Shown one piece after another: positions 1-64,000 of a stretch of 64,000 nt of DNA. Within the stretch, counting starts at the first letter, position 1; every line of letters begins with the position of its first letter. Where the stretch lies: contig JACPQN010000066.1 of assembly GCA_016190485.1 (NCBI GenBank), forward strand, positions 8,446 through 72,445. Reading direction: 5' to 3'. Under the pieces are notes generated by a model. It was not told the origin of the DNA. It did no database searches and worked only from the letters and a program-made list of their open reading frames with translations. A program made the translations under genes and the position numbers. The DNA is from Chloroflexota bacterium (lineage in GTDB: Bacteria > Chloroflexota > Dehalococcoidia > SHYD01).

Positions 1-708
1 CCACCGCGGCGAGACTACCTGGCCCGGAGCTACGGCGTCGCCTGCGCCGAGCAGGGCCACGACGCCCTGGGCGCCGCGGACACGGTGCTCCTGGCGATCA
101 AGCCCCAGAACCTGCCTGAGGTGCTGGCGGACCTGCGCCCTGCCCTGCGGCCCGGGCAACTGGTCCTGTCCATCGTCGCGGGGGCCAGCCTGGCGACCCT
201 GGTCCAAGGGCTGAAGCACTCCTCGGTGGTGCGGGTCATGCCCAACACCCCCGCGCAGATCGGGGAGGGCATCAGCGTGTGGACGGCCACGCCGGAGGTC
301 ACGGAGGAGCAGAAGACCGCGGCCCGGACTATTCTGTCCGCCATGGGAGCAGAGATCTACGTCACCGAGGAAAAGTACCTGGACATGGCCACGGCCCTGA
401 GCGGCAGTGGCCCCGGCTACGTCTTTCTCTTCGTTGAGGCCCTCATCGACGCCGGCGTGCACATCGGTCTGTCCCGGGAGATGGCGGAGCTCCTGGTGCT
501 CCAGACCGTCGCCGGCTCCGCGCAGTACGCCATCCAGAGCCGGCGTCACCCGGCCGAGCTGCGCAACATGGTCACCTCCCCCGGCGGCACCACCACTGAG
601 GGCCTGCTGCTCCTGGAGGAAGGGAGCCTGCGGGCGACCGTCATCCGGGCGGTGGAAGCGGCCCACGAGAAGGCCAAGGCCCTGGGGCGGCCGGTGAGTC
701 ACGAATGA
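1..708 (+). CDS. proC: pyrroline-5-carboxylate reductase, 5' end outside window
   Basis: frame-1 ORF is open from base 1; the product matches the ProC central and C-terminal regions (NADP-binding region, GTTTEGL dimerisation motif). Confidence 0.85.
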   Translation, partial: PPRRDYLARSYGVACAEQGHDALGAADTVLLAIKPQNLPEVLADLRPALRPGQLVLSIVAGASLATLVQGLKHSSVVRVMPNTPAQIGEGISVWTATPEVTEEQKTAARTILSAMGAEIYVTEEKYLDMATALSGSGPGYVFLFVEALIDAGVHIGLSREMAELLVLQTVAGSAQYAIQSRRHPAELRNMVTSPGGTTTEGLLLLEEGSLRATVIRAVEAAHEKAKALGRPVSHE

Positions 709-965
709 TCTTTTTTCTGCGCTTCGTGGACATCTTCACCCAGGTGCTGACCATAGCCATCGTCGCCCGGGCACTGCTCTCCTGGTTCCCGGTGTCCCGG
801 CACAACCCCTTGGTCGAGGCGCTCTTTCAGATTACGGAGCCGATGCTGGCGCCCCTGCGGCGCATCGTGCCCACCATAGGGATGATCGATATCACCCCTC
901 TGGTGGCCATGCTCCTGCTGCAAATGGTGAACTCGCTGGTCGCGCAGCTCGCCTATCCCTACTAG
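705..965 (+). CDS. yggT: YggT family membrane protein (Ycf19-like, cell-division associated)
   Basis: 86 aa, two hydrophobic helices, typical YggT N-terminus; 4-nt overlap with proC stop. Confidence 0.75.
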   Translation: MIFFLRFVDIFTQVLTIAIVARALLSWFPVSRHNPLVEALFQITEPMLAPLRRIVPTIGMIDITPLVAMLLLQMVNSLVAQLAYPY

Positions 966-1243
966 TTGCTGGCGCCGCTTGCGGCCAGACGCTCCCGCGC
1001 CTGCTCTCCGTCCAATCCTTGGACTTCCACCACTTTGAGCCTGCTGTTTGCCCCGCGCAGGATGGTCAGCCGGCCTCGGGCCACCCCCAGCGCCACGGCC
1101 AGGAGCTGAAGCGCCGCTTCATTGGCGCGACCCTCCACCGCCGGGGCGCGCACCCGCACCACCAGGGTCTCGCCGCGCCAGCCGACCAGCTCGCTGCGGC
1201 GGGCGCCGGGTTGCACCCGCACCGAGATCAGGGCATCAGCCAT
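962..1243 (-). CDS. DUF167 (YggU) family protein
   Basis: 93 aa, VRVxPxA...GxANxxL...GxSRxK pattern typical of DUF167; classical proC-yggT-yggU neighbourhood. Confidence 0.7.
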   Translation of the reverse strand: MADALISVRVQPGARRSELVGWRGETLVVRVRAPAVEGRANEAALQLLAVALGVARGRLTILRGANSRLKVVEVQGLDGEQARERLAASGASN

Positions 1244-1261
1244 TTCTGTACCGGCGGCGCG

Positions 1262-1290
1262 TTGTCCCGACCCCCGCCGATCTGTATAAT
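1262..1290 (+). promoter_or_regulatory. sigma70-like promoter TTGTCC-N17-TATAAT
   Basis: near-consensus -35/-10 with 17-nt spacer in an otherwise GC-rich intergenic region upstream of the 1374/1491 gene. Confidence 0.45.
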
Positions 1291-1373
1291 GCGGGTGTGG
1301 GCCTGCGCACCGCTACTCTACTCCAGGGGATGCTAGCAGGGCCTTCCTTCCCCGTCGCCTTCCTGCCGCCAGC

Positions 1374-3425
1374 GTGGGCGCCCGTTGCCCGCCGCGGCGC
1401 TCCGTGACGCGAGGCGCGCCAGTGCCGACACCTTCGTTCCTGCAGTTCAGCCGCCTGCAGGGCGCTGTCCAAGAGGACGGCCCCTACACCATGGCGCAGC
1501 GTCTGGACCAGGAGGGCGATGCCGGCTATCTCTTTCTCCTTATTGAGGCCCTGGGCTCCGTACCAGAGGAGACGGGGCGGGCCGCGGCCGAGACCTTTTG
1601 GGAGGCCTTCCAGGCCAGCCGCCTCTCCCTCACGGGGCGGCTCCAAGAGGCGCTGCGCGCGGTGCATCAGCGGCTGCTTCTGGAGGATCGGGACGCGCCG
1701 CCAGAGCATCGTAGCACGGTTGGGGCGGCCTGCGCCTGTCTGCGCCAGGGAGACCTCTATCTGGCCCACGCGGGGCCGACCCTGGCCTATCTGGTGGGAC
1801 CCGAGAGCACCCGCCGCCTCGCGCCGGCACCAGGCTCGCCTGCTTCTGGGCTGGGCGGCCTCGCGGAGCCACGGGTCTGGGTGCGCCACCACCACCTGGC
1901 CCAAGGCGAGGTGCTGCTCGTGGCTTCCTCCACGCTTGCCGAGGTTGGAGGTGAGCGGGAGCTCTTCGCGGCCTTCCGCCACGGCTGGGAAGAGGGAATG
2001 GTGGAGGTGTACCGCCGGTCTTCCGCCTACGCTACCTTCGCCGCGCTGGCCGTCAACCCCTGGGTGGCCCCCGAGCCCGCGCGGCCGGAGCGTTCGCCCC
2101 AGGAGGCCGCGGCGGAGACCGTCTCTTCAGGGGAGCCCTATGCCCATGGCCGGCGGGAGCCGTGGCGGACGGCGACCGGGCCGGTGCCCCTGCCGGAGCC
2201 CTACCTGATGCAGGACACCTCGCTGCCTCTTGGCTTGAACGTGGCGGGCCCCCGACGCTGGGTCAGCCGCTATGCCCGAGGGCTTCTGCCACCCCAGGTG
2301 TTGGCCGGCCTCCTGGGGGTGTTCATCCTGGGCGGTCTCCTGGTGGGCGTCACCAGCCTTCTACAGCGAGCGGAGCAGGCCGCCCGATCCGAGGCCGCGG
2401 CCCTGGTCCAGGCCGCCACGGACCTCCAGGGCCAGGCCCAGGGCGCCGCCACCAGAGACCTGAGCCGTCAGCTCCTCAACCAGGCGCTGTCCAAGCTCCA
2501 GACTGCCCTGCGCCAGGACTCGGCCAGCCGGGAGACCGCGGCGCTGGTGGCCCAGGTGCGAGAGGCACTGGCCCGCCTGGATGCGGTGCAGGAGCTGCGA
2601 GACTTCAGGACACCCCTGGACCTGACTGGTGCCGCCGCTGGCGCCCCGCTGCTCCGGGATATCGTGGCTCCGGGTGGGGCTATCTACCTCCTGGATAAGG
2701 TCGGTGACCAGGTGATCCAGGTGACGCCGGCCCTTCAAGGCGGTGGCGCGGGCGCCTCCCCGGTCTATCTGGTTCAGCCCTCCGGCAGCGCGCGCAGGAA
2801 CCTGGCGGGACTGTTGTGGCTGCCCCGAGGCGGCGCCTGGCCGAGGGACAGTCTCCTGGCGGTGGATGATGGCCGAGGCTTGCTGGAGTTTGACCCCAGC
2901 CAGGGGGTGCGCACCCTCCCCTTGCGGGGCACCGGGGAATGGGCGAGCTTTCAGGCCGCCGCGGGCTTCGCCGGCAGCCTCTATATCCTCGACCCGAAGG
3001 CCAGCCAGGTGTGGCGGTACCTCGCCACCGAGCGGGGCTTCGACAGCGAGCGCCGAGCCACCCTCCCTAGCATGGACCTGCGGGACGCGGTGGACCTGGG
3101 GGTGGACGGCGACACCTATCTGCTGCTGCGCACCGGCAAGGTGCTTAAGTTCTCCAACGGCCGGGCCCAGCCCTTCTCCCCGGACGGTCTGGACCGCCCG
3201 CTGCTAAACCCGGTGGCCCTCCACGCCAGCGCCGAGTCCATCTACGTCTCCGATGCGGGCAACAGACGTATCGTCGTCTTCGATAAGGCGGACGGCCGGT
3301 TCCTGCGCCAGTTCCCGGTGCCCCAGTTGCCCCAGATCCACCACCTCTGGGCCGATGAGGCGCGGAGCCTCCTCTATCTGGTGACCGACACCCGCCTCTA
3401 CTCCGCAGTCATGCCCCGCAGCTAG
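1374..3425 (+). CDS. membrane protein with degenerate PP2C-like N-domain, TM helix, coiled coil and C-terminal NHL/beta-propeller repeats (ATG at 1491 is a likely true start)
   Basis: [12 protein letters not shown] / [20 protein letters not shown] resemble PPM phosphatase motifs but the metal-binding Asp positions are substituted; hydrophobic segment [17 protein letters not shown]; NHL-like [14 protein letters not shown]. Confidence 0.5.
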
Positions 3426-3427
3426 CC

Positions 3428-4417
<990 letters not shown>

Positions 4418-5790
4418 CTCCTGCTCTCGGGCGTCTCGCAGGGGGCACCGGGCCTGGAGCGCCCGCAGGCAGTAGCGCCGGAAGAGGTGGTGCAGCCCCT
4501 GCTGCTGGCACGCGCTGAGGCGGATCCGCCGTAGCCCCAGCCCAGCGGCGAGCCGACGCACCACGGTGTCTGCCTCCAGGCCGGAATAGCGCTGGTAGAC
4601 CTCCTCCGCTCGCTGCGCGAGGAGCCCGTCCCCCTGGAGCAGCGCCCAGGCCCACAGCAGGGGCAGGGCCACGTTCACCGCCAGGACATCCGCCTTGCTC
4701 GGCCCGATGGGCGCCCAGGGGATCCCTCGACCCGCCTCTGCCGCAGGGACCGCGAGGTGGTGCCGCAGAGGCCCCGCCGGCCCCCCGGGATCCAGGCTGG
4801 CCGCCAGCTCCAGCAGGGGTTGCCAGGGCCCGCCGGCCAGCCAGCGGGCGCAGAGCGCGCCGACGCCGACCAGGCGCAGGGCGGGATGGGCCTGGGGCCG
4901 GATCCCCGCCAGGTTCCAGCAGTTCGGAGGCCACGGCGACCCGTAGCGCGGCTCGGGGCCCAGCGCGCGCAGGTCCCCCAGGAGGTCCGGCGGCAGGAGG
5001 ACCTGCTTCCAGCCATCGGACGCCTGCGACAGGAAGCCCGCCGCGCCCAGCAAGGCGGCCTGGAGCACGGGCGCCTGCTGGCGAGCAGGAAGGCTGGCGG
5101 CCAGCCGCCCCAGGGAGCGCCAGGGAAGGGCCTCCGCCAGGCGGCGGAAGGGGCGCCGGTTGTGGGGGTAGCCCAGGCCCTCCATCAGCTCCCGGTAGAG
5201 GAGTTGGTCGGGGTCTTCCCGCTGCAGTCGGCGCAGCAGCGCCCGCCCACGGCGGCGGAACCGAAGCAGCCCCTGCTCCTCCAGGGATCGGAGTAGCCGC
5301 CCCCTGTCCCCGGCCCCGCAACTCCCGCAGGGGTGCGCCACGGAGCCCGGCGACGGCTCCGGCTGGCCTGGGAGCACCAAGACCGGCGCCCGCCCGCCCC
5401 CCGGCAGCTCCGTGGTCCGCGCTCCGTCGTCCAGGGCCACCACATGGAGCACCACCCGGGCGTAGCGGGGGTCTTCTCCATGGCCGTGGCTCCGCCAGGC
5501 GCCGCTGGCCCGGTGCACCTCTACGTCGCCCCGCACCACTCGGCCCCGCTGGGTGCGGAGGATGGCCCGGCGAAAATCGGGGCCGGGTCCGGCGCCGGCC
5601 ACCCCGGGGGAGACCACCCCCAGCCGTTCCCCTTCTTGGGTCACCAGCTCCCGGCCGCTCCCCGCGAGGGCGCCCCAGGCCCGGGCCAGGGCCGCTTCCC
5701 GGGATGCTCTCCTTCTCTCAGCTCCTCCCATGGATGCGATTGTACACGGTTCCGTGTAAGATCGCAAGGGTTCTTCGAGGCAGGCTGTGG

Positions 5791-6057
5791 CTAGTCCGCC
5801 GGTGGCTCCTGGTCGGCGGCGGCTGATTGCGGGGCGTAGGGAAAGGCGGCCCGCTCCGCCACCAGGGTCAGCAGGGTGGCCGCGGCGCCCCTGGGCTGGT
5901 AGATCCCTCGCTCCCACTCGCTGATGGTCTGCTGGCGGGTGCCCAGCTCCTGGGCCAACTCCTCCTGGGTGAGGCCCAGGTGGTCCCGCAACGCCCGCAC
6001 CGTCGCGGCGCTCCAGCGGGGGCGGGGTCTTCTCCTCGACGGCTTCATGTCCAGCAT
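5791..6057 (-). CDS. XRE-family helix-turn-helix transcriptional regulator
   Basis: LGLTQEELAQELGTRQQTISEWERG HTH_XRE signature. Confidence 0.7.
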   Translation of the reverse strand: MLDMKPSRRRPRPRWSAATVRALRDHLGLTQEELAQELGTRQQTISEWERGIYQPRGAAATLLTLVAERAAFPYAPQSAAADQEPPAD

Positions 6058-6156
6058 GCTAGGCGCTCATCACCGCCCCGTCAAGGCGGCCCCGCCGGAC
6101 GGGATGCGCTATAATCGCTGCAAAGGGGCTCTGCCCCACCCTTCTCAGGAGGCTCC

Positions 6157-7482
6157 ATGGCCGCCACCCTCGTGACCTCGGGCGCCCTCTTCCCCCAGAC
6201 CGCCGGCGTCAACTCCCAGGATCACCTGGTGCTGGGCGGCTGCGACGTGGCCCACCTGGGGGCCTCCTTCGGCACGCCCCTTTATGTCTTTGACGAGGCC
6301 ACCCTGCGCAGCAAAGCCCGGGAGTATCGGGGCGAGTTCGGCGCGCGCTATCCCCAGGTGACGGTGCTGTATGCCGCCAAGGCCTTCATCAACCAGGCCC
6401 TGGCCCGGCTCTTCGCCCAGGAAGGGCTGGGCTTCGACGTGGTCTCGGGCGGTGAGATGGCCGTAGCTCGGGCCGCGGGTGCGCCCCCGGAGCGCCTCTA
6501 CTTCCACGGCAACAACAAAGATCCTCAGGAGCTGGAACAGGCCCTGGACTGGGGCATCGGTCGGGTGGTGGTGGACAACGCGTACGAGCTGGAGCTGCTG
6601 GAAGAGCTGTGCCGCCGCCGAAGCCTGGTCCAGCCCGTGCTGGTGCGGGTGACCCCCGGAGTGGACCCCCACACCCATGCCTACATCGCCACCGGCGCCA
6701 CAGACAGCAAGTTCGGCTTCACCCTGGTCAACGGCGCCGCGGAGGACGCGGTGGCCCGGGCCTTGGCCTCGCCCCACCTGCGGCTGGTGGGGCTCCATAT
6801 GCACCTAGGGTCCCAGCTCTTCCAGGTGGAGCCCTACGCCGACGCGCTGCGGGGTGTCCTGGCCTTTGCCGCGCAGATGCGGGACCGCCACGGCCTGGCT
6901 CTGGAGGAGTTCAGCCCCGGCGGTGGCTACGCGGTCCAGTACCTGGAGGAGCAGCCGGCTCCCCCCCTGTCCAGCTACGCCCAGGTTATCACGGAGCAAC
7001 TGCGTCAGGCCTGCCAGGAGCAGGGCCTGCCCCTGCCCCGGCTCATCCTGGAGCCGGGGCGCTCCCTGGTGGCCCGGGCCGGCGTGGCCCTCTACCGGGT
7101 GGGGGCCATCAAGGAGATCCCCGGTGTACGCACGTACGTCTCGGTGGACGGCGGCATGGCTGATAACATCCGCCCTGCCCTCTACCAGGCCCGCTACGAA
7201 GCCGTAGTGGCCAATCGCATGAGCGATCCGCCCCATGAGACCGTGACCATTGCGGGTAAGTACTGCGAGTCGGGCGACATCCTCATCGAGGGGATCCGGC
7301 TGCCCCGCCTCCGGCCGGGGGACCTGCTGGCCCTGCCCGCGGCCGGCGCCTACTGCCTGGCTATGGCCAGTAACTACAACGTCACGCCCCGGCCGGCCGT
7401 GGTGCTGGTGAAAGAGGGCGCCGCCCGCCTCATCCGGCGTCGGGAGACTTACGACGACCTCATGCAGTGGGACATTCCATGA
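6157..7482 (+). CDS. lysA: diaminopimelate decarboxylase
   Basis: full-length match to PLP-dependent LysA (fold-III decarboxylase); TATAAT at 6110-6115 and AGGAGG RBS upstream. Confidence 0.9.
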   Translation: MAATLVTSGALFPQTAGVNSQDHLVLGGCDVAHLGASFGTPLYVFDEATLRSKAREYRGEFGARYPQVTVLYAAKAFINQALARLFAQEGLGFDVVSGGEMAVARAAGAPPERLYFHGNNKDPQELEQALDWGIGRVVVDNAYELELLEELCRRRSLVQPVLVRVTPGVDPHTHAYIATGATDSKFGFTLVNGAAEDAVARALASPHLRLVGLHMHLGSQLFQVEPYADALRGVLAFAAQMRDRHGLALEEFSPGGGYAVQYLEEQPAPPLSSYAQVITEQLRQACQEQGLPLPRLILEPGRSLVARAGVALYRVGAIKEIPGVRTYVSVDGGMADNIRPALYQARYEAVVANRMSDPPHETVTIAGKYCESGDILIEGIRLPRLRPGDLLALPAAGAYCLAMASNYNVTPRPAVVLVKEGAARLIRRRETYDDLMQWDIP

Positions 7483-8489
7483 CCTGGGATATCCTGGGCC
7501 AGGAGGCCATCACCTCCCTCCTGGAGCGAAGTCTGGCCCGGGGTCGACTGTCCCAGGCCTACCTCCTGGTCGGGCCCGCCGGGGTGGGGAAGACCACCCT
7601 GGCCACCACGCTGGCGGCGGCCCTCAACTGCCAGGGGGAACATCCTCCCTGCCGGACCTGCCTCCAGTGCCGCCGGATCCTGGGCGGCCTCCATGCCGAT
7701 GTCGCGGTGCTGGCCCTCCAGGAGCCGGAACGGGAGCTGGGCATAGGGCGGATCCGGGAGCTGCAACGGAGCCTCAACCTCCAGCCCTTTGAGGGGCGCT
7801 GCCGGGTGGCCATCATCCGGGAAGCGGAGCGCCTGAGCCACGAGGCCGCCAACGCGCTGCTGAAGACCCTGGAAGAGCCGCCTCCCGAGGTGGTGCTGGT
7901 GCTGACCACCACCGCCGAGGAGGAGGTGCTGCCCACCATCCGCTCCCGCTGCCAGCGGCTGCTGCTGCACCCCGTGCCCCGGGCGGAGCTGCTGCGCTTC
8001 TTGCAGGAGGACCGGGGCGTGCCTGCCGCGACCGCGCAGCGGCTGGCAGCCTACAGCGGGGGATGCCCCGGACGGGCGCTGCGGGCCCTGGCGGAGCCGC
8101 AACTGCTGGAGGCCGATGTCCCGTTGCTGGAGCGCCTCACGGCCATCCTGGAGGGAGACACGGCGCTGCGTCTGACGGAGGGGGGCCGCATCACCGGGGG
8201 CTTCACCGGTCAGCGGGAGCGGGCCCTCCAGGCCCTGGAGTGCTGGCGGAACTGGTGGCGTGACCTGCTCCTGGTGCAGGCCGGGTGTCGGGAAGGGCTT
8301 GCCTACCCCCAGGAGGTGGCCAGCTATGCCCGCTACACGCAGCGGTGGGAAGCCTCTGCCACCCGGGAGGCGCTGGGGTGCCTCCAGCAGGCCATCCAGC
8401 ACCTGGAGCGCAATGCCAATCCCCGGCTGGTTATGGATGTCCTAGTCCTGCGGCTGCCTCACCCCCGCTCCACCAGCGCCCCGGGCTAG
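7479..8489 (+). CDS. holB: DNA polymerase III delta-prime subunit
   Basis: Walker A GPAGVGKTT, zinc module CxxC...CxxC, SRC motif (TIRSRCQ); ATGA overlap with lysA stop. Confidence 0.8.
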   Translation: MTWDILGQEAITSLLERSLARGRLSQAYLLVGPAGVGKTTLATTLAAALNCQGEHPPCRTCLQCRRILGGLHADVAVLALQEPERELGIGRIRELQRSLNLQPFEGRCRVAIIREAERLSHEAANALLKTLEEPPPEVVLVLTTTAEEEVLPTIRSRCQRLLLHPVPRAELLRFLQEDRGVPAATAQRLAAYSGGCPGRALRALAEPQLLEADVPLLERLTAILEGDTALRLTEGGRITGGFTGQRERALQALECWRNWWRDLLLVQAGCREGLAYPQEVASYARYTQRWEASATREALGCLQQAIQHLERNANPRLVMDVLVLRLPHPRSTSAPG

Positions 8490-8612
8490 CGCCCGCCGTA
8501 TCCTGCGGCCAGAACAGCGGCGCGGCGTGTCCGGTGAGCGTCAGCCTGGCGTGCTGTAACCTCTTCCGTATTAAGGCAAAGTACCCTGCATCACAACGGG
8601 AGAGGTGTCTTC

Positions 8613-9185
8613 ATGACCCCACGCCCGCGCCGCGCACGTGCTGGGTGCCTCCTGGCGCCCTTCGCCATCGTGCTCCTGGCCTGCACCGGCAGTGATGCGC
8701 CATCCGGCCTGGCAGCGGCCAGCCCCACTGGCTCCGGCGCCTCCTCCGCTACGGCCGGGGCGCCCATGGCAGCGGTGGTGCCGGAGATGCTTCCCACGGC
8801 CACCGCGACCCCCACCTCAATCCCCTTCGCAGCGCCTCCTCCCCCTACCCCTATCTTGGAACCGACTGCTGCGCCGCCAAGACCCACGGCGACTCCCCTT
8901 CCCCAGATTGCCGCTCCTCCGCCGGAGCCCGCGCCGCCACCGGCCGTAGCCATCGGTGATCCCGGGGCCGGGAGGACCCTCTTCCTGACGGTGGGTTGTT
9001 CCGGATGCCACGGCCCTGACGCCGGCGGCGATTTTGGCCCGCGTATCGCCAGCACTACTCTCGCGTTCCAGGAGGTGTTGAGCCAGGTCCGGCGGCCCAG
9101 AAACATGATGACTGCCTTCGACCCTTCGGTGCTGAGCGATCAGCAGGTGCGGGACATTTACGCCTTCCTCAAGGGTCTGCCGTGA
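8613..9185 (+). CDS. lipoprotein c-type cytochrome (monoheme)
   Basis: lipobox LLAC, Pro/Ala/Thr-rich linker, CSGCH heme-binding motif. Confidence 0.7.
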   Translation: MTPRPRRARAGCLLAPFAIVLLACTGSDAPSGLAAASPTGSGASSATAGAPMAAVVPEMLPTATATPTSIPFAAPPPPTPILEPTAAPPRPTATPLPQIAAPPPEPAPPPAVAIGDPGAGRTLFLTVGCSGCHGPDAGGDFGPRIASTTLAFQEVLSQVRRPRNMMTAFDPSVLSDQQVRDIYAFLKGLP

Positions 9186-9504
9186 CGCCCTTCTTCGGTA
9201 GCGCAGCGATCTCCGGACGACAAGGGAATACTTGAGCCGGCCGCTGTCGGCTGACCCCTTCGTGGCCCGTCTTCCTAGTGGGCCGGGTGCGTCACGCCGC
9301 GCCCCGTCCTTCGTAGGTTCACAGGATGCTGCCCTCAAAGGCTCCCCCAAATTACTACCCCTTGCGTAGAAACTACGAGTTTGATACTATGCCGTAATTT
9401 CCTGCGCCAGAGGGCTTCGTGCTGAAGGCGTTTGCTCAGAGGGACGTGTTCGCGCTGACCTCGGGGCCGTGGATAGAGGAAGAAAACGCGGGAAGGGAGA
9501 CAAG

Positions 9505-10548
9505 ATGTTGAAAAGAGCACTCCTTCTGGCCGCCCTGGGAGTCCTGGGGTTGACGGGGCTGGCGTTCCTGGCGGAGGCGGCGCCGCCACGGCAGGCCACG
9601 GCCGCGCCCCTGGCCGTGGGCGATCCGGCAAAGGGAGGCTATCTGGCCCGCCTGGGGGGCTGCGCGGGCTGCCACGGCCAGAACTACGCCGGCCAGCGTG
9701 CCGATGGCACCGCCGGCGCCCCCTTTGGTATTACCCTCACGGCGCCGGGAGGCGGCGGCACCGCGCCGGCGTCCAACATCACGCCTGATGCCGAGACCGG
9801 CATCGGCCGCTGGTCTGATGCCGAGCTGGTGCGCGCGATTCGGGACGGCATCCGGCCCGATGGCAAGGTCCTGTACCCGGGCATGCCCTACGCCAGATGG
9901 CACACCATTGCCGACGACGATATGGAGCACCTGGTGGCCTTCCTGCGCTCTAACCCGGCCGTGCAGAATAAGCCCCCGGCGCGCCAACTCCAGGTGGAGC
10001 CCGCCCAGCCCCGCTTTTCCGCGCCTTCGCCCAAGTCTTCTCCTGGAGAGAGCGCCGGACGCGGTGAAATCCTGATTACTGTGGCCAACTGCGCCAACTG
10101 CCACACGCCCCGGACAGCCGAGGGTACCCTGGATCCCAGCAAGTATCTGGCCGGGAATATCCTGGGCACTGGGGCAACCGCGCAGGCGGCGGCCAACATT
10201 ACGCCGGACCGCGCCACGGGCATCGGCGACTGGACGGTGGAGCAGATTGCCACCGCCATCAAGCTCGGACGGCGGCCCAACGGGACGGCGCTCAGTGGCG
10301 CTATGGCGACGCAGATCAACAATAGGTTCCAGTTCCTGAGCGATACCGACGCCCGCGCCGTCGCCCTCTACCTCAAGTCCATCCCGGCGGTGCAGAACCG
10401 GCCGGCCGCGCTCCTGCCGGCCCCTGCCGCCATGCCCCGCACGGGGGATGACGCGCCAGTGCTCCCCATGGCGGGTGCAGCGGGCCTGGGCGCCCTCGCC
10501 CTGGGCCTGGGCTGGCTGGGCCGTCGACGAGCCAGCTCCCCAGCCTGA
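9505..10548 (+). CDS. diheme c-type cytochrome with C-terminal hydrophobic/RRR tail
   Basis: signal peptide, two CxxCH motifs (CAGCH, CANCH), C-terminal Gly/Ala-rich hydrophobic stretch followed by RRR. Confidence 0.7.
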   Translation: MLKRALLLAALGVLGLTGLAFLAEAAPPRQATAAPLAVGDPAKGGYLARLGGCAGCHGQNYAGQRADGTAGAPFGITLTAPGGGGTAPASNITPDAETGIGRWSDAELVRAIRDGIRPDGKVLYPGMPYARWHTIADDDMEHLVAFLRSNPAVQNKPPARQLQVEPAQPRFSAPSPKSSPGESAGRGEILITVANCANCHTPRTAEGTLDPSKYLAGNILGTGATAQAAANITPDRATGIGDWTVEQIATAIKLGRRPNGTALSGAMATQINNRFQFLSDTDARAVALYLKSIPAVQNRPAALLPAPAAMPRTGDDAPVLPMAGAAGLGALALGLGWLGRRRASSPA

Positions 10549-10669
10549 GCGCGGAGACGGTGAGGTTGCCTGAGGTTCTCGAAGGCGCCTCGCCGCTTCC
10601 GTTCGAGAGACCGCGAGAGCACGAGGCCCCGCCGGGCGGCGGGGCCTCTTTTGCCTCACTGCGGTCTGC

Positions 10670-11476
10670 TTATCGCCCTTTGAACACGGGCTCCCGCTTC
10701 TCCATGAAGGCACGGACGCCCTCCGCGGCGTCTTCCGTCTGGAACAGGCGGCCGATGTAGAACCCCTCCAGCTCGTTGATGTCGTGGAGATCCGTCTCCA
10801 TGGCCCGATAGTGGAGGTGTTTGGCGATGCCCTGGGCCAGGGGCGGCCCCTTGACGAAGCGTTCCGCCAGGGACAGGGTCTCCTCCATCAGCCGGTCCGG
10901 GGGCACCACTCGCCACACCAGACCCATCTCCCTGGCCTGTTGGGCCGTGAAGGCCTCGCCGGTGTAGGTCATGAGGAAGGCGTTCTGGAGGCCGATGGCC
11001 CGGGGCAGCAGGAAGGAGAGGCTGCCATCGGGCACGATGGCCCGCTTGGTCTGGTACACGCCGAAACGGGCGTCCTCGCTGGCGATGCGGATGTCGCAGC
11101 TCAGGGCCAGGGAGATGCCGATGCCCACGCACCAGCCGTGGATGGCCGCGATGGTGGGCACCTCGGACTGGCGGATGGCCAGGATGTGCTGGGCCTCCGG
11201 ATGGGGCCGGCGCCAGGCTGGCCGCCGCACCGCGCCCTCCCGGCCCGCGACGGGGAAGTTGCTGACGTCGCCGCCGGAGCTGAAAGCCCGGCCCGCCCCG
11301 CGGATGACGAGGCAGCGCACCTGGGGATCGTCCCGCACTCGCTCCATGACCTGCGCCAGCCCCTTGCTGATCCCCTCACTGACGGAGTTGAGCTTGTCCG
11401 GACGGTTGAGGGTGACGATGCCGATGCCGTCCTTCCGCGCCTCGAAGAGCACGCTCTCAAAAGTCTCTTCCATCAT
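10670..11476 (-). CDS. enoyl-CoA hydratase/isomerase family protein
   Basis: crotonase fold motifs (GAGRAFSSGGD, oxyanion hole), C-terminal EKRxPxFxGR. Confidence 0.85.
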   Translation of the reverse strand: MMEETFESVLFEARKDGIGIVTLNRPDKLNSVSEGISKGLAQVMERVRDDPQVRCLVIRGAGRAFSSGGDVSNFPVAGREGAVRRPAWRRPHPEAQHILAIRQSEVPTIAAIHGWCVGIGISLALSCDIRIASEDARFGVYQTKRAIVPDGSLSFLLPRAIGLQNAFLMTYTGEAFTAQQAREMGLVWRVVPPDRLMEETLSLAERFVKGPPLAQGIAKHLHYRAMETDLHDINELEGFYIGRLFQTEDAAEGVRAFMEKREPVFKGR

Positions 11477-11488
11477 TGCGCTCCTTCT

Positions 11489-12280
11489 CTATCGCCCCTG
11501 GAACTGGGGCGCTCGCTTCTCCGTGTAAGCCCGGATCCCCTCCCGGAAGTCCTCCAGCTGGTAGAAGCGGTCCTGGGCCACAGACTCCAGCTCCGCGGCC
11601 TCCTCCAGGGTCTGGTGCAGGTGCTTGTAGACCATGCGCTTGTTCATGGCGTGCACCAGGGGTGGCCCCTCGCAGACCTTCTGGGCCAGCTCCATGGTCG
11701 CGGGCAGCAGCTCCTCCGGCGGCAGCACCCTGCTCACCAGGCCGATGCGCAGGGCCTCGTCGGCGCCGAAGAGATCGCCCCGGAAGAAGAGCTCCAGGGC
11801 CGTGGACATCCCCACCAGCCGGGGCAGAAACCAGGTGGCCGCGCCGTCGCCGGGCAGGCCCCGCTTGGTCCAGATGGCGGCGAAGCGGGCCTCGCTGGAG
11901 GCGTAGCGGATGTCGCACATCATGCTGAGGCCGAAACCCCAGCCCACGGCCACGCCGTTGATGGCCCCGATGACGGGTACGTCGCACTGCTGGATGAGCA
12001 CCGCCAGGTCCCGCTCCGGATGGGGCCGCCGCCAGGGCGCGGCCAAGGCCTCGTCGCCGCTCTCCGCCCGGCGGGCCTGGTTGCTGGTGTCGGCGCCGGA
12101 GCAGAAGCCCCGGCCGGCGCCGGTGACCACCACGCAGCGGGTCTCCCGGTCTTCTCGCAGGTCCAGGAAGGTCTGCGCCAGGGCCTGGCGCATCTCCGCG
12201 CTCAGGGCGTTCAGGCGCTCGGGGCGGTTCAGGGTGAGCTTGAGGACTGCGCCCTCGCGCTCCACCAGGACATCGGGCAT
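11489..12280 (-). CDS. enoyl-CoA hydratase/isomerase family protein (tandem paralog)
   Basis: crotonase fold motifs GAGRGFCSGAD; same C-terminal signature as neighbour. Confidence 0.85.
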   Translation of the reverse strand: MPDVLVEREGAVLKLTLNRPERLNALSAEMRQALAQTFLDLREDRETRCVVVTGAGRGFCSGADTSNQARRAESGDEALAAPWRRPHPERDLAVLIQQCDVPVIGAINGVAVGWGFGLSMMCDIRYASSEARFAAIWTKRGLPGDGAATWFLPRLVGMSTALELFFRGDLFGADEALRIGLVSRVLPPEELLPATMELAQKVCEGPPLVHAMNKRMVYKHLHQTLEEAAELESVAQDRFYQLEDFREGIRAYTEKRAPQFQGR

Positions 12281-12472
12281 CGCATCCGCCTTTCCGGGCC
12301 GCAGGCAGCGCTGCAGCCGCTATCACAGCTAGTGGGGCTATTGTAGCGCGAAAGGTGGAGGGGGTGAAGGGAGGGTCGTTCGCATCCCGCAGTGACACTG
12401 CCGGGGGAATCGGGGTACACTTAAGGTATCCAAGAGGGCCCTTCCCCGCCGGAGGGTGGCGCCCAAAGGTAT

Positions 12473-13828
12473 TTGAACATGGTAGCTCGGCTGGCCCAGC
12501 GGATGGGCCTTTTTTATGGGTGGTGCATCGTGGCGGCCGGCGGCATTCTGGCGGCCGTGGCTGGTGGCACCTTCTTCTTCGGCTTCAGCGCTCTCTTCGA
12601 GCCCATCATCCGGGAGTTTGGCTGGAGCCGCGCCGCCACCTCCGTTGCGTACTCGCTGCGGGCGGAGGTCGGCGGGTTGGAGGCGCCCGTCATCGGGGTG
12701 CTGCTGGACCGCTTCGGGCCGCGACGGGTGATGCGGGTGGGCCTGCTCCTCCTGAGCCTGGGCATGTTCATCATCGCGGCCACCCAGAACATCTGGATGT
12801 TCTACGGCGGCTTCATCGTGGCCACCGTGGGGATGGGGGCCTGCGGCGGCCTGGTGGGGATGATGGCCATCACCCGCTGGTTCCGGCGGCTGCGAGGCAG
12901 AGCCCTGGCGCTGATGACGGTGGGCAACGGCCTGGGCGGCCTGATGGTGCCGATCATCGCGCTGCTCATCCTCTCCTTCGACTGGCGCACGGCGGTGGTG
13001 GTAGCTGGGGTGTACATCCTGGCCGCCGGGCTTCCCCTCACCTACGTCATCGTGGATCAGCCGGCCCGCATGGGCCTGGCGCCCGACGGTGATCCGCCAG
13101 CCCAACACCCTGAAGCAGACCCTCCGGATGGTAGTGTGGCGCAAGGGGAGTACCTGATGCCGGGAGCGCCGGCTGAGCAATCTTTCAGCGGCCGGGAGGC
13201 GCTGAAGACTCGCTCCTTCTGGATGCTGGCCCTGGCGCTGGCCTTCATCGGCCTCTCCGGCAGCGCCGTCACCGTGCACCTGGTACCCTTCTTCACGCAC
13301 GTGGGGATGCCCGACCAAGTGGCGGCCCTGGGTATGACAGCCCTGGCCATCATCAGCCTGGTGGGCCGGCTGGGCTTCGGTTTTGCGGCGGACACCTACG
13401 ACAAGCGCTATGTCATGGCCGCAGCCATCGGTATGCAGGCCCTGGGGAGCATCGGGTTGGCGCTGGTGCAGAACGTCTGGTCCGCCGCTCTGGTGCTGGC
13501 CGTCCTGAGCCCGGGCTTCGGCGGGACCGTGCCGGTGCGCCCCGCGCTCCAGGCGGAGTATTTCGGCGTCCGGTCCTTCGGCGCCATCCAGGGGATGCTC
13601 ATGGCGGTGTCCACCTTCGGCGGCGCGGTGGGCCCGGTGCTGGCGGGATGGGTCTTTGACGTGACGGGCGGCTACCAGGTGGCCTGGGTATTCCTGGGCA
13701 CCCTTTCCCTCGGGGCGGTGCCTCTCCTGCTGGCCATGGGCCGTCCCCGGTCTCTCGCCGACGCCGGGGCTGTGGTGCTGTCGGGCCGGTCACCCGGCCT
13801 GCCCGACCGGCACGCGGGCCTGCACTGA
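12473..13828 (+). CDS. MFS transporter
   Basis: 12 predicted TM helices in 6+6 arrangement with a central loop. Confidence 0.85.
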   Translation: MNMVARLAQRMGLFYGWCIVAAGGILAAVAGGTFFFGFSALFEPIIREFGWSRAATSVAYSLRAEVGGLEAPVIGVLLDRFGPRRVMRVGLLLLSLGMFIIAATQNIWMFYGGFIVATVGMGACGGLVGMMAITRWFRRLRGRALALMTVGNGLGGLMVPIIALLILSFDWRTAVVVAGVYILAAGLPLTYVIVDQPARMGLAPDGDPPAQHPEADPPDGSVAQGEYLMPGAPAEQSFSGREALKTRSFWMLALALAFIGLSGSAVTVHLVPFFTHVGMPDQVAALGMTALAIISLVGRLGFGFAADTYDKRYVMAAAIGMQALGSIGLALVQNVWSAALVLAVLSPGFGGTVPVRPALQAEYFGVRSFGAIQGMLMAVSTFGGAVGPVLAGWVFDVTGGYQVAWVFLGTLSLGAVPLLLAMGRPRSLADAGAVVLSGRSPGLPDRHAGLH

Positions 13829-13830
13829 GG

Positions 13831-14490
13831 CTACTCCGCCCAGGCGCGGCCTAGGGCCATCTGCTCGCTGACCGGCTCCAAGGTCCAGGGCGAGAGGTGG
13901 ACGGCGGAGGCGCACCCCGGGCAGCCGTAGCGCCCCAGGAGGCGGTCAGTGTCCATGGCCTGGCGCACCAGGTGCAGCGCCGGCAGGGGCACAGAGAAGT
14001 GGCCCTGGCAGCTCGGACACTGCACGGAGAGCGCCCCGTCGAAGAGCTCGAAGTCCACCCGCAGCAGCCACAGCAGCCGTCCTATGGCCACCTCCGGATG
14101 CCGGGGCTCGTAGAGCACGGGCTGGCGCAGCTCAGCGAAGCCCGAGAGCTGCACACCGCTGCCCTGGATCACGGGCAGCAGGTACTTGCCCAGGGCCATG
14201 GCTGCCCCCAGCTCCTGGTGCACCCAGGCGGAGCCGTTGCCGGCCTCGGTGAGGAAGGCGACGATGTGGTGAGAGTCCCGCAGGGCCTGGAGCACCACTG
14301 CGCCCTGCGGCCGCCCCGGATGGGGGAAGTGCTCGTACATGTAGGCCCGCAGTCCCAGGCGGTCCAGCACCCGCCACACCCGGTCCACCAGCAGGAAGTC
14401 CTCGTGGGCGTGGGAGAGGTAGACGTGGAAGGGATAGGACTCTCCTTCCCCCTGGGGGAAGGAGAGGGTGGGGGCAGGCCCTCTCACCAC
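13831..14490 (-). CDS. TIR-like domain protein with C-terminal Cys-rich region (GTG start; true start uncertain)
   Basis: FHVYLSHAHEDF...IVAFLTEAGNGSAWVHQELGAAMALGKYLLPVI matches TIR_2/DUF1863 topology; CPSCQGH...CPGC at C-terminus; N-terminal 20 codons are encoded by a palindromic repeat. Confidence 0.6.
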   Translation of the reverse strand: MVRGPAPTLSFPQGEGESYPFHVYLSHAHEDFLLVDRVWRVLDRLGLRAYMYEHFPHPGRPQGAVVLQALRDSHHIVAFLTEAGNGSAWVHQELGAAMALGKYLLPVIQGSGVQLSGFAELRQPVLYEPRHPEVAIGRLLWLLRVDFELFDGALSVQCPSCQGHFSVPLPALHLVRQAMDTDRLLGRYGCPGCASAVHLSPWTLEPVSEQMALGRAWAE

Positions 14491-14530
14491 TGCCAGACCC
14501 TCACCCTAGCCCTCTCCCACAGGGAGAGGG
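14437..14530. repeat. hairpin repeats: CTCTCCTTCCCC/GGGGAAGGAGAG palindrome plus family copy 1 (CACCCT..CCCTCTCCC-aca-GGGAGAGGG)
   Basis: perfect inverted repeats read directly in sequence; same family recurs at 15135, 34093 and 37446. Confidence 0.8.
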
Positions 14531-14695
14531 AACCGTGTTGTCATTCTGAGCGAAGCGAAGAATCTGGGGCGGTGGAGTCCGTGTATCTGCATCGTCCTCA
14601 CGCCAGTCTCCCTAAGGGAGAGAGGAAGCGCTTGCTTTAGTTGTCACGCACCCAGTTTGCACCTCTCGCACGATGCCGTAGCCTCTGGCTCATGC

Positions 14696-14989
14696 TCACC
14701 GTGACTTACGAGTCGACCGCTTCACGATTCGTCCTCGGTAGTCCATGAGACCTGTCTTCAACCCTTGGAGTCGCTCTAGTGCGGTGGGAAGTTGTTGCGT
14801 AGGTAGGGCTACGTAAGCAGGTCCTGAGCCACCTCCCAATTGTCTCAAAGCTGTGGGTATTTCATCCGCAGTGCTTTTTACCTCGGCCCGACCCCTGGTT
14901 CCCTTCACATCCGGGCTTGAGGAGGGATCATACGTCCCCCCAAGCTTTTGCGCGATGATCCTGGCTGCACGATCATGAGCCTTTGCCAT
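14696..14989 (-). CDS. small (97 aa) Hjc/YraN-like PD-(D/E)XK mini-nuclease, hypothetical
   Basis: PDVKG-x5-AEVKST resembles the PD...(E)VK core of Hjc-type resolvases; own RBS AAGGGGG 7 nt upstream; local GC lower than the genome average. Confidence 0.4.
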   Translation of the reverse strand: MAKAHDRAARIIAQKLGGTYDPSSSPDVKGTRGRAEVKSTADEIPTALRQLGGGSGPAYVALPTQQLPTALERLQGLKTGLMDYRGRIVKRSTRKSR

Positions 14990-15045
14990 GTTGCTTACCC
15001 CCTTTCTGAGGCCGTTACAAGCCCACTCGTTCTGTCAGCTGTCTC

Positions 15046-15130
15046 CCTAGCACTGGCTCCAGCCACACTCCTGGTAGGTCATTCAGCGCTCGGCGTAGTA
15101 GACAGTAGCCTGGCCGCAGGCGCATTTGTT
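15046..15130 (-). pseudogene. degenerate duplicate of the nrdJ 3' end (zinc-ribbon coding segment)
   Basis: about 85% identical to 15178-15265; translates KCACGQATVYYAER*MTYQECGWSQC* versus the authentic ICPDCGQAAVYYAEGCMTCQECGWSQC*. Confidence 0.6.
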
Positions 15131-15134
15131 GTTC

Positions 15135-15178
15135 ACCCTCACCCTGTCCCTCTCCCCTCAAGGGAGAGGGAACGAAAT
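15135..15178. repeat. hairpin repeat family copy 2 (TCACCCTCACCCT-GT-CCCTCTCCC-ctcaa-GGGAGAGGG-AAC)
   Basis: read directly; sits between the authentic nrdJ stop and its degenerate duplicate. Confidence 0.8.
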
Positions 15179-15179
15179 C

Positions 15180-17810
15180 CTAGCACTGGCTCCAGCCGCA
15201 CTCCTGGCAGGTCATGCAGCCCTCGGCGTAATAGACGGCGGCCTGGCCGCAGTCGGGGCAGATGGCCCCCAGCGGGCGGGCGGATGGCTTCTCGATGGTG
15301 GCGGCCAGCCCTTCGACAGGCTCAGGACGCGGCTCGGCCAGGGCCTTGTGCTCCGTGGGCGGCGGCGTCTCGACCTCCACGCCCAGGTAGCGCCGCAGGG
15401 CCTTGGCGATGGCGTCGGGGATGGAGCGCACCCTCCCGTTGCCGAAGCCGAAGGTGGCGTAGCCGCCGATCCCCTCGAACTGCTCGATGATCAGGAGCAG
15501 CCGCTCCCGCCGGGGGAGGGGCGCGGAGAGGCGCAGGAGCTGGGAGATGGCCCGGCAGGCCGCCTCGGTCATGGCCTGGATGTCCGACCCCGCCTTGCCG
15601 ATGGTGGCGAAGACCTCGAAGGGCTCCCCCGGCGAGACCTCGCTCACCGTGACGTAGAGGTTGCCGAAGGGCGTGGGCTGCTTGATGGTCTTGGAGTCGA
15701 GCACGTCGGGCCGGGGCGCCACGGCCTCCTGCCAGTGGGCCACCGGCGCCGGAGCGGGCTGTGCCGGGGCGGGCGCGTTGCCCGCGGTGAGCACCTGGCC
15801 GGCCCGGCTGGAGTCCCGGTAGATGGTGATGCCCTTGCAGCCCTCCCGATAGGCCAGCATGTAGGCGTTCCACACGTCGTCCACCGTGGCGTGGGCCGGG
15901 AAGTTGATGGTCTTGCTCACCGCGTTGTCGGTGTAGCGCTGGAAGGCCGCCTGCATCCGCACGTGCCACTCCGGGGTGATGTCGTGGGCCGTCACGAAGA
16001 CCCGCTGCGCCTCCTCCGGCACGCCGGCCACGTCGTGGCAGCTCCCGTGGGCCGCCACCTCGTCCATCAGCTCCTCGGAGTAAAAGCCCTGCCCCCGGGC
16101 CGCGGCCTCGAAGAAGGGGTTGACGAAGCGCTCTTTGATGGCCCCCTCCAGGCCGTGGTGCATGAAGCTGAGGGCGAAGACCGGCTCCACGCCGCTGGAG
16201 GCCCCGGCGATGAGGGAGATGGTGCCGGTGGGCGCAATGGTAGTGCGAGTGGAGTTGCGGTACCGGGGGCCGCCGGGGTAGTCGTAGATGCTGCCCTCCC
16301 AGGTGGGGAAGACGCCCCGCTCCCCGGCCAGCTCAACGGAGGCCTCATTGGCTCCCCGGTTGATGAAGTCCATCACCGCCTCGGCCAGGCGCAGCGCCTC
16401 CTCGGAGTCGTAGGGCACGCCCAGTTGCAGCAGCAGGTCGGCCCAGCCCATGACCCCCAGGCCGATCTTGCGGGTGGCCTTGGTCATCACCTCGATCTCG
16501 GGCACCACGTACTTGTTCATGTCGATGACGTTGTCCAGGAAGCGGGTGGCCAGCCGGGTGACGGCCGCCAGGCGCTCCCAGTCCACACGGTCGGCGGGAC
16601 TTTGTCCGGCGCTATTGGAGCGCACCATCTTGGAGAGGTTCAGTGAGCCCAGGTTGCAGGACTCGTAGGGCATCAGGGGCTGCTCGCCGCAGGGGTTGGT
16701 GCTCTCCACGGGCGCGATGTGGGGGCAGGGATGGTCCCGGTTCACCCGGTCAATGAAGACGATGCCGGGGTCGCCGTTCTTCCAGGCGTTCTCCACCATC
16801 TGCTGAAAGACCTCTCGCGCCCGGAACTGCCCGGACACCTGCCCGGTGCGGGGGTTGGTGAGGTCGTAGGTGCGGTCTTCCTCCACCGCTCGCATGAACT
16901 CCTCGGTCACGGTCACGGAGATGTTGAAGTTGGTGACGGAGACCATGTCGGCCTTGCAGGTGATGAACTCCTGGATGTCCGGGTGGGTCACGGAGAGGAT
17001 GCCCATGTTGGCGCCCCGGCGCATGCCGCCCTGCTTGATGGCCTCGGTGGCGGCGTCGAAGACCTTCATGAAGGAGACGGGGCCGCTGGCCACCTGGCCG
17101 GTGGACTGGACGATGTCGTTGGCGGGGCGCAGCCGACCAAAGGCGAAGCCGGTGCCGCCGCCGGTTTTGTGGATGAGGGCCGCGTGCTTCACCGAGTCGA
17201 AGATCTTGTCCAGGGAGTCCTCCACCGGCAGCACGAAGCAGGCGGAGAGCTGCTGCAGCTCCCGGCCCGCGTTGGCCAGGGCGGGCGAGTTGGGAAGGAA
17301 CTCCAGGTTGGCCATGATCTGGTAGAACTCCTCGGCCCAGGCGGCCGCGTCGGCCTGGGGGTTGTAGAGGAGCTCCGCCTGGGCCAGGTTCCAGGCCACC
17401 CGGCGGAACATCTCGTCGGGTGTCTCCACCACCCGGCCGTGGAGGTCCTTTTTCATATAGCGCTTTTCCAGCACCGTCACCGCCTGGGGCGTGAGCCTCG
17501 GTATGCCCCTGAGCCGGGTGGGCGCCCTGGGGATGACAGTGCCTGGCACGCCCGTCGTGGCGGGCACAGGGGCGGCGCGGAAGGCGCGGCCCTCCCGCAG
17601 GGCGCCGATCTCCTCCTCCAGCCGGGCCACGGCCGAAGCGCCGAAGATGCTCAGGCGCGCTGCCACGTCGGCCACTGACCAGGTGGCGGGCGCCGCCGCC
17701 GGAGCGGGATCGCTCTGGGCGACGGGGGCCAGGCCTGCCTGCCGGACAGGCAGGTGGGCTGCTCGCACGGATGTATGTTTCCGGCCGTTGCCGTTAGCGT
17801 TGGTTGTCAA
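15180..17810 (-). CDS. nrdJ: adenosylcobalamin-dependent (class II) ribonucleotide reductase
   Basis: 876 aa, class II RNR catalytic core, C-terminal CxxC...CxxC zinc ribbon. Confidence 0.9.
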   Translation of the reverse strand: MTTNANGNGRKHTSVRAAHLPVRQAGLAPVAQSDPAPAAAPATWSVADVAARLSIFGASAVARLEEEIGALREGRAFRAAPVPATTGVPGTVIPRAPTRLRGIPRLTPQAVTVLEKRYMKKDLHGRVVETPDEMFRRVAWNLAQAELLYNPQADAAAWAEEFYQIMANLEFLPNSPALANAGRELQQLSACFVLPVEDSLDKIFDSVKHAALIHKTGGGTGFAFGRLRPANDIVQSTGQVASGPVSFMKVFDAATEAIKQGGMRRGANMGILSVTHPDIQEFITCKADMVSVTNFNISVTVTEEFMRAVEEDRTYDLTNPRTGQVSGQFRAREVFQQMVENAWKNGDPGIVFIDRVNRDHPCPHIAPVESTNPCGEQPLMPYESCNLGSLNLSKMVRSNSAGQSPADRVDWERLAAVTRLATRFLDNVIDMNKYVVPEIEVMTKATRKIGLGVMGWADLLLQLGVPYDSEEALRLAEAVMDFINRGANEASVELAGERGVFPTWEGSIYDYPGGPRYRNSTRTTIAPTGTISLIAGASSGVEPVFALSFMHHGLEGAIKERFVNPFFEAAARGQGFYSEELMDEVAAHGSCHDVAGVPEEAQRVFVTAHDITPEWHVRMQAAFQRYTDNAVSKTINFPAHATVDDVWNAYMLAYREGCKGITIYRDSSRAGQVLTAGNAPAPAQPAPAPVAHWQEAVAPRPDVLDSKTIKQPTPFGNLYVTVSEVSPGEPFEVFATIGKAGSDIQAMTEAACRAISQLLRLSAPLPRRERLLLIIEQFEGIGGYATFGFGNGRVRSIPDAIAKALRRYLGVEVETPPPTEHKALAEPRPEPVEGLAATIEKPSARPLGAICPDCGQAAVYYAEGCMTCQECGWSQC

Positions 17811-17917
17811 GGTCGTCCTCCCTCTGCCCGGGGGCGGGTTGATGCATAGTGAATGGGATCAGCGCAAGGGGACAAAAAGCCCCGTTGGGCCGGTAGCGCC
17901 GGCCCTCCGGGGCTGGC

Positions 17918-18313
17918 TTAGCCGAGCTCTAGCTCTAGCACCGCCCTTCTGGAGAGCGCGATATGCCGCTCCTGGCCGCTGACCACCTCGGTCAGGAAGC
18001 CCTCCTTTTCCCAGTATTGTACCCATTCCGTGTTGACCGAGAAGGCCAGCAGGAGCTGCTCCAGCTCCTGTGCGCTCTTACCGCCGCTGTTGAAGATGTC
18101 CCGGAACATCCGTTGGGAGCTCACGTGTGGCTCCGACCAGCGGGTGGCTTCCTGGGCTCGGGCCAGGGCGGCTTCCTGGGCCTGGGACGCGGCATCGGTT
18201 TCCTGGTGCGCGGTGGCCTCCGGCAGACCGGCGTCCCCGCGGCTCTCGGGGGCGGGCTCGTCCTGAGGTATGCCGCCCTGGGGGTTCTCTTCGTCAGCGT
18301 ATCGGGAGGGCAT
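17918..18313 (-). CDS. hypothetical protein (acidic N-terminus), in nrdR-nrdJ operon
   Basis: ORF with codon usage like its neighbours, co-oriented between nrdR and nrdJ; no recognisable domain. Confidence 0.35.
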   Translation of the reverse strand: MPSRYADEENPQGGIPQDEPAPESRGDAGLPEATAHQETDAASQAQEAALARAQEATRWSEPHVSSQRMFRDIFNSGGKSAQELEQLLLAFSVNTEWVQYWEKEGFLTEVVSGQERHIALSRRAVLELELG

Positions 18314-18322
18314 GGCAACCTC

Positions 18323-18559
18323 CTATGGAATTAGCTGGAAGGCGGGCGCCCGCCGGAGGACGAAATGGTCGGAGTCGGTAGCCACTTGGTCCAGTTTGCC
18401 GTCGGGGCCATGGTGGAAGTGGAGCTCCGCCACGCCATGGCAGCGGGGGCAACGCACCTTCCGGTCCTCTCGGGCATCCACCCGGGGCATGCGGAAGACG
18501 CGCCCATACTCGTCCCGGTTGCAGCCCAGAGTCAGGTCTACCTCGAAGTCTATCAGCAT
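18323..18559 (-). CDS. hypothetical small zinc-ribbon protein
   Basis: 78 aa, CxxxxxxxG...CPRCHG motif; co-oriented in the nrd operon. Confidence 0.35.
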   Translation of the reverse strand: MLIDFEVDLTLGCNRDEYGRVFRMPRVDAREDRKVRCPRCHGVAELHFHHGPDGKLDQVATDSDHFVLRRAPAFQLIP

Positions 18560-18711
18560 AACAAGTCCTCCTTAGGGCACCAGCTATGTGCTGGAAGGCT
18601 CGTCCGACATTCTAAGCCGTGGTGCCCAGTAGGGTCGGGCAACATCGCGCCTGCTCCGCCGTCCCTGGCGCTGCCTCAAGCTGAGCAGCTAGAGTGGTCA
18701 TCTGGTGTGCC

Positions 18712-19257
18712 TTAGCTCGTCTGGTTTCTAGGCCGCCTTCCCCGGCGCCCCCGACCCCTCGGCTCCTCGGGCAGCAGCGGGAGCTGGGTGGCCGGGGGTC
18801 TGCCGCTCTCCCGGCCCGCTGCCAGGGTCTCCACCTCCCGCCGTAGCGACTCCAGGTCCGTGAACTCCCGGTAGACGCTGGCGAAGCGCACGTAGGCGAT
18901 CTGATCCAGGGCTTTGAGCCGCTCCATCACCAGCTCTCCGATGAGCGCGCTGGCCACCTCTGCCCGCCCCAGGCGGTGCAGCTCGGCCTCCACCTCGTTG
19001 ACCAGCCGGTCCACTGTCCCTGTGGGCAGCGGACGCTTGGCGCAGGCTGTCCGTACCCCTGCCAGGAGCTTGCTGCGGTCGAACTCCTCCCGTCGGCCGT
19101 CCTTCTTGATGACGTAGAGCGCCTGCGCCTCGATGCGCTCGTAGGTGGTGAAGCGGGACTGGCAGTTGAGGCACTCCCGTCTCCGCCGGATGCCCGCTTC
19201 CACGTCCCGGGAGTCGATGACCTTGGAGTCGGGGTGCTGGCAGTAGGGGCACCTCAC
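18712..19257 (-). CDS. nrdR: transcriptional repressor NrdR
   Basis: MRCPYCQHPDSKVIDSRDVEAGIRRRRECLNCQSRFTTYE zinc ribbon + ATP-cone. Confidence 0.9.
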   Translation of the reverse strand: MRCPYCQHPDSKVIDSRDVEAGIRRRRECLNCQSRFTTYERIEAQALYVIKKDGRREEFDRSKLLAGVRTACAKRPLPTGTVDRLVNEVEAELHRLGRAEVASALIGELVMERLKALDQIAYVRFASVYREFTDLESLRREVETLAAGRESGRPPATQLPLLPEEPRGRGRRGRRPRNQTS

Positions 19258-19375
19258 CGCCGGTCTCCTCCTGCATCACGCTGCTCATGTCGGCTACCGC
19301 CGGGCGTTCCCGACAGCCCACGACGTAAGGACAGACCCCCCCTATGCCACATCTTGTGGCGTGGCAGTACCGTAA

Positions 19376-19392
19376 CACTATATTTGGGGATT
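19376..19392. promoter_or_regulatory. putative NrdR box in AT-rich promoter island
   Basis: aacactatatttgggg approximates the NrdR-box consensus acaCwAtATaTwGtgt; about 120 bp upstream of nrdR; a second weaker tATATgaaATATgt element lies at 19414-19434. Confidence 0.3.
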
Positions 19393-19719
19393 TGTCAAGA
19401 GCTTGTGGGCGCTATTCTATATGAAATATGTAAGATCAGGAGGAAAGCGAGGGGTGGCTCGAACCTCTGTAGAGCATCTCCAAACGAGAGGGAGGGCATG
19501 GTCGAACCACCCGTGGCTATGGGTCTGGAACGTCACCATGGTAAGGTATCCCGCAAACATCTTGCGGCTAAACCGTTCCCTACCTTGTACGTTATTACCA
19601 TGAGGCGGTGGGTGGGCTGCCCGCCGCAGCGGGGGCAATTCGATGTACACTGGTAGGGTTACTCCGCCAGCGCGCGGCGACCTCGGTCCAGACCCACAGC
19701 ACCACCCTGAAGCCCGACC

Positions 19720-22116
19720 TTGACAGACACCACAGCGACCCCGGGTTGGCAGAAGGCCCCTGCGGCGAGGCGAGAGCCCCGCGCCGGCCACGCCCTATGG
19801 GCGCTGGCCCTCGCGCTCCTGCTGTTGCCGTGCTCGCCCACCCAGGGCCCCCTCCCACCCGAGGAAGAGCCTCCCCCGCCCAGCGTTCCCGTGGACGCCT
19901 TGGGCGCACCAGGGCTGCCGGTCTCCGCCGTGCTGGGCCTGTCGGGCACGCCCGGCGTCCTCTCCCTTTGGGGCGAGGAGGGTCGCCGGCGCTTGGCCGA
20001 GGGCCTGCGCACCACCCTGCGCATGGTCGGGGGGAAGACCTATCAGTTCCCGGCGGACTTTCGCCTTGCTCCCGACAGCGTGCCGGCCAGTGAGCCGGCG
20101 GAGGACGAGGTCCTGGGCCTGGCGCAACAACTGCGCGCGGCCTTTGTCACCCTGGATGGGAGCATGGAGGTTACCCTGGAGGTCACGGTGGCCCAGGACG
20201 CTCCTGCGCTGCACTACCAGGTGCACACCCAGACCATCACTGGAGTGCTCGCCGTGGAGCGCTTTCTGCTCTCGCCTGTGGGCCAGGGCGGGTTCCCTGC
20301 CGATGGGCCGGTGGAGTACGTGAGTATCCAGAGCACCGGGCCTGTCCAGGGCGGCCTGCGCGCCGGCCAGGGCCCGCTGCTGCTGCCCCTGCCTCAGGGC
20401 ACGCCCCTGCTCCTCCGGGAGCAGGGTGGCGCCAGGGGCGTTATCCTCGGCGTCCTGGACGAAACGCCCGGCCGGGCGGAGGCACGGGTGTCCTTCCCTG
20501 GCCGGGGCGCCTTCCAGGTGGAGCTGACCGCCAGCCCCAGGCTGGGTAGCTACACCGTGTCCCCCCGCTTCTTTCTTGGCTTCACTGAGACGCGCGACCT
20601 CGCCGCTGCGTTCGCGCCCTATCGAGCTGCGCTGGACGTGGTGACGCCCGCTCCGCCGGTGCCTGCCGCCTTCCGCCACCAGTGGGGTTCCTGGTACGTC
20701 TACTACGGGGAGATTGACGAGGAGCTGATCCGCGCCCAGATCGACACCCTGGCCGGGCGCTATGGCGATCTGGGCCCCTGGCAGGTAGTGGTGGACGCCG
20801 GCTGGTACTACGCGGGCGCCCACCCCGATGGCGAGATGGGGCTGGTGGACGTGGAGAAGTTCCCCTCCGGCATGCGGGCCCTGGTGGACTACGCCCATGA
20901 ACGGGGCGTCGGCGTCGTGCTCTACGGCTCGGCGCCCTGGGTGGACACCAGGCCCTCTCAGGGAAACTGGTGGGTCGTGCTCCAGGGCTTCGTCCGGGAT
21001 CACCTGGACTGGCTGGTGCTCGTCGAGCAGGATGCCGAGGGGGCCAGCTACGTCTACGATTTCTCCCACCCGCAGCTACGTGAGTATCTGGCGGGCTTGA
21101 TCTACCGCTACCTGGTGGAGTTTGATGCGGACGGGATCCTCCTGGACATGGTGGGGCTTATCGGGCGGCGGGGCGCCCCACTGCTGGATGCTGCTACCGC
21201 CACGGACACCGATCGGCATCTGGTGGCCCAGACTATGGAGGTCTACCGCTTTGTCTGGGATGCCGCCACCTGGGTCAAGCCGGAGGTCTGGATCGAGGGC
21301 GCGTGGGCGGCTCCGCCCCTGGCGCGCCGATACGCCCATTCCTGGCGCTTCGGCGACGAGTTCCCTGCCTTCTCCAATCCCTACCCCTTCGGCGGCCTGG
21401 TGGAGCACATCACCTTCGCTATTCTGCAGGAGCAGCTCCTGGGCCGCCGGTCCCACGTGGGGTTTATCTACGGGGGTGACGAGGTGGTCTCCGAGCACCT
21501 CCGGTGGCTGGCGGCCGCGGTGGCCCTGCAGCGCCAGGTGGTCATGAGCGTGGACCTGTTCTTCACCCCCGACGACGTGGAACGACGCTACCGGGAATAC
21601 CTCAACGCGCTCACGCCCTTCGCTGGCACCTCCGTCTATGGCCCCGGCGTGCCGCCCAGGGAGTTCTCGACCACGGTGGACAGCACCATCTACCTGGGTC
21701 TCCTCAACACCAGCGGGCAGGCCCAGGCCATGATCGTGGACCTGGAAGCCCACGGTATGCCTCCCGTGTCCGAAGCCGTGGTGTTTGACCCGGAAACCCG
21801 CGTGGCACGGGGGATCAGCTCCAGGCTCAGCGCAACAGTGGCCCCTGGCTCCTTCAAGCTCCAGGTGGTCCGCTGGGAGCCCGGCGTACTCTGGGGAGAC
21901 CGGGCATGGTCTGCAGCCCTGGAGGAGGACGACCTGGTGATCACCCTGTTACCCGGCCCCGTGGACTACGGCCGGCTGTGGGTCTACGCGCCCAGGGCCT
22001 TCAGCGTGACCCTGGATGGGGAGCGGCTCCCCGCGTCAGCGGCGCTGCCAGGAAGCGAAGTCTACGTGATTGAGGTAGAGGACGGGAAGAGCCACGAGAT
22101 CCGGTTGAGGTTCTAA
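19720..22116 (+). CDS. secreted/lipoprotein putative glycoside hydrolase (TIM-barrel, alpha-galactosidase-like)
   Basis: signal/lipobox-like N-terminus; VVVDAGWYY and aromatic-rich barrel segments reminiscent of the melibiase-type GH clan. Confidence 0.4.
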   Translation: MTDTTATPGWQKAPAARREPRAGHALWALALALLLLPCSPTQGPLPPEEEPPPPSVPVDALGAPGLPVSAVLGLSGTPGVLSLWGEEGRRRLAEGLRTTLRMVGGKTYQFPADFRLAPDSVPASEPAEDEVLGLAQQLRAAFVTLDGSMEVTLEVTVAQDAPALHYQVHTQTITGVLAVERFLLSPVGQGGFPADGPVEYVSIQSTGPVQGGLRAGQGPLLLPLPQGTPLLLREQGGARGVILGVLDETPGRAEARVSFPGRGAFQVELTASPRLGSYTVSPRFFLGFTETRDLAAAFAPYRAALDVVTPAPPVPAAFRHQWGSWYVYYGEIDEELIRAQIDTLAGRYGDLGPWQVVVDAGWYYAGAHPDGEMGLVDVEKFPSGMRALVDYAHERGVGVVLYGSAPWVDTRPSQGNWWVVLQGFVRDHLDWLVLVEQDAEGASYVYDFSHPQLREYLAGLIYRYLVEFDADGILLDMVGLIGRRGAPLLDAATATDTDRHLVAQTMEVYRFVWDAATWVKPEVWIEGAWAAPPLARRYAHSWRFGDEFPAFSNPYPFGGLVEHITFAILQEQLLGRRSHVGFIYGGDEVVSEHLRWLAAAVALQRQVVMSVDLFFTPDDVERRYREYLNALTPFAGTSVYGPGVPPREFSTTVDSTIYLGLLNTSGQAQAMIVDLEAHGMPPVSEAVVFDPETRVARGISSRLSATVAPGSFKLQVVRWEPGVLWGDRAWSAALEEDDLVITLLPGPVDYGRLWVYAPRAFSVTLDGERLPASAALPGSEVYVIEVEDGKSHEIRLRF

Positions 22117-22129
22117 GGCGCCTTTGCAG

Positions 22130-22399
22130 CTATAGCTTTGCGCTACAGTGGCCGCAGTAGGCTTGGCCCACTGCGTTCAGACCGCCGCAGGTCGCGCAGA
22201 CGGCTCTGGGGCCTCCAGCCGCCCCGCTACCATCCATCTCAGCCGTGAAGTCCCGGGTCAGGTCTGCCGCCGTCTTCCGGAGGTCTCGCACCATGCCACC
22301 CAAGCTCCGGGCCAACTCCGGGAGACGCTCCGGCCCGAAGACCATGAGCACCACCACGAATACTACCAGGAGCTCGGGGATGCCGATATCAAAGGGCAT
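22130..22399 (-). CDS. tatA: twin-arginine translocase TatA/E with C-terminal CxxC...CxxC extension
   Basis: N-terminal TM + amphipathic helix FGPERLPELARSLG; C-terminal CATCGG...CGHCS. Confidence 0.75.
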   Translation of the reverse strand: MPFDIGIPELLVVFVVVLMVFGPERLPELARSLGGMVRDLRKTAADLTRDFTAEMDGSGAAGGPRAVCATCGGLNAVGQAYCGHCSAKL

Positions 22400-22562
22400 G
22401 GAGCACCTTTACCCCGGCCCGCCTACCGCGGGCCTGCTACTCATCTCCATCTTACCCCTCTGGTGGCCACGCCAGGGGCACGAGCCACCAGCGCGCCGTG
22501 CGCGGGCGCCCCGTCGCTTCGAGCTGGCAGCCTGCCTGCGGCGGGCAGGCCTGCCCCAATGC

Positions 22563-23654
22563 CTACCGGGTAATCGCCCCCACGCTGTTAATGGGCGGAA
22601 AGAGGGCCGGTATGGCCCGCCAGGTCTCGCCCTCGTCTGGGCTGTGGTAGAGCTGGCCGGTGTTGGCGCCGGCATAGACGCCCGGTGAATCAAGGGTATC
22701 TGCGGCCAGCCCCTCGCGCATGAGGTTCAGGTAGGCCTTGCGCTGAGGAAGCCCCTTGGTGAGGGCTTGCCAGCTCTGGCCGCCGTCCCGGGTGCGGTAC
22801 ACCGCCATCCGTGCCCTGGGCATCCAGTGCTGGTAGCCGCTGACGCCCAGGCAGACGTATACGGTATCCGGATCGAAGGGGTGGGCCACCATGGCGTGTC
22901 CCCAGTCCGAGGGCAGCTCTCCGGTGATCTCCCTCCAGCTCGCTCCGCCGTCGTCACTACGATAGACGCCGCAGTGGTTCTGCTGGTAGACCCGGTCCGG
23001 CTTACCCGCTGCCATAGCCACGTGGTGCACGCACTGGCCCACCTCCGGGTAGACCGGGGGCTGGTCCGGCATGAAGTTGGCCCGCACGCCCTTGTTAGCG
23101 GCATGCCAGGTCTTGGCTCCATCCAGGGTGCGGAAGTAGCCGCCCGCGGAGACGCCCGCGCCTATCTTCTTGGTGTCCAGGGGGTCCAGCACCACCGAGT
23201 GGAGGGCCAGGCCGCCGGCGCTGGGCTGCCACTCCTTACGTGATGGATGGCTGTGGAGGGACTCCACCAGTTGCCAGGTCTGGCCGTCGTCGGTGCTCTT
23301 GAAGAGCGCGGCGGGCTCTACGCCCGCGTAGACCACGCCCGGCTCCTGCGGCCGGCCTGGCTCCACGTGCCACACCTTTTCCAGCTTCTCGCCGGAGTCG
23401 GCAGGGAAGGCCGGGCCCGCGGCAGGCTCCTCCCATGTGCGGCCGAAGTCGGTGCTGCGGTACACCCTGGACCCGAACCACCAGTCCCAGGCCGCCGCAA
23501 AGAGGATCCCGGTGCGGGGATCGTAGCTCATGTGCATGACATTCTGCCCCGCCAGGTAGGGGCCCCGCACCTGCCAGCGGCGGCGGGCCGCGTCGCTCTC
23601 CGCTACAAAGGCGCCCTTCCTGGTGCCCACCAGCACCATAACCTGTATGTTCAT
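22563..23654 (-). CDS. BNR/Asp-box repeat beta-propeller protein (sialidase-like)
   Basis: six S-x-D-x-G-x-T-W Asp-boxes (STDFGRTW, STDDGQTW, TLDGAKTW, SDDGGASW, TRDGGQSW, SPDEGETW). Confidence 0.75.
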   Translation of the reverse strand: MNIQVMVLVGTRKGAFVAESDAARRRWQVRGPYLAGQNVMHMSYDPRTGILFAAAWDWWFGSRVYRSTDFGRTWEEPAAGPAFPADSGEKLEKVWHVEPGRPQEPGVVYAGVEPAALFKSTDDGQTWQLVESLHSHPSRKEWQPSAGGLALHSVVLDPLDTKKIGAGVSAGGYFRTLDGAKTWHAANKGVRANFMPDQPPVYPEVGQCVHHVAMAAGKPDRVYQQNHCGVYRSDDGGASWREITGELPSDWGHAMVAHPFDPDTVYVCLGVSGYQHWMPRARMAVYRTRDGGQSWQALTKGLPQRKAYLNLMREGLAADTLDSPGVYAGANTGQLYHSPDEGETWRAIPALFPPINSVGAITR

Positions 23655-23824
23655 GGCTTGCGCCTCCTGCTCTCAGAGCAACGAATACTTAGATGGGCAT
23701 TACTCTGCATCCTGAGAGGAGGGATGTCAAGCAGCTTCGGACGACGCCGCGTGATCCTGCGGCAGCCTGTATGGCGTCAACAAAAAGGGCCTCAGAAGCG
23801 AGGCCCCCTTTGCATCGCATCCTG

Positions 23825-25438
23825 CTACTGACTAAGCCACGCGTCCCGTTGCTTCTGGTTGGAATAGCTGCTGGGATGCTTGATGTAGTTGCGCACGAAA
23901 TTCCACTGGCCGTGCCGGATACGACTCCACTGGAGGACGATCTTGCCGGCCAGTGGCACCGCTTTCTTCTCCAGCTCCTGGACCAGCTTCTTGCGCTCCA
24001 CCGGGTCAACGGTCTGGGACTGCTTCAGGAAAAGCTCGTCCGCCTCTTTCGAGCAGATGCCGGAGTAGTTGCGCGCGGCATTGCAGGTGTAGAACTCGGC
24101 GTAGATGGCGTCCGGGTCATCCAGGGTTACCGCGTGGCCCCAGGGCAACATCAGGAAGTCTTTCTTGGCAGCAGCGTCGTAGGCCACGCTGGATTCCAGG
24201 ATTTTCACCTCGACCTTGATGCCGATCTTGCTGAGCTGGTCCACCACAAAGGTATCCAGGTCCTCGTGAGCGGCCTCCGAGGTGATGGTCACAGAGAAGC
24301 CGGCGCCATAGCCTGCCTCGTCCAGGAGCTTCTTGGCCTGGGCCAGTTCGGCCGCCTTGTCTTTGGCATAGCCTGGCAGCTTTATCAGGTCCGCCTCCGG
24401 TAGCGCCCACTGGCCTGAGGGGGGCAGATAGCCGCCGAGGTCCGCATCACCCTGGGACAGGATCTGGAGCGCAGCACGCCGGTCGATGGCCATCATTACC
24501 GCCTGGCGCACCTTGGCGTCGTCAAAAGGCTTGCGGGTCGAGTTCAGGTTGATGGTGCTGAAGCTAAACCCTCCCAGCCGCTGGATAGTGAGCTGGTTTG
24601 CCAGGTCCTTCTGGGCGTCGGCATCATCCGCAGAGAGGGCCAGCATATGGATTTGCCCGGAGCGAAGCGCCGCAACCCGAGTGCCCTTATCGGCGATGGT
24701 GAACTTCTTGACTCCATCCAGATAGGGCCGCTGCGGCATCCAGTAGTCGGGATTACGCTCAACCTCAGTCGCAATGCCGGGGGTGAAACTCTTGAGTTTG
24801 AAGGGCCCGGTGCCCATCACCTCTTTCTTGGGCGCGTCCTGCCCCTTGGACTCGACCCACTCTTTGTCATACATCCCCATCCAGCCCATGGCCAGGTTGG
24901 CAAGGAGAGAAGAATTGGGCCGCTTTAATTGGACTTTGACGGCGTAGTCGTCGACCATCTCGACCTTCTCCACGGCTTCAAACACGCCGCGGCGAGGGCT
25001 GCGCACGCCCTGGGGCGGGTCCCGCATCCTGTCCAGGCTGAACTTAACGTCCTGGGCCGTGAAGGGATTGCCGTTGTGGAACTTCACACCTTTGCGGAGG
25101 GAGAAGGTGTAGGTCCTGCCATCCGGCGTCAGCTCCCAGCGCTCTGCAAGGTCCGGCACGATGCTCTTGGGGTCCATAGGGTCGTACATCACCAGCCCAT
25201 CATAGGCAGGAGCGGTAATGTGCTGCATGCCTGTGGTGGACTCCTGGTGCAAGTCGAAGCTGGGCGGGTCGTTGTCGGTGGTGAGGGCGAGGACGCCACC
25301 CCGACGCGGCTGGTCCGTTGGCGGCGCGGCCCCGCCCGCCGAGGGGCTGGGCTGGGGCGCACAGGCCGCTCCTGCAAGGAGGCCACCTATGGCTATCCCC
25401 GCCAGGAGCGCTACACGCTGCGATAAGAGTCCGTTCAT
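23825..25438 (-). CDS. ABC transporter substrate-binding protein, family 5 (peptide/nickel/oligosaccharide type)
   Basis: 537 aa, signal peptide, SBP_bac_5 architecture. Confidence 0.85.
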   Translation of the reverse strand: MNGLLSQRVALLAGIAIGGLLAGAACAPQPSPSAGGAAPPTDQPRRGGVLALTTDNDPPSFDLHQESTTGMQHITAPAYDGLVMYDPMDPKSIVPDLAERWELTPDGRTYTFSLRKGVKFHNGNPFTAQDVKFSLDRMRDPPQGVRSPRRGVFEAVEKVEMVDDYAVKVQLKRPNSSLLANLAMGWMGMYDKEWVESKGQDAPKKEVMGTGPFKLKSFTPGIATEVERNPDYWMPQRPYLDGVKKFTIADKGTRVAALRSGQIHMLALSADDADAQKDLANQLTIQRLGGFSFSTINLNSTRKPFDDAKVRQAVMMAIDRRAALQILSQGDADLGGYLPPSGQWALPEADLIKLPGYAKDKAAELAQAKKLLDEAGYGAGFSVTITSEAAHEDLDTFVVDQLSKIGIKVEVKILESSVAYDAAAKKDFLMLPWGHAVTLDDPDAIYAEFYTCNAARNYSGICSKEADELFLKQSQTVDPVERKKLVQELEKKAVPLAGKIVLQWSRIRHGQWNFVRNYIKHPSSYSNQKQRDAWLSQ

Positions 25439-25520
25439 GCTGTACCTTCTCCCTCTTGAACGGCTGCGGCGCCGGAGCGCCGAGCACGGAGGCCTTGCTC
25501 ACCCCGGCGCCCACCTTGTG

Positions 25521-27239
25521 TTACCGATCCAGCCACAGGTCCCGATAGCGGTAGTTGTTGTCGGTGTTGGGATGACGCACCCAGTTCTTGATGTAGCTCC
25601 AGGAGACGTTACGGAACCTGCTCCAGTGGGTAATGATGCGGGAAGCGGTGGGGATGGCTTTCCGTTCCAACTCCAGCATCAGCGCCTTGCGCTTTACGGG
25701 GTCCACCTCCTGAGACTGCCTTTCGAAGAGCGCATCCACCTCGGCGCTGCACAGGCGGCCCCAGTTGCGGGGCGCACTGCACGTATAGAACTCGCCGTAG
25801 ATGGAGTCGGGGTCGTCCAGCCCGGCGCTGTGGGTCCAGGGAAGGAGATCAAAGTCGCCCTTCTCCGCCAGATCGTAGGCCTGGGCTGTCTCGTAAAACT
25901 TGGCGTCCACATTGAGCCCGACCTTCTTCAACTGGTCTATGAGGAACACGGAGAGGTCCACGTAGCCCTGGAGGTTGCGGGTGTTGATGCGGGCATCGAA
26001 GCCGGCGGCATAGCCCGCCTCCGCCAACAGCTTCTTCGCTCTCTCCAGGTCTGTAGCCTTGTCTTTGCCATAGCCGGACAGCTTCTGCAGCTCCTCCTGA
26101 GGCAGGCTCCAGATACCTCCGGGCATCATGTAGCCGCCGGCCTCGCCGTCACCCTGGGCCAGCACCTGGACGGCGCCGTGACGGTCAATGGCGATGTTGA
26201 CGGCCTCCCGCACCCGCGGGTCATCGAAGGGCTTTCTCTTGACGTTCACCGACAACGAGTTGAAGCCCAGATTAACTCCCCGCTGGATCGTGAGCTTGTC
26301 GCCCATCTCCTGCTCCAGGCTCCGCAGCTCGATGGCGCTTACGTCCAGCATCATGAGCTGGCCCGTGCGCAGGGCGGCGAGCCGGGTTCCGGCGTCCGGG
26401 ATGATCAGGAACTTGACGCCATCCAGGTAGGGCTTGCCCTCTACCCAATAGCTGGCGTTACGCTCCACCTCCACACTGGTGCCCCGGAGGTACTCCTTCA
26501 GCTTGTAGGGGCCTGTACCCATCGTCTCCTTCTTGGGCGCGTCCTGGCCCCTGGCCTCCACCCACTCCTTGTCGTAGATACCCATCCAGCCCTGGGCAAG
26601 GTTGATCAGTAGCGACGGGCTAGGGCGTTTGAGGTTCAGCTTGACGGTGTAATCGTTGGGGGTCTCGATGCTGGTCACGGCATCGAAAGCCGTGCGGCGG
26701 GGGCTGCGCACACCGGAAGGGGGGTCTTTCACTCGTTCCAGAGTAAACTTCACATCGGCGGCGGCGAGCGGGTTCCCGTTGTGGAACTTGACGTTCTTGT
26801 GGAGGGAGAAGGTGTAGGTCTTGCCGTCTGGCGAGAGTTCCCACCGCTCTGCGAGGTCCGGCACAATCTCGCTGGGTCTAAGGGGATCCAGGACGATGAG
26901 ATTGTCGTAGAGGGGGCCAGCGGTGGAGGAGGTGGCGGATGTGGACTCTTGGTGGAGATCGAAGCTGGGCGGGTCTGCCGCGGAGCCGATGGGGATTACG
27001 AGCACTCCACCCCGCTTGACTGCCTGCACAGCCTGGGGCTGCCCATCGGAAGGAGCAGGTTGCGCAGGCGTCCCGCAACCGACGGTCACAGCGAAGGTCA
27101 CGCCTGCAGCGAGTAACGCCAGCCCTGAGGGAAACTCCGTCTGTGCCTTCACAAACTTCTCCTTTGTCATACGGAAGGTCTCACTCTGCGAGGCCACTCC
27201 TCTGTTCAATCTGCTCCCTCTAGCACCTCCTGCTTGCAA
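25521..27239 (-). CDS. ABC transporter substrate-binding protein, family 5 (tandem paralog)
   Basis: 572 aa, co-linear similarity with the 23825..25438 product. Confidence 0.85.
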   Translation of the reverse strand: MQAGGARGSRLNRGVASQSETFRMTKEKFVKAQTEFPSGLALLAAGVTFAVTVGCGTPAQPAPSDGQPQAVQAVKRGGVLVIPIGSAADPPSFDLHQESTSATSSTAGPLYDNLIVLDPLRPSEIVPDLAERWELSPDGKTYTFSLHKNVKFHNGNPLAAADVKFTLERVKDPPSGVRSPRRTAFDAVTSIETPNDYTVKLNLKRPSPSLLINLAQGWMGIYDKEWVEARGQDAPKKETMGTGPYKLKEYLRGTSVEVERNASYWVEGKPYLDGVKFLIIPDAGTRLAALRTGQLMMLDVSAIELRSLEQEMGDKLTIQRGVNLGFNSLSVNVKRKPFDDPRVREAVNIAIDRHGAVQVLAQGDGEAGGYMMPGGIWSLPQEELQKLSGYGKDKATDLERAKKLLAEAGYAAGFDARINTRNLQGYVDLSVFLIDQLKKVGLNVDAKFYETAQAYDLAEKGDFDLLPWTHSAGLDDPDSIYGEFYTCSAPRNWGRLCSAEVDALFERQSQEVDPVKRKALMLELERKAIPTASRIITHWSRFRNVSWSYIKNWVRHPNTDNNYRYRDLWLDR

Positions 27240-27530
27240 TAGGCATTGCTTGGTCCGGCAACAGACTACAATAAACCGATGGCTGTCCTGTGACCTTAAA
27301 GCAAATCCTACAGGACATATCGGTGCCCACTATAGCACTGAGCCCCTGGGTGTCAAGGCGTTGGTGCGAGGAGAGGGTGTTTATCAAACCGCCACCTCAG
27401 GCTCAAACCTGAGGCATTCGGATCGGCTATGCTGCAGGCTTCAGCCTGCAGCGCGGAGTTACTAAACGGTCCCCGGGGGAGAGACCGCTGAACAACTCAC
27501 CACGGCGCTGCCTGAACGGTCGGAAACGCA

Positions 27531-27566
27531 GCCGCCGTTCCTAAGTTGAGCTCAAGGAACGGCGGC
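27531..27566. terminator. long inverted repeat (12-bp stem GCCGCCGTTCCT / AGGAACGGCGGC) downstream of the TPP-enzyme gene
   Basis: perfect inverted repeat with palindromic loop TTGAGCTCAA; no U-tract (common in high-GC genomes). Confidence 0.3.
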
Positions 27567-27650
27567 TGTCATGCTGCTGGCGTCAGCAGTCAGGACGCTC
27601 GCTGCTATGCAGCGCTCTCTGGGAAAGGAGAGGCTGCTCCGAGTCAGCAG

Positions 27651-29324
27651 CTAGGCCGTGGCGGCGGCTGCGACAGCGGGCCGTGCGCCGCGCCGCCGGC
27701 CGGGCGCGGCGGCGGGATCGGTGGCCACATTGACGCAGGCCGGTTTGCCCGAGGCGAAGGCCCGCTCCAGGGCGGGCCGGATGTCCTGCGGCCGCTCCAC
27801 GTACTCGCCGTAGCCACCCATGGCCTCCACCATCTTGTGGTAGTCCCGCACGCCCATGGTGCCCCCGATCATGCGCTCTTTGCCATACAGGGCCTCCTGG
27901 GGGTGGGTCTCCATGGCCCAGACGCCGTTGTCGCCCACCACGCAGACGAAGGGGACGTGGTGGCGAGCGGCGGTGTCGAACTCCATGGCGTTGAAGCCGA
28001 AGGCGCCGTCGCCGCTGAGGAGCAGCACCTGCTCCTGGGGCCTGGCCAGCTTGGCGGCGATGGCGAAGCTGGTGCCGGGGCCGAGGCAGCCGAAGGGGCC
28101 GTTATCCATCCAGTGGCCAGGCTGGTGCACCCGCAGGTACTGCGGCCCGAAGACGGTGATCTCGCCGCCGTCCATGATGACGTTAGCGTCCCGCCGTAGC
28201 ACGCCTGAGATCTCATTGCAGAGCCTGGCCGGATGGATGGGCACCGCGTCCGACGTGGCATCGGTTGCCATCTCCTCCCGGCGGCGGCGCATGTAGTCCT
28301 GACACTCTCTGATCCAGCCAGCGTGCTGGCCCTCGCGTGTGTTGCCCCGCAGCTCCTCGATGAGCTGGCCCAGCACCGCCTTTGCATCCCCCTGGATGCC
28401 CACGTCGATGTTGCGGTTGCGGCCGATCTCCTCGGGCTGGATGTCGATCTGGATGAACTTCGCCTGGGGGTTGAAGAGGGGCGGCTGGCCATAGTTCAGC
28501 ATGTAGTTGAGCCGGGTGCCAGCCAGGAGCACGACATCGGCCTCCCGCACGCCTGCTCGGTTGGGGCCGAAGCAGAGGGGATGGTCCTCAGGCACGACGC
28601 CCCGGCCCTGCCAGCCCAGCGCCAGGGGCGCCTCGACCAGCTCGATGAGCTGCTGGAGCTCCTGGCCCGCCTGCGCGTAGAAGATGCCGCTGCCGCCGAT
28701 GACCACGGGCCGCTCCGCCCGCAGCAGCAGCTCGGCGGCGGCCCGCACCTGCTCCGGGTCGCCCTTGGGGCGCGCCGCCGGGCGATAGCCCCTGGGGTAC
28801 CAGACTTCGTCCTCCTCCACCTTGGCGCTGAGCACCTCGCCGGTCACCTCCAGCACCGCGGGGCCAGGCCGGCCGGACATGGCGTGGCGCAGCGCGATGG
28901 CCACGTACTCCGGCAGCCGTTTGGTGTCGTGGCAGGTGCCGACCCACTTGGACACCGGCTTGAGCACCGCGTCCTGATCCATGTCGTGCATGGCGCCCCG
29001 CTGGTCAGCGGCGTGGCCGCCGCGAGTGACCAGCACCACGATGGGGCTGCCCGAATCCCTGGCGTTGGCGATGGCAGTGAGAGCGTTGGTGACACCGGGG
29101 CCCGAGATCACCGTGGCGAAGCCTGGCCTGCCGGTGGCCCGGGCCCATCCATCGGCCATGTGGACCGCCGCGGCCTCGTGGCGCACGTCGATGTTGCGGA
29201 TGCCCTCGTCCAGACAGGCGTCGTAGAGGGGCAGGATGGGCACCGCGACGATGCCGAAGAGATGGTCTATGCCCTCCTGCTTGAGGGCCTTCATGACGAG
29301 GCGGCCACCGTGTACCTGTGCCAT
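27651..29324 (-). CDS. thiamine pyrophosphate-dependent enzyme (acetolactate synthase large subunit / oxalyl-CoA decarboxylase family)
   Basis: N-terminal Pyr domain, central domain, C-terminal TPP-binding GDG-x24-N region; start set at MAQVHGG (ORF opens at 29345). Confidence 0.8.
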   Translation of the reverse strand: MAQVHGGRLVMKALKQEGIDHLFGIVAVPILPLYDACLDEGIRNIDVRHEAAAVHMADGWARATGRPGFATVISGPGVTNALTAIANARDSGSPIVVLVTRGGHAADQRGAMHDMDQDAVLKPVSKWVGTCHDTKRLPEYVAIALRHAMSGRPGPAVLEVTGEVLSAKVEEDEVWYPRGYRPAARPKGDPEQVRAAAELLLRAERPVVIGGSGIFYAQAGQELQQLIELVEAPLALGWQGRGVVPEDHPLCFGPNRAGVREADVVLLAGTRLNYMLNYGQPPLFNPQAKFIQIDIQPEEIGRNRNIDVGIQGDAKAVLGQLIEELRGNTREGQHAGWIRECQDYMRRRREEMATDATSDAVPIHPARLCNEISGVLRRDANVIMDGGEITVFGPQYLRVHQPGHWMDNGPFGCLGPGTSFAIAAKLARPQEQVLLLSGDGAFGFNAMEFDTAARHHVPFVCVVGDNGVWAMETHPQEALYGKERMIGGTMGVRDYHKMVEAMGGYGEYVERPQDIRPALERAFASGKPACVNVATDPAAAPGRRRGARPAVAAAATA

Positions 29325-29493
29325 GGCGTTCCTCCTTGCGAGCACAGTAGCAGCGAAAAAGGGGGGTTAGCGGAGTGAGCATAGAGCGGGGAGCGCAGGG
29401 TGTCAACCTGGCGCTGAACAGACGCGGCCGGCGCTGATTGACGCCTGAAGGGGCCCTCCGTATACTGGCACCAGTTTTTCCCAAGGAGCAGCT

Positions 29494-30258
29494 ATGAGAC
29501 TGGCGCGGTACCGCGGGCCCAACGGCGTGAAGTACGGGGTGATGGAGGGCGATCAGGTGCGGGAGATCCGCGGGAGCATCTTCCGGGCGTTCCAGACCAC
29601 CGGTGCCGTGCACCCGCTCTCCGCCGTGCGGCTGCTGGCGCCCTGCGAGCCCTCCAAGATGCTGGCGGTGGCGCTGAACTACCGCAGCCACCTGGGCGAG
29701 CAGCCCGCCACCAAAGTGCCCGAGATGTTCTTCAAGGCGCCGTCATCGGTCATCGGCCCGGAAGACAGCATTGTGATCCCCCGGCGGGCGGGCCGGGTGG
29801 ACTACGAGGGCGAGTTGGTGGTGGTGATGAAGCGCCGCTGCCGCAAGGTGACCCGGCGCACCGCCCTGAGCTACGTGCTGGGCTACACCTGCGGCAACGA
29901 CGTGAGCGCCAGGGTGTGGCAGCGCAACGATATGCAGTGGTGGCGGGCCAAGTCCAGCGATACCTTCTCCTCCTTCGGGCCGTGGATCGAGACCGAGGTG
30001 GCCCCCGGCAACCTGCGGCTGGTGACCCGGCTGAACGGGGAGACGGTGCAGGACACCAACACCAGCCTGCTGATCCACGACGTCGCCTCCATCATTGCGT
30101 TCACCAGCCAGGTGGTGACCCTGGAGCCGGGGGACGTGATCTACACCGGCACCTCGGGCGCCACCCGCCCCATGAACCCGGGCGACGTGGTGGAGGTGGA
30201 GCTGGAGCAGGTGGGGGTGCTGCGGAACCCGGTGGTGGCCCAGGGGCGGAAACGCTAG
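29494..30258 (+). CDS. fumarylacetoacetate hydrolase (FAH) family protein
   Basis: FAH C-terminal domain fold motifs (DYEGELVVVM, metal-binding acidic residues). Confidence 0.85.
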   Translation: MRLARYRGPNGVKYGVMEGDQVREIRGSIFRAFQTTGAVHPLSAVRLLAPCEPSKMLAVALNYRSHLGEQPATKVPEMFFKAPSSVIGPEDSIVIPRRAGRVDYEGELVVVMKRRCRKVTRRTALSYVLGYTCGNDVSARVWQRNDMQWWRAKSSDTFSSFGPWIETEVAPGNLRLVTRLNGETVQDTNTSLLIHDVASIIAFTSQVVTLEPGDVIYTGTSGATRPMNPGDVVEVELEQVGVLRNPVVAQGRKR

Positions 30259-30312
30259 CCGCGGCCTTAGGGCTGAGGACTGAGGACTGCTGGGCCGGCA
30301 AGCACGTGGCCG

Positions 30313-31107
30313 CTAACGCCCCGTAAACCGCGGAACCCTCTTCTCGCGGAACGCTTGCACCCCCTCGCGCCTGTCCTCTGATTCGGCCAGACCGGCGTTG
30401 AGCAGGCGCTCGTAGTCGGTGTAGGCGTCGAGTTCGAGGAGGACGGAACGGTTGACGCTGAGCTTCCATGCGGCGTAGTTCCTGGTCGGCCCTGAGGCGA
30501 GCTCGGCGACGAAGGAGGCCAGCTCGGATTCCCATGTCTCCGGCGGCCAGAGGCGGACAACGATTCCGAAGCGCTCCGCTTCGACCGCGTCGATCACCCG
30601 GCCGGTCATAAGCATGTCCATGGCGCGTGATTGTCCGATGAGCCGGGGGAGGAGGAGGCCGACGCCCTGATTCGCAAAGATGGCCTTCCCCGCCCTGATA
30701 TCGCCGATAAGGGCGTCGGAGCGCGCGACCCGGAAGTCGCAGGAGAGCGCCATGACCCAGCCGGCGCCATGGCAACGGCCGTTGAGGGCGGCGATGACCG
30801 GTTTGGGTGTGCTCAAGAGGGTCTTCACCATACGGTAGTGCGGACCGCGTTCGTTACTGGGGGTGGCAAGGGGAGGCCCAGGCCGCTCGCCCATGCCACC
30901 CACGATGTCGTCGCCCGAGCAGAAGGCCCGGCCGGCGCCAGTGATGACAATAACCCGGACGTCCGGGTCCCAACCGCACTCCTCTACGAAATCGGTGACG
31001 CCTTTGACCATCTTGAAGGTGAGGGCGTTGAGCTTATCCGGCCGATTCAGCGTGACCGTGGCGACGCCATCCTGTTTGTCGAACCTGAGGTCCGTGTAGT
31101 CCTCCAT
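30313..31107 (-). CDS. enoyl-CoA hydratase/isomerase family protein (ORF opens at 31326; ATG 31107 has a strong GAGGAGGAAGGGAG RBS)
   Basis: crotonase fold motifs GAGRAFCSGDD; C-terminal EKRxPxFxGR. Confidence 0.8.
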   Translation of the reverse strand: MEDYTDLRFDKQDGVATVTLNRPDKLNALTFKMVKGVTDFVEECGWDPDVRVIVITGAGRAFCSGDDIVGGMGERPGPPLATPSNERGPHYRMVKTLLSTPKPVIAALNGRCHGAGWVMALSCDFRVARSDALIGDIRAGKAIFANQGVGLLLPRLIGQSRAMDMLMTGRVIDAVEAERFGIVVRLWPPETWESELASFVAELASGPTRNYAAWKLSVNRSVLLELDAYTDYERLLNAGLAESEDRREGVQAFREKRVPRFTGR

Positions 31108-31369
31108 TGGCTGACTCCCTTCCTCCTCGCGCTGGCGCTCACTGGAGTTGAAGGCGACGGCCCGTCCCATGCTTTCGAATGACGATGGCGCCACTCGTGC
31201 CGCTGCAACTGGCAGGATCATAGCATAGGGGTAAAGTCCCATTCCAGCCACTAGCCGAGGACTGAGGACTGCTGGCCGTGGGGGTAGGGCAAGGGGTGGT
31301 GGCAGTGGGCGGTTGACAGGGGGCACTAGAACGCATATTCTTGCGGCAGCATAGGTTAGGAGGAGATGA

Positions 31370-32536
31370 GTGGCTTACAGCCCCGTTTACGATGCCCCTC
31401 CGTTCACTGATTTCGCTTCAGTAACGCCGGATACACGCCTAGAAGAGCTGAATCTGAACTGGCGGGAGCAGGACCTTCCAGAGGGATCCCGTACAAAGCA
31501 CGTCCATCGTCTCCATCCCTACCTGGGCAAATTCGTTCCTCAACTAGTCGAAATCTTCCTGAGGAAGTACCAACCAAGGGTTGTGTGTGACCCATTCTGT
31601 GGATCAGGAACGACGCTGGTTGAAGCCAACGCTATGGGCATAGATGCAATTGGGTGTGACATTTCTCCCTTCAATGTCTTACTTACGAAAGTCAAGACTG
31701 CCGAGTACAACATTGCCAAATTGGAAAAAGAAATCAAGGACATTGTTACGAGGATTACTCTTGCCTTGAAGCCAGGGCTTTTTGAAGGTGAGGTCGAAGA
31801 CACTGACAATGCATATTTGCGAAGCTGGTACGCGCAGCGAGCAAGGGTCCAGCTTCTTTTCTTTAAGTCCCTGATTCCACAGTACGAACATCAAGATCTT
31901 CTCAAAGTGATCCTTTCGAGAGCAGCACGGTCGGCTAGGCAAACCACCCATTTCGACTTGGATTTCCCAAAGCGGCCGCAGACAGAGGATTACTATTGCT
32001 ACAAACATGGGAGGACGTGCCAGCCCACGAGCGATGCGCTGGGCTTCTTGACTCGCTATTGCTGGGACACGCTTAGAAGGATACGCGCTTTCTCGGAACT
32101 GCGAACTCGTGCTGCTGTGCTCTATAAGTGTGACGACTCTCGTAACATGGAGTTCCCAGAAGTAGACATGATACTGACCTCCCCGCCGTATGTGGGACTC
32201 ATCGACTACCACGAACAACACCGCTATGCCTACGAGCTGCTTGAAATGCCCATGCAAGAGGAGCAAGAAATTGGCGCCGCAAAAAGAGGTGCCTCGGAAA
32301 CAGCTCAGCGTGCGTATATAGAGAATATAGGCACAGTGTTTCGGAACCTTCGCGAGGGACTGCCTGCAGATGGGGTAGCGGTTATAGTGGTGCATGACCG
32401 TCGCAGGCTCTATGAAGGATTGGCAGAACAACTTGGGTACCGACAAGAACTGGAGTTACGCCGGCATGTAAACCGACGTACAGGCCGGAGAGCGGGAGAT
32501 TTTTACGAAAGCGTGTTGGTGTGGCGGAAGACATAG
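31370..32536 (+). CDS. DNA amino-methyltransferase (N4-C or N6-A; motif I before TRD before motif IV = alpha-like order)
   Basis: motif I VVCDPFCGSGTT, motif IV TSPPY; GC clearly lower than flanks; AGGAGG RBS. Confidence 0.75.
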   Translation: MAYSPVYDAPPFTDFASVTPDTRLEELNLNWREQDLPEGSRTKHVHRLHPYLGKFVPQLVEIFLRKYQPRVVCDPFCGSGTTLVEANAMGIDAIGCDISPFNVLLTKVKTAEYNIAKLEKEIKDIVTRITLALKPGLFEGEVEDTDNAYLRSWYAQRARVQLLFFKSLIPQYEHQDLLKVILSRAARSARQTTHFDLDFPKRPQTEDYYCYKHGRTCQPTSDALGFLTRYCWDTLRRIRAFSELRTRAAVLYKCDDSRNMEFPEVDMILTSPPYVGLIDYHEQHRYAYELLEMPMQEEQEIGAAKRGASETAQRAYIENIGTVFRNLREGLPADGVAVIVVHDRRRLYEGLAEQLGYRQELELRRHVNRRTGRRAGDFYESVLVWRKT

Positions 32537-32663
32537 ACCCTGAGGCGCTCGCAACCAGCGTAGGTCAGTGTTTCAGCGCAGGACCAGACATAGGGAAGCG
32601 AATTGTCGAGGCATTCCAGCAGACCTTTGCCAACCTCTTGCACGCAGAGTGCAAGCAAAGCGG

Positions 32664-33269
32664 ATGCGAGAGATCATTAGGGACAAGAATCCTTATTTAT
32701 ATCGCGCCAGCGGCGTAAACACTTGCCAGGAAATAGTTCAGCGGGCGCTGCAAGACTACATTAGCGCTAGTGTGGAGAATAATTTTGGTGCCTTCTTTGA
32801 GGCGGTTGCTAGGATATTCTCAGGAGGGGTTAAGCCCGTTGGGGGTGGTGAGGTTGACCTGGATGTGCGGAAGGCTGATGTGGCTTTCCTCTATGCGATG
32901 AAGTCGGGATCGAAGGGCTTCAACTCGTCAAGCTACGACAAAGCCAGGCGCGACTTATTATCGGCAGAACGCAGGCTACGTCAGGACAAAGTGCGAACGG
33001 AGAAGCGGATTGCGTTTGCGTATGGCAAGAGACAGGAAACAGATAAAGATGGCATTATCCAGCTGACTAGTAAGGCTTTTTGGGGAGAAGTAAGTGGTGA
33101 TCCACTCTTCTATAAGAAGCTGTTAAATGCCTGCGCGCTGTTATCTCCTTTGTATACTGCTGATCTACAGGCACCCTATGACCGTCTATTGGAAGAAGCT
33201 CATTCGCTGTTTTGTGAAGAAGATGGAATTAACTGGGATAAAGTGCTGAAGTTAGTTTTTGGTGAGTAG
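32664..33269 (+). CDS. candidate Type II restriction endonuclease partner of the methyltransferase (start uncertain: ATG 32568 or 32664, or GTG 32521 in another frame with a frameshift)
   Basis: low-GC ORF immediately downstream of the MTase; GEVDLDV...AFLYAMKSG could be a D...(D/E)xK core; an overlapping frame-1 ORF 32521..32718 also reads protein-like, suggesting a possible frameshift. Confidence 0.35.
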   Translation: MREIIRDKNPYLYRASGVNTCQEIVQRALQDYISASVENNFGAFFEAVARIFSGGVKPVGGGEVDLDVRKADVAFLYAMKSGSKGFNSSSYDKARRDLLSAERRLRQDKVRTEKRIAFAYGKRQETDKDGIIQLTSKAFWGEVSGDPLFYKKLLNACALLSPLYTADLQAPYDRLLEEAHSLFCEEDGINWDKVLKLVFGE

Positions 33270-33271
33270 CT

Positions 33272-33298
33272 TCATGCGCATCCTGCACTTCGCTGACC
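33272..33298 (+). repeat. 27-bp direct repeat, copy 1 (tcATGCGCATCCTGCACTTCGCTGACC = duplicate of the sbcD start)
   Basis: identical 27 nt at 33272-33298 and 34143-34169. Confidence 0.9.
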
Positions 33299-33447
33299 CT
33301 CGTTCGTGGTCCGCCAGCCAGGTGCTCACTTCGTTCAGCATGACATACTAGGGCACCAGTTGAGGACGACCTGGATGTTATTACGTGGGGATATAAGCCT
33401 GCTCGTATGCAACTAGGACAACAGTAGCCAATGATAAAACGAAAGAG

Positions 33448-33714
33448 GTGGTAAAGATGGCCCGATGCATCGTTGACAGCTGCACGGACTTCGCGACCCA
33501 TAATATTGGTATTCGGCTACGGCGACTAAACACCTCGGCAGTATGGGCTCCCAATACCGACGCCTTTGTTTGCGATGCCCACGCGACTGCAGGATTCAGG
33601 ATTCAGATTTTACTCACACCAAACTCAACAGGAACAATCCGGACAGAAGTTAGTTCGGTTCCTCCAGGCAGGATAGTTCGACGAACGACTCCGATCATCC
33701 ATCCGGCGCAGTGA
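33448..33714 (+). CDS. hypothetical small Cys/His-containing protein
   Basis: 88 aa ORF in the low-GC segment, CIVDSC...CDAH; no confident family. Confidence 0.25.
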   Translation: MVKMARCIVDSCTDFATHNIGIRLRRLNTSAVWAPNTDAFVCDAHATAGFRIQILLTPNSTGTIRTEVSSVPPGRIVRRTTPIIHPAQ

Positions 33715-33851
33715 TTATTTGTGCAGGACGGATTATATATGCAAAGCCGGAAGCGCTTGCACTACCTATATGTGGTGGTGAAGGCGCTCGAGACCGATGC
33801 CTTTGTGCTGACCGCATACTTGACCGATAGAGTAAAGAGGGGAGTCCAGCT

Positions 33852-34055
33852 ATGGCCGGAAAACTCGTGAAGATCTGGTACGATCCCGAAGGTGACTATC
33901 TGGAGGTGATCTTCGAGCAAAAGGAGGGCTACTTCCGGGAGACGGCCAGCGACCAGGTGATGGAGAAGGTCGACGTGGAAGGTAATGTCCTCGGCTTCTC
34001 TATCTTGCGGGTGAGCGCTCTGAAACAGAAGCCGCTAGAAGTCGCCCTGTCCTGA
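33852..34055 (+). CDS. DUF2283 family small protein
   Basis: KIWYDPEGDYLEVIF pattern (YDxExDxLxI) typical of DUF2283; GGAG RBS. Confidence 0.55.
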   Translation: MAGKLVKIWYDPEGDYLEVIFEQKEGYFRETASDQVMEKVDVEGNVLGFSILRVSALKQKPLEVALS

Positions 34056-34092
34056 ACGGTAGATGCCGCATCCCGCCTTGGCCCGTCATTGA

Positions 34093-34139
34093 CAAGCCCT
34101 CACCCTTACCCTCTCCCAGAGGGAGAGGGAGGTAGCTAA
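34093..34139. repeat. hairpin repeat family copy 3 (CCTCACCCT-TA-CCCTCTCCC-aga-GGGAGAGGG)
   Basis: read directly; just upstream of sbcD. Confidence 0.8.
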
Positions 34140-34142
34140 GAG

Positions 34143-34169
34143 TCATGCGCATCCTGCACTTCGCTGACC
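34143..34169 (+). repeat. 27-bp direct repeat, copy 2 (authentic sbcD start)
   Basis: identical to 33272-33298. Confidence 0.9.
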
Positions 34170-35455
34170 TCCATATCGGGGTGGAGAACTACGGGCGGGT
34201 GGACCCTGCCACGGGCCTCTCCACCCGGCTGGGGGACTTCCTGCGGGCGCTGGACCAGGTGGTGGACTACGCGCTGGCCAACGAGGTGGACCTGGTGCTC
34301 TTCTGCGGCGACGCCTACAAGAGCCGGGATCCGTCCCAGACCCACCAGCGGGAGTTCGCCCGCCGCATCATGCGCCTGACGGGCGGGGGGGTGCCGGCCT
34401 TCCTGCTGGTGGGCAACCACGACCTTCCCTACGCGGCGGGGCGGGCCACGGCGCTGGACATCTACCAGACCCTGGGGGTGCCTGGCGTGACCGTGGGGCG
34501 GGAGCTGGGGACGCAGGTGGTGGAGAGCCGCCGCGGGGAGCGGCTCCAGATCGTGGCGGTGCCGTGGCTCAACCGGAGCTGGCTGCTGGCCCAGGAGGAG
34601 CACAAGAACCTGGCCGCCCGGCCCCTGAACGAGCTGATGGAGGAGAAGCTGCAGCGGGTGCTGCAGGTGGAGTTCTCCCGCCTGGATCCGGAGCTGCCGG
34701 CGGTGCTGGCGGGCCACCTGGCCCATGCCGAGGCGGTGCCGGGGTCGGAGCGCCGGATGACAGTGGGCAGCGACCCGGCGTTCCTCCTGAGCACCCTGAC
34801 GGACCCTGGCGGCCCTTCGACAAGCCCTTCGACAAGCTCAGGACACCGCTCAGGACGCGGCATGGTGGACTACGTGGCCCTGGGGCACATCCACAAGCAG
34901 CAGGCGCACCAGAGCCGGGGGGTGCCTGTGGTCTACGCCGGCAGCCTCCAGCGGGTGGACTTCGGCGAGGAGGAGGACCAGAAGGGCTTCTACGTGGTGG
35001 AGATCGATCCGGCGCGGCCCGCGGGGGAGAGGCTGCGCTCCTACGACTTCGTGCCAGTGGAGGCCCGGGCCTTTGTGACCATCCGGGTGCGGTCTCATAG
35101 TGGGAACCCCACGGAGGCGGCGCTGCGGGCCATCGCGCGGCGGGAGCGAGACATCCGGGACGCCATCGTCCAGGTGCAGGTGGAGCTGGCCGCAGGCCAG
35201 GAGGGCCTGCTGGACGACGCGGCCATCAGGCGCGCGCTGGCTTCAGCGCACTACATCGCAGGGATCAGCCGCGAGGCGCCGGACAGCCCGCGGCGGCGTC
35301 TGGGCGAGGTGAAGGTGGAGGAGCTGGCGCCGCTCCAGGCGCTGGAGCTGTACCTGCGGGCCCGGGAGACGCCGTCGGAGCGGACGCAGGCGCTGCTGGA
35401 GTACGGTCGCCGGCTTATTGAGTCGCCTGAGGCGGCCAGCGAGATGGCGCCCTGA
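34145..35455 (+). CDS. sbcD: exonuclease SbcD (Mre11-type phosphoesterase) carrying an in-frame minisatellite insertion
   Basis: MRILHFADLHIG, GDxYK, GNHD metallophosphoesterase motifs; insertion encodes GGPSTSPSTSSGHRSG at 34811-34857. Confidence 0.85.
   Translation: MRILHFADLHIGVENYGRVDPATGLSTRLGDFLRALDQVVDYALANEVDLVLFCGDAYKSRDPSQTHQREFARRIMRLTGGGVPAFLLVGNHDLPYAAGRATALDIYQTLGVPGVTVGRELGTQVVESRRGERLQIVAVPWLNRSWLLAQEEHKNLAARPLNELMEEKLQRVLQVEFSRLDPELPAVLAGHLAHAEAVPGSERRMTVGSDPAFLLSTLTDPGGPSTSPSTSSGHRSGRGMVDYVALGHIHKQQAHQSRGVPVVYAGSLQRVDFGEEEDQKGFYVVEIDPARPAGERLRSYDFVPVEARAFVTIRVRSHSGNPTEAALRAIARRERDIRDAIVQVQVELAAGQEGLLDDAAIRRALASAHYIAGISREAPDSPRRRLGEVKVEELAPLQALELYLRARETPSERTQALLEYGRRLIESPEAASEMAP
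34811..34857 (+). repeat. minisatellite (cccttcgacaag x2 + ctcaggacaccg units) inserted in frame in sbcD
   Basis: 12-bp units read directly; same units at 37001, 40461, 43512 and in reverse orientation intergenically. Confidence 0.85.
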
Positions 35456-36582
35456 TGCAGGGGGCCTTCCGCATCGCCCGCATCGCAGGGGTGGAGATCA
35501 GCGTCCACTACACCTGGCTCTTCGCCTTCTTTCTCATCACCTGGACCCTGGGGATCGGGTATTACCCCCATGAGCACCCTGGGTGGAGCCCGCTCCTCTA
35601 CTGGGTCGCGGGCGGGCTGTCGGCCCTGCTGCTTTTCGGGTCGGTGCTGCTGCACGAGCTGGCCCACTCCTTCATGGCCCTGGCCCGGGGACTGCCGGTG
35701 CAGGGCATCACCCTGTTCATCTTCGGTGGGGTCAGCTCCATCCAGATGGAGTCGCAGAGCGCGGGGGACGAGTTCATCATCTCTGCCGTGGGGCCGCTGA
35801 CCAGCCTGGCGCTGTCGGGCGGCTTCTGGACGCTGTCGTCGCTGCTGCCCAACGAGAGCGTGGCGGGGGCCATGCTCCAATACCTCACCTTCGTCAACGT
35901 GCTGCTAGCCGTGTTCAACCTGGTACCGGGGTTTCCGCTGGACGGCGGACGGCTGCTGCGGGCGGCGCTGTGGGGCATCACCGGCAGCCTGTCCAGGGCC
36001 ACCGGCATTGCGGCCCGGGTGGGCCAGATGGTGGCCTTCCTGCTCATCGTGTGGGGAGTCGTGCAGCTCTTCTCGGGCAACATCCTGGGTGGGCTGTGGA
36101 TCGCCTTCATCGGGTGGTTCCTCAACAGCGCGGCGGAGTCCAGCCGCCAGGAGGTGACCGCAGGCGAGCTGTTCCGCCGCTTGCGGGTGGGCGACCTGAT
36201 GGACCCGTCGCCGGAGACGGTACCCCCGGAGCTTTCGGTGGACGCCCTGGTGCGCGACTACATCCTGCGCCGGGGCTGGCGGGCCCTGCCGGTGTGCCAG
36301 GACCGGCGACTGCTAGGCATCGTGAGCTTGACAGACGTGCGGGAGGTGGAGGAGCCGCGCTGGCCCGCGACCCGCATCGAGGAGGTGATGACCCGCGCGC
36401 CGCTGTACACCGTGGCCCCCGGGACGGAGCTGATGGAGGCGCTGGATTTGCTGGCGGACCACCGCATCCATCAGGTGCTGGTGGTGGAGGACGGCCACCT
36501 GGTGGGGCTGCTGACCCGCAGCCACATCCTGGAGTACCTCCAGTTGCGGGAAGAGCTGGGCTTCCGGGGGGCGCGCCGCTAG
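35455..36582 (+). CDS. site-2 protease (M50) family zinc metalloprotease with tandem CBS domains
   Basis: HELAHSF (HExxH), LDGG motif, 6 TM segments, C-terminal CBS pair; start overlaps sbcD stop (TGATG). Confidence 0.8.
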   Translation: MQGAFRIARIAGVEISVHYTWLFAFFLITWTLGIGYYPHEHPGWSPLLYWVAGGLSALLLFGSVLLHELAHSFMALARGLPVQGITLFIFGGVSSIQMESQSAGDEFIISAVGPLTSLALSGGFWTLSSLLPNESVAGAMLQYLTFVNVLLAVFNLVPGFPLDGGRLLRAALWGITGSLSRATGIAARVGQMVAFLLIVWGVVQLFSGNILGGLWIAFIGWFLNSAAESSRQEVTAGELFRRLRVGDLMDPSPETVPPELSVDALVRDYILRRGWRALPVCQDRRLLGIVSLTDVREVEEPRWPATRIEEVMTRAPLYTVAPGTELMEALDLLADHRIHQVLVVEDGHLVGLLTRSHILEYLQLREELGFRGARR

Positions 36583-36605
36583 GGCGCAGGGCCGACGGGT
36601 CCGAC

Positions 36606-37406
36606 ATGGCTATGAAGGATGTCTCGCGGGCGCAGGCCGTGGTCTTCGACCTGGACGGCACCTTGGTGGACACCTATGCCATCAACCTGAAGGCCACGCA
36701 GCACGTCCTGCGGCAGTTCCTGGGGCGCCTGCCGCCGGAGGAGGAGGTGGCGCCCCACTACGGGGCGCCGCTGCGGGAGATCATGGCGCACTTCGCGCCG
36801 GGCCAGGAAGCGGCCATGGTGGCCGAGTTTGAGGCCTACTACCTGGAGCATCAGGAGGCGATGGTGCGGCCCTTTGCGGGCGTCTCCGAGATGCTGCGAG
36901 TGTTGCGGCAACGGGGTTATCCCCTGGCGATCCTCTCCAACAAGCGCAAAGAGCCGGGGCTGCGGGAGCTGCGGGCCTGCGGGCTGGCGGAGCACTTCCG
37001 CCCTTCGACAAGCCCTTCGACAAGCTCAGGACACCGCTCAGGACACCGCTCAGGACAGCGCTCAGGACGCAGCTCGGTGCTGTTCCTGGAGGACCTGCGG
37101 GCGCCCAAGCCGGCGCCGGAGGCGCTGCGGCAGTCCGCGGAGCTGCTGGGGGTAGACGTGCGGCGAGTGCTCTACGTGGGCGATAGCGTCCTGGACGTGC
37201 AGTGCGCCCGGAAGGCCGGCGCCCGGAGCGCGGCCGCGCTGTGGGCCGCCGGGGATGGTTCGGCTGGGCTCACCACAAGTGGTTCGGCTGGGCTCACCAC
37301 AAGCCGGGAGCGAGTGCTGGCCCAGGAGCCGGATCACGTGCTGACGTCGGTGGCGGAGCTGCTGGCGCTGTGCCCGCCACTGATCGGTGATCCGCGGGAG
37401 AGGTGA
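36606..37406 (+). CDS. HAD-superfamily hydrolase (phosphoglycolate-phosphatase-like) with two in-frame repeat insertions
   Basis: motif I FDLDGTLVDT, motif II ILSNK, motif IV GDSVLD; insert PSTSPSTSSGHRSGHRSGQRSG (37001-37070) and tandem 24-mer GSAGLTTS x2 (37256-37303). Confidence 0.75.
   Translation: MAMKDVSRAQAVVFDLDGTLVDTYAINLKATQHVLRQFLGRLPPEEEVAPHYGAPLREIMAHFAPGQEAAMVAEFEAYYLEHQEAMVRPFAGVSEMLRVLRQRGYPLAILSNKRKEPGLRELRACGLAEHFRPSTSPSTSSGHRSGHRSGQRSGRSSVLFLEDLRAPKPAPEALRQSAELLGVDVRRVLYVGDSVLDVQCARKAGARSAAALWAAGDGSAGLTTSGSAGLTTSRERVLAQEPDHVLTSVAELLALCPPLIGDPRER
37001..37070 (+). repeat. minisatellite insertion in HAD gene
   Basis: gcccttcgacaagcccttcgacaag + (ctcaggacaccg)x3-4. Confidence 0.85.
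37256..37303 (+). repeat. perfect 24-bp tandem duplication in HAD gene
   Basis: ggttcggctgggctcaccacaag(t/c) x2. Confidence 0.85.
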
Positions 37407-37445
37407 TGATATTCAGCCTAAGCCCGTCAGAAAGGCGAGCTGGGT

Positions 37446-37497
37446 AGATTTCACCCTCACCCTATCCCTCTCCCCTCGAGCCTCGAGGGCGAGGGAA
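37446..37497. repeat. hairpin repeat family copy 4 (TCACCCTCACCCT-AT-CCCTCTCCC-ctcgagcctcgag-GGCGAGGG-AAC)
   Basis: read directly; loop itself contains the palindrome CTCGAG..CTCGAG. Confidence 0.75.
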
Positions 37498-37735
37498 CCG
37501 CGAGGCGGCGTGCTAGCAACTCCCGCATTTGCCTACCCACCACGAGCACAGGGACGTTCATGGTGGGCTCATAATGCCACCACAAACTCAAGATTCTTAC
37601 GGCGGCGAGCCTAGCGAAAACAATTCCAACGAACTTTTGAAATTCGCCCAATTACGGAGCTAAGTCGATCCATAATGTGACGTGGGGTGATGATATCGGG
37701 ACAGGTGCATACAAAAGCGAACGAGGAGGGGAAAG

Positions 37736-38077
37736 ATGGAACCTCAGGAGTCTGGATTCAATGTTCAGCTTCAGTGGCGACAGAGGTGGCAATCCGGGCT
37801 TGGGCAAGCGGCTGAACAGGGTGAAAAATCGTCGACGCTTGGCATTTGCGGTAGGAAAGAACATCTCCAGTTGCGCTTCTATTCATCAGATTTTGCATCA
37901 GATTTTTCCGCCACCGCCCAGTTTTCTTGGCGACAAGTTATGCAAGCTTTGATTAACAATAACCCTGGCCTCTTTGGAGTTCTTGAAGAGCCACTCCATC
38001 ACGTCTTCGCCGATGCACTGATAGAAATGGGGTTTGAAGTGCCCGGCTTCCCACCGGAAGATGACGACGATTTCTAG
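37736..38077 (+). CDS. hypothetical small protein with acidic C-terminus (EDDDDF)
   Basis: 113 aa ORF in an AT-rich (about 50% GC) island, GGAGG RBS. Confidence 0.3.
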   Translation: MEPQESGFNVQLQWRQRWQSGLGQAAEQGEKSSTLGICGRKEHLQLRFYSSDFASDFSATAQFSWRQVMQALINNNPGLFGVLEEPLHHVFADALIEMGFEVPGFPPEDDDDF

Positions 38078-38186
38078 AAAGACGCGGCAACACCGTAGAA
38101 ATGCTCATAGCGCTTGAGGTCTCTTTTCAAGAAAGGCTCGCTCGAATATCTTTCTTGCAGGCCTCGCGCGGAAAGGGAGAACTACT

Positions 38187-39488
38187 ATGGCGAACATTGA
38201 TGATCACCTGATTCGAAATGTGTTCGACCAATACACTCAGTTGGAAAATCGCCTGACCAACGCCTTGTTTCAGGTCTTTCGCCACGAGCCTGACATAGCT
38301 AGGGAGTTCGTGGTGTGGGCAGGCGGGCCGCCGCACCAACGCGAGCTGCTGCAACTCGCATGCCAGATGACGCCCGCGTCAAATCTAAGTGAACTCGAGA
38401 AAGAGGACTTCCCACGGGCAAGGACCATCCCAGACGGATGGATATTTGATCCCGAAGGCGAGTGGGCTGTAGTGATCGAAAACAAGGTGACTGCAACGCT
38501 AGAGCGCAATCAGATAGAGGGTCACATAACGACAGCGAGGGCTCTCGGATTCAGGGCTATCTTTCCTGTAGTCCTCACCGCGGATCGGGAGGAACCCCCA
38601 GATTTGCGCCAGTGGGCGCCCGCCGGAGTCACTGTGCGGTGGCGGCCGTGGAGAGAGCTATACGTGGAGCTGAAGCCGAAGGATTCGAGCTGGTGGGTTA
38701 AAGAGTTCCTCGGCTACATGGAGGAATTGGAGTTCAGATTTCACGAAGGAGGCAATTCGGAAGTGGAGCTGACAGGCTTTTCTGGGATCCCCTTCGACAA
38801 GGAACACGGGTACAACGCACTCCAGGCGCGTGCCCAATTGCTGGGCCTCATGGCGGCATTGCGGAAACATCCAGGGCTGCTGACGTGCTACCCAAATGTC
38901 CAGCCAGAAGGAAAAAAGACACCGACGTCGGGCGCCATGTGGGACACGATAAAATTCTCCCCTGAGGTCCGCACAACAGCGCCTCACCTTACCCTCGTCA
39001 TCGACCGCGATGACGTGCGACTTCAAGTGATTTTGCCCAATGCGGACAAAACCAAAGGCTGGCAGCGCCTGGTCAGACGAAAAAGAGAAGCGGTCGAGGA
39101 GATTCTGGAGCTCGTCCATGGGCAGGTCCGGAATCTCAGGGGCAGGCCGAAGTGTTTTCTCGACCTGTATCAGCGTCATTTCCTTTACTTGGGGGCGGAG
39201 GGCGTTATAGACGCCAGATTGGAAGTTGACCTGGACGCCGTCTTGGACAAGCAGGACGCGAAGATAGACGGGAAGGTTAAAACGCGCAGAGAATGGTGGC
39301 CGGCTGTATCTGGTCTCATTGCTGCCCCAAAGACGGGGGCAAATCTTGAGCTTTCCCTGGTGTTAAGGTACCGTTACTCAGACAGTGCCACGACGAGTGT
39401 CTTAAACAGCCCAGACTTTGTCGAGGAGGCCGCCGCGGCCTTCATTGCCCTTCACCCCTGGTATGACTTCCTCACCCAAGAAGAGTAA
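38187..39488 (+). CDS. hypothetical protein with N-terminal PD-(D/E)XK nuclease-like core
   Basis: E(20)...IPDGWIF-x12-AVVIENKV matches the E/PD/ExK restriction-endonuclease-fold arrangement; ~300 aa C-terminal region without recognisable motifs; low GC. Confidence 0.45.
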   Translation: MANIDDHLIRNVFDQYTQLENRLTNALFQVFRHEPDIAREFVVWAGGPPHQRELLQLACQMTPASNLSELEKEDFPRARTIPDGWIFDPEGEWAVVIENKVTATLERNQIEGHITTARALGFRAIFPVVLTADREEPPDLRQWAPAGVTVRWRPWRELYVELKPKDSSWWVKEFLGYMEELEFRFHEGGNSEVELTGFSGIPFDKEHGYNALQARAQLLGLMAALRKHPGLLTCYPNVQPEGKKTPTSGAMWDTIKFSPEVRTTAPHLTLVIDRDDVRLQVILPNADKTKGWQRLVRRKREAVEEILELVHGQVRNLRGRPKCFLDLYQRHFLYLGAEGVIDARLEVDLDAVLDKQDAKIDGKVKTRREWWPAVSGLIAAPKTGANLELSLVLRYRYSDSATTSVLNSPDFVEEAAAAFIALHPWYDFLTQEE

Positions 39489-39580
39489 ATCGAGCAAAGG
39501 GGCCTTGACTAGCCGAATTGCGTGGCCTTCTGCTGCATTTGCACATTTGTGTGACCAAGCCATTTTCCTGGAGGAGTAGT

Positions 39581-41275
39581 ATGAAGATCACCTGCTACGG
39601 GGGGGTGGGGCAGATCGGCGGCAACAAGGTGCTGCTGGAGGACGGCCTTACTCGCCTCTTTTTCGATTTCGGCATCCCCTTCGGCGACCGGGCACGTTTC
39701 TTCGAAGAGTACCTGAACCCGCGCCCCGGCGCGGGGCTGCTGGACGTGATGGAGATGGGGCTGCTGCCGCCCCTGCGCGGCATCTACCGCAGCGACCTGG
39801 TGCCGGCCGGCCGGTTCTGGGAGCGGGTGGAGCGGTCGCAACACCTGAGGCCCCACCTGCGAGACCTGGAGCGCCTGGACGGGGTGCTGGTCTCCCATGC
39901 CCACGTGGACCACAACGGGTATCTCTCCTTTCTTGATCCCGGAATCCCCATCTACTCCTCGGCCATGACGGGGTTCATCGCCAAGGCCATGCAGGACAGC
40001 GGACAGACGGACTTCGAGCGGGAGTCGGTGTACGCCGTGCCCCGGAAGGAGAGCGGCGGCGTGCTCACTACGGTGACCTCCAGCAGGTCGAATCCCGCGC
40101 CAGCGCTGCAGCGGCCCTACTACTTCCCCGACCTGGCCGATCTCAGCGCCGAGGCCCTGGACTTCTGGCGTCAGACGCCCGCGGCCCGTCCCATGGATGC
40201 CGTGCTCCCCCGACAGGCGGAGGGCATCGGCGAGCTGCCGGTGCGCTTCTTTCCCGTGGACCACTCCATCTTCGGCAGCAGCGCCTGCGCGGTGGAGACC
40301 TCCGCCGGCTGGGTGGTGTACACCGGCGACCTGCGCTTCCAGGGTGGGACGGCGGCACTGACTCGGGACTTCATCCGGGAGGCGGCCCGGCTCCGCCCGC
40401 GGGTGCTCATCTGCGAAGGGACACGCCTGTCGCCGGAGGGGAACGCCGAGGCGCTCTTCGGCCCTTCGGCAAGCTCAGGACACCGCAGGCTCAGGACGGC
40501 GCCCTTCGGCAGGCTCAGGACGGCGCCGGTGACGGAGGAGCAGGTGCGGGCCAACGCGCTGCGGGCCATCGGGGGCGCCAGCGGCCTGGTGGTGGCCGAC
40601 TTCGGGCCCCGCAACATCGAGCGGCTGCGGGCCTTCCTGGAGATCGCCCGGGAGACCGGGCGGCAGCTCGTGGTGCTGGACAAGGACGCCTACCTGCTGG
40701 GCGCGATGCGCCTGGTGGACTCCGGTGTGCCGGGGGTGGAGGAGGCGCCCAACCTGCTGGTGTACCAGGACCTGCGCGCCACCCTGGCCCTGTGGCAGCG
40801 GGACCTGCGCGACCGGCTGGCCAGCAGGATCGTTGGCCCCAGCCAGGTGCAGGCGCACCTGGGGGAGTTCATCCTCTGCTTCAGCTTCTGGGACATCAAG
40901 AACCTCATTGACATCGATCCGGGGGAGGGCCTCTACCTCTACTCCTCCAGCGAGGCCTATAGCGAGGAGCAGGAGCTGGACCTGTGGCGGCTGCGCAACT
41001 GGCTGCAGCACTTCGGCCTGACGCCCCGGGGTCTTCCCCAGGAGAGCACCGACGAGCGGGGCAGGAAGGTCTACAGGACGCCCCCCGGCGAGGAGGGCTA
41101 CCACGCGTCGGGCCACGCCACGGGCGACGAGATCCTGGCCATGGTGCGGGAGATCAACCCAAAAACGGTGGTGCCGGTGCACACGGAGCACCCGGAGCTG
41201 TTCGTGGAGGGACTGAAGGGGTCCGGAATCGAGGTGCGGTTGCCGGCGTACGGCGAGGCGCTGGAGTTCGGGTAG
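39581..41275 (+). CDS. MBL-fold beta-CASP nuclease (RNase J / Artemis-type family) with in-frame repeat insertion
   Basis: SHAHVDHNG (HxHxDH), ...ASGHA and PVHTEHPE (beta-CASP motifs B/C), N-terminus ITCYGGVGQIGGN like RNase J; insert GPSASSGHRRLRTAPFGRLRTAP at 40461-40523; GGAGGAG RBS. Confidence 0.7.
   Translation: MKITCYGGVGQIGGNKVLLEDGLTRLFFDFGIPFGDRARFFEEYLNPRPGAGLLDVMEMGLLPPLRGIYRSDLVPAGRFWERVERSQHLRPHLRDLERLDGVLVSHAHVDHNGYLSFLDPGIPIYSSAMTGFIAKAMQDSGQTDFERESVYAVPRKESGGVLTTVTSSRSNPAPALQRPYYFPDLADLSAEALDFWRQTPAARPMDAVLPRQAEGIGELPVRFFPVDHSIFGSSACAVETSAGWVVYTGDLRFQGGTAALTRDFIREAARLRPRVLICEGTRLSPEGNAEALFGPSASSGHRRLRTAPFGRLRTAPVTEEQVRANALRAIGGASGLVVADFGPRNIERLRAFLEIARETGRQLVVLDKDAYLLGAMRLVDSGVPGVEEAPNLLVYQDLRATLALWQRDLRDRLASRIVGPSQVQAHLGEFILCFSFWDIKNLIDIDPGEGLYLYSSSEAYSEEQELDLWRLRNWLQHFGLTPRGLPQESTDERGRKVYRTPPGEEGYHASGHATGDEILAMVREINPKTVVPVHTEHPELFVEGLKGSGIEVRLPAYGEALEFG
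40461..40523 (+). repeat. minisatellite insertion in beta-CASP gene (variant units cccttcggcaag / ctcaggacggcg)
   Basis: read directly. Confidence 0.8.
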
Positions 41276-41285
41276 GCAGACTTGC

Positions 41286-43179
41286 GATGTTGCTCTCAGA
41301 AGTCGAACTTGAAAATTTCAAGGGTGTATTCACGAGACAGCGCATTGGCGGGTTGAGACGAGTCAATACGCTCATCGGCCGGAACAATGGTGGCAAGACA
41401 TCTTTGTTGGAAGCCTTGTGGGCTGTCCGAGACTCTCTGGTTGGTGGGCAAGTGGCAGAAGATATGACGACGTTGTTGCCATTTCGTGAGGCTGATAGGG
41501 TGATGAGAATAAGGCTGACATTTGAACTCGAGCAGGAAGAATACCAGCAACTACGCGACCACTTGGAAGTCGATCTCCAGCCTAATATCACTACGATCCC
41601 TGCGGCCTGCACCTGGGAATTTGTTTGGGAGCCAAGCCTGGGCACTGGAAACAGGCTACTTCCAACTTCATGTACATTACGGCTGAATGACCGAAACTTG
41701 ACGGTTTGGGTCGCAGATAGTGCGGGTGATTTGAGGGCTGCGCGCTGGGATGAGGCGCGATCGTTCTACGTCAGTAGAAGGCAGGGACTGGTGCTTCAGC
41801 TTCACAGCATCGGGAGCGTCCAATCGCGTCTACGAGTACAAGGTCCCAATGATGCAGCGCAGTTCGGGATGAATCTTGCGCTTGGCTTTGCCCAAAAGTT
41901 GAGGTTTCGCAGAACAGTCCGGGTGGCCGACGATCGGTCGCCAGCGTCACAGAACAGCGAGCTAGATGAGCAAAGCAAGAACATCTCTCAAGTGCTTCTC
42001 ACGCTGAAAAACAACGAAGCGCAGGTTTTCGAGAGGATCGAGAACACTCTGTGCAGAATTCTGCCTGAAGTACGGGGACTTAGTACGCCCTTAGAGGGTA
42101 CTGAAACGGCCCTAAAGCCAGCCCTCGAAGCTAGCAGACTTGAGAAGCATGCCTTTTACCTGTCTGAAATGGGTTTCGGCACACAGCAGGTACTTGCTCT
42201 CCTGACTACAATCTTTTGCTCTCCCAGTGGAAGCCTAGTCTTGATCGAGGAACCCGAGATATGTCTTCATGCGGATGCCCAAAGAAGTCTCGCAAGTTTT
42301 TTGGTGGAGTACTCAAAGAAAACCAACACGCAATTTATAATGACTACTCATAGCCCCATATTCGCTCCGCAAGGAAGCGAAGGGGCGACTTACCTTGTTA
42401 AGTGGGACCAAGAGAATGGGACTACTTATTCCCGCGTTCGCGAGGGAGAAGCATCGATAATCAAAAGAGAGTTGGGATGGCGAAACGCGGATCTTTTCAT
42501 GAAAGACGGGGTTGTCTTTTGGGAGGGGGAGAGTGAGGATGCTGCAATGCCTATCCTTATTGATGCACTCGGTTATGGAGAAAGGATGCCCGCCATCGCT
42601 TCCATCAGTTTGCGTGGCAGTGTAGCGGATAGGCTGAGAGTGCTACGTGAGTTCCTTCGCTATCTTCAGGGTTCAGACCTGAAACCCTTTGTTTTCTCTG
42701 ACGACGACGAGCACGTGGCGACAACTATTCAGAACTTAATCGCTGAAGGTCTTCTGCCGCAATTGAACTACCACATTTGGGGAAGGAGTCCTGGAAATCT
42801 TTCTGACGTATTGTCAGGGTTGGAATTTGAGGATAATTTCCAGGTTTCGCAACTTATTGAAGCTGCCAACGCCCAGGCAGCGGAATCGGGTCAAGCTGAG
42901 AGACTAACTACTGACGGATTCAGGAAAAGTCGACAGACCATTAAGACAAAGAAAAAGACAAGCAAAGCACTCAACGACTATTTTCACAATAAAGTTGGTC
43001 GAGGGTTGGATAAACCCACGCTGAATAAAGCGTTAGCTCTTATGGTCGCTCGTGAGCTTCGAAATGAAATGCCGAGGTCTGTTCAAACATATGAATTCAA
43101 GGGGGCGATAAAAGATCTGTTCGATGTCCTGTATCCCGTTCGTAAAGGAGAGGCCGAGCAACCCGAGGACCAGATGTAG
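41286..43179 (+). CDS. OLD-family ATP-dependent nuclease (ABC ATPase + TOPRIM), class 1 / orphan GajA-like
   Basis: Walker A GRNNGGKTSLLEAL, Walker B LVLIEEPEICLH, H-loop FIMTTHSP, TOPRIM-like VVFWEGESED and DxD FVFSDDDEH; GC about 50% versus about 68% in flanks. Confidence 0.65.
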
Positions 43180-43181
43180 TC

Positions 43182-45839
43182 ATGGTCCCTCTGAAGCTGG
43201 CGCTGCGCAACTTCATGGCCTACCGGCGGCTGGAGCCGCCGCTGGACTTCACGGGCATCCACGTGGCGTGCCTCTCCGGGCCGAACGGGGCCGGCAAGTC
43301 GGCCCTGCTGGATGCTATGACCTGGGCCCTGTGGGGCCAGGCCCGGGCCCGGTCCGACGACGACCTGATCACCCTGGGCGAGAGCGAGATGGAGGTGGAG
43401 CTGGAGTTCGGCCTGGGGGAGGAGCGCTACCGGGTGCTGCGGAAACGGACCCGGGGCGTCCTGCGGCGGCCCGGTCAGTCCATCCTGGAGCTCCAGATAT
43501 GGGGTGGGGATGGCCCTTCGACAAGCCCTTCGACAAGCTCAGGACACCGCTCAGGACACCGCTCAGGACAGGGCCCTTCGATAGGCTCAGGACAGAGCCT
43601 GTTCCGCCCGCTGACGGGGAACACGCTGCGGGAGACGCAGCGGCAGATCGAGGGGCTGCTGCGGCTGGACTACCAGACCTTCATCAACAGTGCGCTGCTT
43701 CTCCAGGGAAGGGCCGACGAGTTCACCCTGAAGGCGCCGGGCGAGCGCAAACGGGTGCTGGGGGAGGTGCTGGGCCTCTCCCGCTACGACGCCTATGAAG
43801 CCCTGGCCAGGGAGCAGGCCCGCCGCCGGGAGGGCGAGCTGCAGGGCCTGCGGGCCGAGATGACCTCCCTGGAAGAGCAGGTGAGCCACCGGGAGGAGTT
43901 TGAGTCGGAGCTGCAGGGGATCCGGCGGGCGCTTCAGGAGATGAGCATCCAGAGCAAAGCCCAGGAAGAGCGGCTGCGTGCGCTCCAGGAGGCGCAGCGG
44001 CTGCGGGCAGAGAAGCAGGCCCGCCTGGTCGAGGCGCGTGCTCGGACGCAACAGGCTGAGGTGGAGCTACAGGAGCAGCGGCAGCGAGAGGGGGCGCAGA
44101 TGGCGCGCCTCCAGCAGTTCCGGGAGATGCTGGACCAGCGGGAAGCCATCGAGCAGGGGCTGGAGCGCTATCGGAGGCTGGTCGCGGCCGACGATGCGCT
44201 GTCGGCCGGGCTGCAGCAACTGGTGGCGCTGCGGGAGCAGGCCACGGCGCTGGAGCGTACGGTGGAGGCGGCCAGGAGCCGGCTGGAAGCACAGGCCCTG
44301 GTCTTAGAGCGGGAGACCACCGGACTGCGAGAGGTGGCGGCGCGGCGGAGCGGCTTGGCCGAGGCGCAGCAGGCGGCGCGGCGGACGCTGGCGGCCCTGG
44401 CGGAGAAAGACGCAGAGCTCAAGAGCCAGCGGGAGGCGCTGGAGGCGCTGGCGGGGCGCATCGGCGTGCTGGAGCACAGCAATCAGGAGATCACCCGCCA
44501 GGGGCAGGAGATCCGGGCCAAGGCCGAGCAACTGGCCCACCCCGGCGTCCCGGGGGTGTGCCCCCTGTGCGGCACTGAGCTGGGGCCCGAGGGTCACCAG
44601 CGGATCCTGGAGGAGTACCAGGGGGAGCTGGAGCGCCAGCGGGAGCGCTATCGCGAGAACGACCGCGCCATCAAGGAGCTTCAGAAGGAGCAGCAACAGC
44701 GCCAGGCCGGCGCGGCGGCCCTGGAGGCGGCCACGAACCGAGAGCGGGCCGCGGCCCAGGCCCAGGCGGCCACTGCGGCGCAGGGGCTGGCGGAGGCGGA
44801 GAAGGCGGCCACATCCCTGGTCGAGGCCGAGGCCCGCCTGAAGACGATCCAGGAGGGCCTGAGGGCCAACGCCTATGCGCCGGCGGAGCAACAGGCGCTG
44901 GTGGAGGTGCAGCGCCAGATCGCCGGCCTGGGATATAACCAGGAGGAGCACCGGCGCGTGCGCGAGGAGCTGGCCGCCTCAGGCGAGTGGCTCGCCAAAG
45001 GCGAGCGCCTCCAGGAGGCCCTGCGCCGATTGCCCGCGGAGGAGACGGAGCTGGCCAGCGTGCGGGAGGCCGCGGCCCGCTGGGAACAGCGGGCCGCCCA
45101 GGAGGCGGCGCTGGGCGCGGCGCTGGCGGAGGAGCTGGCGGCCCTGCCCGATACCGCCCAGGAGACGGTGGCCGCCCAGCAGAACTTGGAGCAGACCCGC
45201 TCTCAGCTCATGCAGGCCAATGCCGAGCTGGGGCGGGTGCAGACCCTGGTGGACCGCTGCCGGGAGCTGGAGGGCAACATGCGGGAGCGGCGGCGGCAGA
45301 TGACCCAGACGGAGGTAGAGAAGGGAATTTATGAAGACCTCTCCCTGGCTTTCGGGCGTCGGGGGGTGCAGGCGTTGCTTATCGACGCGGCGCTGCCGGA
45401 GCTGGAGGAGGAGGCTAACAGACTCCTGGGTCGCATGACTGACAACTGCCTCAGCCTGCGCCTGGAGACCCAGCGCCAGACCCGCGGCGGCGGCATGGCG
45501 GAGACGCTTGACATAAGAATTGCGGACGAGCTGGGGACCCGGGCCTATGAGCTGTACAGCGGCGGCGAGGCCTTTCGGATCAACTTCGCGCTGCGCGTCG
45601 CCATCTCCAAGCTGCTGGCCCGGCGGGCAGGGGCGCCCTTGCCGACCCTGGTGATAGACGAGGGCTTCGGCACTCAGGACGCTGCGGGCCGGGAGAAGCT
45701 TATCGAGGCGGTGAACGCCATCGCGGGGGACTTCGAGCGGGTGCTGGTGATCACCCACATCGACGAACTGAAGGACGCCTTCCCGGTGCGGATCGAGGTG
45801 ACCAAGACGCCGGAGGGGTCACGGGTGGAGGTGGTGTGA
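43182..45839 (+). CDS. sbcC: exonuclease SbcC (Rad50/SMC-like ATPase) with in-frame minisatellite insertion
   Basis: N-terminal Walker A GPNGAGKSALLDA, long coiled coil, zinc hook CPLCG, C-terminal signature/Walker B; insert at 43512-43597. Confidence 0.85.
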   Translation: MVPLKLALRNFMAYRRLEPPLDFTGIHVACLSGPNGAGKSALLDAMTWALWGQARARSDDDLITLGESEMEVELEFGLGEERYRVLRKRTRGVLRRPGQSILELQIWGGDGPSTSPSTSSGHRSGHRSGQGPSIGSGQSLFRPLTGNTLRETQRQIEGLLRLDYQTFINSALLLQGRADEFTLKAPGERKRVLGEVLGLSRYDAYEALAREQARRREGELQGLRAEMTSLEEQVSHREEFESELQGIRRALQEMSIQSKAQEERLRALQEAQRLRAEKQARLVEARARTQQAEVELQEQRQREGAQMARLQQFREMLDQREAIEQGLERYRRLVAADDALSAGLQQLVALREQATALERTVEAARSRLEAQALVLERETTGLREVAARRSGLAEAQQAARRTLAALAEKDAELKSQREALEALAGRIGVLEHSNQEITRQGQEIRAKAEQLAHPGVPGVCPLCGTELGPEGHQRILEEYQGELERQRERYRENDRAIKELQKEQQQRQAGAAALEAATNRERAAAQAQAATAAQGLAEAEKAATSLVEAEARLKTIQEGLRANAYAPAEQQALVEVQRQIAGLGYNQEEHRRVREELAASGEWLAKGERLQEALRRLPAEETELASVREAAARWEQRAAQEAALGAALAEELAALPDTAQETVAAQQNLEQTRSQLMQANAELGRVQTLVDRCRELEGNMRERRRQMTQTEVEKGIYEDLSLAFGRRGVQALLIDAALPELEEEANRLLGRMTDNCLSLRLETQRQTRGGGMAETLDIRIADELGTRAYELYSGGEAFRINFALRVAISKLLARRAGAPLPTLVIDEGFGTQDAAGREKLIEAVNAIAGDFERVLVITHIDELKDAFPVRIEVTKTPEGSRVEVV
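43512..43597 (+). repeat. minisatellite insertion in sbcC
   Basis: gcccttcgacaag x2, ctcaggacaccg x3, gcccttcgataggctcaggacag. Confidence 0.85.
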
Positions 45840-45967
45840 GGGGACTCGTGTCCTGTCTTTGAAGCTCGTTGACAAACTCCGGCGGGACGGTCCTTGCGAG
45901 CCCGACGAAGGAGGGCGTGGCAATCTGGGGGCGGGAAGCCGGCCATACCCCCGCCCAGGTTGCTTAG

Positions 45968-46003
45968 CTTGTCCTGAGCACCGTCGAAGGGCTAGCCGAA
46001 GGG
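45968..46003 (-). repeat. intergenic copy of the minisatellite unit in reverse orientation
   Basis: cttgtcctgagcaccgtcgaagggctagccgaaggg = reverse complement of the cccttcg...ctcaggacaag units. Confidence 0.7.
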
Positions 46004-46055
46004 TCGCCTCTGGCTTCTCGCAATGACATTCGGGGCGTTCTTCAGGGACACCACA

Positions 46056-47294
46056 CTAGAAAAGGGCGATGGGGTTGACCGGACAGCCGGTCGCGTTGGC
46101 GAACTTCAGGGGCGCAATGACCAGCAGGAACTCCCACCTCCCCAGGCGCTGACATTCCAGCGCCAGGTCCTCAAGATACGCGTTGTCCATAAGCCAGAGA
46201 CCCAGGCCGGCCATCCCGACGCCGTGGAACGGCCCGGTGGTACGGGGGAACTCGACAGGCCGCACGTCGTTGGCCACATCGCCCCCCAATACCGCGATGT
46301 CCCGCTCACGGACCCAGGGCAGGCAGGCGGCTTGAGGGCCTGCGTGGACTGCGGCCCCTGGCTGCGGGCCCACCGTCCTGCGGCGTTTGTGGTGGCCTGT
46401 CCGGAACAGCAGGATATCGCCGGGCTCGACTCGCACACCTTCGGCCGCCTCTGTTGCTTCCAGGTCTTCGGGCCAGATCTCCGTGCCGGGCTCCAGCCAG
46501 TCCACTCCCTTGAGACGCGGTATGTCCAACAGGACTCCCCTACTGACGATGCCGCCGCCGGCCAGGTCGACGGAACCGGACAGGGCGCCCTGCTGGGTAG
46601 TGACGCGGTTAGCTGGGACGCCATTGAACATGGTGAGGGGCCCGCCGGGTGTCTGCCGCCACATGGTGTGCGAAGGGGCATCCATGTGGGTGATGGTGAA
46701 GCCGTGAGGCTGGAACTGGAAAAAGTCCCCTGGATTGACTCTGCCCACGTGGTCCGGCGCAGTGAAACGCTCGCCGCTGCTGAGCATAAAGTGTCGTGGG
46801 GGGAAGAGGTTATCAACTTCGCTCGCATAGGCGATAGGCAGGGCGCAGGAGATGCTGGTCCCCTCTCTGGCGAGGGCGCCCGCCTGGGCCCGTTTTTGGG
46901 GCGTGATCAGGTTCAGCGTCCCCAGCAACTCGTCTGTACCCCAGCGGCCCCAGTTGCTGAGGGTGTTGAACCAGTCGAAGATCTGGGCCTCCGTAGGGCG
47001 GTCCGCGCCTAGCGGCAACGGCGACTTCAGGGGGCCACCCATCGCTCGGGCCAGAGCTTCAGGGGCGGGTCCCGCGCCACCGCTCACGCTGGCTGCCGCG
47101 GCCCCACCCGAGGTCGCCACGAAGGCGGCAGCCCCGCCGGCCATAGCGCTCACCAGGAATGACCGGCGGTTCACCGGCGTATTCAGGACGCTGGAAGGAG
47201 CGGTTTCTCCATCGCTCCCCGCCGGCTTTTCTTCGCATGCAGTCAGGAAGGAACTTTCGTCCCCCGCCACATTCAGTCTCTTCTGCCTCGCCAT
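46056..47294 (-). CDS. cyclase family protein (kynurenine-formamidase-like) with Tat signal
   Basis: RRSFLVSAMAGGAAAF twin-arginine signal; HMDAPSH cyclase-family metal motif. Confidence 0.75.
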   Translation of the reverse strand: MARQKRLNVAGDESSFLTACEEKPAGSDGETAPSSVLNTPVNRRSFLVSAMAGGAAAFVATSGGAAAASVSGGAGPAPEALARAMGGPLKSPLPLGADRPTEAQIFDWFNTLSNWGRWGTDELLGTLNLITPQKRAQAGALAREGTSISCALPIAYASEVDNLFPPRHFMLSSGERFTAPDHVGRVNPGDFFQFQPHGFTITHMDAPSHTMWRQTPGGPLTMFNGVPANRVTTQQGALSGSVDLAGGGIVSRGVLLDIPRLKGVDWLEPGTEIWPEDLEATEAAEGVRVEPGDILLFRTGHHKRRRTVGPQPGAAVHAGPQAACLPWVRERDIAVLGGDVANDVRPVEFPRTTGPFHGVGMAGLGLWLMDNAYLEDLALECQRLGRWEFLLVIAPLKFANATGCPVNPIALF

Positions 47295-47487
47295 GGCATC
47301 CTCCCTCTGTGCGCGATGATCTTGCAGGTCCGCTGCGGAATATGGCAGACTCTAGCATCACAAGGAATGCATGTCAAGGGAAATCGTACAGGTTGGAAAG
47401 CTTACGGAGACCGTAAGAAGCGAGCGGATTCCATGCGCTTAAGGCTTCCGCTGAACTGGGGAAGCGTGAAAACTAAGGAGGTAAGAC

Positions 47488-47889
47488 ATGTCTCTCACCC
47501 TTACTGAGGCGAACCGGATTGTGCAGGGGGCCATTGCCAGGGCCCAGGAGTTGGACATCAGGATCAGCGTTGCGGTGTGCGACGCCGGCGGGCGGCTGAT
47601 GGCCTTCGCCCGCATGGACGGGGCCATCTGGGGGAGCGTGTACGGGTCCCAGGGCAAGGCGGTGGCCTCCGCGGCCTTCGGGCGCGCCAGCGGGCTGCTT
47701 CAGGAGCGGGCCGATACGCCCATCATCCGGGGGATTGCGGCCGCGGAAGGGGGGCACATGATCCCCAGCCAGGGAGCCGTGCCGGTGCTGAAAGACGGGG
47801 TGGTGGTGGGCGCCTGCGGCGTGGGCGGTGGGACGTCCCAGCAGGACGAAGACTGCGCCCAGGCGGGAGTGGCGGCCCTGGGAGCTTAG
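47488..47889 (+). CDS. GlcG/HbpS-like heme-binding (DUF336) protein
   Basis: 133 aa, LTLxxAxxIxxAAxxxAxELxxxVxIAVxDxGGxLxAF pattern. Confidence 0.8.
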   Translation: MSLTLTEANRIVQGAIARAQELDIRISVAVCDAGGRLMAFARMDGAIWGSVYGSQGKAVASAAFGRASGLLQERADTPIIRGIAAAEGGHMIPSQGAVPVLKDGVVVGACGVGGGTSQQDEDCAQAGVAALGA

Positions 47890-47912
47890 CGGCCTGCCCG
47901 CTCCGCTCGCCC

Positions 47913-50825
47913 CTACTTCCCGCCGGCGTGCTTGGCCAGGGCCTGCCGCAGGAACCCTCCGGTGGCGGAATCCTCCAGCAGGGCGATCTGCTCGGGCGTG
48001 CCGACGCCCAGGACTTCGCCACCGCGGTCGCCGCCGGCGGGTCCCAGGTCGATGATCCAGTCGGCGTTCTTGATCATGTCCAGGTGGTGCTCGATGAGGA
48101 CGACGGTGTTGCCGCCGTCCACCAGGCGCTGGAGCACCCGCAGCAGCGCGGCCACGTCCTCGAAGGAGAGGCCGGTGGTGGGCTCGTCCAGGATGTAGAG
48201 GGTGCGGCCGGTGGCGCGGCGAGCCAGCTCGGTAGAGAGCTTGACCCGCTGGGCCTCGCCGCCGGAGAGGGTGGTGGCCGGCTGGCCCAGGCGGATGTAG
48301 GAGAGGCCCACGGCGTTCAGGGTGTCTAGCTTGGACTTCACGTTGGAGAAGGCGTCGAAGAGCTCTGCCGCCTCCTCCACGGTCATGTCCAGCACCTCGG
48401 CGATGTTCTTGCCCTTGAAGTAGATCTCCAGGGCCTCCCGGTTGTAGCGCTTGCCCTTGCAGACCTCGCAGGGGACCTCGATGTCGGGGAGGAAGTGCAT
48501 CTCGATCTGGACGAAGCCCTCGCCGCGGCAGGCCTCGCAGCGACCGCCCTTGACGTTGAAGGAGAAGCGCCCCGGCGCGTAGCCCCGCACCCGCGCCTCC
48601 GGCACCGAGGCGAAGAGGTCTCGGATGGGGGTGAAGGCGCCGGTGTAGGTGGCCGGATTGCTGCGAGGCGTGCGGCCGATGGGCGACTGGTCGATGCTGA
48701 TGACCTTGTCGATATGCTCTACGCCCAGGATGGTGGCGCACTCTCCGGGCTTCTCCTTGGCCTTGTAGAGGAGTTGGGCCAGCTTCTTGTAGAGGATCTC
48801 GTAGACCAGGGTGCTCTTGCCGCTGCCGGAGACCCCGGTTATGCACACCAGCTTGGCCAGGGGGATCTCCACGTCCAGGTTCTTGAGGTTGTTCTCCCGG
48901 GCGCCCACGATGGTGATGCGCTTGCCGTTGCCGCCGCGGCGCTGGGCCGGCAGGGGGATGGTGCGGACGCCGGAGAGGTACTGCCCGGTGATGGAGCGGG
49001 GCTCCTCCATCACCTGCTTCAGGGCGCCGGTGGCCACCACGTGCCCGCCGTGCTCGCCGGCGCCGGGGCCCATGTCGATGATGTGGTCGGCGGCCCGCAT
49101 CATGGCCTCGTCGTGCTCCACGATGATGATGGTGTTGCCCAGGTCTCGGAGCTTGACCAGGGTGTCGATGAGGCGATAGTTGTCCACCGGGTGCAGGCCG
49201 ATGGAGGGCTCGTCGCAGACATAGAGCACGCCCATGAGGCCCGATCCGATCTGGGTGGCCAGGCGGATGCGCTGGGCCTCTCCGCCCGAGAGGGTGGCCG
49301 CGGTGCGGTCCAGGGTGATGTAGTCCAGGCCCACGTCCACCAGGAAGCTGAGGCGTCCCCGCAACTCCTTGAGGATCTGGTGGGCGATGGTCTCCTCCCT
49401 GGGGGTCAGGGGGCTGGGCTGGGGGCTGGCGCCCGCCAGGTAGTCCACCCAGCGGAGCGCCTCGGAGATGGACATGCCGGTGACGCCGGCGATGTTCCTG
49501 TCGGCCACCGTGACCGCCAGGGCCTCGGGCTTGAGCCGCTTGCCCAGGCAGGTGGGACAGGGGGTGGCGGCCATGTAGCGCTCGATCTCGCTGCGGATGT
49601 AGTCGGAGTCGGTCTCTCGGTAGCGGCGGGTGAGGTTGGGGATGACGCCTTCGAAGCTGGACTCCCACTCGTAGACGTGGCCCCGGCGGGTCTCGTGGCG
49701 CATGGTCAGGCCCTTGCCCTGGTCGCCGTAGAGGAGCACCTCCAGGTGTTCGGGGGAGAGCTGGCGCACCGGGACGTGGGTGGAGAAGCCGTAGCGCTGG
49801 GCCGCGGAGGCGAGCATGCTGCCGTACCAGGGGCTCATGGAGCCGGCCCGTTGCCAGGGTTGGATGGCCCCTTCCGCCAGGCTCAGCGCCTTGTTGGGGA
49901 TGACCAGGTCCGGGTCGACCTCCAGCTTGGCGCCCAGGCCGGTGCAATCGGAGCAGGCGCCGTGGGGGCTGTTGAAGCTGAAGGTGCGGGGCGCGAGCTC
50001 TCCCAGGCTGGTGCCGCAGTAGACGCAGGAGAAGTGCTCGGAGAAGAGGAGCTCTTCGCCGTCCACCACGCTGATGAGCGCCACGCCGCCGCCCAGACGC
50101 AGGGCGGTCTCGACAGAGTCGGTGATGCGGGTCCGATGGGGGTCGGGCTGCGCGCCATCACCGGCAGCCACGGCCCGCTCGTCCTGAGTGGGGATGACGA
50201 GGCGGTCCACCACCACCTGGATGGTGTGGCGGCGGTTGCGGTCCAGGGGGATGTTGTCGGTCAGCTCCCGGATGGCGCCGTCTACCCGCACCCGCACGTA
50301 GCCGGCCTTGCGCAGGTCTTCGAGGATCCCGGTGTGCTCGCCCTTGCGGTCCTGGATGAGGGGTGCCATGACCATGAAACGGGAGCCTTCCGGGAGGGAG
50401 GCCACGGCATCCACGATCTGCTGGACGGTCTGGCGCTGCACCGGGCGGCCGCAGGAAGGGCAGTGGGGGTGGCCCGCCCGGGCGAAGAGGAGGCGCAGGT
50501 AGTCGTAGACCTCCGTCACCGTGGCCACGGTGGAGCGGGGATTGCGGCTGCCGCTCTTCTGATCGATGGAGATGGCGGGGCTCAGCCCTTCGATGTAATC
50601 CACGTCGGGCTTCTCCATCTGGCCCAGGAACTGGCGGGCGTAGGCCGAGAGGGATTCCACGTAGCGGCGCTGCCCCTCGGCGTAGATGGTGTCGAAGGCC
50701 AGGGAAGACTTGCCCGAGCCGGAGAGGCCGGTGATGACCACCAGCCGGTCCCGAGGGATGACCACGTCAATGTTCTTGAGGTTGTGCTCCCGCGCCCCGC
50801 GGACGTAGATGGCATCCAGCGGCAT
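47913..50825 (-). CDS. uvrA: excinuclease ABC subunit A
   Basis: two ABC ATPase modules, zinc fingers; start set at [18 protein letters not shown] (ORF opens at 51026). Confidence 0.9.
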
Positions 50826-50867
50826 AGACACCTCTTGTGCGAGACTGTTTAGTAAGACCCCCAAATC

Positions 50868-50980
50868 CCTTGCAAGGGGCCCTTCGGCTGCGCTCAGGAC
50901 AAGGTTCACGGAACCCCTTCGGGGTTTGACATATTCGGGGGCACATCCCCCGAACCCCCTGGCAAAGCATGCCCTGAGCC
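50868..50980. repeat. structured repeat cluster upstream of uvrA: inverted pair of minisatellite units plus nested small hairpins
   Basis: cccttcggctgcgctcaggacaagg ... gccctgagcctgccgaaggg (inverted), AACCCCttcGGGGTT, TTCGGGGGcacaTCCCCCGAA. Confidence 0.7.
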
Positions 50981-51243
50981 TGCCGAAGGGAGGCTGCGCC
51001 TCTCTGCACGCTCCCTTGTTAAACACTCTCCTTGTGCTCCGGTTGACCGATGCTTATGCCCCCTGTGGGGCGCCTGTTATAGGGCGTACGGGGAGCGCCG
51101 GCCGGAGCTATCGTTGGTCTGAATAGGGAATTGTAGCACTAAATGGGGAACTTGTGCGACTTGGGGAATTGGGGAGTTGCCGTAACCCGCGCGGCGTTGC
51201 TCGGTTATACTGGGTGTATACTGGCTACTGAGGACACTGCGGC

Positions 51244-51981
51244 GTGGCGATTGCTCAGGAAGAGAAGGCGGCCCTGCGGGGGCATCCCAGCTACGTCTGG
51301 CGGTTCGGACAGGAGCGCCGCCTGGCGCTGGTGCGCCGCTACGTGCCTCTGGAGGGCAGGCGTGTGCTGGACATTGGCTGCGGCCTGGGGATATATGTCC
51401 GCAAGTTCCAGGAGCTGAGCGAGGGGGCCTGCGGCATCGACGTGGAGTTCGACCGGGTGCGGGAGGGCGCCAAGTTCGTCCCGAATCTGATGGTGGCCCG
51501 GGGAGAGGACCTGCCCTACCGGGATGGTAGCTTCGATGTGGTGTTTCTGAACGAGGTGCTGGAGCACGTGGAGGACGACCGCCAAACGCTGCGGGAGGCC
51601 AGCCGGGTGCTGAGGCCCGGCGGCCATGTGGTGATCTTTGCGCCCAACCGGCTCTACTTCTTCGAGACCCACGGCTTCTACCTGGGCAAACGGTTCGTCT
51701 TCCGGCTGCTGCCCCTGGTCAACTGGCTGCCCGATGCCCTGCGCCGCATCTTCGTCCCCCAGGTACGGGCCTATCTCGCCGGGGACCTGGAGCGGCTGTG
51801 GCGCGGGCTCCCCCTGCGGCAGGTGGCGCACAGCTACGTCTATCCTGGCTTCGATAACATTGTGCACCGCCGGCCGCAGCTAGGGGGGCTGCTGCGACGG
51901 GTCTTCTATCTGTGCGAGGCCACGCCCCTGCGGGTGTTCGGCCTCTCCCATTTTCTGGTGCTCCAGAAGACGCAGGGGTAA
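51244..51981 (+). CDS. class I SAM-dependent methyltransferase
   Basis: VLDIGCGLGIY motif I, acidic motif II, post-I D/E. Confidence 0.8.
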   Translation: MAIAQEEKAALRGHPSYVWRFGQERRLALVRRYVPLEGRRVLDIGCGLGIYVRKFQELSEGACGIDVEFDRVREGAKFVPNLMVARGEDLPYRDGSFDVVFLNEVLEHVEDDRQTLREASRVLRPGGHVVIFAPNRLYFFETHGFYLGKRFVFRLLPLVNWLPDALRRIFVPQVRAYLAGDLERLWRGLPLRQVAHSYVYPGFDNIVHRRPQLGGLLRRVFYLCEATPLRVFGLSHFLVLQKTQG

Positions 51982-51986
51982 CGGCC

Positions 51987-54890
51987 ATGGCCCACCGCTT
52001 TCTCTACCGGAAGCACCTGAAAGGCCAGGGAAACAAGGGATCGGGCTTCTTTCAGGTGCTGGCCGCCTCGGGAGGCGTGGCGCTGGCAGGGGCCCTGCTG
52101 CTCCTAGTGGCGTCCGTGGGTGGCGCACTGGGCCTCTATGCGCTGATCGCACAGGACCTACCCTCGCCGGACACCCTGGCCACGCGGGAGGTGGCCCGCA
52201 GCACCAAGATCCTGGACCGCAAGGGCCGGCTGCTCTATGAGATGTTTGACCCGCAGTTGGGCCGACGCACCACGGTGCCCCTGAAGGACATCTCTCCCTA
52301 TCTCATTCAGGCCACCATAGCCACGGAGGATGCCGACTTCTTCGAGAACCAGGGGGTCAACCTGCGGGGTATCCTGCGGGCCGTGTGGAGCAATATCACA
52401 CAGCAACGGGGTCTCCAGGGGGGCAGCTCTATCACCCAGCAGCTCGTGAAGAACGTGCTGATCGCGGAGGAGGAGCGCACGCAGCTCAGCCTGCTACGCA
52501 AGGTGAAGGAGGTCATGCTCTCCCTGGAGTTGACCCGGCGCTACACCAAAGAGCAGATCCTTGAGTATTACCTGAACGAGATCTACTACGGCAACGTGAG
52601 CTATGGCGTGGAGTCTGCTGCCCAGAGCTACTTTGCCAAGTCGGCCAGGGAGTTGGATCTGGCCGAGGCCGCGATGCTGGCCGGGCTGCCTCAGGCGCCG
52701 GCCCTCTACTCTCCCCTGGTAGACCGAGAGCGGGCGGAGCAGCGGCAGCACGCCGTGCTGGACCTGCTAGTGCGCCAGGGCTTCATCACCCAGAGCGAGG
52801 CCAATGTGGCCAAGGGGAAGAAGCTGGAGTACAAGTCGGCCAGCTTCCCCATCAAGGCGCCCCATTTCGTCATGTACGTCCAGGAGCTGCTGACGGAGAA
52901 GTACGGCGCTCGGGCCCTCTATCGCACGGGCTACGAGGTGACCACCGCCCTGGACCTGGATCTGCAGGAGCTGGGCGAGGAGCTGGTGCGAGACCAGGTA
53001 GAGAAGACGAGGAACACCATCAACGGCCACAATGCGGCCCTGGTGGCCATCGATCCCCGTACGGGGGAAATCCTGGCCATGGTGGGCAGCGTGGACTACT
53101 TCGACTCCTCCATTGACGGGCAGGTGAACATCGCGACGGCGGAGCGGCAGCCCGGCTCCACCTTCAAGCCCTTCAACTACGCGACGGCCTTCATGAAGGG
53201 CTACACGCCGGCCACCATGCTGCTAGATGTGCCCACCACCATCCGGGACAACATCAACCCGCCGTACCGCCCGGAGAACTTCAACAAGCGGTTCAGCGGG
53301 CCGGTCTCTGTCCGGGAGGCCCTGGCCAACTCCATGAACGTGCCCGCCATCAAGACCATCGAGGCGGTGAGCATCGAGGCGGTGCTGGATACAGCGCATG
53401 CTATGGGGATCACCACCCTCAACCGCAAGGGCTGGTACGGGCTGTCGCTCACCCTGGGTGGCGGCGAGGTGAAGCTGCTGGACCTGACCTACGCCTTCGG
53501 CACCTTTGCCAACATGGGCGTGATGAAGGGGACGCCTACGCCCACCGAGCGGCAGCGTCCCGGCCTGCGGACCGTGGACCCCGTGGCCATCCTCAAGATC
53601 GTGGATTCCAGCGGCAAGGTGCTAGAGGAGTACAAGGAGCCGCAGGAGCGCCGAGCGCTCCAGGCGGAGTATGCCTACCTCATCACCCATATCCTGTCGG
53701 ACAACGAGGCCCGGGTGCCGGTGTTCGGGAGCGCCCTGCGGCTCCCCGGCGGGCGGCCGGCCGGCGTCAAGACCGGCACCACAGAGGACTTGCGGGACTT
53801 CTGGACCGTGGGCTACACGCCGGGCCTGGTGACGGGGGTGTGGATGGGCAACGCCAACAACGCCAAGCTGACCAGCGGGTTCAGCGGCACCACCACCGCG
53901 CCGATCTGGGAGAAGTTCATGGCCCAGGCGCTGGAGGGAACGCCCATCATCCCCTTCCAGGCCCCGCCTGGCATCGTGACGGCGCGGGTGTGCGTGCCCT
54001 CGGGCCTGCTGCCCAGCCCCATCTGCCCGAAGACCCGCCAGGAGCTCTTTGTGCGGGGGCAGGCGCCTACTCAGGAGGACAACCTTTACAAGGCCTACCG
54101 TATAGACAAGACCACCGGCAAGCTGGCCACCAGCAGGACGCCCCCCGAGAACGTGGAGGAGCGGGTGTACCTGGCGCTACCGGAGGACGCGAAGGAGTGG
54201 GCGAAACAGAACGGCATTGAGCAGCCGCCGGAGGAAGCGCCCGCGCTGCCTGTCCAGGCGGGGCAACCCGCCCGGTCCCCCGATGGCGGGGCTGCAGCCC
54301 CAGGCCGGACGGCCATCACCGCGCCGGCGCCCGGCGCGCTGGTGCGGGGTATCGTGCCGGTGAAGGGCACGATAGGGGGCCAGGGGCTGGAGCAGTACAC
54401 GTTGGAGATCGGGCAGGGCCAGGCGCCCAGGGAGTGGACAGTGCTGGCCGGGCCCCGCAAAGAGGCGATGGAGGAGGGGCTCCTGGCCGCCCTGGACACC
54501 GCCCGCTTTGAGAGCGGCCCCTATACCCTGCGCCTGACGGTGGTGCGCAGCGGCGGTTCCACGGAGCAGATGGGGATGGCTCTCACGATTGATAACGTCA
54601 GACCCACCGTACGGATTGTGACGCCAGGGACCAACGCGCTGCTGGTGATGGACGGGGTGAACATCAAGGACGTGTATGGGCTTCAGGCCGTCGCCTCAGA
54701 CGCCTTTGGCGTCGCCAGGGTGGAGTTCTACGTGGACGGGGCGCGCATTGGATCGGTGGGGGGCGCGCCCTACGACTTCCAGTGGCGGCTGAGCCCCGGC
54801 AGCCACAGTATCTTCGCCGTTGCCGTGGACAGGGCGGGCAACTCGTCCCAGAGCGAGATGGTGACGGTGCAGGTGCGGGCCAGCGGGTAG
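51987..54890 (+). CDS. class A penicillin-binding protein (transglycosylase/transpeptidase) with C-terminal Ig-like domain
   Basis: GT51 motifs EDxxF, RGGSTITQQ; transpeptidase STFKP (SxxK), SMN, KTG. Confidence 0.85.
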   Translation: MAHRFLYRKHLKGQGNKGSGFFQVLAASGGVALAGALLLLVASVGGALGLYALIAQDLPSPDTLATREVARSTKILDRKGRLLYEMFDPQLGRRTTVPLKDISPYLIQATIATEDADFFENQGVNLRGILRAVWSNITQQRGLQGGSSITQQLVKNVLIAEEERTQLSLLRKVKEVMLSLELTRRYTKEQILEYYLNEIYYGNVSYGVESAAQSYFAKSARELDLAEAAMLAGLPQAPALYSPLVDRERAEQRQHAVLDLLVRQGFITQSEANVAKGKKLEYKSASFPIKAPHFVMYVQELLTEKYGARALYRTGYEVTTALDLDLQELGEELVRDQVEKTRNTINGHNAALVAIDPRTGEILAMVGSVDYFDSSIDGQVNIATAERQPGSTFKPFNYATAFMKGYTPATMLLDVPTTIRDNINPPYRPENFNKRFSGPVSVREALANSMNVPAIKTIEAVSIEAVLDTAHAMGITTLNRKGWYGLSLTLGGGEVKLLDLTYAFGTFANMGVMKGTPTPTERQRPGLRTVDPVAILKIVDSSGKVLEEYKEPQERRALQAEYAYLITHILSDNEARVPVFGSALRLPGGRPAGVKTGTTEDLRDFWTVGYTPGLVTGVWMGNANNAKLTSGFSGTTTAPIWEKFMAQALEGTPIIPFQAPPGIVTARVCVPSGLLPSPICPKTRQELFVRGQAPTQEDNLYKAYRIDKTTGKLATSRTPPENVEERVYLALPEDAKEWAKQNGIEQPPEEAPALPVQAGQPARSPDGGAAAPGRTAITAPAPGALVRGIVPVKGTIGGQGLEQYTLEIGQGQAPREWTVLAGPRKEAMEEGLLAALDTARFESGPYTLRLTVVRSGGSTEQMGMALTIDNVRPTVRIVTPGTNALLVMDGVNIKDVYGLQAVASDAFGVARVEFYVDGARIGSVGGAPYDFQWRLSPGSHSIFAVAVDRAGNSSQSEMVTVQVRASG

Positions 54891-54948
54891 CATCCTTGTC
54901 CGAGGAGTTCGGCATGAGGGTAGTCTTGAGTTCTTCATGGAGGGTAGG

Positions 54949-54982
54949 GGCCTGTCCTGAGCAACGTCGAAGGGCTTGTCCC
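54949..54982 (-). repeat. intergenic minisatellite-unit copy (reverse orientation)
   Basis: ggcctgtcctgagcaacgtcgaagggcttgtcc. Confidence 0.7.
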
Positions 54983-55079
54983 CCACCCTCGGGCGGGCCA
55001 CAAGGCCCCGCCCTACAAGAAAGGTTCTCGGTTTTTCCGCCAGCGCTGCGCGTAGAGCCGGCGTTACGCTGCTGAGAAG

Positions 55080-55126
55080 GTACAGAGAGAGGCCGGTCGC
55101 AGGATGCGACCGGCCTCTCTCTGTAC
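55080..55126. terminator. bidirectional terminator hairpin (21-bp perfect stem) between the PBP gene and groEL
   Basis: GTACAGAGAGAGGCCGGTCGC-aggat-GCGACCGGCCTCTCTCTGTAC. Confidence 0.6.
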
Positions 55127-55143
55127 GGGTTCTCTAGCGGGAG

Positions 55144-56841
<1,698 letters not shown>

Positions 56842-57150
56842 CTAGGACGTTTTCGCCAGGACGTCGGACTCCCGCAAGATAAGGTACTCCACGTCCTCCA
56901 GCTTGACCTCTGTGCCGGAGTACTTGGAGAAGATCACCTTGTCGCCCTTTTTCAGGTCCATGGCGATGCGCTTGCCGTCGTCGGTCATGCGGCCCGGCCC
57001 CACGGCGATCACCTCGCCCTCCTGGGGCTTTTCCTTGGCGGTGTCGGGCAGCACGATGCCGCTCTTGGTCACCTCTTCCCGCTCCAGCGGACGCACCACG
57101 ACGCGGTCTCCCAGGGGAACGAGACTGGTTGCGGATACGGTAGTCATCAA
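56842..57150 (-). CDS. groES: co-chaperonin GroES
   Basis: 102 aa, mobile loop and roof hairpin motifs. Confidence 0.95.
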
Positions 57151-57189
57151 CTCCTCCTCTCCTGTACTGGTCGCTCAGTTCCGATGTGC

Positions 57190-57216
57190 TGGCACTCGCC
57201 ATTAGAGAGTGCTAAT
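57190..57216. promoter_or_regulatory. CIRCE element (HrcA operator) upstream of groES
   Basis: TGGCACTC-N9-GAGTGCTAA versus consensus TTAGCACTC-N9-GAGTGCTAA. Confidence 0.7.
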
Positions 57217-57363
57217 CTCGGCGCCAAAAAAAGGATCTTCCTCTGTGGGACCTCCTTTTGAAAGAAACCCACCTGCGGCGGGCCGGAGCGGTAGGCAGGT
57301 CTGCCCGTGGTAGGCAGGCGCGTGCTCAGGATTGAGCGGGCACGCTGAGCGCCTATGGAGGCG

Positions 57364-57564
57364 CTAGAAGTCCCACTGGATCTCTTCCGGTTTGGCGCCC
57401 AGCCCCTTTTTCTTCGCCTCATCCCGGATGGCCAGCAGGCCGGCGTTGGGGTCGTCGGTAATCTTGACCCATTCCTGCCCGCCAGGCGCGTTCACGCCGA
57501 CGCCGACGCGCCGCACTTTGTTGGACTGGGTGTTGAGGTAGATCCCTGCTTTCTGCTCTGCCAT
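57364..57564 (-). CDS. hypothetical small protein (66 aa from MAEQK; ORF opens at 57627) between two CIRCE elements
   Basis: ORF with GC3-rich codon usage; GIYLNTQSNKVRRVGVGVNAPGGQEWVKITDDP; no confident family. Confidence 0.35.
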   Translation of the reverse strand: MAEQKAGIYLNTQSNKVRRVGVGVNAPGGQEWVKITDDPNAGLLAIRDEAKKKGLGAKPEEIQWDF

Positions 57565-57653
57565 GACTCTCTCCGTGGGCTGCGCTGAACATGGGACCAG
57601 AGGCATTGTCGGCCCTATTTTAGGCAAGGGGGGCGCGCCTTGTCAAGAGGAAA

Positions 57654-57680
57654 TTAGCACTTTGGCGACAAGAGTGCTAA
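57654..57680. promoter_or_regulatory. second CIRCE element
   Basis: TTAGCACTT-N9-GAGTGCTAA, near-perfect consensus. Confidence 0.75.
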
Positions 57681-57909
57681 CTACGCCCATCTGTAGACCA
57701 CCAGTGGTTCTGTCCGCCATAGCAAGGGCTGTGAGAGTGTTCAATAAGCCCGTTCTTCGAGCCCGCCGGCAGGCGGGCAGGCCTGGTCGAGAGGACACAC
57801 ACGCTCGACCAACGCCCTTGATAAACACCCTCGGGGCCGTCCACATCGGGGTCGTCAACCTTGACGGGAAGCGCCACCCCCTGCTAAGATACCCTTTAGT
57901 CCAACAGAG

Positions 57910-58233
57910 GTGAGAGCGATTTACGCGATCGTGGAGAGCGGCGGCAAGCAGTATCGGGTGACCGAGGGGCAGACCTTGGACCTGGAGTTGCTGCATGCGC
58001 CGGAGGGCGAGACCGTCGAGCTGGACAAGGTGCTGTTGCTAGAGCAGGACGGCGCGGTGGCGCTGGGCAAGCCCTATGTGGCGGGTGCCAGGGTGCTGGC
58101 CGAGGTGGTGGGCGAGGTGAAGGGCGATAAGCTCATCGTCTTCAAGTACAAGCCCAAGGTGCGGTACCGTCGCAAGACGGGGCACCGCCAGCATTACACC
58201 AGGGTCCAGGTCAAGACTATTCAGTCGCCCTAG
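57910..58233 (+). CDS. rplU: 50S ribosomal protein L21
   Basis: [15 protein letters not shown]-terminus typical of bL21. Confidence 0.85.
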
Positions 58234-58265
58234 CGGGGGCGCTTCAGAGAAGGGGCAGAGGGTTC

Positions 58266-58526
58266 ATGGCGCACAAGAAGGGCGGCGGGAGCTCCCGGAA
58301 CGGGCGTGACAGCCAGCCAAAGCGGCTGGGCGTGAAGCGGTTCGATGGCCAGCAGGTGCTGGCAGGCACCATCATCGTGCGGCAGCGGGGGACCCGCATC
58401 TTCCCCGGCACTAACGTGGGTCTGGGGCGGGATTTCACCCTCTACTCCCTGGTGCACGGTCGCGTCAAGTTCGAGCCGGCGGGGCGGGACCGCCGACAGG
58501 TGAGCGTCTACCCCGTGGAGGCATAG
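58266..58526 (+). CDS. rpmA: 50S ribosomal protein L27
   Basis: [24 protein letters not shown]. Confidence 0.9.
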
Positions 58527-58532
58527 CCAGCG

Positions 58533-58736
58533 GTGAAGGCCAAAATCCACCCCCAGTACGTCGAGGCCACGGTGCACTGCATCTGCGGCAACACCTTCCA
58601 GGTGGGGTCCACCAAGCCCATGCTGCGGGTGGAGGTGTGCAGCCGGTGCCATCCCTTCTTCACCGGCGAGCAGCGCATCATGGACAGGGGTGGCCGGGTC
58701 GAGCGCTTCAAGCGCCGCTTCAATATCAAAGACTGA
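58533..58736 (+). CDS. rpmE: 50S ribosomal protein L31 (zinc-binding type)
   Basis: MKAKIHPQY...CxCG...[10 protein letters not shown]. Confidence 0.9.
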
Positions 58737-58804
58737 AGCTACCTGCTGCGACCCCGGGCTGAGCGGAGCATCCCTCAGCCCTTTCTTTTTACGGAGACGC
58801 AGCC

Positions 58805-59719
58805 TTGCCTCCAACCCCCTCCTACGGCGGACAGGCAGTGCTGGAAGGCGTGCTGATGCGCGGCCGCACGTTGCTGGCGGTGGCCGTCCGCAAGCCCGAC
58901 GGCGCAATCATCACCAAAGTAGAGCCCACGGGCTTCTGGGGCCGCACGCCGCTGCGGCGGGTCCCCTTACTGCGGGGCGTGCTCATCCTGGGAGAGTCCC
59001 TTGCTCAGGGCATGGCGGCCCTACAGTGGTCCGCCAACGTGGCCCTGGGCGAGGAGGGCGAGGAGCTGACGGGCCGGCAGATGGCCCTGGTTTTAGCCGG
59101 GGCTCTGGTGGTCACTGCAGTGGTCTTCTTTGCGACGCCGGCCCTGGCCGCGGGTTGGACCGAGGGCTTTCTGCCGCCGCCCCTGGTGCACCTGGTGGAG
59201 GGCGGCATCCGGATCGGGCTGCTGCTGGCCTACCTGTGGCTCATAGGCCGGATGCCGGACATCCAGCGGGTCTTTGCGTATCACGGCGCGGAGCACAAGA
59301 CCATTCACGCTTTCGAGGCGAGTGTACCCCTGACCATTGCGGAGGTACAGCGCTTCAGTCCGGCGCACCCCCGGTGTGGCACCAGTTTCATTCTGACGGT
59401 GATGGTGGTGGCGGTGCTGGTCTTTGCGCTCCTGGGCCAGCCGCCACTGGAATGGCGTGTCCTCTCCCGGATCCTGCTGCTGCCCCTGGTAGCGGGCGCG
59501 AGCTACGAGGCGCTGCGCTTCGGCGCGAGTCACCTGGGCAGTGGGATTGTGCGTGCCACGGTAGGCCCCGGGCTGGCGCTCCAGCGGTTGACCACCCGCG
59601 AGCCTGACGACGCCCAGGTGGAGGTGGCCCTGGCCTCCTTCAACGCACTGAGAGCGGCCGAGGCCCAGGGCGAACCGGTGGCGGCTGCTCGGGCGGATGA
59701 GGCTGAGATCAACGCGTGA
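58805..59719 (+). CDS. DUF1385 domain membrane protein (YqhQ-like)
   Basis: AYHGAEHKTI motif, multiple TM helices. Confidence 0.75.
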   Translation: MPPTPSYGGQAVLEGVLMRGRTLLAVAVRKPDGAIITKVEPTGFWGRTPLRRVPLLRGVLILGESLAQGMAALQWSANVALGEEGEELTGRQMALVLAGALVVTAVVFFATPALAAGWTEGFLPPPLVHLVEGGIRIGLLLAYLWLIGRMPDIQRVFAYHGAEHKTIHAFEASVPLTIAEVQRFSPAHPRCGTSFILTVMVVAVLVFALLGQPPLEWRVLSRILLLPLVAGASYEALRFGASHLGSGIVRATVGPGLALQRLTTREPDDAQVEVALASFNALRAAEAQGEPVAAARADEAEINA

Positions 59720-59787
59720 GTGGTGAGAGACGCTGGTTCTCTGGCGCCCAGGCGCCTGCCTGCGTCTTCACGGGGCATCGGTCTCAC

Positions 59788-60510
59788 CTAGGTTGGTCGC
59801 AGCAGGCGAAAAGCCTCGGCCAGCTCCACTCCGGCGCGCTGACCGTTCTCCCTGGCAATGCGCTCCATCTCCCTGTCGTTCTCTGGTGTGTGGCGACCCT
59901 GGCTGCGATGCATCTGGATAGCCCGCAACTTTACGGGCCACTGGGCGGTGATGTCGACAAAGAAGTCGGGATGGGCGCTCATGGTCAGGTAGATGAGGGA
60001 AGGCTTGAAGGGCTCAAGCCCGGCCCGCAGGTGTTCGGGGTAGAAGAGGGGGCCGGGGGCGCAGAGGTACGCGGCTTGGAAGGTGGCGCCGCCGACCGTG
60101 AGGTGGTCCGGATAAATGGAGCAACTGTCCTGTCCGCCGTCTCCAGGGTAAGGATCGTGGGTGATGATGGTGGGGGGGCGCACCTCTCTGATAAGCCTTA
60201 CCAGCTCCTCCCGTAGCAGTGGCGCCACGAAGGCCAGGTCACCATCGTCGTGCCGGAGAAAGCGGATGTCGGTGACGCCCAGGACCTCGGCGGCGGCTCG
60301 CTGCTCCTGTTCCCGAAGGGTCCCCAGTTGCTCCGAGGTCATTTCCGGGTCGCTGGTACCGCGGTTCCCGCTGGTGCACAGCACGCAGGTAACGGCCACC
60401 CCCTGAGCCACGAGCGTCGCCACAGTGCCCCCGCAATGTACCTCGATATCGTCCGGGTGGGCGGCTACCACCAGGACCGGCCCCGGCATGTCTCGGACGC
60501 TCGCCGTCAT
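59788..60510 (-). CDS. PIG-L/LmbE family N-acetylglucosaminyl deacetylase (MshB/BshB-like)
   Basis: VVAAHPDDIE zinc-binding motif. Confidence 0.8.
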   Translation of the reverse strand: MTASVRDMPGPVLVVAAHPDDIEVHCGGTVATLVAQGVAVTCVLCTSGNRGTSDPEMTSEQLGTLREQEQRAAAEVLGVTDIRFLRHDDGDLAFVAPLLREELVRLIREVRPPTIITHDPYPGDGGQDSCSIYPDHLTVGGATFQAAYLCAPGPLFYPEHLRAGLEPFKPSLIYLTMSAHPDFFVDITAQWPVKLRAIQMHRSQGRHTPENDREMERIARENGQRAGVELAEAFRLLRPT

Positions 60511-60613
60511 TGCTGCCTTCTCCTTGGGCTACCTGCCAGCGGTCTTTTGCCAGCGTGTTTGACGGTAGTCCTCGCTGGCTTCTCCGGCACGAGCGGCGTC
60601 GCTCTCTAGGCGG

Positions 60614-61363
60614 CTATATCCCAGCCCCCAGGCCGAAGAAGTCGAAGTAGGCGTTGATGGTGACCAGGCGGTTGGTGAAGATCAGCACGCCCATGGCCAC
60701 CAGCAACAGGCCGCTGACCAGGGAGATGGCCCGGAAGTAGGGGTAGAGCCGCTTGAGCCAGGCGGTGGTCTTCTCCAGGGTCACTCCCATGACCAGAAAG
60801 GGCGCCGCCAGCCCCAGGGAGTAGGCCACCAGGAGCGCCGCGCCCTGGGCAACGGTGGCGGAGGCGGCCGCCAGCCCCAGAATGCCCCCCAGGATGGGGC
60901 CGACGCAGGGCACCCACCCCACGGAGAAGGCGGCGCCCACCACGAAGGAGCGGAGGTACCCCGCCTTGCCGGCAGCCGGGTGGATAAGCCGCCGCTCTTG
61001 CAGCAGAAAGGGTATCTCCAGGATGCCCGCGACGTGCAGCCCTAGGATGATGAGGAGGACGCCGGCGATCTTGCTGAAGAGGGGCATGTAGGACCGGAAA
61101 ACGAATCCCACCAGGCCCACGGACACCCCGAGCGCGATGAAGACCAGCGAGAACCCCAGGACAAAGAGGACCGTGTGGACGAGGGTGTTCTGACGGACCT
61201 GGGTGAGGGTGGCAACGCCACCAGAAGCCGTCGCCGTGGTCTGGACGGAGGCGCCCAGGAGCTGCGCGAAGTAGAGGGGCACCACGGGCAGCACGCAGGG
61301 CGACAGGAACGAGAGGAGCCCGGCGCCGAAGGCCACCAGCAGGGTGAGGTTTTCCGGCTCCAT
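60614..61363 (-). CDS. ccdA: cytochrome c-type biogenesis protein CcdA (DsbD core)
   Basis: six TM helices, SFLSPCVLP and GPILGG..L motifs; start set at MEPENL (ORF opens at 61588). Confidence 0.8.
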   Translation of the reverse strand: MEPENLTLLVAFGAGLLSFLSPCVLPVVPLYFAQLLGASVQTTATASGGVATLTQVRQNTLVHTVLFVLGFSLVFIALGVSVGLVGFVFRSYMPLFSKIAGVLLIILGLHVAGILEIPFLLQERRLIHPAAGKAGYLRSFVVGAAFSVGWVPCVGPILGGILGLAAASATVAQGAALLVAYSLGLAAPFLVMGVTLEKTTAWLKRLYPYFRAISLVSGLLLVAMGVLIFTNRLVTINAYFDFFGLGAGI

Positions 61364-61368
61364 GGGCG

Positions 61369-61977
61369 CTAGGGCGCTCCCTGCCTCGCCAGTGTCTGCT
61401 GCTGCTCCCGCACCTGGCGGCCCAACAGCAGCATCAGCAGCTCCAGGTGGGGGAAGACATACCACACCACCGTCAGCCCGAAGAGGGCGCCGGTCACCAG
61501 CCGCAGCTCCCAGGCGCTCTCTCGCCAGCCGAAGAGCTGGGTGAACCCGTCCACGGCCATGGGGAGGCTGTAGGCCACCACGAGCCAATCGGGCAGCGAC
61601 TTGAGCCGCCGCCGGAAGAGGATGTAGACTACCCCGAACAGGAAGAAGGCCCCGAAGATGGCGGTGTTCCGCTGGCAGAAGGCCATCTGCTGGCCGAAGA
61701 CGAAGAAGGAGCGGGAGGCCATCTGGTGGCAGATGCTGCTGTAGGCCCAGAAGATGAGCTGAGCGGGAGCGGTCCAGCCAAGGGCCAGCAGCGCTGGCGC
61801 GATGACGGTAGGTAGGATCAGCAGCACGAAACTGGCGCTGTTGATGAGGAGCAGCCAGTGGCTGGTCGCTATCTCAAGCCCGCGGAACAGCAGTCGCTGC
61901 ATGGCCTGGTCGAAGGCCTGGCGCCGGGGCGAGAGGGCTACCCAGTAGGCGGCGGGATCCGGGTGTTGGTCCATCAA
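61369..61977 (-). CDS. DUF2085 family membrane protein
   Basis: CHQMASRSF...FCQRNTAIFGAF motif pattern of DUF2085. Confidence 0.6.
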   Translation of the reverse strand: MMDQHPDPAAYWVALSPRRQAFDQAMQRLLFRGLEIATSHWLLLINSASFVLLILPTVIAPALLALGWTAPAQLIFWAYSSICHQMASRSFFVFGQQMAFCQRNTAIFGAFFLFGVVYILFRRRLKSLPDWLVVAYSLPMAVDGFTQLFGWRESAWELRLVTGALFGLTVVWYVFPHLELLMLLLGRQVREQQQTLARQGAP

Positions 61978-62228
61978 GGGGTGCTCCTCAGCAGCCGCTC
62001 CAGGGCTTTGCGGGCGCTGGCCTCCCCGAAGGGCGCCGCCAGCAGGGGTCTGCCGGAGACCTCTACCACGGGGATGATATCTCCGTACTCTTCACGCAGG
62101 GCCGGGTCCCGGTTGATGTCGACCTCCTGGAAGGAGAAGGCGTAGTCCCGCTGCAGGCGTCGCAGCAACGCCGCCGCCTCCTGGCAGAGGTGGCAGCCCG
62201 GCTTGACGAAAAGCTCTAGCTCCAGCAT
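61974..62228 (-). CDS. glutaredoxin-like (DUF836/thioredoxin-fold) protein
   Basis: 84 aa, CHLC active-site motif near the N-terminus. Confidence 0.65.
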   Translation of the reverse strand: MLELELFVKPGCHLCQEAAALLRRLQRDYAFSFQEVDINRDPALREEYGDIIPVVEVSGRPLLAAPFGEASARKALERLLRSTP

Positions 62229-62311
62229 AGCGCTAACTCAACGGAAGGTAGGGGGCCATGGCAAGGAGAGTTACTTGACACGCTCATGGCGAGGCGGCAT
62301 GGGGTGGCCGG

Positions 62312-63088
62312 CTAGAGCCACACCACGCCGAGTTGCTGCTGGAGCCAGGTGCGCAGCAGCGCGAGGAGGGAAAGCTCTGCCAGGGCCAGCAGCAGCGCCA
62401 GGGGCAGCACCGCGTCCAGCCGGACGGGGGGCCGCAGGTGGCGCAGGGCCCATCCCAGGCAGATGCCGTTGGTGACCCAGAAGAGCCCCAGGATGCCGGC
62501 GCTGGCTACAGCCTGGGCCAGAATGGCCAGCGGGGCCAGGCCGCTGAGGACGGAGGCCACGAAGGCGGCCTCCAGGCCCACCAGCCAGGCCAGGAGGGGC
62601 TTCATGCCCGCCGGCGCGCCGCGAGCGGGAGCTGCCGCCAGCAGCCCGATGAAGGGGAGCGACAGCGCCCCCACGCTGACGCCTGCCATAGCGCCGGTGA
62701 GAAAGCGGAGCTGGTTCATGGGCTGGTAGGGATGGGGCATACCCATGTCCGAGAGGAAGGCGTTGCCGCCATCCAGGCCCGTTACCAGCAGGCCCAGGGG
62801 AATGACGCCGAAGAAGCTCCGGGGCAGACCCCGGACCTCCACCCGATCCCGGAAGGCCATGAGGCAGGCGAAGGCGATGGTGAACCCGCCGTAGATGCCC
62901 AGCATCCGGGCCTCCAAGGGCATGGGCTCAGCGCCGATGTAGAAAGAGTGGCTGGGCCGCTGGGGGCAGATGCCGGAGAGCAGGAAGCTCAGGGCAGGTG
63001 ACAGCACAGGCCACCCCAGGGACAGGAAGGCCACCAGCCCCACCGGAATGACCAGGCGGGAGGGGAAGCTGAGGCTGAGGCGAGACAC
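62312..63088 (-). CDS. DUF2085-like membrane protein (second paralog)
   Basis: CPQRPSHSF motif, multiple TM helices. Confidence 0.5.
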   Translation of the reverse strand: MSRLSLSFPSRLVIPVGLVAFLSLGWPVLSPALSFLLSGICPQRPSHSFYIGAEPMPLEARMLGIYGGFTIAFACLMAFRDRVEVRGLPRSFFGVIPLGLLVTGLDGGNAFLSDMGMPHPYQPMNQLRFLTGAMAGVSVGALSLPFIGLLAAAPARGAPAGMKPLLAWLVGLEAAFVASVLSGLAPLAILAQAVASAGILGLFWVTNGICLGWALRHLRPPVRLDAVLPLALLLALAELSLLALLRTWLQQQLGVVWL

Positions 63089-63090
63089 GG

Positions 63091-64000
63091 CTACCCCGCG
63101 GCCTCGGCGAGGACCAGCGGTCGCTCCGTGCCGAGGGGCATCCTGTCCGGCGGGCCGTCCTCGGACTCCACCGGGTGGCCCACGGCCGACACCAGCTCGG
63201 CGATCTCCCGCCCCAGGTCCACAAAGCGATCGGCCATGCCGGCCAGGCGCACCTCATCACCCGCCACTTGCAGCCAGAGCCGGCGGCGGGCGAACCAGAA
63301 GGTGGTCCACACCGCAGGCACGAAGAGCGCGGCGCCCAGCCAGACAAAGGTGGCACCGGGGTCCTTGCGCGCGACCACGCCGGAGAAGAAGCCGGTGCCC
63401 TGGAAGGTGACCCGCAGCCCCGCGCGCTCCTGGGTCTCGCCTGGGCGCAGCCGCAGGGTGAAGGCGGGCTGGCCCGGCGTGTCGCCTGCGAACCCCATGA
63501 CGGCCAGGGCAGGCTCCTGGCCGCCCCGGATGAAGGCGCCGCCCCGGATGTCGGTCGTTGTGTTGCCCTCCACCAGGGCCACCACCGCGTTGATCTCCGT
63601 GGTGGGGATGGTCACCAGGTCAAAGGGCACGTTGCCGAAGGCCTGGCCCAGCACCATGTTTTCGGAAAGGAGGCGCTGCCCGCTGGTGGTGGCGATGTCC
63701 AGCTTGACCGTGGGACCGAAGGAGTTCTGGTGGAAGCGGAAGTCGCCGAAGTCCATGGGCTGGTTCACCCGGATCTGGCCTCGGGCGGCCTCTTTGCCGT
63801 CCTTGTAGATCACCAGGTTGCTGTAGTAGTCCTTGGGGCGCCCGTCCTCGTAGTACTCCACGGTGAAGCCTTCGTTGAGGACCTGCATCTGCTCCGCGTG
63901 AAAGACGGGATAGATGGGCTGGGAGTGGTCGTCGGGGATGATGAGAAAGCGCTGGTACCCGAAGGCGTTGGTCAGGAAACCGGCGGTGAGGAAGAGGATC
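63091..64000 (-). CDS. resB: cytochrome c biogenesis protein ResB/Ccs1 (C-terminal part; N-terminus beyond window end)
   Basis: reading frame stays open to base 64000 upstream of the listed ATG; ResB-type large periplasmic domain plus C-terminal TM. Confidence 0.7.
   Translation of the reverse strand, partial: ILFLTAGFLTNAFGYQRFLIIPDDHSQPIYPVFHAEQMQVLNEGFTVEYYEDGRPKDYYSNLVIYKDGKEAARGQIRVNQPMDFGDFRFHQNSFGPTVKLDIATTSGQRLLSENMVLGQAFGNVPFDLVTIPTTEINAVVALVEGNTTTDIRGGAFIRGGQEPALAVMGFAGDTPGQPAFTLRLRPGETQERAGLRVTFQGTGFFSGVVARKDPGATFVWLGAALFVPAVWTTFWFARRRLWLQVAGDEVRLAGMADRFVDLGREIAELVSAVGHPVESEDGPPDRMPLGTERPLVLAEAAG

Follow-up and report, generated by a model that had tools for sequence, protein, structure and literature searches.

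A TIR-zinc-ribbon gene conserved behind nrdJ and a foreign mini-nuclease-fold gene in the intervening spacer of a Chloroflexota bacterium

A gene for a TIR-domain protein and an open reading frame of 97 codons lie side by side, with hairpin repeats around the latter, behind the class II ribonucleotide reductase gene nrdJ in a Chloroflexota bacterium (contig JACPQN010000066.1), which raises the question of whether the two genes work together. A sequence-only reading of the window (the whole stretch of 64,000 nucleotides analyzed here) had taken them for a TIR and mini-nuclease pair within one repeat-bounded insertion. Our analysis makes it quite likely that three unrelated things adjoin by accident at this locus, namely a native TIR gene, a foreign insert with the small gene (s97) and a scar made of a decayed nrdJ end, and that the TIR protein and s97 do not form a system.

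The nrd cluster and its TIR-zinc-ribbon gene

The cluster is encoded on the reverse strand and starts with nrdR (18712..19257), which encodes a repressor with a zinc ribbon and an ATP-cone (Pfam Zn_ribbon_NrdR, 6e-20; ATP-cone, 6e-22). A fuzzy consensus scan and reading of the sequence located a pair of NrdR-box-like 16-mers 5' of nrdR and just 3' of a TTGACA (19344..19390, reverse strand; 19375-19390 and 19344-19359, with a start-to-start spacing of 31 nt). The pair is a probable operator of the nrd cluster, and its spacing fits the linker of 15-16 bp given for NrdR box pairs in PMC13584703. The interval between nrdR and nrdJ holds a hypothetical ORF of 131 aa (17918..18313, reverse strand), which had no match in a Pfam search and is conserved within the clade, where L039-L045 encode counterparts of 34-49% identity at the equivalent position (tblastn). 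The product of nrdJ (15180..17810, reverse strand; Pfam Ribonuc_red_lgC, 1.7e-136, lgN and TSCPD) has a Cys-rich zinc finger at its C-terminus, and the gene has a GC3 of 0.94. The TIR-zinc-ribbon gene (13831..14490, reverse strand) is an intact ORF of 219 aa, and a convergent MFS transporter gene (12473..13828, forward strand; Pfam MFS_1, 3.4e-45) closes the cluster at a position that is not conserved, being occupied by DinB_2 or a HAD hydrolase in relatives.

The TIR_2-type domain claimed in the sequence-only reading was confirmed by Pfam, where residues 23-110 matched TIR_2 at 4.5e-10 and 40.5 bits (cutoff, 28 bits), and by fold searches. The domain spans about 14053-14430 and includes E93, the putative catalytic Glu (codon 14212-14214), and the four zinc-ribbon cysteines are encoded within 13912-14019, all on the reverse strand. 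Foldseek searches with an AF2 model (pLDDT 74) matched the TIR domains of SARM1 (3.6e-6) and TLR1 (9e-5, with SAWVHQEL aligned with SEWCHYEL), as well as those of SPARTA, MAL and Cat1. The family comprises 20 clusters and has 45 invariant residues, E93 and the four Cys among them. The CxxC...CxxC tail noted earlier is thus a constant feature of the family (C158, C161, C190 and C193 are invariant in 17 members), and the C-terminal tail, SPWTLEPxSEQxALGRAW, is conserved.

The protein resembles bacterial single-domain TIRs (TIR_2, ThsB-like, SARM1 and SPARTA TIR-APAZ) in passing the TIR_2 gathering threshold, and NADase TIRs in having an S-x-W-x-x-x-E-L helix with an invariant Glu. Because this Glu is kept, the TIR-zinc-ribbon protein is predicted to be active, most likely as an N-glycosidase on NAD+ or a related nucleotide. 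Unlike single-domain TIRs, it is fused to a family-specific four-Cys zinc ribbon and a conserved C-terminal helix, and the ribbon and tail may serve as its regulatory or sensor part. Unlike Thoeris and other TIR systems, it has no ThsA, SIR2, SLOG, cyclase, Argonaute or STING nearby; in agreement with the earlier reading, PADLOC detected no known defence partner among the eight neighbouring proteins. The match to the PADLOC models of Thoeris ThsB was weak (2e-6).

The TIR gene was found directly 3' of nrdJ and on the same strand in all seven independent Chloroflexota loci that have a family member (the window, L038, L039/40, L041, L042/43, L044 and L045), while the genes 5' of nrdR (ftsZ/MFS, sulfite reductase or glycosidase) and 3' of the TIR gene (DinB_2, HAD or MFS) varied. 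The spacers between nrdJ and the TIR gene measured 66 nt at the shortest and 1.7 kb at the longest. Those of L038 (66 nt) and L045 (220 nt), both short, contained no called ORF and no promoter-like or terminator-like site, and the spacer of L041 was uninterrupted (149 nt) with a single REP-like hairpin. Identity to the window was 70-75% for NrdJ and 53-68% for the TIR protein in the same genomes. The composition of the TIR gene tracked that of nrdJ in every relative and is host-like in the window (GC3, 0.91). In a high-GC clade of Chloroflexota, the TIR-zinc-ribbon gene is inherited vertically and specific to the lineage, with a fixed position directly 3' of nrdJ in a cluster of nrdR, small ORF, nrdJ and TIR. 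Since the synteny is orthologous, it represents one retained arrangement and not seven independent associations. Unlike defence TIRs, this TIR gene occupies one chromosomal position and not a variable island, and the layout of the short-spacer genomes suggests that it is probably co-transcribed with nrdJ there.

The foreign segment in the nrdJ-TIR spacer

The lower-GC stretch and the two hairpin repeats reported in the sequence-only reading are present, but the TIR gene does not belong to an insertion that they bound. GC drops to 0.56-0.58 over about 14550-15150, from about 0.70 on either side, and only about 14534-15134 is foreign, s97 having a GC3 of 0.50 in the window against the values of 0.91 and 0.94 for the TIR gene and nrdJ. 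This insert (14534..15134, between REP1 and REP2) consists of the pseudo-nrdJ end, s97 and a 3' spacer, the parts of which have a GC of 0.55-0.60 vs. 0.69-0.71 in the flanking genes. REP1 (15135..15173, reverse strand; ACCCTCACCCTnnCCCTCTCCC-loop-GGGAGAGGGAAC) lies 6 nt past the nrdJ stop and folds into an RNA hairpin of 11 bp (-21.5 kcal/mol). REP2 (14497..14533, reverse strand; families D3 and D5) is oriented like REP1 and lies 6 nt 5' of the start codon of the TIR gene (RNA hairpin, -22.8 kcal/mol). A degenerate REP-like hairpin of family D3 (14606..14627, reverse strand; 73% identity to the reference copy) is located in the 3' spacer of the insert. Like REP-type repeats in general, these are GC-rich, intergenic hairpins (37-39 nt) whose 5' arm is conserved and which recur, with four copies in the 64 kb (the others at 34096 and 37453) and copies in the same spacer of relatives. 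The hairpins are a dispersed genomic repeat and not element-specific ends.

Directly 5' of s97, the final 27 codons and the stop of nrdJ are present in a second, decayed version (15046..15130, reverse strand), which the first reading of the sequence had missed. Over 77 nt (15046-15122), the copy is 88% identical to the 3' end of nrdJ (15179-15255), and it reaches about 15130 when a 3-nt indel (a one-codon deletion) is allowed. It contains an in-frame TGA and has lost two Cys codons (translation, NNKCACGQATVYYAER*MTYQECGWSQC*). The copy is of the clade type, with an identity of 0.85-0.86 to both the resident and the L045 end. A single donor would not readily account for the insert, since its pseudo-nrdJ end matches the high-GC clade and s97 is low in GC. 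The spacer downstream of nrdJ is an insertion hot spot in the window's clade.

On the sequence evidence, s97 is a recent foreign insertion from a mobile family. A foreign segment of ~600 nt was inserted between nrdJ and the TIR gene, probably at or beside a REP hairpin already resident there, and a REP copy now stands on each side; this candidate role of REP in the insertion is read from its placement on both sides of the insert. The pseudo-nrdJ end would be an acquisition scar, either because a related donor supplied s97 together with the end of its nrdJ or through local duplication of the resident 3' end.

The s97 family

The s97 gene (14696..14989, reverse strand) is an intact ORF for a stand-alone protein with a PD-(D/E)xK fold that carries SPDVKG...AEVKS. 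Its 72 homolog clusters (88-99 aa, nearly all 95-98; 55-73% identity) show that the small ORF is a genuine gene. Searches of Pfam, PHROG, NCBIfam and PADLOC gave no match for any of 62 members. The AF2 model (pLDDT 94.3; topology a-bbb-a-b-a-bb) has a restriction-endonuclease-like core, a-bbb-a-b, with D27 (codon 14909-14911) and E36-x-K38 (codons 14882-14884 and 14876-14878, all reverse strand) on strands 2 and 3. The best structural matches in Foldseek were MmcB-like nuclease models (E 5e-3, probability 1.0, TM 0.72), and weak PDB matches included the nuclease domains of Bax1, SdaI, Can2 and MspJI mixed with unrelated folds. As modeled, the fold is a minimal PD-(D/E)xK one, and the s97 family is undescribed. 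The earlier label of Hjc-like holds at the level of this fold and fails at the level of Hjc and YraN profiles, neither of which matched.

Archaeal Holliday-junction-resolvase (Hjc/AHJR)-like proteins were defined in PMC1189080. Like these and other minimal PD-(D/E)xK nucleases (MmcB-like DUF1052), s97 has an Asp that starts strand 2 and an E-x-K on strand 3, and its motifs co-align with an AHJR-like protein, with an hhalign probability of only 14%. Unlike both groups, s97 is shorter, at ~97 aa, and its Lys is variable in the wider family. Among 62 members, the Asp at position 27 is kept in 60, the Glu at position 36 in 52, H5 in 55 and a Lys or Arg at position 90 in 55; the residues at position 38 are E (35 members), A (12), K (7) and V (4). 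Catalysis is not assured given this variability of K38, and the window's subfamily has a complete D...ExK motif. The s97 protein may be a small, probably oligomeric, metal-dependent DNA endonuclease.

The genomic contexts of s97 were surveyed in ~40 fetched loci, which gave about 25 distinct loci besides the window; about 20 loci were informative. Of these ~20, seven independent loci fall within the nrdR-nrdJ locus, where s97 occupies three different positions; s97 starts 18 nt past the nrdJ stop after a GGAGG-type RBS motif in L027 and L049/50, and 30 nt past nrdR in L003. About two thirds of the informative loci are unrelated to nrd, with SMC/AAA ATPases, an R-M methylase with RadC, UvrD, a DDE transposase, a large serine recombinase with RusA and an AHJR-like gene, Panacea antitoxins, HNH or HTH/M78 with HMUDK/MazG. 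In L017, s97 is beside RusA and an AHJR-like gene, and in L046 a thymidylate-kinase-like gene and MazG are close by. Members of one derived clade have in common a ~445-nt unit, including a TGnTATACT box and a 5'UTR of its own, within flanks that are unrelated. The GC3 of s97 was below that of nrdJ in all six genomes compared. The nrd-linked copies form deep, diverse branches in a distance tree, the rooting of which is weak because the tree is midpoint-rooted and covers 97 residues; these branches are as compatible with an ancestral functional link to the nrd operon as with repeated homing.

A free-standing homing endonuclease gene, mobE, lies between nrdA and nrdB of T4-type phages, and the known families of homing endonucleases are LAGLIDADG, GIY-YIG, HNH, His-Cys box, Vsr-like and larger PD-(D/E)xK enzymes. 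The s97 gene resembles such genes at nrd in being small, self-contained, compositionally foreign and patchy, in recurring at differing positions around a highly conserved reductase gene, and, in the window, in being flanked by a piece of the neighbouring gene. Unlike the homing endonucleases of phage nrd genes, which are a subject of PMC3653736 and PMC2677866, s97 occurs in cellular contigs, and a pattern scan of IMG/VR and searches of GenBank phages and PLSDB plasmids did not find it. By analogy, s97 may be a selfish or mobile cassette akin to a free-standing homing endonuclease, which would land repeatedly in the nrdR-nrdJ locus and also in prophage, IS, R-M and toxin-antitoxin neighbourhoods.

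Roles of the two genes

A two-gene anti-phage unit that arrived as one repeat-bounded insertion, with a sensor or NADase role for the TIR protein and a co-effector role for the nuclease, is highly improbable, even though the genes are adjacent on the same strand (205 nt apart), the TIR protein has its weak ThsB matches, and s97 homologs are frequent in defence or mobile neighbourhoods. The two genes contrast sharply in GC3, a family HMM search detected no s97 in L038-L045, the six other TIR loci, and a TIR gene was present in none of the ~25 other distinct s97 loci. The bounding repeats belong to a dispersed REP family. The conserved TIR gene adjoins a housekeeping gene, nrdJ, in 7 of 7 loci, and the small ORF is absent from the other six, a pattern that the sequence-only reading had itself named as refuting the pair. 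The pairing was rejected because of the composition contrast and because neither gene recurs beside the other; the genes are neighbours as a result of one insertion event and not of recurrent pairing. For the TIR protein itself, it is possible, if unlikely, that it is a nucleotide-pool enzyme tied to the reductase, such as a DNPH1/BcmB-type (deoxy)nucleotide N-glycosidase or an NAD/nucleotide-pool regulator, and not an immune effector. DNPH1/Rcl and BcmB/MilB (N-deoxyribosyltransferase-like fold) share a similar three-layer fold and catalytic-Glu logic with it, DNPH1 and the CMP N-glycosidase BcmB were among its fold matches (E about 1e-4, 16-26% identity), and their role would suit its nucleotide-metabolism neighbourhood. 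Its position next to nrdJ is fixed across ~30% NrdJ divergence while the surroundings change, its composition is native, and defence genes are usually found in variable islands. However, it is most similar in both sequence and fold to true TIR domains (TIR_2, TLR1, SARM1 and SPARTA), and, unlike DNPH1 and BcmB, it lacks a sequence-profile match (none to Nuc_deoxyrib_tr at E <= 1). Synteny alone does not show function, and the TIR gene could be an old arrival that stayed in a spacer that is an insertion hot spot.

Two other roles can be considered for s97. It might be a non-selfish accessory nuclease of the NrdR-controlled nrd operon, e.g., a structure-specific or resolvase-like enzyme expressed with dNTP synthesis, whose ancestral home was the Chloroflexota nrd locus and of which one sublineage later moved onto mobile elements. 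This role has a minor share of the probability. The deep, diverse nrd-linked branches, the close spacing to nrdJ or nrdR in L027, L049/50 and L003, the motif alignment with a resolvase-type AHJR-like protein, the RusA and AHJR-like neighbours in L017 and the thymidylate-kinase-like and MazG neighbours in L046 are consistent with it, and the NrdR boxes 5' of nrdR would place nrd-linked copies inside the regulated unit. Against it are a GC3 below that of nrdJ in every genome compared, a position that varies between lineages, absence from six of the seven genomes of the window's clade, the roughly two thirds of informative loci outside nrd, and the weak rooting of the tree. Less probable still is a catalytically inactive nuclease-fold protein with a small DNA-binding or regulatory role, as the variable position 38, the loss of E36 in 10 of 62 members, the very small size and the basic C-terminal tail would suggest; D27, H5 and E36 are otherwise well kept, K/R90 could replace the missing Lys, and the motif is complete in the window's subfamily.

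The preferred reading, a native TIR gene beside a recently inserted s97, leaves two leads: the conserved linkage of nrdJ with the TIR-zinc-ribbon gene in high-GC Chloroflexota, and what may be a new family of mobile mini-nucleases found repeatedly at nrd loci.

Gene order and composition at the nrd locus

The window derives from a Chloroflexota MAG. Its whole gene series of interest lies on the minus strand, in the order nrdR, a 131-aa ORF, nrdJ, s97 (a 97-aa ORF) and the TIR gene. The first gene, nrdR (18712-19257), was preceded by two NrdR-box-like 16-mers that lie 31 nt apart beside a TTGACA (19344-19390). Such boxes were located solely upstream of nrdR, with none found near s97 or the TIR gene, and the nrd cluster is probably autoregulated from one operator. 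NrdR-like boxes were also detected upstream of nrdR in three contig loci that carry s97 homologs (L003, L027, and L049). The conserved 131-aa ORF between nrdR and nrdJ (17918-18313) had no Pfam match, occupied the same position in six related loci at 34-49% identity, and is a second uncharacterised member of the nrd cluster in the window. Next comes nrdJ (15180-17810), which encodes 876 aa and matches Ribonuc_red_lgC at 1.7e-136, and after it the hairpin repeat REP1 (15135-15173) and a copy of the nrdJ 3' end that has decayed (the pseudo-nrdJ end, 15046-15130). Beyond these lie s97 (14696-14989), a 160-nt spacer with a degenerate hairpin in it, another hairpin repeat (REP2, 14497-14533) and the 219-aa TIR ORF (13831-14490). 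An MFS transporter gene on the plus strand (12473-13828) is convergent with the TIR gene. The motif GTCATTCTGAGCGAAGCGAAGAATC, which we take to be part of a repeat widespread in several phyla, adjoins REP2 at 14540-14564 and has one copy in the window.

The sequence-only reading had placed the TIR gene and s97 together in a repeat-bounded insertion and proposed them as a paired TIR and mini-nuclease system. The hairpins and the lower-GC stretch on which it drew are indeed present. The GC3 of s97 was 0.50, against 0.94 for nrdJ, 0.91 for the TIR gene, 0.89 for nrdR and 0.88 for the MFS gene, and the foreign stretch extends from about 14534 to 15134, leaving the TIR gene outside. The hairpin repeat, ACCCTCACCCTnnCCCTCTCCC-loop-GGGAGAGGG, is dispersed, with two more copies at 34096-34131 and 37453-37500, both intergenic and near low-GC stretches; it forms a REP family, and element-specific terminal repeats are ruled out. 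Rfam searches of the spacers for structured RNA gave sub-threshold chance matches only, and hairpin energies were unexceptional against shuffled sequences.

Neither gene accompanied the other at the further loci surveyed. The s97-family HMM found no copy at six other TIR loci, and the neighbourhood survey of s97 homologs, which had been proposed as a check for recurrent TIR linkage, gave no TIR gene at about 25 other distinct loci (about 40 fetched). The flanks of s97 loci had no homology to the window past the ORF. Composition, synteny and co-occurrence thus rule out a two-gene TIR and nuclease system, and the pair is an accidental juxtaposition. The TIR gene is conserved and housekeeping-linked and the small ORF is missing in relatives, the very outcome that the sequence-only reading had named as counting against it. 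This negative verdict spares a phage-challenge experiment on a chance gene pair.

Elsewhere in the window, a low-GC type II restriction-modification pair on the plus strand (31370-33269) comprises an N6_N4 DNA methylase (31370-32536) and an EcoO109I-family endonuclease (32568-33269) and has stretches at GC 0.44-0.48, among the lowest in the window. A 731-aa AAA_15/AAA_21 (SMC_N-like) ATPase (40984-43179, plus strand), the 3' part of whose gene lies in a GC trough at 42.0-42.9 kb (GC 0.44-0.48), may be of a defence or abortive-infection type.

A TIR-zinc-ribbon gene behind nrdJ

The assignment of the TIR protein to a TIR_2-type fold was borne out by profile and structure searches. The Pfam TIR_2 profile (PF13676) gave 40.5 bits (E 4.5e-10), above its cutoff of 28, and the same domain was precomputed for 17 of the 20 TIR-family clusters. 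The AF2 model (pLDDT 74, core 80-89) has a flavodoxin-like TIR fold. Foldseek gave 85 PDB matches at E <= 1e-3, mostly TIR domains; those of SARM1, SPARTA, MAL, Cat1, and TLR1 matched at E 4e-6 to 1e-4, with SARM1 at E 3.6e-6 and TMt 0.67-0.76. In a PDB search, the family profile matched the TIR domain of TLR1 (9e-5), aligning SAWVHQEL with SEWCHYEL. E93, within SAWVHQELG, is invariant in 17 TIR-family sequences and falls in this motif; its position is presumably that of the SARM1 catalytic Glu, in the helix after strand C. Also invariant in the 17 members are both CxxC pairs of the tail noted earlier, which form a zinc ribbon, a YMYEHxPHPG stretch and the C-terminal SPWTLEPxSEQxALGRAW tail. 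We infer that the TIR protein is an active N-glycosidase. An NCBI "TIR domain-containing protein" of a Chloroflexota bacterium is 100% identical to it.

The N-terminus is unconserved and modelled at pLDDT below 50; the true start may lie elsewhere, or the ORF may have absorbed a REP remnant. A perfect 13-nt palindrome (CTCTCCTTCCCCC / GGGGGAAGGAGAG) lies within the first 20 codons, at 14440-14466.

ThsB models matched the TIR protein weakly (best 25.4 bits, E 2e-6) and over residues 21-97 only. The absence of a ThsA partner, reported from sequence, held: Pfam searches found no ThsA (SIR2/SLOG or Macro/TM) beside the TIR gene, whose neighbours are nrdJ, s97, and the MFS gene; PADLOC gave no match and no partner gene among eight flanking proteins. 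A search of PLSDB with the TIR protein gave no match.

In all six further loci of the family that were examined (L038, L039/40, L041, L042/43, L044, and L045), the TIR gene shared its strand with nrdJ and came directly after it, in the cluster order nrdR, one to three small ORFs, nrdJ, TIR. Identity to the window was 70-75% for NrdJ and 53-68% for the TIR protein, and the composition of the TIR gene followed that of the host in each genome compared. The genes outside the cluster varied. Upstream of nrdR the window has a glycosidase, and the relatives have either a sulfite reductase or ftsA-ftsZ, the latter accompanied by an MFS gene in some cases; downstream of TIR the window has the MFS gene, and the relatives DinB_2 or a HAD hydrolase. 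The nrdJ-TIR spacer ranged from 66 nt to 1.7 kb, and in the shortest spacers a search for promoter-like and terminator-like sites found none; the TIR gene is probably co-expressed with nrdJ.

Several of these spacers had been invaded. L042 contains a winged-helix ORF. L039 (7060-7930; the same in L040) contains a tandem array of four units, each about 165 nt long and bearing a REP-like hairpin, followed by a 105-aa ORF with a sub-threshold Pfam match only (DUF6914, E 0.008); the s97-family HMM finds no copy there, ruling this ORF out as an s97 relative. L044 (5386-6889) contains a YceI gene and a 165-aa ORF whose composition is foreign, its GC3 being 0.49 where that of nrdJ is 0.87. The region just after nrdJ seems to be a hot spot for insertions in the window's clade.

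Two roles can be set side by side for the TIR protein, and the present data are compatible with both. It may be a fixed single-gene immune effector, or it may be a nucleotide-pool enzyme, as DNPH1 and BcmB were among its fold matches, although true TIR domains gave the best sequence and fold matches. A literature search for TIR proteins linked to ribonucleotide reductase operons found nothing relevant.

Fold and family of s97

The small ORF is a real gene, since it has 72 homolog clusters at 55-73% identity that are 88-99 aa long, nearly all 95-98 aa. An exhaustive profile search of 1.84 billion representatives recovered only 116 clusters (50% identity), mostly stand-alone proteins of about 90-100 aa, with fragments and a few longer proteins. 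Neither s97 of the window nor 62 relatives matched Pfam (E <= 1), PHROGs, NCBIfam, or PADLOC.

The AF2 model of s97 (pLDDT 94.3, pTM 0.86) consists of a helix, three strands, a helix, a strand, a helix and two strands, and its elements H3-15, E18-20, E28-30, E33-37, H41-51, and E58-62 make up an a-bbb-a-b core like that of restriction endonucleases. D27 lies at the start of strand 2 and E36-V-K38 on strand 3. The best Foldseek matches were models of MmcB-like nucleases in a viral structure library (E 5e-3, probability 1.0, TM 0.72). Matches to PDB structures were weak (E >= 0.19), the nuclease domains of Bax1, SdaI, Can2, and MspJI appearing among unrelated folds, and PDB sequence searches with two s97 profiles returned nothing meaningful. 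The model supports a predicted mini PD-(D/E)xK fold. The window protein and its close subfamily have all three of D27, E36, and K38; across the wider family D27 was found in 60 of 62 sequences, H5 in 55, E36 in 52 and K38 in seven, position 38 being mostly Glu or Ala. Judged by these residues, catalysis by s97 is likely, though not certain.

The domain and fold calls of the sequence-only reading are thus right at the superfamily level, while its "Hjc-like" label for s97 is not established. Pfam gave no match at E <= 1 to the Hjc or AHJR-like (Holliday-junction-resolvase-like) families (PF01870, PF18743) for s97 or 62 relatives, and neither Pfam nor NCBIfam matched s97 to YraN / UPF0102. An hhalign comparison of s97 with a four-sequence AHJR-like alignment gave E 0.002 at a probability of 14%, with the H[DH]..IA, PD[IV], EV[KE], and QL motifs in register; enlarging the AHJR-like family for this comparison yielded only three homologs.

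Mobility of s97 and probable history of the insert

Copies of s97 at nrd loci occupied three different positions in seven independent loci including the window. The gene lay between nrdR and nrdJ in L001/2, L003, and L028 (where the nrdR end only is visible), 18 nt past the nrdJ stop in L027 and L049/50, and after nrdJ and a DUF3467 gene in L047. About 13 other informative loci were unrelated to nrd, and their identifiable neighbours were mostly of mobile or conflict-region types: SMC/AAA ATPases, a restriction-modification methylase with RadC, UvrD, a DDE transposase, a large serine recombinase with RusA and an AHJR-like gene, Panacea antitoxins, an HNH gene, and HTH/M78 with HMUDK-type kinase and MazG genes. 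By a rough estimate, seven of about 20 loci beside one gene pair is far beyond chance, even if counted as three events. The closest homolog (72% identity) lies in a phage-like block (L046 699-6325) beside genes for an XRE-type HTH protein, an M78 peptidase, a thymidylate-kinase/HMUDK-helical protein and MazG, which is another nucleotide-metabolism neighbourhood.

In a distance tree, the non-nrd copies formed one derived clade, whose members mostly have a unit of about 445 nt in common, set in flanks that are otherwise unrelated. This unit combines the ORF with a TGnTATACT promoter-like box, a conserved 5'UTR and about 55 nt on the 3' side. It was seen in L009, L010, L013, L015, L018, L023, and L024, where it reaches from about 100 nt before the ORF to 55 nt after it, and its conserved 3' stretch ends near GGTAACCAATTGACG; terminal inverted repeats and target duplications were not evident in these seven loci. 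The GC3 of s97 was lower than that of the adjacent nrdJ in all six comparable genomes. Within the window's clade, s97 was present in one of seven genomes, with foreign GC3, in a spacer that is short elsewhere. No s97 was found in IMG/VR (by pattern scan), GenBank phages, or PLSDB, and a scan of genome contigs gave only a spurious 38-residue match in an Actinomycetota MAG.

Our reading of these gene contexts is that s97 is probably a mobile, self-contained mini-nuclease gene that prefers the nrd locus, in the manner of a homing endonuclease. The main rival holds that s97 is a true accessory nuclease of the NrdR-controlled operon that escaped later; in its favour, the nrd-linked branches are deep in the tree and the spacing in L027, L049, and L003 is tight and operon-like. 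The data fit either account.

The pseudo-nrdJ end may preserve part of the history of the insert. Positions 15046-15122 (77 nt) are 88% identical to the live nrdJ 3' end, and the likeness extends to about 15130 with a one-codon deletion; the translation reads CACGQATVYYAER*MTYQECGWSQC*. In type this end belongs with the high-GC clade (its QATVYYAE matches L044, and it is 0.85-0.86 identical to the nrdJ ends of the resident gene and of L045) and differs from the ends of the low-GC genomes, in which s97 comes immediately after nrdJ. The stop codon of the pseudo-nrdJ end precedes the s97 start by 57 nt. The pseudo-nrdJ end fits the idea that s97 may once have sat, or travelled, right behind an nrdJ end. 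That idea does not account for the order of intact end, REP, pseudo-end and s97 or for the compositional mismatch. Both ends, the intact and the decayed, lie to one side of s97 at a distance of 133 nt from each other, and the REP hairpin alone comes between them; as the two ends are adjacent and no recombinase lies in or beside the insert, an integrative island with a replacement 3' end is ruled out. No comparable scar was found at 12 other nrd loci or at other s97 loci. The uninterrupted nrdJ-TIR spacer of L041 contains one REP-like hairpin and the repeat is dispersed, so the simplest history is an nrdJ-REP-TIR state followed by insertion. Insertion at or beside the REP would then have left a REP copy on each side.

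A joint reading, which we consider unlikely, takes nrdJ-TIR-zinc-ribbon as a functional module and s97 as the founder of a new family whose members would be the smallest homing-type PD-(D/E)xK endonucleases known. The TIR enzyme would guard or tune deoxynucleotide supply, for example by cleaving NAD+ or a nucleotide once it senses that the reductase or the dNTP pool is disturbed; the s97 family would target ribonucleotide reductase loci of Chloroflexota, and the pseudo-nrdJ end would be a co-conversion scar. If so, the TIR protein would be embedded in core metabolism and not in a defence island.

What remains is a lineage-specific TIR-zinc-ribbon gene syntenic with nrdJ and, separately, a family with a minimal PD-(D/E)xK fold, mobile and undescribed, which is found repeatedly at nrd loci. 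Mobile, lacking an entry in Pfam, PHROGs, NCBIfam, and PADLOC, and having its own promoter-like box in one clade, the s97 family could represent a very small homing or structure-specific nuclease. A TIR enzyme held at a fixed place behind an essential nucleotide-synthesis gene across a clade is unusual for prokaryotic TIR proteins, and the nrdJ-TIR arrangement offers a tractable case for asking whether TIR domains act outside mobile immune islands.

Follow-up and report, generated by a model that had tools for sequence, protein, structure and literature searches.

How did the start of sbcD, the conserved anchor gene for an Mre11-type nuclease subunit, come to be present twice, 871 nt apart? 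In the 64,000-nt stretch of Chloroflexota DNA that we analyzed (the window), a repeat search detected exactly two copies of the 27-mer TCATGCGCATCCTGCACTTCGCTGACC, at 33272-33298 and 34143-34169. No third copy was found in the window at up to three mismatches, and shuffled sequence gave no match in 100 trials. An earlier interpretation of this DNA (the sequence-only reading) had reported a perfect repeat at these positions and had taken the second copy for the real gene start, and we confirmed both. Copy 2 supplies the working start codon (ATG 34145) of sbcD (34145-35455; like the island genes, direct repeats, and hairpin described here, on the + strand), whose product contains a Pfam Metallophos domain and aligned full-length with more than 160 SbcD homologues. 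The product is identical to an NCBI 'exonuclease SbcCD subunit D' from a Chloroflexi MAG. No genome of the same species exists, the nearest other SbcD being only 68% identical, so this lineage offers neither a parental allele nor a true empty site. Copy 1 consists of TC, sbcD codons 1-8, and one further C, and it opens a 25-codon ORF (MRILHFADPRSWSASQVLTSFSMTY*, 33274-33351). Lengthening of the repeat via GTAGCT across a 5-nt gap was not significant (439 of 2000 shuffles).

Both copies are associated with a low-GC island of ~2.8 kb (~50% GC) in a Dehalococcoidia-type genome of ~69% GC; the GC fraction drops from ~0.66-0.73 to 0.45-0.56 across ~31300 to ~34100. The sequence-only reading attributed the repeat to site-specific or target-primed insertion at the 5' end of sbcD, while remarking that no integrase or transposase was present. 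The latter is supported, as we detected no such domain in ORFs between 19.7 and 47.3 kb. Inverted repeats are absent from both ends of the segment between the copies (33299 and 34142). Thus, there is neither the transposase nor the terminal inverted repeats of a transposon or IS, the 27-bp repeat is not a short target duplication, and no integrase or other recombinase lies in or beside the island. Near its left edge, a 19-mer (GAGGACTGAGGACTGCTGG) occurs exactly twice in the window (0 of 100 shuffles gave two copies) and lengthens to 22 nt at 95% identity. Its first copy (30275-30293) begins 20 nt past the enoyl-CoA hydratase stop. The second, in DNA of host-type GC just left of the island, is at 31257-31275, so the repeat reported earlier exists but its second copy starts at 31257 and not at 31259.

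The left part of the island appears to be a compact type II restriction-modification (R-M) module with its own putative promoter, TTGACA-17-TATTCT (31313-31341). This promoter scores 10/12, is the best promoter-like site in 31200-34300, and overlaps an operator-like motif, AGAACGCATATTC (31328-31340). The sequence (T/G)AGAAC-N4-ATTC is invariant in all four homologous modules and nothing upstream of TTGACA is conserved; TTGACA marks the left end of the module. The methyltransferase (MTase; 31370-32536) is a type II enzyme of the N6/N4 class (Pfam PF01555, 3.5e-13; PADLOC MTase_II, 2.6e-87) with an apparently intact reading frame, and its translation has FCGSG ahead of SPPY (the AdoMet-binding and catalytic motifs). 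It is 70.5% identical at the amino acid level to its orthologue in L002, one of the 172 comparison loci from other genomes (labeled L002, L012, and so on). The restriction endonuclease (REase; 32521-33269) belongs to the EcoO109I/PmeII family (RE_EcoO109I, PF14511, 6.5e-30 on 32568-33269; plasmid homologues are annotated as PmeII family). Its gene is co-oriented with that of the MTase and, like its counterpart in L002, overlaps the MTase stop codon. The MTase/endonuclease pair that had been described left of copy 1 at about 50% GC is therefore there, but the REase frame is not intact. A 1-nt frameshift near 32630 leaves the N-terminal ~36 codons in frame 32521 and the body in frame 32568/32664-33269. 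The N-terminal ORF (32521-32718) matches the N-terminus of the L002 REase, and the protein is 201-233 aa long (201 aa in the NCBI call) vs 247-248 aa in more than 30 homologues. The frameshift may be due to sequencing error.

Three other genomes have this module immediately before a genuine start codon, that of sbcD in two cases and that of purH in the third. The L002 REase stop lies 6 nt before the single genuine sbcD ATG, and in L090 the MTase-REase module lies 8 nt before sbcD. Window positions 31327-33298 align continuously with L002 8061-10025 at 66.5% identity, from the promoter through the MTase and REase into the first 25 nt of sbcD. The SbcD of L002 is 64% identical to that of the window, and L002 has one 27-mer-equivalent copy, at its REase/sbcD junction. 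In this distant relative, one sbcD start directly follows MTase-REase, without the 845-bp segment. The sequence-only reading had named a duplicated 27-mer in an insert-free relative as the observation that would count against it, and no relative showed one. The R-M pair lies outside the repeat-bounded segment and is therefore not what was "inserted with duplication".

The 845 bp between the copies contain the Cys/His ORF, the DUF2283 ORF, and the hairpin that had been described there. Junction segment X (33299-33456) comprises a 47-nt GC-rich piece followed by a low-GC spacer with a ribosome-binding site (RBS) for the next gene. Neither the rest of the window nor any retrieved locus contained a match to it, and a blastx comparison with five REases was not significant, with no REase remnant detectable. 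The next gene (33457-33714, true start ATG 33457) encodes an 85-aa protein with a C-X4-C...C-X2-H pattern, to which no Pfam, NCBIfam, or PADLOC family was assigned. Seven homologues (43-73% identity) share invariant C4, C9, C39, and H42, and we interpret the protein as a probable zinc-binding regulator. Its gene adjoins PF14511 REase genes in all three informative contexts (L084, L085, and L087), suggesting that it is an accessory gene of EcoO109I-family R-M units and not a random small ORF. Between it and the DUF2283 gene lies a toxin 3' remnant (33739-33870), which keeps the final ~40 codons of the DUF2283 partner gene (~103 codons when complete). The DUF2283 antitoxin-like gene itself (33852-34055; PF10049, 9.7e-8) is intact and 67% identical at the amino acid level to L094 4350-4547. 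Positions 33796-34053 (toxin end and antitoxin) are 71% identical in nucleotides to L090 3349-3606, and this homology runs ~30 nt beyond the DUF2283 stop (a score reached by 12 of 2000 shuffles). Full-length toxin genes are present in L090 and L094; the C-terminus of the L090 toxin weakly matches DUF4258 positions 47-70 (E 0.18). In terms of a type II toxin-antitoxin (TA) system, the window has the antitoxin-family gene and lacks an intact cognate toxin directly upstream. Last is a REP-like hairpin, CCCTCTCCC aga GGGAGAGGG (34097-34132), predicted to fold with a 9-bp stem. It contains GGGAGG, which could act as the sbcD RBS, and has copies at 14498-14531 (91%) and in L003, L072, L058, and L056.

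The same pieces occur in front of sbcD in relatives. L094, which is in the clade of the window (sbcD 62%, shared sbcD-S2P synteny), has the order GlyRS-toxin-DUF2283-HicA pseudogene-sbcD. The toxin/DUF2283 pair is intact upstream of sbcD in both L094 and L090, and L069 likewise carries a TA allele in this position. Because the toxin/DUF2283 pieces are already upstream of sbcD in L094 and L090, and the segment also holds an R-M accessory gene, we interpret the segment as a patchwork of decayed pieces and not as a discrete element. L002 and L082 have flanks that are ~95-96% identical and carry different systems in the stretch from the stop codon of the upstream gene to sbcD ATG-1: MTase plus an EcoO109I-like REase in L002 vs MTase plus a DndB/DpdB-like protein in L082. 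Across related genomes, the occupants include R-M, DndB/DpdB-like, Mrr-like, DUF1156 MTase, HicAB, VapBC, and PemK genes. The short space before the sbcD ATG thus appears to be a slot for interchangeable low-GC 'selfish' or defense cassettes, each abutting the ATG. The window would then hold two alternative slot alleles in tandem, joined at sbcD +25, each of which is found singly in relatives.

L090 has both the R-M and the toxin/DUF2283 modules, in the order opposite to that of the window. The order of events in the window could have been the reverse of the one we favor below. The island may once have been MTase-REase-Cys/His-TA-sbcD in one piece, with the sbcD-start copy and segment X later placed between the REase and Cys/His genes. 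Or an incoming MTase-REase-sbcD(1-25) may have replaced an older related R-M pair via R-M homology, with the L002 type arising by deletion between the repeats. In the three contexts above, the Cys/His gene is immediately beside a PF14511 REase gene, and here it lies 187 bp from an EcoO109I-family REase gene, which hints at a former union. GC is uniformly ~50% over the whole 2.8 kb, and recombination between the 27-mers would produce exactly the L002 arrangement. However, by alignment the Cys/His-linked REases elsewhere are only distantly related to the window REase, and the close homologues of the module (L002, L090, and L088) never occur with a Cys/His gene. No REase remnant is detectable in segment X, and 27/27 identity is incompatible with a duplication dating from the split of L002 and the window. 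We regard this history as quite improbable.

Extra sbcD 5' ends (22-105 nt) were found in four other Dehalococcoidia loci, three of which bracket HicAB or VapBC cassettes. L012 has two stacked cassettes (~105 nt plus HicBA, then 50 nt plus HicBA), L050 a 105-nt copy (96% identical) plus HicBA, and L037 a 65-nt copy plus VapBC; L143 has a 22-nt scar of the sbcD start. In a control, 3 of 83 sbcD loci had extra 5' copies vs at most 2 of 1005 other ORFs (Fisher p = 0.004). The cassette-bracketing repeats begin at the ATG and end at +50 and ~+105 (L012), +65 (L037), and +105 (L050); these ends, like +25 in the window, are extents of identity blocks and not crossover points. The two L037 copies have 8 nucleotide differences in codons 2-8, all of them synonymous (TCT/AGC among them), and 1 in codons 9-21. 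Such a pattern would be expected of a resident left copy and a right copy that switches from donor to resident sequence at a crossover at ~+24. L037 is thus a mosaic of two functional sbcD alleles. The mosaic is clear in L037; the window copies are identical, so none is visible there.

These loci bear on two further explanations. A transposon-like or target-primed element could have made a 27-nt staggered cut in sbcD, followed by gap fill-in. A perfect direct repeat around foreign low-GC DNA is what such an element would leave, and R-M units are documented to insert with long target duplications although they carry no mobility genes (PMC2853133). Nevertheless, terminal inverted repeats, transposase, and reverse transcriptase are lacking, and a staggered cut does not explain why the repeats in the three other cassette cases start at the ATG and vary only at the 3' end. 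The L037 copies differ synonymously, as two functional alleles typically do, the cargo is made up of gene pieces native to the slot in relatives, and the 845-bp unit occurs at no other site in the window, the 172 loci, or the phage collection. We consider this origin very unlikely. Still less probable is a contig chimera, in which two strain variants were joined at a common 27-mer. The source is a metagenome-assembled genome, and both alleles plausibly coexist in the population. However, a repeat misjoin links two repeat-bearing contexts, and the segment X that follows copy 1 fits the right side of neither allele, so the junction must be in the reads. Moreover, 27 nt is presumably below the usual final k-mers, and similar structures are present in assemblies made independently, some of them on Mb-scale contigs.

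With moderate confidence, we interpret the 27-bp repeat as a recombination seam, not as an element-made target duplication. Repeats that start at the ATG with variable 3' ends, the L037 mosaic, and the patchwork insert argue for recombination between alleles anchored in sbcD rather than for an element-encoded cut. Donor DNA carrying one slot allele and the beginning of its sbcD would have met a chromosome with the other allele. One end would be fixed by homologous recombination within the highly conserved sbcD, and the other, non-homologous end would be joined illegitimately at sbcD +25. Such an event would be homology-facilitated illegitimate recombination, which can equally be described as the one-ended repair of a break. 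The first 25 nt of the resident sbcD would remain behind the REase together with the preceding TC, and a full sbcD start would arrive beside the gene body. We infer both the route and which allele was resident. The duplication should be much younger than the REase/sbcD junction, because the R-M DNA is ~34% diverged between genomes and the 27-mers are 27/27 identical. Of the insertion proposed at the sbcD 5' end, the addition of DNA and the regeneration of the gene start are retained; the target-site duplication by a site-specific or target-primed element is not. Several observations count against the seam. Illegitimate joins are rare, yet at least four independent ones are needed over the genomes seen. 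The repeat identity includes the TC before the ATG, so the donor must have been almost identical or the match is a 1/16 coincidence. The nearness of the Cys/His gene to the REase hints at another order of events, and the seam does not account for the source of segment X (33299-33456).

A further observation of this kind is that the HicBA cassettes of L012 and L050 share the +105 junction although their host SbcDs are only 60% identical and closer relatives lack the cassette, which would also fit a cassette with its own attachment sequence. Accordingly, the first ~25-105 nt of sbcD might be the attB of a recombinase (tyrosine or serine type) whose gene lies elsewhere. The 871-bp, HicBA, and VapBC units would then be mobilizable cassettes with an attP resembling the sbcD start, accreting in tandem. 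The repeated targeting of one gene end in distant lineages and the cassette stacking in L012 are consistent with this, and the same class offers a precedent in the tandem ssrA islands of Dehalococcoides, which have 20-bp direct repeats and the DsiB integrase (McMurdie et al. 2011, PMC3146451). Those islands resemble the sbcD locus in low-GC tandem accretion at a single-copy essential-type gene with a ~20-bp direct repeat of the gene end. In contrast, they are 10-30 kb long and use the 3' end of the tmRNA gene, a fixed crossover, and a serine-recombinase module (DsiB/DsiA), none of which is seen at the window sbcD. No integrase was found between the repeats of L012, L037, and L050, in the five loci or their surroundings, or in a 27-kb part of the window. 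Repeat length differs per cassette (25, 50, 65, and 105), the junctions show no conserved cassette-end motif, and the DNA inserted in the window is pieced together from decayed genes and does not form a unit. After Campbell or attP x attB exchange between alleles this diverged, the two sides of the crossover should both show differences, which is not what L037 shows. We therefore consider site-specific integration unlikely. A more speculative version, to which we assign a somewhat lower probability, is that the first ~100 nt of sbcD are the dedicated docking site of an unrecognized Dehalococcoidia cassette system. Small recombinase-free TA and R-M cassettes, each with an sbcD-start copy as attachment or homing sequence, would excise as circles when their repeats recombine and re-enter other genomes at sbcD via a trans-acting recombinase or purely by homology.

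Island building by known kinds of recombination seems to explain the pattern better than a novel type of mobile element would. The best explanation is a variant of both "insertion with long target duplication" and sequential displacement arrays. Insertion of an R-M unit with long target duplication was reportedly described by Nobusato et al. in 2000. A homology-anchored route is documented for such insertions and for allelic substitution of R-M systems (Furuta, Abe & Kobayashi 2010, PMC2853133). The window shares with these cases the foreign low-GC R-M DNA, an insert free of mobility genes (as Furuta et al. required), a direct repeat of a unique target that overlaps a host gene end, and the replacement of one R-M system by another at one locus (L002 vs L082). 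It differs in that its 27-bp repeat is below the 30-bp criterion of Furuta et al., in that a TA remnant and an R-M accessory gene lie between the copies while the R and M genes lie outside them, and in that insertions at this gene end recur in several lineages and include TA cassettes.

Sequential displacement by the same kind of route is documented for T6SS effector-immunity arrays and Rhs/CDI orphan modules (Kirchberger et al. 2017, PMC5361080). There, too, a conserved anchor gene borders a variable slot, one-sided homology is combined with an illegitimate join, old modules are pushed outward, and anchor-gene pieces can persist between modules. At sbcD, alternative modules occupy the slot beside the anchor gene (L002 vs L082; L094, L090, and L069), and older modules are kept, separated by anchor-gene fragments (the window, L012, L037, and L050). 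In contrast to those arrays, the polarity is mirrored, with modules upstream of the anchor 5' end. R-M and TA modules take the place of toxin-immunity pairs as cargo, the hosts are uncultured Dehalococcoidia, and the mechanism is here only inferred. As in defense-island hotspots between core genes, one inter-gene position holds different defense or addiction systems in related genomes. The sbcD hotspot is distinguished by being defined to the nucleotide (the ATG) and by leaving duplicated 5' gene ends, which we presume sets it apart from published hotspot catalogs. A literature search on sbcD as a defense-island hotspot found nothing. Compact, promoter-poor cassettes (often TA) in one orientation beside a fixed site, probably read from an upstream promoter, also recall integron arrays, although the window lacks an IntI integrase and attI/attC and its repeats are copies of the coding start of a host gene.

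For the organism, sbcD would now probably be co-transcribed from the R-M promoter, because the only further promoter- or terminator-like site that we found between 31341 and sbcD is a weak hairpin in the MTase gene. The 871-bp unit could be lost again through recombination between the 27-mers. If the sbcD start did serve as a docking site, the addiction functions of the cargo would stabilize an otherwise deletable structure.

A search of the window with up to three mismatches found TCATGCGCATCCTGCACTTCGCTGACC twice in total, at 33272-33298 (copy 1) and 34143-34169 (copy 2), and none of 100 shuffled sequences gave any match. Copy 2 contains the true start of sbcD (34145-35455, + strand; ATG at 34145), as the sequence-only reading had proposed. 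GC content drops from ~0.69 to ~0.50 across ~31300-~34100, and all features of this island are on the + strand. It begins with a strong promoter-like site (TTGACA-17-TATTCT, 31313-31341), followed by genes for an N6/N4 DNA methyltransferase (MTase; 31370-32536) and a frameshifted EcoO109I/PmeII-family (PF14511) endonuclease (REase; 32521-33269), which together make up the R-M module to the left of copy 1. The space between the copies holds a 158-nt segment with no source match (X; 33299-33456), a gene for an 85-aa C-X4-C...C-X2-H protein (the Cys/His protein; 33457-33714), the last ~40 codons of a toxin gene (~33739-33870), an intact DUF2283 gene (33852-34055) and a REP-like hairpin (34097-34132). 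The Cys/His ORF, DUF2283 ORF and hairpin previously noted there are therefore all present. The island was also said to lack an integrase or transposase, and we found neither at the island, nor inverted terminal repeats. Comparison of the 898-bp unit with a phage collection gave no match.

The repeat had been interpreted as an insertion footprint at the 5’ end of sbcD. We agree that DNA was inserted there, but a target duplication made by the inserted element is probably not the route. A same-species empty site was sought; the exact SbcD has one database record (“exonuclease SbcCD subunit D” from a Chloroflexi MAG), and its nearest relatives, from Dehalococcoidia MAGs, are at most 68% identical. 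Two candidate relics were rejected. If the repeat is extended through GTAGCT, which would be left over from the REase stop region, the match is not significant (439/2000 shuffles), and a TTGACA 3’ of the DUF2283 gene, considered as a relic of the R-M promoter, has a 6-nt match as its sole support.

Homologous R-M modules also end right at a gene start. In a related contig (L002, OZ244809.1), the same promoter precedes an MTase and an REase with 70.5% and 70.9% amino acid identity to those of the window, and the module has 48-50% GC in a ~70% GC genome. L002 has a single sbcD ATG, 6 nt past the REase stop, and its DNA alignment with the window is unbroken over 31327-33298, i.e., through copy 1. 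In a second contig (L090, WHTN01000056.1) the module lies 8 nt 5’ of sbcD, and another contig, from a sequencing-run assembly (L091), has an identical REase/sbcD junction. A fourth module (L088, 3753-5744; REase 67% identical) sits inside a purine-biosynthesis operon, where its promoter begins 4 nt past the stop codon of the preceding gene and the stop codon of its REase gene overlaps the purH ATG; thus, the module is not confined to sbcD. It forms a self-contained unit placed directly against start codons. No conservation was found 5’ of TTGACA among the four homologous modules.

The MTase gene in the window is intact, and the REase gene carries a 1-nt frameshift (32521-32718 / 32568-33269). 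The first ~36 codons lie in the frame of 32521 and correspond to the N-terminus of the orthologue in L002, and the body is read in another frame; homologues have 247-248 aa and the database record of the window REase has 201 aa. The frameshift may mark decay of the system to an orphan methylase, or it may reflect an error in sequencing. An operator-like motif near the -10 box, (T/G)AGAAC-N4-ATTC, is invariant in 4/4 module promoters within DNA that is ~66% identical (window 31328-31340, L002 8062-8075, L090 ~3692-3705, L088 ~3782-3794). A single mismatch separates it from GAAC-N4-GTTC, the LexA box of Gram-positive type. The LexA-box reading was kept as a remark only: AGAAC-N4-ATTC matches the window once, and at least one match also arose in 25/100 shuffles. 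Between the R-M promoter and sbcD we detected no other promoter-like site, and the one terminator-like structure, a weak hairpin, lies within the MTase gene, so sbcD may be read from the R-M promoter. A scan of metagenomes with the REase alignment, using poorly chosen patterns, and scans of viral contigs with the REase and with the Cys/His protein gave no match, and NCBIfam provided no name for the REase, the Cys/His protein, DUF2283 or the toxins.

Parts of the DNA between the copies have counterparts upstream of sbcD in relatives. The toxin 3’ end and DUF2283 gene (window 33796-34053) are 71% identical to L090 3349-3606, and the homology runs ~30 nt past the DUF2283 stop. L090 holds the two modules of the window in reversed order (GlyRS-Phd-KTSC-toxin-DUF2283-promoter-MTase-REase-sbcD), with the TA unit on the far side of the R-M module. 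A metagenome contig from the clade of the window (L094; SbcD 62% identical, same S2P/CBS protease neighbor of sbcD) has the order GlyRS-toxin-DUF2283-HicA pseudogene-sbcD, with a full-length toxin and a DUF2283 protein of 67% amino acid identity. We rejected the MRIL start of this toxin as a fused sbcD start and assigned the motif to the toxin family, because the L090 homologue begins with VRVI. An intact DUF4258 toxin and DUF2283 pair lies between GlyRS and sbcD in L069; in its close relatives L064 and L075 (compared with L069 at ~9690-9760), DUF2283 is kept and a deletion has left just a short piece of the toxin gene. The same toxin-first decay is seen in the window.

The Cys/His protein has seven homologues, and its gene adjoins PF14511 endonuclease genes in all three contigs with enough flanking sequence. 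It starts 15 nt past the REase stop in L085 (1201-1458), follows MTase and REase genes in L087 (2073-2321), and is upstream of the REase gene in L084 (2090-2338). These REases are only distant relatives of that in the window, and the gene was never found in close homologues of the window’s R-M module. The ~85-aa family shares invariant C-X4-C...C-X2-H and WAPNT-AF motifs and matches no family in Pfam, NCBIfam or PADLOC. We propose this previously unnamed family as a candidate zinc-binding regulator of PF14511 R-M systems. An AlphaFold model (pLDDT 66) gave nothing below E = 1 in a Foldseek search of the PDB, so the THAP-like C2CH spacing is a sequence-level remark only. X was considered as a remnant of a second REase, and blastx against five REases gave chance-level matches only. 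The hairpin (CCCTCTCCC-N3-GGGAGAGGG with flanks) recurs in the window at 14498-14531 and in distant Dehalococcoidia (L003 5971-6004, L072 16696-16729, L058 and L056). With the accessory gene of a second R-M system next to a decayed TA unit, the contents are a patchwork and not a discrete element.

In self-searches of 163 sbcD loci, four loci besides the window had the sbcD 5’ end in additional copies. In L012, PemK is followed by a ~105 nt copy with HicBA, a 50 nt copy with HicBA, and sbcD; L050 has one 105 nt copy (96%) with HicBA before sbcD; and L037 has a DUF1156-type MTase, then a 65 nt copy with VapBC, then sbcD. The copies that bracket cassettes in these three loci have left ends at the ATG (within 2 nt) and variable right ends. 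L143 carries a 22-nt exact copy of sbcD positions 7-28 located 55 nt upstream (7946-7967 and 8007-8028; ~33 nt between), which looks like a scar left when a cassette was lost, or like a minimal event. In a control on 89 sequences that took in all ORFs of 250 aa or more, with the window left out, 5’ duplications occurred in 3/83 sbcD genes versus at most 2/1005 other ORFs (Fisher p = 0.004). Both of the latter turned out to be non-genic repeats. The control-screen cases in L073 and L007 were non-coding repeats or spurious ORFs and not 5’ gene duplications.

L012 (528-1205) and L050 (4509-5113) carry a homologous UPF0150/HicB and HicA cassette with the same junction at sbcD +105. Their HicB proteins are 67.5% identical and their SbcD proteins 60%, and closer relatives of each lack the cassette. 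The shared junction and patchy presence indicate that the cassette moved horizontally with its junction or was lost many times. In L050 the left sbcD fragment forms an ORF, and its stop codon and the antitoxin ATG overlap (ATGA), an arrangement that suggests translational coupling.

The slot just 5’ of the sbcD ATG varies in content between relatives. L082 and L002 are ~95-96% identical on both flanks of the slot; L082 (3123-6000) encodes a different MTase and a DndB/DpdB-like 663-aa protein, and L002 (7920-9999) the MTase and EcoO109I-like REase. The swap is bounded by the stop codon of the upstream PEP-mutase gene and one base before the sbcD ATG. Elsewhere, sbcD is directly preceded by PemK-type toxins (L003, L081, L012), HicA (L004), VapB-like genes (L030), Mrr-like proteins (L009, L029), the DUF1156-type MTase (L037), and DUF4258/DUF2283 pairs (L069; decayed in L064 and L075). 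Judged from these sequences, the slot is exchangeable and the TA part of the window insert is native to it in relatives.

The R-M DNA of the window and L002 diverges by about a third, and copies 1 and 2 are identical at 27/27 positions. Copy 1 lies in non-coding DNA and opens only an ORF of 25 codons that probably has no function. The REase/sbcD junction is therefore old and the duplication young. The L037 copies differ at eight nucleotides in codons 2-8, all synonymous and including a TCT/AGC serine switch, and at one nucleotide in codons 9-21. Synonymous differences of this type are those that separate two functional sbcD alleles, which makes one of the stretches foreign. The near-identity downstream would be expected of a left copy that is wholly resident and a right copy that comes from the donor as far as a crossover near +24 and from the resident after it. 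This would take a homologous crossover in sbcD and, at +65, an illegitimate join. After reciprocal exchange, diverged att-like sequences would still differ on each side of the crossover, unlike the L037 pattern. We therefore favor homology-facilitated illegitimate recombination, equivalently one-ended break repair from an allelic template. In the window, an allele with MTase-REase before sbcD would have been joined at sbcD +25 to one with X-Cys/His-toxin remnant-DUF2283 before sbcD, and either could have been the resident.

The identical TC 5’ of the ATG in both copies, the proximity of the REase and Cys/His genes, and the junction common to L012 and L050 leave room for a recombinase acting in trans or the opposite order of events. 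A repeat-induced misassembly would link two genuine contexts of the 27-mer. However, X is not the right-hand context of the sbcD start in either allele, and we infer that the copy 1/X junction must be in the reads.

Other features of the window were also recorded. The sbcD-sbcC gap is 7.7 kb (35455-43181; sbcC 43182-45839) and contains genes for an S2P/CBS protease, a HAD hydrolase and an MBL/RMMBL nuclease-like protein, plus two low-GC islands. The first (~37300-39700, 0.50-0.59 GC) has a 433-aa ORF (38187-39488) with no Pfam or PADLOC match. The second (41300-43200, ~0.50 GC) encodes a 634-aa GajA/AriA/OLD-like ABC-ATPase (41275-43180), whose gene stops 2 nt 5’ of the sbcC ATG, also a pattern of a cassette abutting a start codon. 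The 19-nt repeat reported around the enoyl-CoA hydratase gene was recovered as exact copies at 30275-30293 and 31257-31275 (22 nt at 95%); the 982-bp unit contains this gene only, with a GC3 of 0.77 versus 0.91-0.96 in its neighbors, and may be another insertion with target duplication. A dispersed GC-rich repeat, CCTTCGACAAGCTCAGGACA(...), has eight copies in the 64 kb (15310, 34826, 37014, 40463, 40503, 43527, 43575 and 50970) versus 0.02 expected. Several are in-frame in genes, where SbcD and the HAD hydrolase gain PSTSPSTSSGHRSG-type peptides, and copies also lie inside the MBL and sbcC genes.

This locus most closely resembles the R-M “insertion with long target duplication” and allelic substitution described previously (PMC2853133), sequential displacement arrays, for which homology-facilitated illegitimate recombination is the explanation given (PMC5361080), and the ssrA islands of the same bacterial class, which lie in tandem between 20-bp repeats (PMC3146451). 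In contrast to insertion with long target duplication, its repeat is shorter than 30 bp and the R and M genes are outside the repeats; the ssrA islands carry a serine-integrase module, whereas this island has no integrase. We class it as a stack of addiction and defense cassettes that lacks a recombinase and is anchored on the sbcD 5’ end, a form that differs from those described; neither a new enzyme nor a new class of mobile element is indicated. It provides a nucleotide-level view of how streamlined, uncultured Chloroflexi build defense and addiction islands without an integrase. Recombination would repeatedly use a conserved gene start as its anchor, and cassettes pile up in a readable stack with gene-start “scars” between them. 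With this arrangement, R-M, TA and other defense genes would share a transcription unit with the SbcCD nuclease. Duplicated sbcD 5’ ends would, if the recurrence at sbcD is borne out, be a simple marker for young insertions and for cassette turnover in metagenomes.

Follow-up and report, generated by a model that had tools for sequence, protein, structure and literature searches.

The locus raises the question of why sbcD and sbcC, encoding an Mre11-type nuclease subunit and a Rad50-type ATPase, are separated by 7,726 bp on one strand, and what the genes between them are doing there. Within the window (the whole stretch of DNA analysed, 64,000 nucleotides, from an uncultured Chloroflexota bacterium of the class Dehalococcoidia), the core order on the + strand is sbcD, an M50/CBS protease, a HAD hydrolase, a beta-CASP nuclease and sbcC (Table 1). 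A preliminary description of this DNA had given the same separation (7.7 kb) and set it against a normal adjacency of the two genes, an expectation that fails in this class, where sbcC was missing nearby in 59 of the 61 related sbcD loci that had 5 kb or more of sequence on each side. As in E. coli sbcDC, sbcD comes first on a shared strand and encodes a metallophosphoesterase, and sbcC encodes an ABC-ATPase with a coiled coil and CxxC zinc hook, but here three conserved and three foreign genes stand between them. Most sbcD genes of this class lack an sbcC within 5–10 kb, and sbcC is often paired with a beta-CASP gene instead. Both genes have full canonical motifs, including the zinc hook in sbcC, which scores under the TIGR00618 cut-off (281.8 against 478.5 bits). 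The probable answer is a lineage-specific repair operon with foreign defence inserts, exchanged by 5′-end recombination, in which the beta-CASP protein would be an accessory nuclease; with conserved extra genes between sbcD and sbcC and foreign defence genes at the junctions, the locus reads as both a repair operon and an insertion hotspot.

Table 1. Features of the sbcD–sbcC locus and its surroundings (window coordinates).
Feature	Position	Strand	Evidence and composition
Type II DNA methyltransferase	31370–32536	+	Pfam N6_N4_Mtase 3.5e-13; PADLOC MTase_II 2.6e-87; GC3 0.54
EcoO109I-like type II restriction endonuclease	32568–33269	+	Pfam RE_EcoO109I 6.5e-30; GC3 0.50
27-bp stub	33272–33298	+	exact direct repeat of TC + first 25 nt of sbcD (34143–34169)
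Low-GC insert, stub to sbcD (~0.8 kb)	33299–34090	+	GC ~0.50
orf88 (in this insert)	33448–33714	+	
DUF2283 gene	33852–34055	+	DUF2283 9.7e-08
REP-like hairpin CACCCTtACCCTCTCCCagaGGGAGAGGG	34101–34131	+	just upstream of sbcD ribosome-binding site
sbcD (Mre11-type nuclease subunit)	34145–35455	+	TIGR00619 137.8 bits (cut-off 77.65); Metallophos
M50 (site-2-type) metalloprotease, two CBS domains	35455–36582	+	Peptidase_M50 1.2e-20; CBS 1.3e-24
HAD-IA hydrolase (PpaX/phosphoglycolate-phosphatase-like)	36606–37406	+	HAD_2 1.5e-35
Low-GC block 2	37407–39580	+	GC3 0.49 and 0.65
REP hairpin in block 2	37452–37500		
Conserved leader in block 2	37513–37735		
orf113 (block 2)	37736–38077	+	
433-aa PD-(D/E)XK-like protein (block 2)	38187–39488	+	
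beta-CASP metallo-beta-lactamase-fold nuclease (EF2904-like)	39581–41275	+	Pfam Lactamase_B_2, RMMBL
OLD-family ABC-ATPase/TOPRIM nuclease	41287–43179	+	AAA_15, AAA_21; PADLOC AriA, GajA (residues 316–588), Old; GC3 0.52
sbcC (Rad50-type ATPase, zinc hook)	43182–45839	+	AAA_23, Rad50_zn_hook, SbcC_Walker_B
uvrA	47913–51026	-	UvrA domains; syntenic anchor downstream of cluster

Base composition along the locus was not uniform. The five resident genes had GC3 values of 0.85–0.93, as expected from the high GC earlier ascribed to the intervening genes, and three low-GC blocks (~31330–34090, 37407–39580 and 41276–43181) had GC3 values of 0.49–0.65. Across the whole 64-kb window, 1-kb bins with GC ≤0.60 were confined to these blocks, with sharp GC switches at the block edges; this contrast in composition points to a foreign origin of the blocks. 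The first block corresponds to the cassette already noticed at the sbcD start; the two cassettes reported in the gap (37650–39500 and 41286–43179) were also recovered, with the start of the former moved back to 37407, after the HAD stop. Such switches, in a window drawn from a 90,284-bp contig of a metagenome-assembled genome, could reflect a chimeric assembly of low-GC and high-GC organisms, but this is highly improbable, as each low-GC/high-GC join occurs 2–25 nt from an intact start or stop codon of co-oriented ORFs and the joins of the restriction-modification (R-M) pair to sbcD (L002) and of beta-CASP to OLD (L083) recur with the same GC contrast in independent assemblies. The co-orientation of the blocks and their placement a few nucleotides from neighbouring start and stop codons mean that the operon frame is kept. 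Promoter and terminator scans returned sites no commoner than chance expectation.

The resident genes were compared with those of relatives, all of them metagenome-assembled contigs. As previously described, the protease ATG overlaps the sbcD TGA (ctGATGc), and its translation has visible HELAH and LDG motifs. The HAD phosphatase noted before is a HAD-IA hydrolase that scores under the equivalog cut-offs for PpaX (111.9 bits against 218) and PGP (93.7 against 180); it and the protease may be conserved passengers or regulators. Two relatives, L081 and L082 (beta-CASP 65% identical), have the order sbcD, M50/CBS, a 68-aa ORF, HAD, beta-CASP and sbcC, with overlapping HAD/beta-CASP and beta-CASP/sbcC junctions and without the low-GC inserts, which supports the extended operon proposed earlier. 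Homology between the window and L081 ends exactly at cassette boundaries and at the in-frame arrays described below. Adjacency of sbcD and M50/CBS was also found in L001 and L004, and the L083 contig begins within the M50/CBS gene. The window also contains the chromosomal genes for ribonucleotide reductase and PBP, as well as uvrA, and a minus-strand uvrA downstream of beta-CASP, RmuC or sbcC occurs in L081, L084, L087, L088 and L097. The setting of the putative core operon beside uvrA is chromosomal, and synteny shows it to be, as far as gene order can tell, vertically inherited in this Dehalococcoidia clade.

Block 1 holds a putatively foreign R-M pair and DUF2283 module before sbcD. Collinear counterparts of the methyltransferase and endonuclease (71% aa identical) lie directly before sbcD in L002, with GC of 0.48–0.50 compared to 0.69 for sbcD. 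The blastn alignment to L002 spans both genes and continues into the window stub, which pairs with the 5′ end of the L002 sbcD; lying after the restriction gene, this 27-bp duplicate of the sbcD start is the mark of an insertion. Analogous inserts at the sbcD start carry HicAB or VapBC in L012, L037 and L050. Duplicated sbcD stubs were found in L012 (two stubs), L037 (with a methyltransferase ahead of the stub), L050 and L106, while in L088 an sbcD stub lies in front of beta-CASP and in L109 a stub occurs at beta-CASP.

Block 2 lies before beta-CASP and is a PD-(D/E)XK-like module of two genes, probably also foreign; it occupies the exact point at which the L081 HAD stop and beta-CASP start overlap. 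It is 80% identical in nucleotide sequence across 1.9 kb to L170 (GC ~0.55), where a divergent beta-CASP gene (35%) is immediately preceded by orf113 (90%) and the 433-aa gene (75%). Members of the 433-aa family are rare (37 matches); D83/E98/K100 are invariant across the family, which in other phyla occurs in prophage or defence contexts.

Block 3 consists of a likely foreign OLD-family gene that is separated by 11 nt from the preceding beta-CASP stop and by 2 nt from the sbcC start that follows. The product is a class-1-like OLD nuclease; it matches GajA but has no GajB partner, and so it is not Gabija. An OLD-like homologue (44% identity, GC 0.46) occupies the same beta-CASP/sbcC slot in L083. 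No flanking repeats longer than 3–5 nt were present at cassettes 2 and 3. The R-M pair (71% aa) and OLD (44% aa) have diverged from their same-slot counterparts at least as much as the flanking genes have, yet both are low-GC, a combination at odds with a simple recent insertion and with simple vertical descent alike.

Slot content varied among L002, L083, L051, L012, L037 and L050, including RmuC between sbcD and sbcC in L002, OLD followed by RmuC between beta-CASP and sbcC in L083, and a PIN toxin between sbcD and beta-CASP in L051. The gene order is not universal, and R-M, OLD, RmuC and toxin-antitoxin (TA) genes in the same slots of relatives bear out the suggestion of an integration hotspot for nuclease and defence genes. 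Defence-island hotspots likewise gather low-GC R-M, OLD-type ATPase-TOPRIM, PD-(D/E)XK and TA genes at one locus, with content that varies among relatives, but here the inserts are inside an operon at single gene junctions with its frame kept, no integrase was found and the target gene's 5′ end is duplicated as a stub. The locus yielded no recognisable recombinase, integrase, transposase or tRNA gene, so the insertion mechanism can be read from its scars only. The 5′ ends of sbcD, beta-CASP and sbcC are strongly conserved, and recombination anchored there is the likeliest way for the blocks to have arrived and been exchanged; it would sometimes leave a second, truncated 5′ copy of the gene targeted. 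Lower-GC relatives with the same gene framework, as seen in L170, would have been the donors.

The whole sbcD–sbcC cluster could itself be a defence island or mobile module, with an SbcCD-like pair directed mainly against foreign DNA and moving with the R-M, OLD, PD-(D/E)XK and TA genes. The outer flanks differ among the window, L002 and L081, leaving no shared upstream neighbour, defence and TA genes surround sbcD and beta-CASP in many genomes, and one homologue of the 433-aa protein adjoins Wadjet-like genes. Such an origin is nonetheless unlikely given the host-like GC3 of the resident genes, the uvrA synteny held across the class, the canonical sbcD and sbcC motifs, the lack of mobility genes found at the locus and the retention of the core order in L081 without any defence gene.

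The beta-CASP protein had been described as RNase J/Artemis-type. Its start is the ATG at 39581, in agreement with NCBI protein P0001 (564 aa). The beta-CASP assignment stood (MBL and RMMBL domains), and within it the RNase J/CPSF side was upheld and the Artemis side was not. The top PDB match was EF2904 (2az4; Foldseek E 6e-24), whose PDB title is protein of unknown function, followed by folds that were all RNase J or CPSF (RNase J, 1e-20), with no Artemis/SNM1 structure among the top 50. Sequence identity to these EF2904/RNase J-type matches was 15–19%. MBL motifs 1–4 and beta-CASP motifs A–C, shared with EF2904 and RNase J-type proteins, are invariant. By a Val/His rule reportedly set out by Callebaut et al. 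in 2002, motif C separates beta-CASP members; here it is His534 rather than Val, and an Artemis-like identity was rejected. RNase J proper was likewise rejected (54.6 bits on TIGR00649, cut-off 400). The AF2 model had a pLDDT of 86.7, with the array-encoded loop (residues 288–313) disordered. Judged by its motifs and predicted fold, the protein belongs to the RNase J/CPSF branch, is EF2904-like and is catalytically intact. The likeness to Artemis/SNM1/PSO2, beta-CASP nucleases that act on DNA alongside Mre11-Rad50 in eukaryotes, is by analogy only, through a beta-CASP gene found together with those of an Mre11/Rad50-type complex, and only gene context argues for DNA repair.

Among 24 beta-CASP loci (at least 47% identity, downstream sequence present), the gene directly 3′ was sbcC in 10, RmuC in 10 and OLD-RmuC-sbcC in one (21/24), with gaps of 0–40 nt in most loci and across lineages in which sbcD is only 46% identical. 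That sbcC or RmuC almost always follows in Dehalococcoidia points to a role in the processing of DNA ends without proving it. It is conceivable, though doubtful, that the protein is instead the lineage's RNase J-type housekeeping ribonuclease and that its position, like those of the protease and HAD hydrolase, is an accident of gene order without a link to repair. The RNase J and CPSF folds, the motif C His and the Pfam RMMBL 'RNA specificity' domain resemble RNA-acting members, homologues carry the JGI label ribonuclease J, and remoter homologues (43–46%) have housekeeping neighbours, e.g., LepA, Ffh, QueD and dCTP deaminase. Against this are the low RNase J score, a best match to an uncharacterised protein, the near-zero gaps to sbcC or RmuC, and a context of DNA repair (sbcC, RmuC, sbcD and the nearby uvrA) rather than RNA metabolism. 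In the favoured repair operon, the most likely part of the beta-CASP protein would be that of an accessory nuclease, working with SbcCD or RmuC on structured DNA or DNA ends.

In-frame 12-mer arrays (GCCCTTCGACAA / GCTCAGGACACC) occur in sbcD (34812–34859), HAD (37000–37071), beta-CASP (40461–40524) and sbcC (43513–43596). The preliminary description had placed them in these genes and in M50/CBS, which has no copy, and had taken them to argue for long residence. The arrays have exact runs of 45–59 nt in common, which points to recent copying and makes them weak evidence for such residence. Every aligned homologue lacks them at these positions (six homologues for the sbcD array). The HAD gene also contains a 24-mer ×2 repeat (37256–37303), and both HAD inserts are missing from the L081 homologue. 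The window has the REP-like hairpin four times, at 14502, 15134, 34101 and 37452.

Domain and family scans place every gene between 31.3 and 45.9 kb of the window on the + strand (Table), and the region is best read from its sequence as a remodelled SbcCD locus that has an uncharacterised beta-CASP nuclease at its centre and putative defence cassettes at the gene junctions. The whole case is built on comparative genomics of metagenome-assembled genomes (MAGs), and it leads to one biochemical hypothesis and one question on cassette insertion. The window is chromosomal, as it also encodes a ribonucleotide reductase, a class A PBP, and uvrA; its proteins are identical to entries of a 90-kb contig from a Chloroflexi MAG, and the nearest sbcD genes occur in Dehalococcoidia MAGs (≤68% identity). 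SbcD passes its family model, while SbcC was identified from AAA_23 (68 bits), Rad50_zn_hook (29.7 bits, cut-off 24.3), and SbcC_Walker_B, with GPNGAGKS and CPLCG in the translation, and scored 281.8 bits against TIGR00618, under the cut-off of 478.5. The M50 protease has HELAH and NLVPGFPLDGG in its translation and CBS in two stretches, and the methyltransferase and endonuclease, spaced by 31 nt, form a type II restriction-modification (R-M) pair.

Features of the remodelled sbcD/sbcC locus and of related contigs (L-handles, metagenome-assembled contigs of relatives, in their own coordinates)
Feature	Position	Strand	Evidence or note
Low-GC cassette 1	about 31330-34090		before sbcD
Type II DNA methyltransferase	31370-32536	+	N6_N4_Mtase; PADLOC MTase_II 2.6e-87
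EcoO109I-like restriction endonuclease	32568-33269	+	RE_EcoO109I 6.5e-30
sbcD stub	33272-33298		exact 27-bp copy of 34143-34169
orf88, 88-aa ORF	33448-33714	+	no family match
DUF2283 gene	33852-34055	+	
sbcD	34145-35455	+	TIGR00619 137.8 bits (cut-off 77.65); Metallophos 2.6e-12
M50 metalloprotease with two CBS domains	35455-36582	+	Peptidase_M50 74.2 bits; CBS 86.7 bits
HAD-IA hydrolase	36606-37406	+	
Low-GC cassette 2	about 37407-39580		before beta-CASP
Non-coding leader	37513-37735		before orf113
orf113, 113-aa ORF	37736-38077	+	
433-aa protein	38187-39488	+	no Pfam match
MBL/RMMBL beta-CASP protein	39581-41275	+	
Low-GC cassette 3	about 41276-43181		before sbcC
OLD family ABC-ATPase/TOPRIM protein	41287-43179	+	AAA_15, AAA_21
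sbcC with Rad50 zinc hook	43182-45839	+	AAA_23, Rad50_zn_hook, SbcC_Walker_B
uvrA	47913-51026	-	downstream of cluster
12-mer array in sbcD	34812-34859		
12-mer array in HAD	37000-37071		
12-mer array in beta-CASP	40461-40524		
12-mer array in sbcC	43513-43596		
Short 12-mer copy	15308-15331		
Short 12-mer copy	45968-45992	-	
Short 12-mer copy	54951-54975	-	
24-mer repeat in HAD	37256-37303		two units
REP-like hairpins	14502, 15134, 34101, 37452		intergenic
sbcD stubs, L012	528-626, 1156-1206		
sbcD stub, L037	9185-9247		
sbcD stub, L050	4509-4613		
sbcD stub, L106	1101-1160		
beta-CASP stub, L109	1863-1916		
sbcD stub, L088	9906-9989		
Upstream methyltransferase or R-M, L084	7593-9994		
Upstream methyltransferase or R-M, L085			
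Upstream methyltransferase or R-M, L099			
Upstream methyltransferase or R-M, L037	7697-9166		
Upstream methyltransferase or R-M, L002	8103-9994		

The three low-GC cassettes of the preliminary description are real, with corrected limits. Genes within them have a GC of 0.49–0.56 (GC3, 0.49–0.65) compared to 0.69–0.71 (GC3, 0.85–0.93) for the resident genes (sbcD, protease, HAD, beta-CASP, and sbcC), and within the 64 kb the 1-kb bins with GC ≤0.60 are confined to this locus (31–34, 37–40, and 41–43 kb). A GC mosaic of this kind could be produced by a chimeric assembly, but two of the joins appear again in independent assemblies, making an assembly artefact very unlikely. The R-M and OLD genes occupying the same slots are low-GC in two genomes, though their divergence equals or exceeds that of the adjacent genes.

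The SbcCD/Mre11-Rad50 nuclease, which acts on double-strand breaks and hairpins, is universal, but its bacterial accessory factors are, to our knowledge, poorly known. In the window sbcD and sbcC lie on the same strand, separated by 7,726 bp and six genes. That separation had been set against an expectation that the two are normally adjacent, which the relatives contradict: 59 of 61 related loci flanked by ≥5 kb in each direction lack a nearby sbcC, from which it follows that the split is the rule in Dehalococcoidia, and an HMM search recovered sbcC in only 5 of 80 sbcD loci. The window is one particular, conserved form of this split. In most Dehalococcoidia/SAR202-type genomes, sbcD occurs alone with no sbcC within 5–10 kb (sbcD loci of contigs L005–L080).

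The extended operon proposed at the outset is supported by the comparative data. A TGATG overlap joins the sbcD stop to the start of the M50/CBS protease, and two independent contigs (L081 and L082) carry, uninterrupted by low-GC DNA, the order sbcD, M50/CBS, a 68-aa ORF, HAD, beta-CASP, and sbcC, with stop and start overlapping both between HAD and beta-CASP and between beta-CASP and sbcC. This insert-free order indicates that the window's high-GC genes form a compact unit conserved in the clade; the beta-CASP protein of both contigs is 65% identical to that of the window. Other close relatives possess variant orders, including sbcD-M50/CBS-sbcC (L001 and L004, which share with the window, L081, and L082 a protease after sbcD), sbcD-RmuC-sbcC with overlapping junctions (L002), sbcD directly adjoining sbcC (L003), sbcD-PIN-beta-CASP-sbcC (L051), and M50/CBS-78-aa ORF-beta-CASP-OLD-RmuC-sbcC (L083). 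More remote relatives usually have GlyRS, variable R-M or toxin-antitoxin (TA) genes, beta-CASP, and RmuC, followed at a distance by uvrA. Promoter and terminator consensus scans of 31–46.5 kb returned sites no more numerous than in shuffled sequence and were uninformative on transcription units. The HAD enzyme is nearest PpaX and phosphoglycolate phosphatase, under both cut-offs. Phosphoglycolate phosphatase (E. coli Gph) could clear 2-phosphoglycolate released on cleaning 3′-blocked DNA ends, and by analogy it is a speculation that the HAD enzyme might do so here.

All MBL motifs (1–4) and beta-CASP motifs (A–C) are present in the beta-CASP protein, and D29, H106/H108/D110/H111, H228, D250, E279, H512, and H534 are invariant across 24 homologues. 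Against the RNase J family models, the scores are far under the cut-offs (TIGR00649, 54.6 bits compared to 400; RnjA, 46.1 compared to 820). An Artemis/SNM1/PSO2-type enzyme would have valine at motif C, which here is His534, and SNM1/Artemis structures are absent from the top 50 fold matches. The nearest match in both sequence and fold is the uncharacterised EF2904 (PDB 2az4), followed by RNase J and CPSF. Sequence and structural model together indicate a protein that is neither RNase J proper nor Artemis-like, and the ‘ribonuclease J’ annotation of such proteins may be wrong. The analogy to Artemis found no support at the level of sequence or fold and survives as a proposal based on genomic context.

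That context was assessed in 24 loci with a beta-CASP identity of ≥47% and enough downstream sequence. The following gene is sbcC in ten loci, RmuC in ten, and OLD-RmuC-sbcC in one, mostly after gaps of 0–40 nt. At least seven loci have beta-CASP-sbcC without sbcD directly upstream (L086, L092, L104, L107, L108, L112, and L115), and uvrA occurs a few kb downstream of beta-CASP in the window and five relatives. Because sbcC directly follows beta-CASP in many genomes in which sbcD is elsewhere, a beta-CASP–SbcC nuclease complex is possible. The neighbourhood suggests a role with SbcC, SbcD, or RmuC on DNA ends; the serious rival is that the protein acts on RNA, as its fold would predict, and remoter homologues (43–46% identity) have unrelated housekeeping neighbours. 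The more specific proposal, that the EF2904-like beta-CASP protein might be dedicated to processing DNA ends or hairpins in partnership with the Rad50-type SbcC ATPase, alternatively with RmuC, in Dehalococcoidia, is tentative and we regard it as rather unlikely. If true, bacteria would have evolved, from the RNase J branch, a counterpart of the eukaryotic pairing of Artemis/SNM1 with MRN. A widespread, uncharacterised family with a near-obligate genomic link to sbcC, RmuC, sbcD, and uvrA is a testable candidate for a new bacterial DNA-repair nuclease in a large, uncultured class that includes SAR202-type organisms. The literature searched held no description of a beta-CASP arrangement with RmuC or SbcC, nor one under EF2904.

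The second part of the original reading, that nuclease and defence genes insert preferentially at this locus, is likewise supported by the relatives. The R-M pair of the first low-GC block is collinear with the pair located directly before sbcD in L002 (71% identical and equally low-GC), and the nucleotide alignment extends into a 27-bp stub that duplicates the authentic sbcD start without a mismatch. That the alignment runs into this copy implies an ancestral state in which the R-M pair abutted sbcD. Later, ~0.85 kb entered at the sbcD start and duplicated it, bringing in orf88 and the DUF2283 gene together with a REP hairpin of the resident type. A toxin-antitoxin check of this block found the DUF2283 gene, and the neighbouring orf88 had no family match. 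Stubs of the sbcD 5′ end (17–35 codons) occur 0.6–0.8 kb upstream of sbcD in L012 (two stubs), L037, L050, and L106, with HicAB or VapBC modules between stub and gene in the first three; HicAB, VapBC, and PIN modules are found at the same site across L012, L037, L050, and L051. A beta-CASP stub lies upstream of beta-CASP in L109, and in L088 an sbcD stub abuts the front of beta-CASP with no sbcD nearby. This looks like recurrent, recombinase-free cassette insertion at gene starts. Across the window and relatives the stubs lie 0.6–0.9 kb before the intact gene; the intervening DNA holds a TA-type cassette (HicAB, VapBC, or the putative DUF2283 module) in the window, L012, L037, and L050, and the L012 stubs are nested. 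Methyltransferases or R-M pairs also recur directly upstream of sbcD or beta-CASP in different lineages (Table), and R-M systems seem to favour the region 5′ of these repair genes.

Block 2 occupies the exact point at which the HAD and beta-CASP genes of L081 overlap. Over 1.9 kb it shares 80% identity with L170 (GC about 0.55), where the same two genes lie directly upstream of a beta-CASP gene 35% identical to that of the window. The 433-aa protein belongs to a rare family (37 matches) whose other members adjoin a Bradyrhizobium prophage or lie among defence genes, and it is called a nuclease on the basis of an invariant D...ExK motif and the source name of a homologue. A fold search with its model (pLDDT 83) retrieved nothing from the PDB at E ≤ 0.001; DUF1054 (2a8e), aligned to the C-terminal half, ranked first, and PD-(D/E)XK matches were weak. 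The non-coding leader before orf113 is about 88% identical to L170 positions 1–222, compared to 80% for the coding part of the cassette, and may act as a promoter or regulatory region or encode a small RNA. A consensus fold of the two leader sequences had no covariation, and an Rfam scan of the entire window at gathering thresholds gave no match.

Block 3 consists of the OLD gene, which begins 11 nt past the beta-CASP stop and finishes 2 nt ahead of the sbcC start. The protein matches both ABC ATPase and TOPRIM signatures (AAA_15 and AAA_21; PADLOC Old, 67.9 bits), has an E...DxD pattern (GESED, SDDDE), and has a distant homologue, P0161, carrying PF20469, which we take to be an OLD-type TOPRIM domain. 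A GajA model covers residues 316–588. A Gabija system (GajA and GajB) would have an adjacent UvrD-like GajB helicase, but the immediate neighbours here are beta-CASP and sbcC, and neither is a helicase. Among at most 8,000 candidates scored after a word-index prefilter of a 5.8-billion-protein collection, only three relatives were found at E ≤ 1e-10, which makes the OLD-like protein very isolated; of the two closest, one (44% identity) is the low-GC gene that fills the corresponding slot in L083 and the other (46%) is on a 2-kb contig.

Signs of an integrase-borne island or integron cassette were looked for: the ORFs scanned at 31–46 kb contain no recombinase domain, neither integrase nor transposase, and a tRNA scan of the window found none, making a tRNA-targeted island unlikely. 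The sole long boundary repeat is the sbcD stub, and an exact-repeat search around cassettes 2 and 3 for target-site duplications returned trivial 3–5-nt repeats (ATGA, TAG). The simplest mechanism would be recombination that uses the strongly conserved 5′ portions of the sbcD, beta-CASP, and sbcC genes as anchors, with lower-GC relatives of the same gene framework as probable donors and the stubs left by single-crossover or one-sided (homology-facilitated illegitimate) events. Defence and TA cassettes may move between genomes in this way, leaving start-of-gene stubs behind. Defence genes slotted into an operon at single junctions, with stub scars and no recognisable recombinase, offer a natural case for hotspot formation, and sbcCD as a defence hotspot was not described in the literature searched.

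In-frame arrays of GCCCTTCGACAA and GCTCAGGACACC units occur in four genes, sbcD, HAD, beta-CASP, and sbcC. The locus as observed in the preliminary description is confirmed except that the M50/CBS protease, said to carry the minisatellite with the other two intervening genes, has no copy. Nor is the repeat genome-specific: the motif CCTTCGACAAGCTCAGGACA (≤3 mismatches) is found in 11 other loci of the class and is a lineage-wide repeat. The arrays had also been taken as a sign of long residence; they are present, but sbcD, HAD, and sbcC share exact runs of 45–59 nt, which point to recent copying and are weak evidence for residence. In protein and DNA alignments every array is an insertion missing from all homologues compared, the alignment to L081 being interrupted exactly at the arrays, and in the AlphaFold model the array-encoded stretch of beta-CASP (residues 288–313) is a disordered loop. 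The four long arrays are concentrated in four genes of one operon in the same orientation, with an identical reading frame throughout in sbcD, HAD, and sbcC; in beta-CASP the array begins in this frame but changes to another further on. Elsewhere in the 64 kb there are only three short copies, and the enrichment in the operon is likely due to local gene conversion or recent spread.

Two further repeats were observed. The HAD gene has a second, unrelated in-frame tandem repeat encoding SGSAGLTT twice, which the L081 homologue lacks. A REP-like hairpin, CACCCTnACCCTCTCCC...GGGAGAGGG, occurs in four intergenic copies, two at cassette borders, and the peptide it would encode, ‘PLPEGEG’, appears in frame in the L003 sbcC (about 5930–6070), where the insert occupies the loop that in the window holds the 12-mer array.
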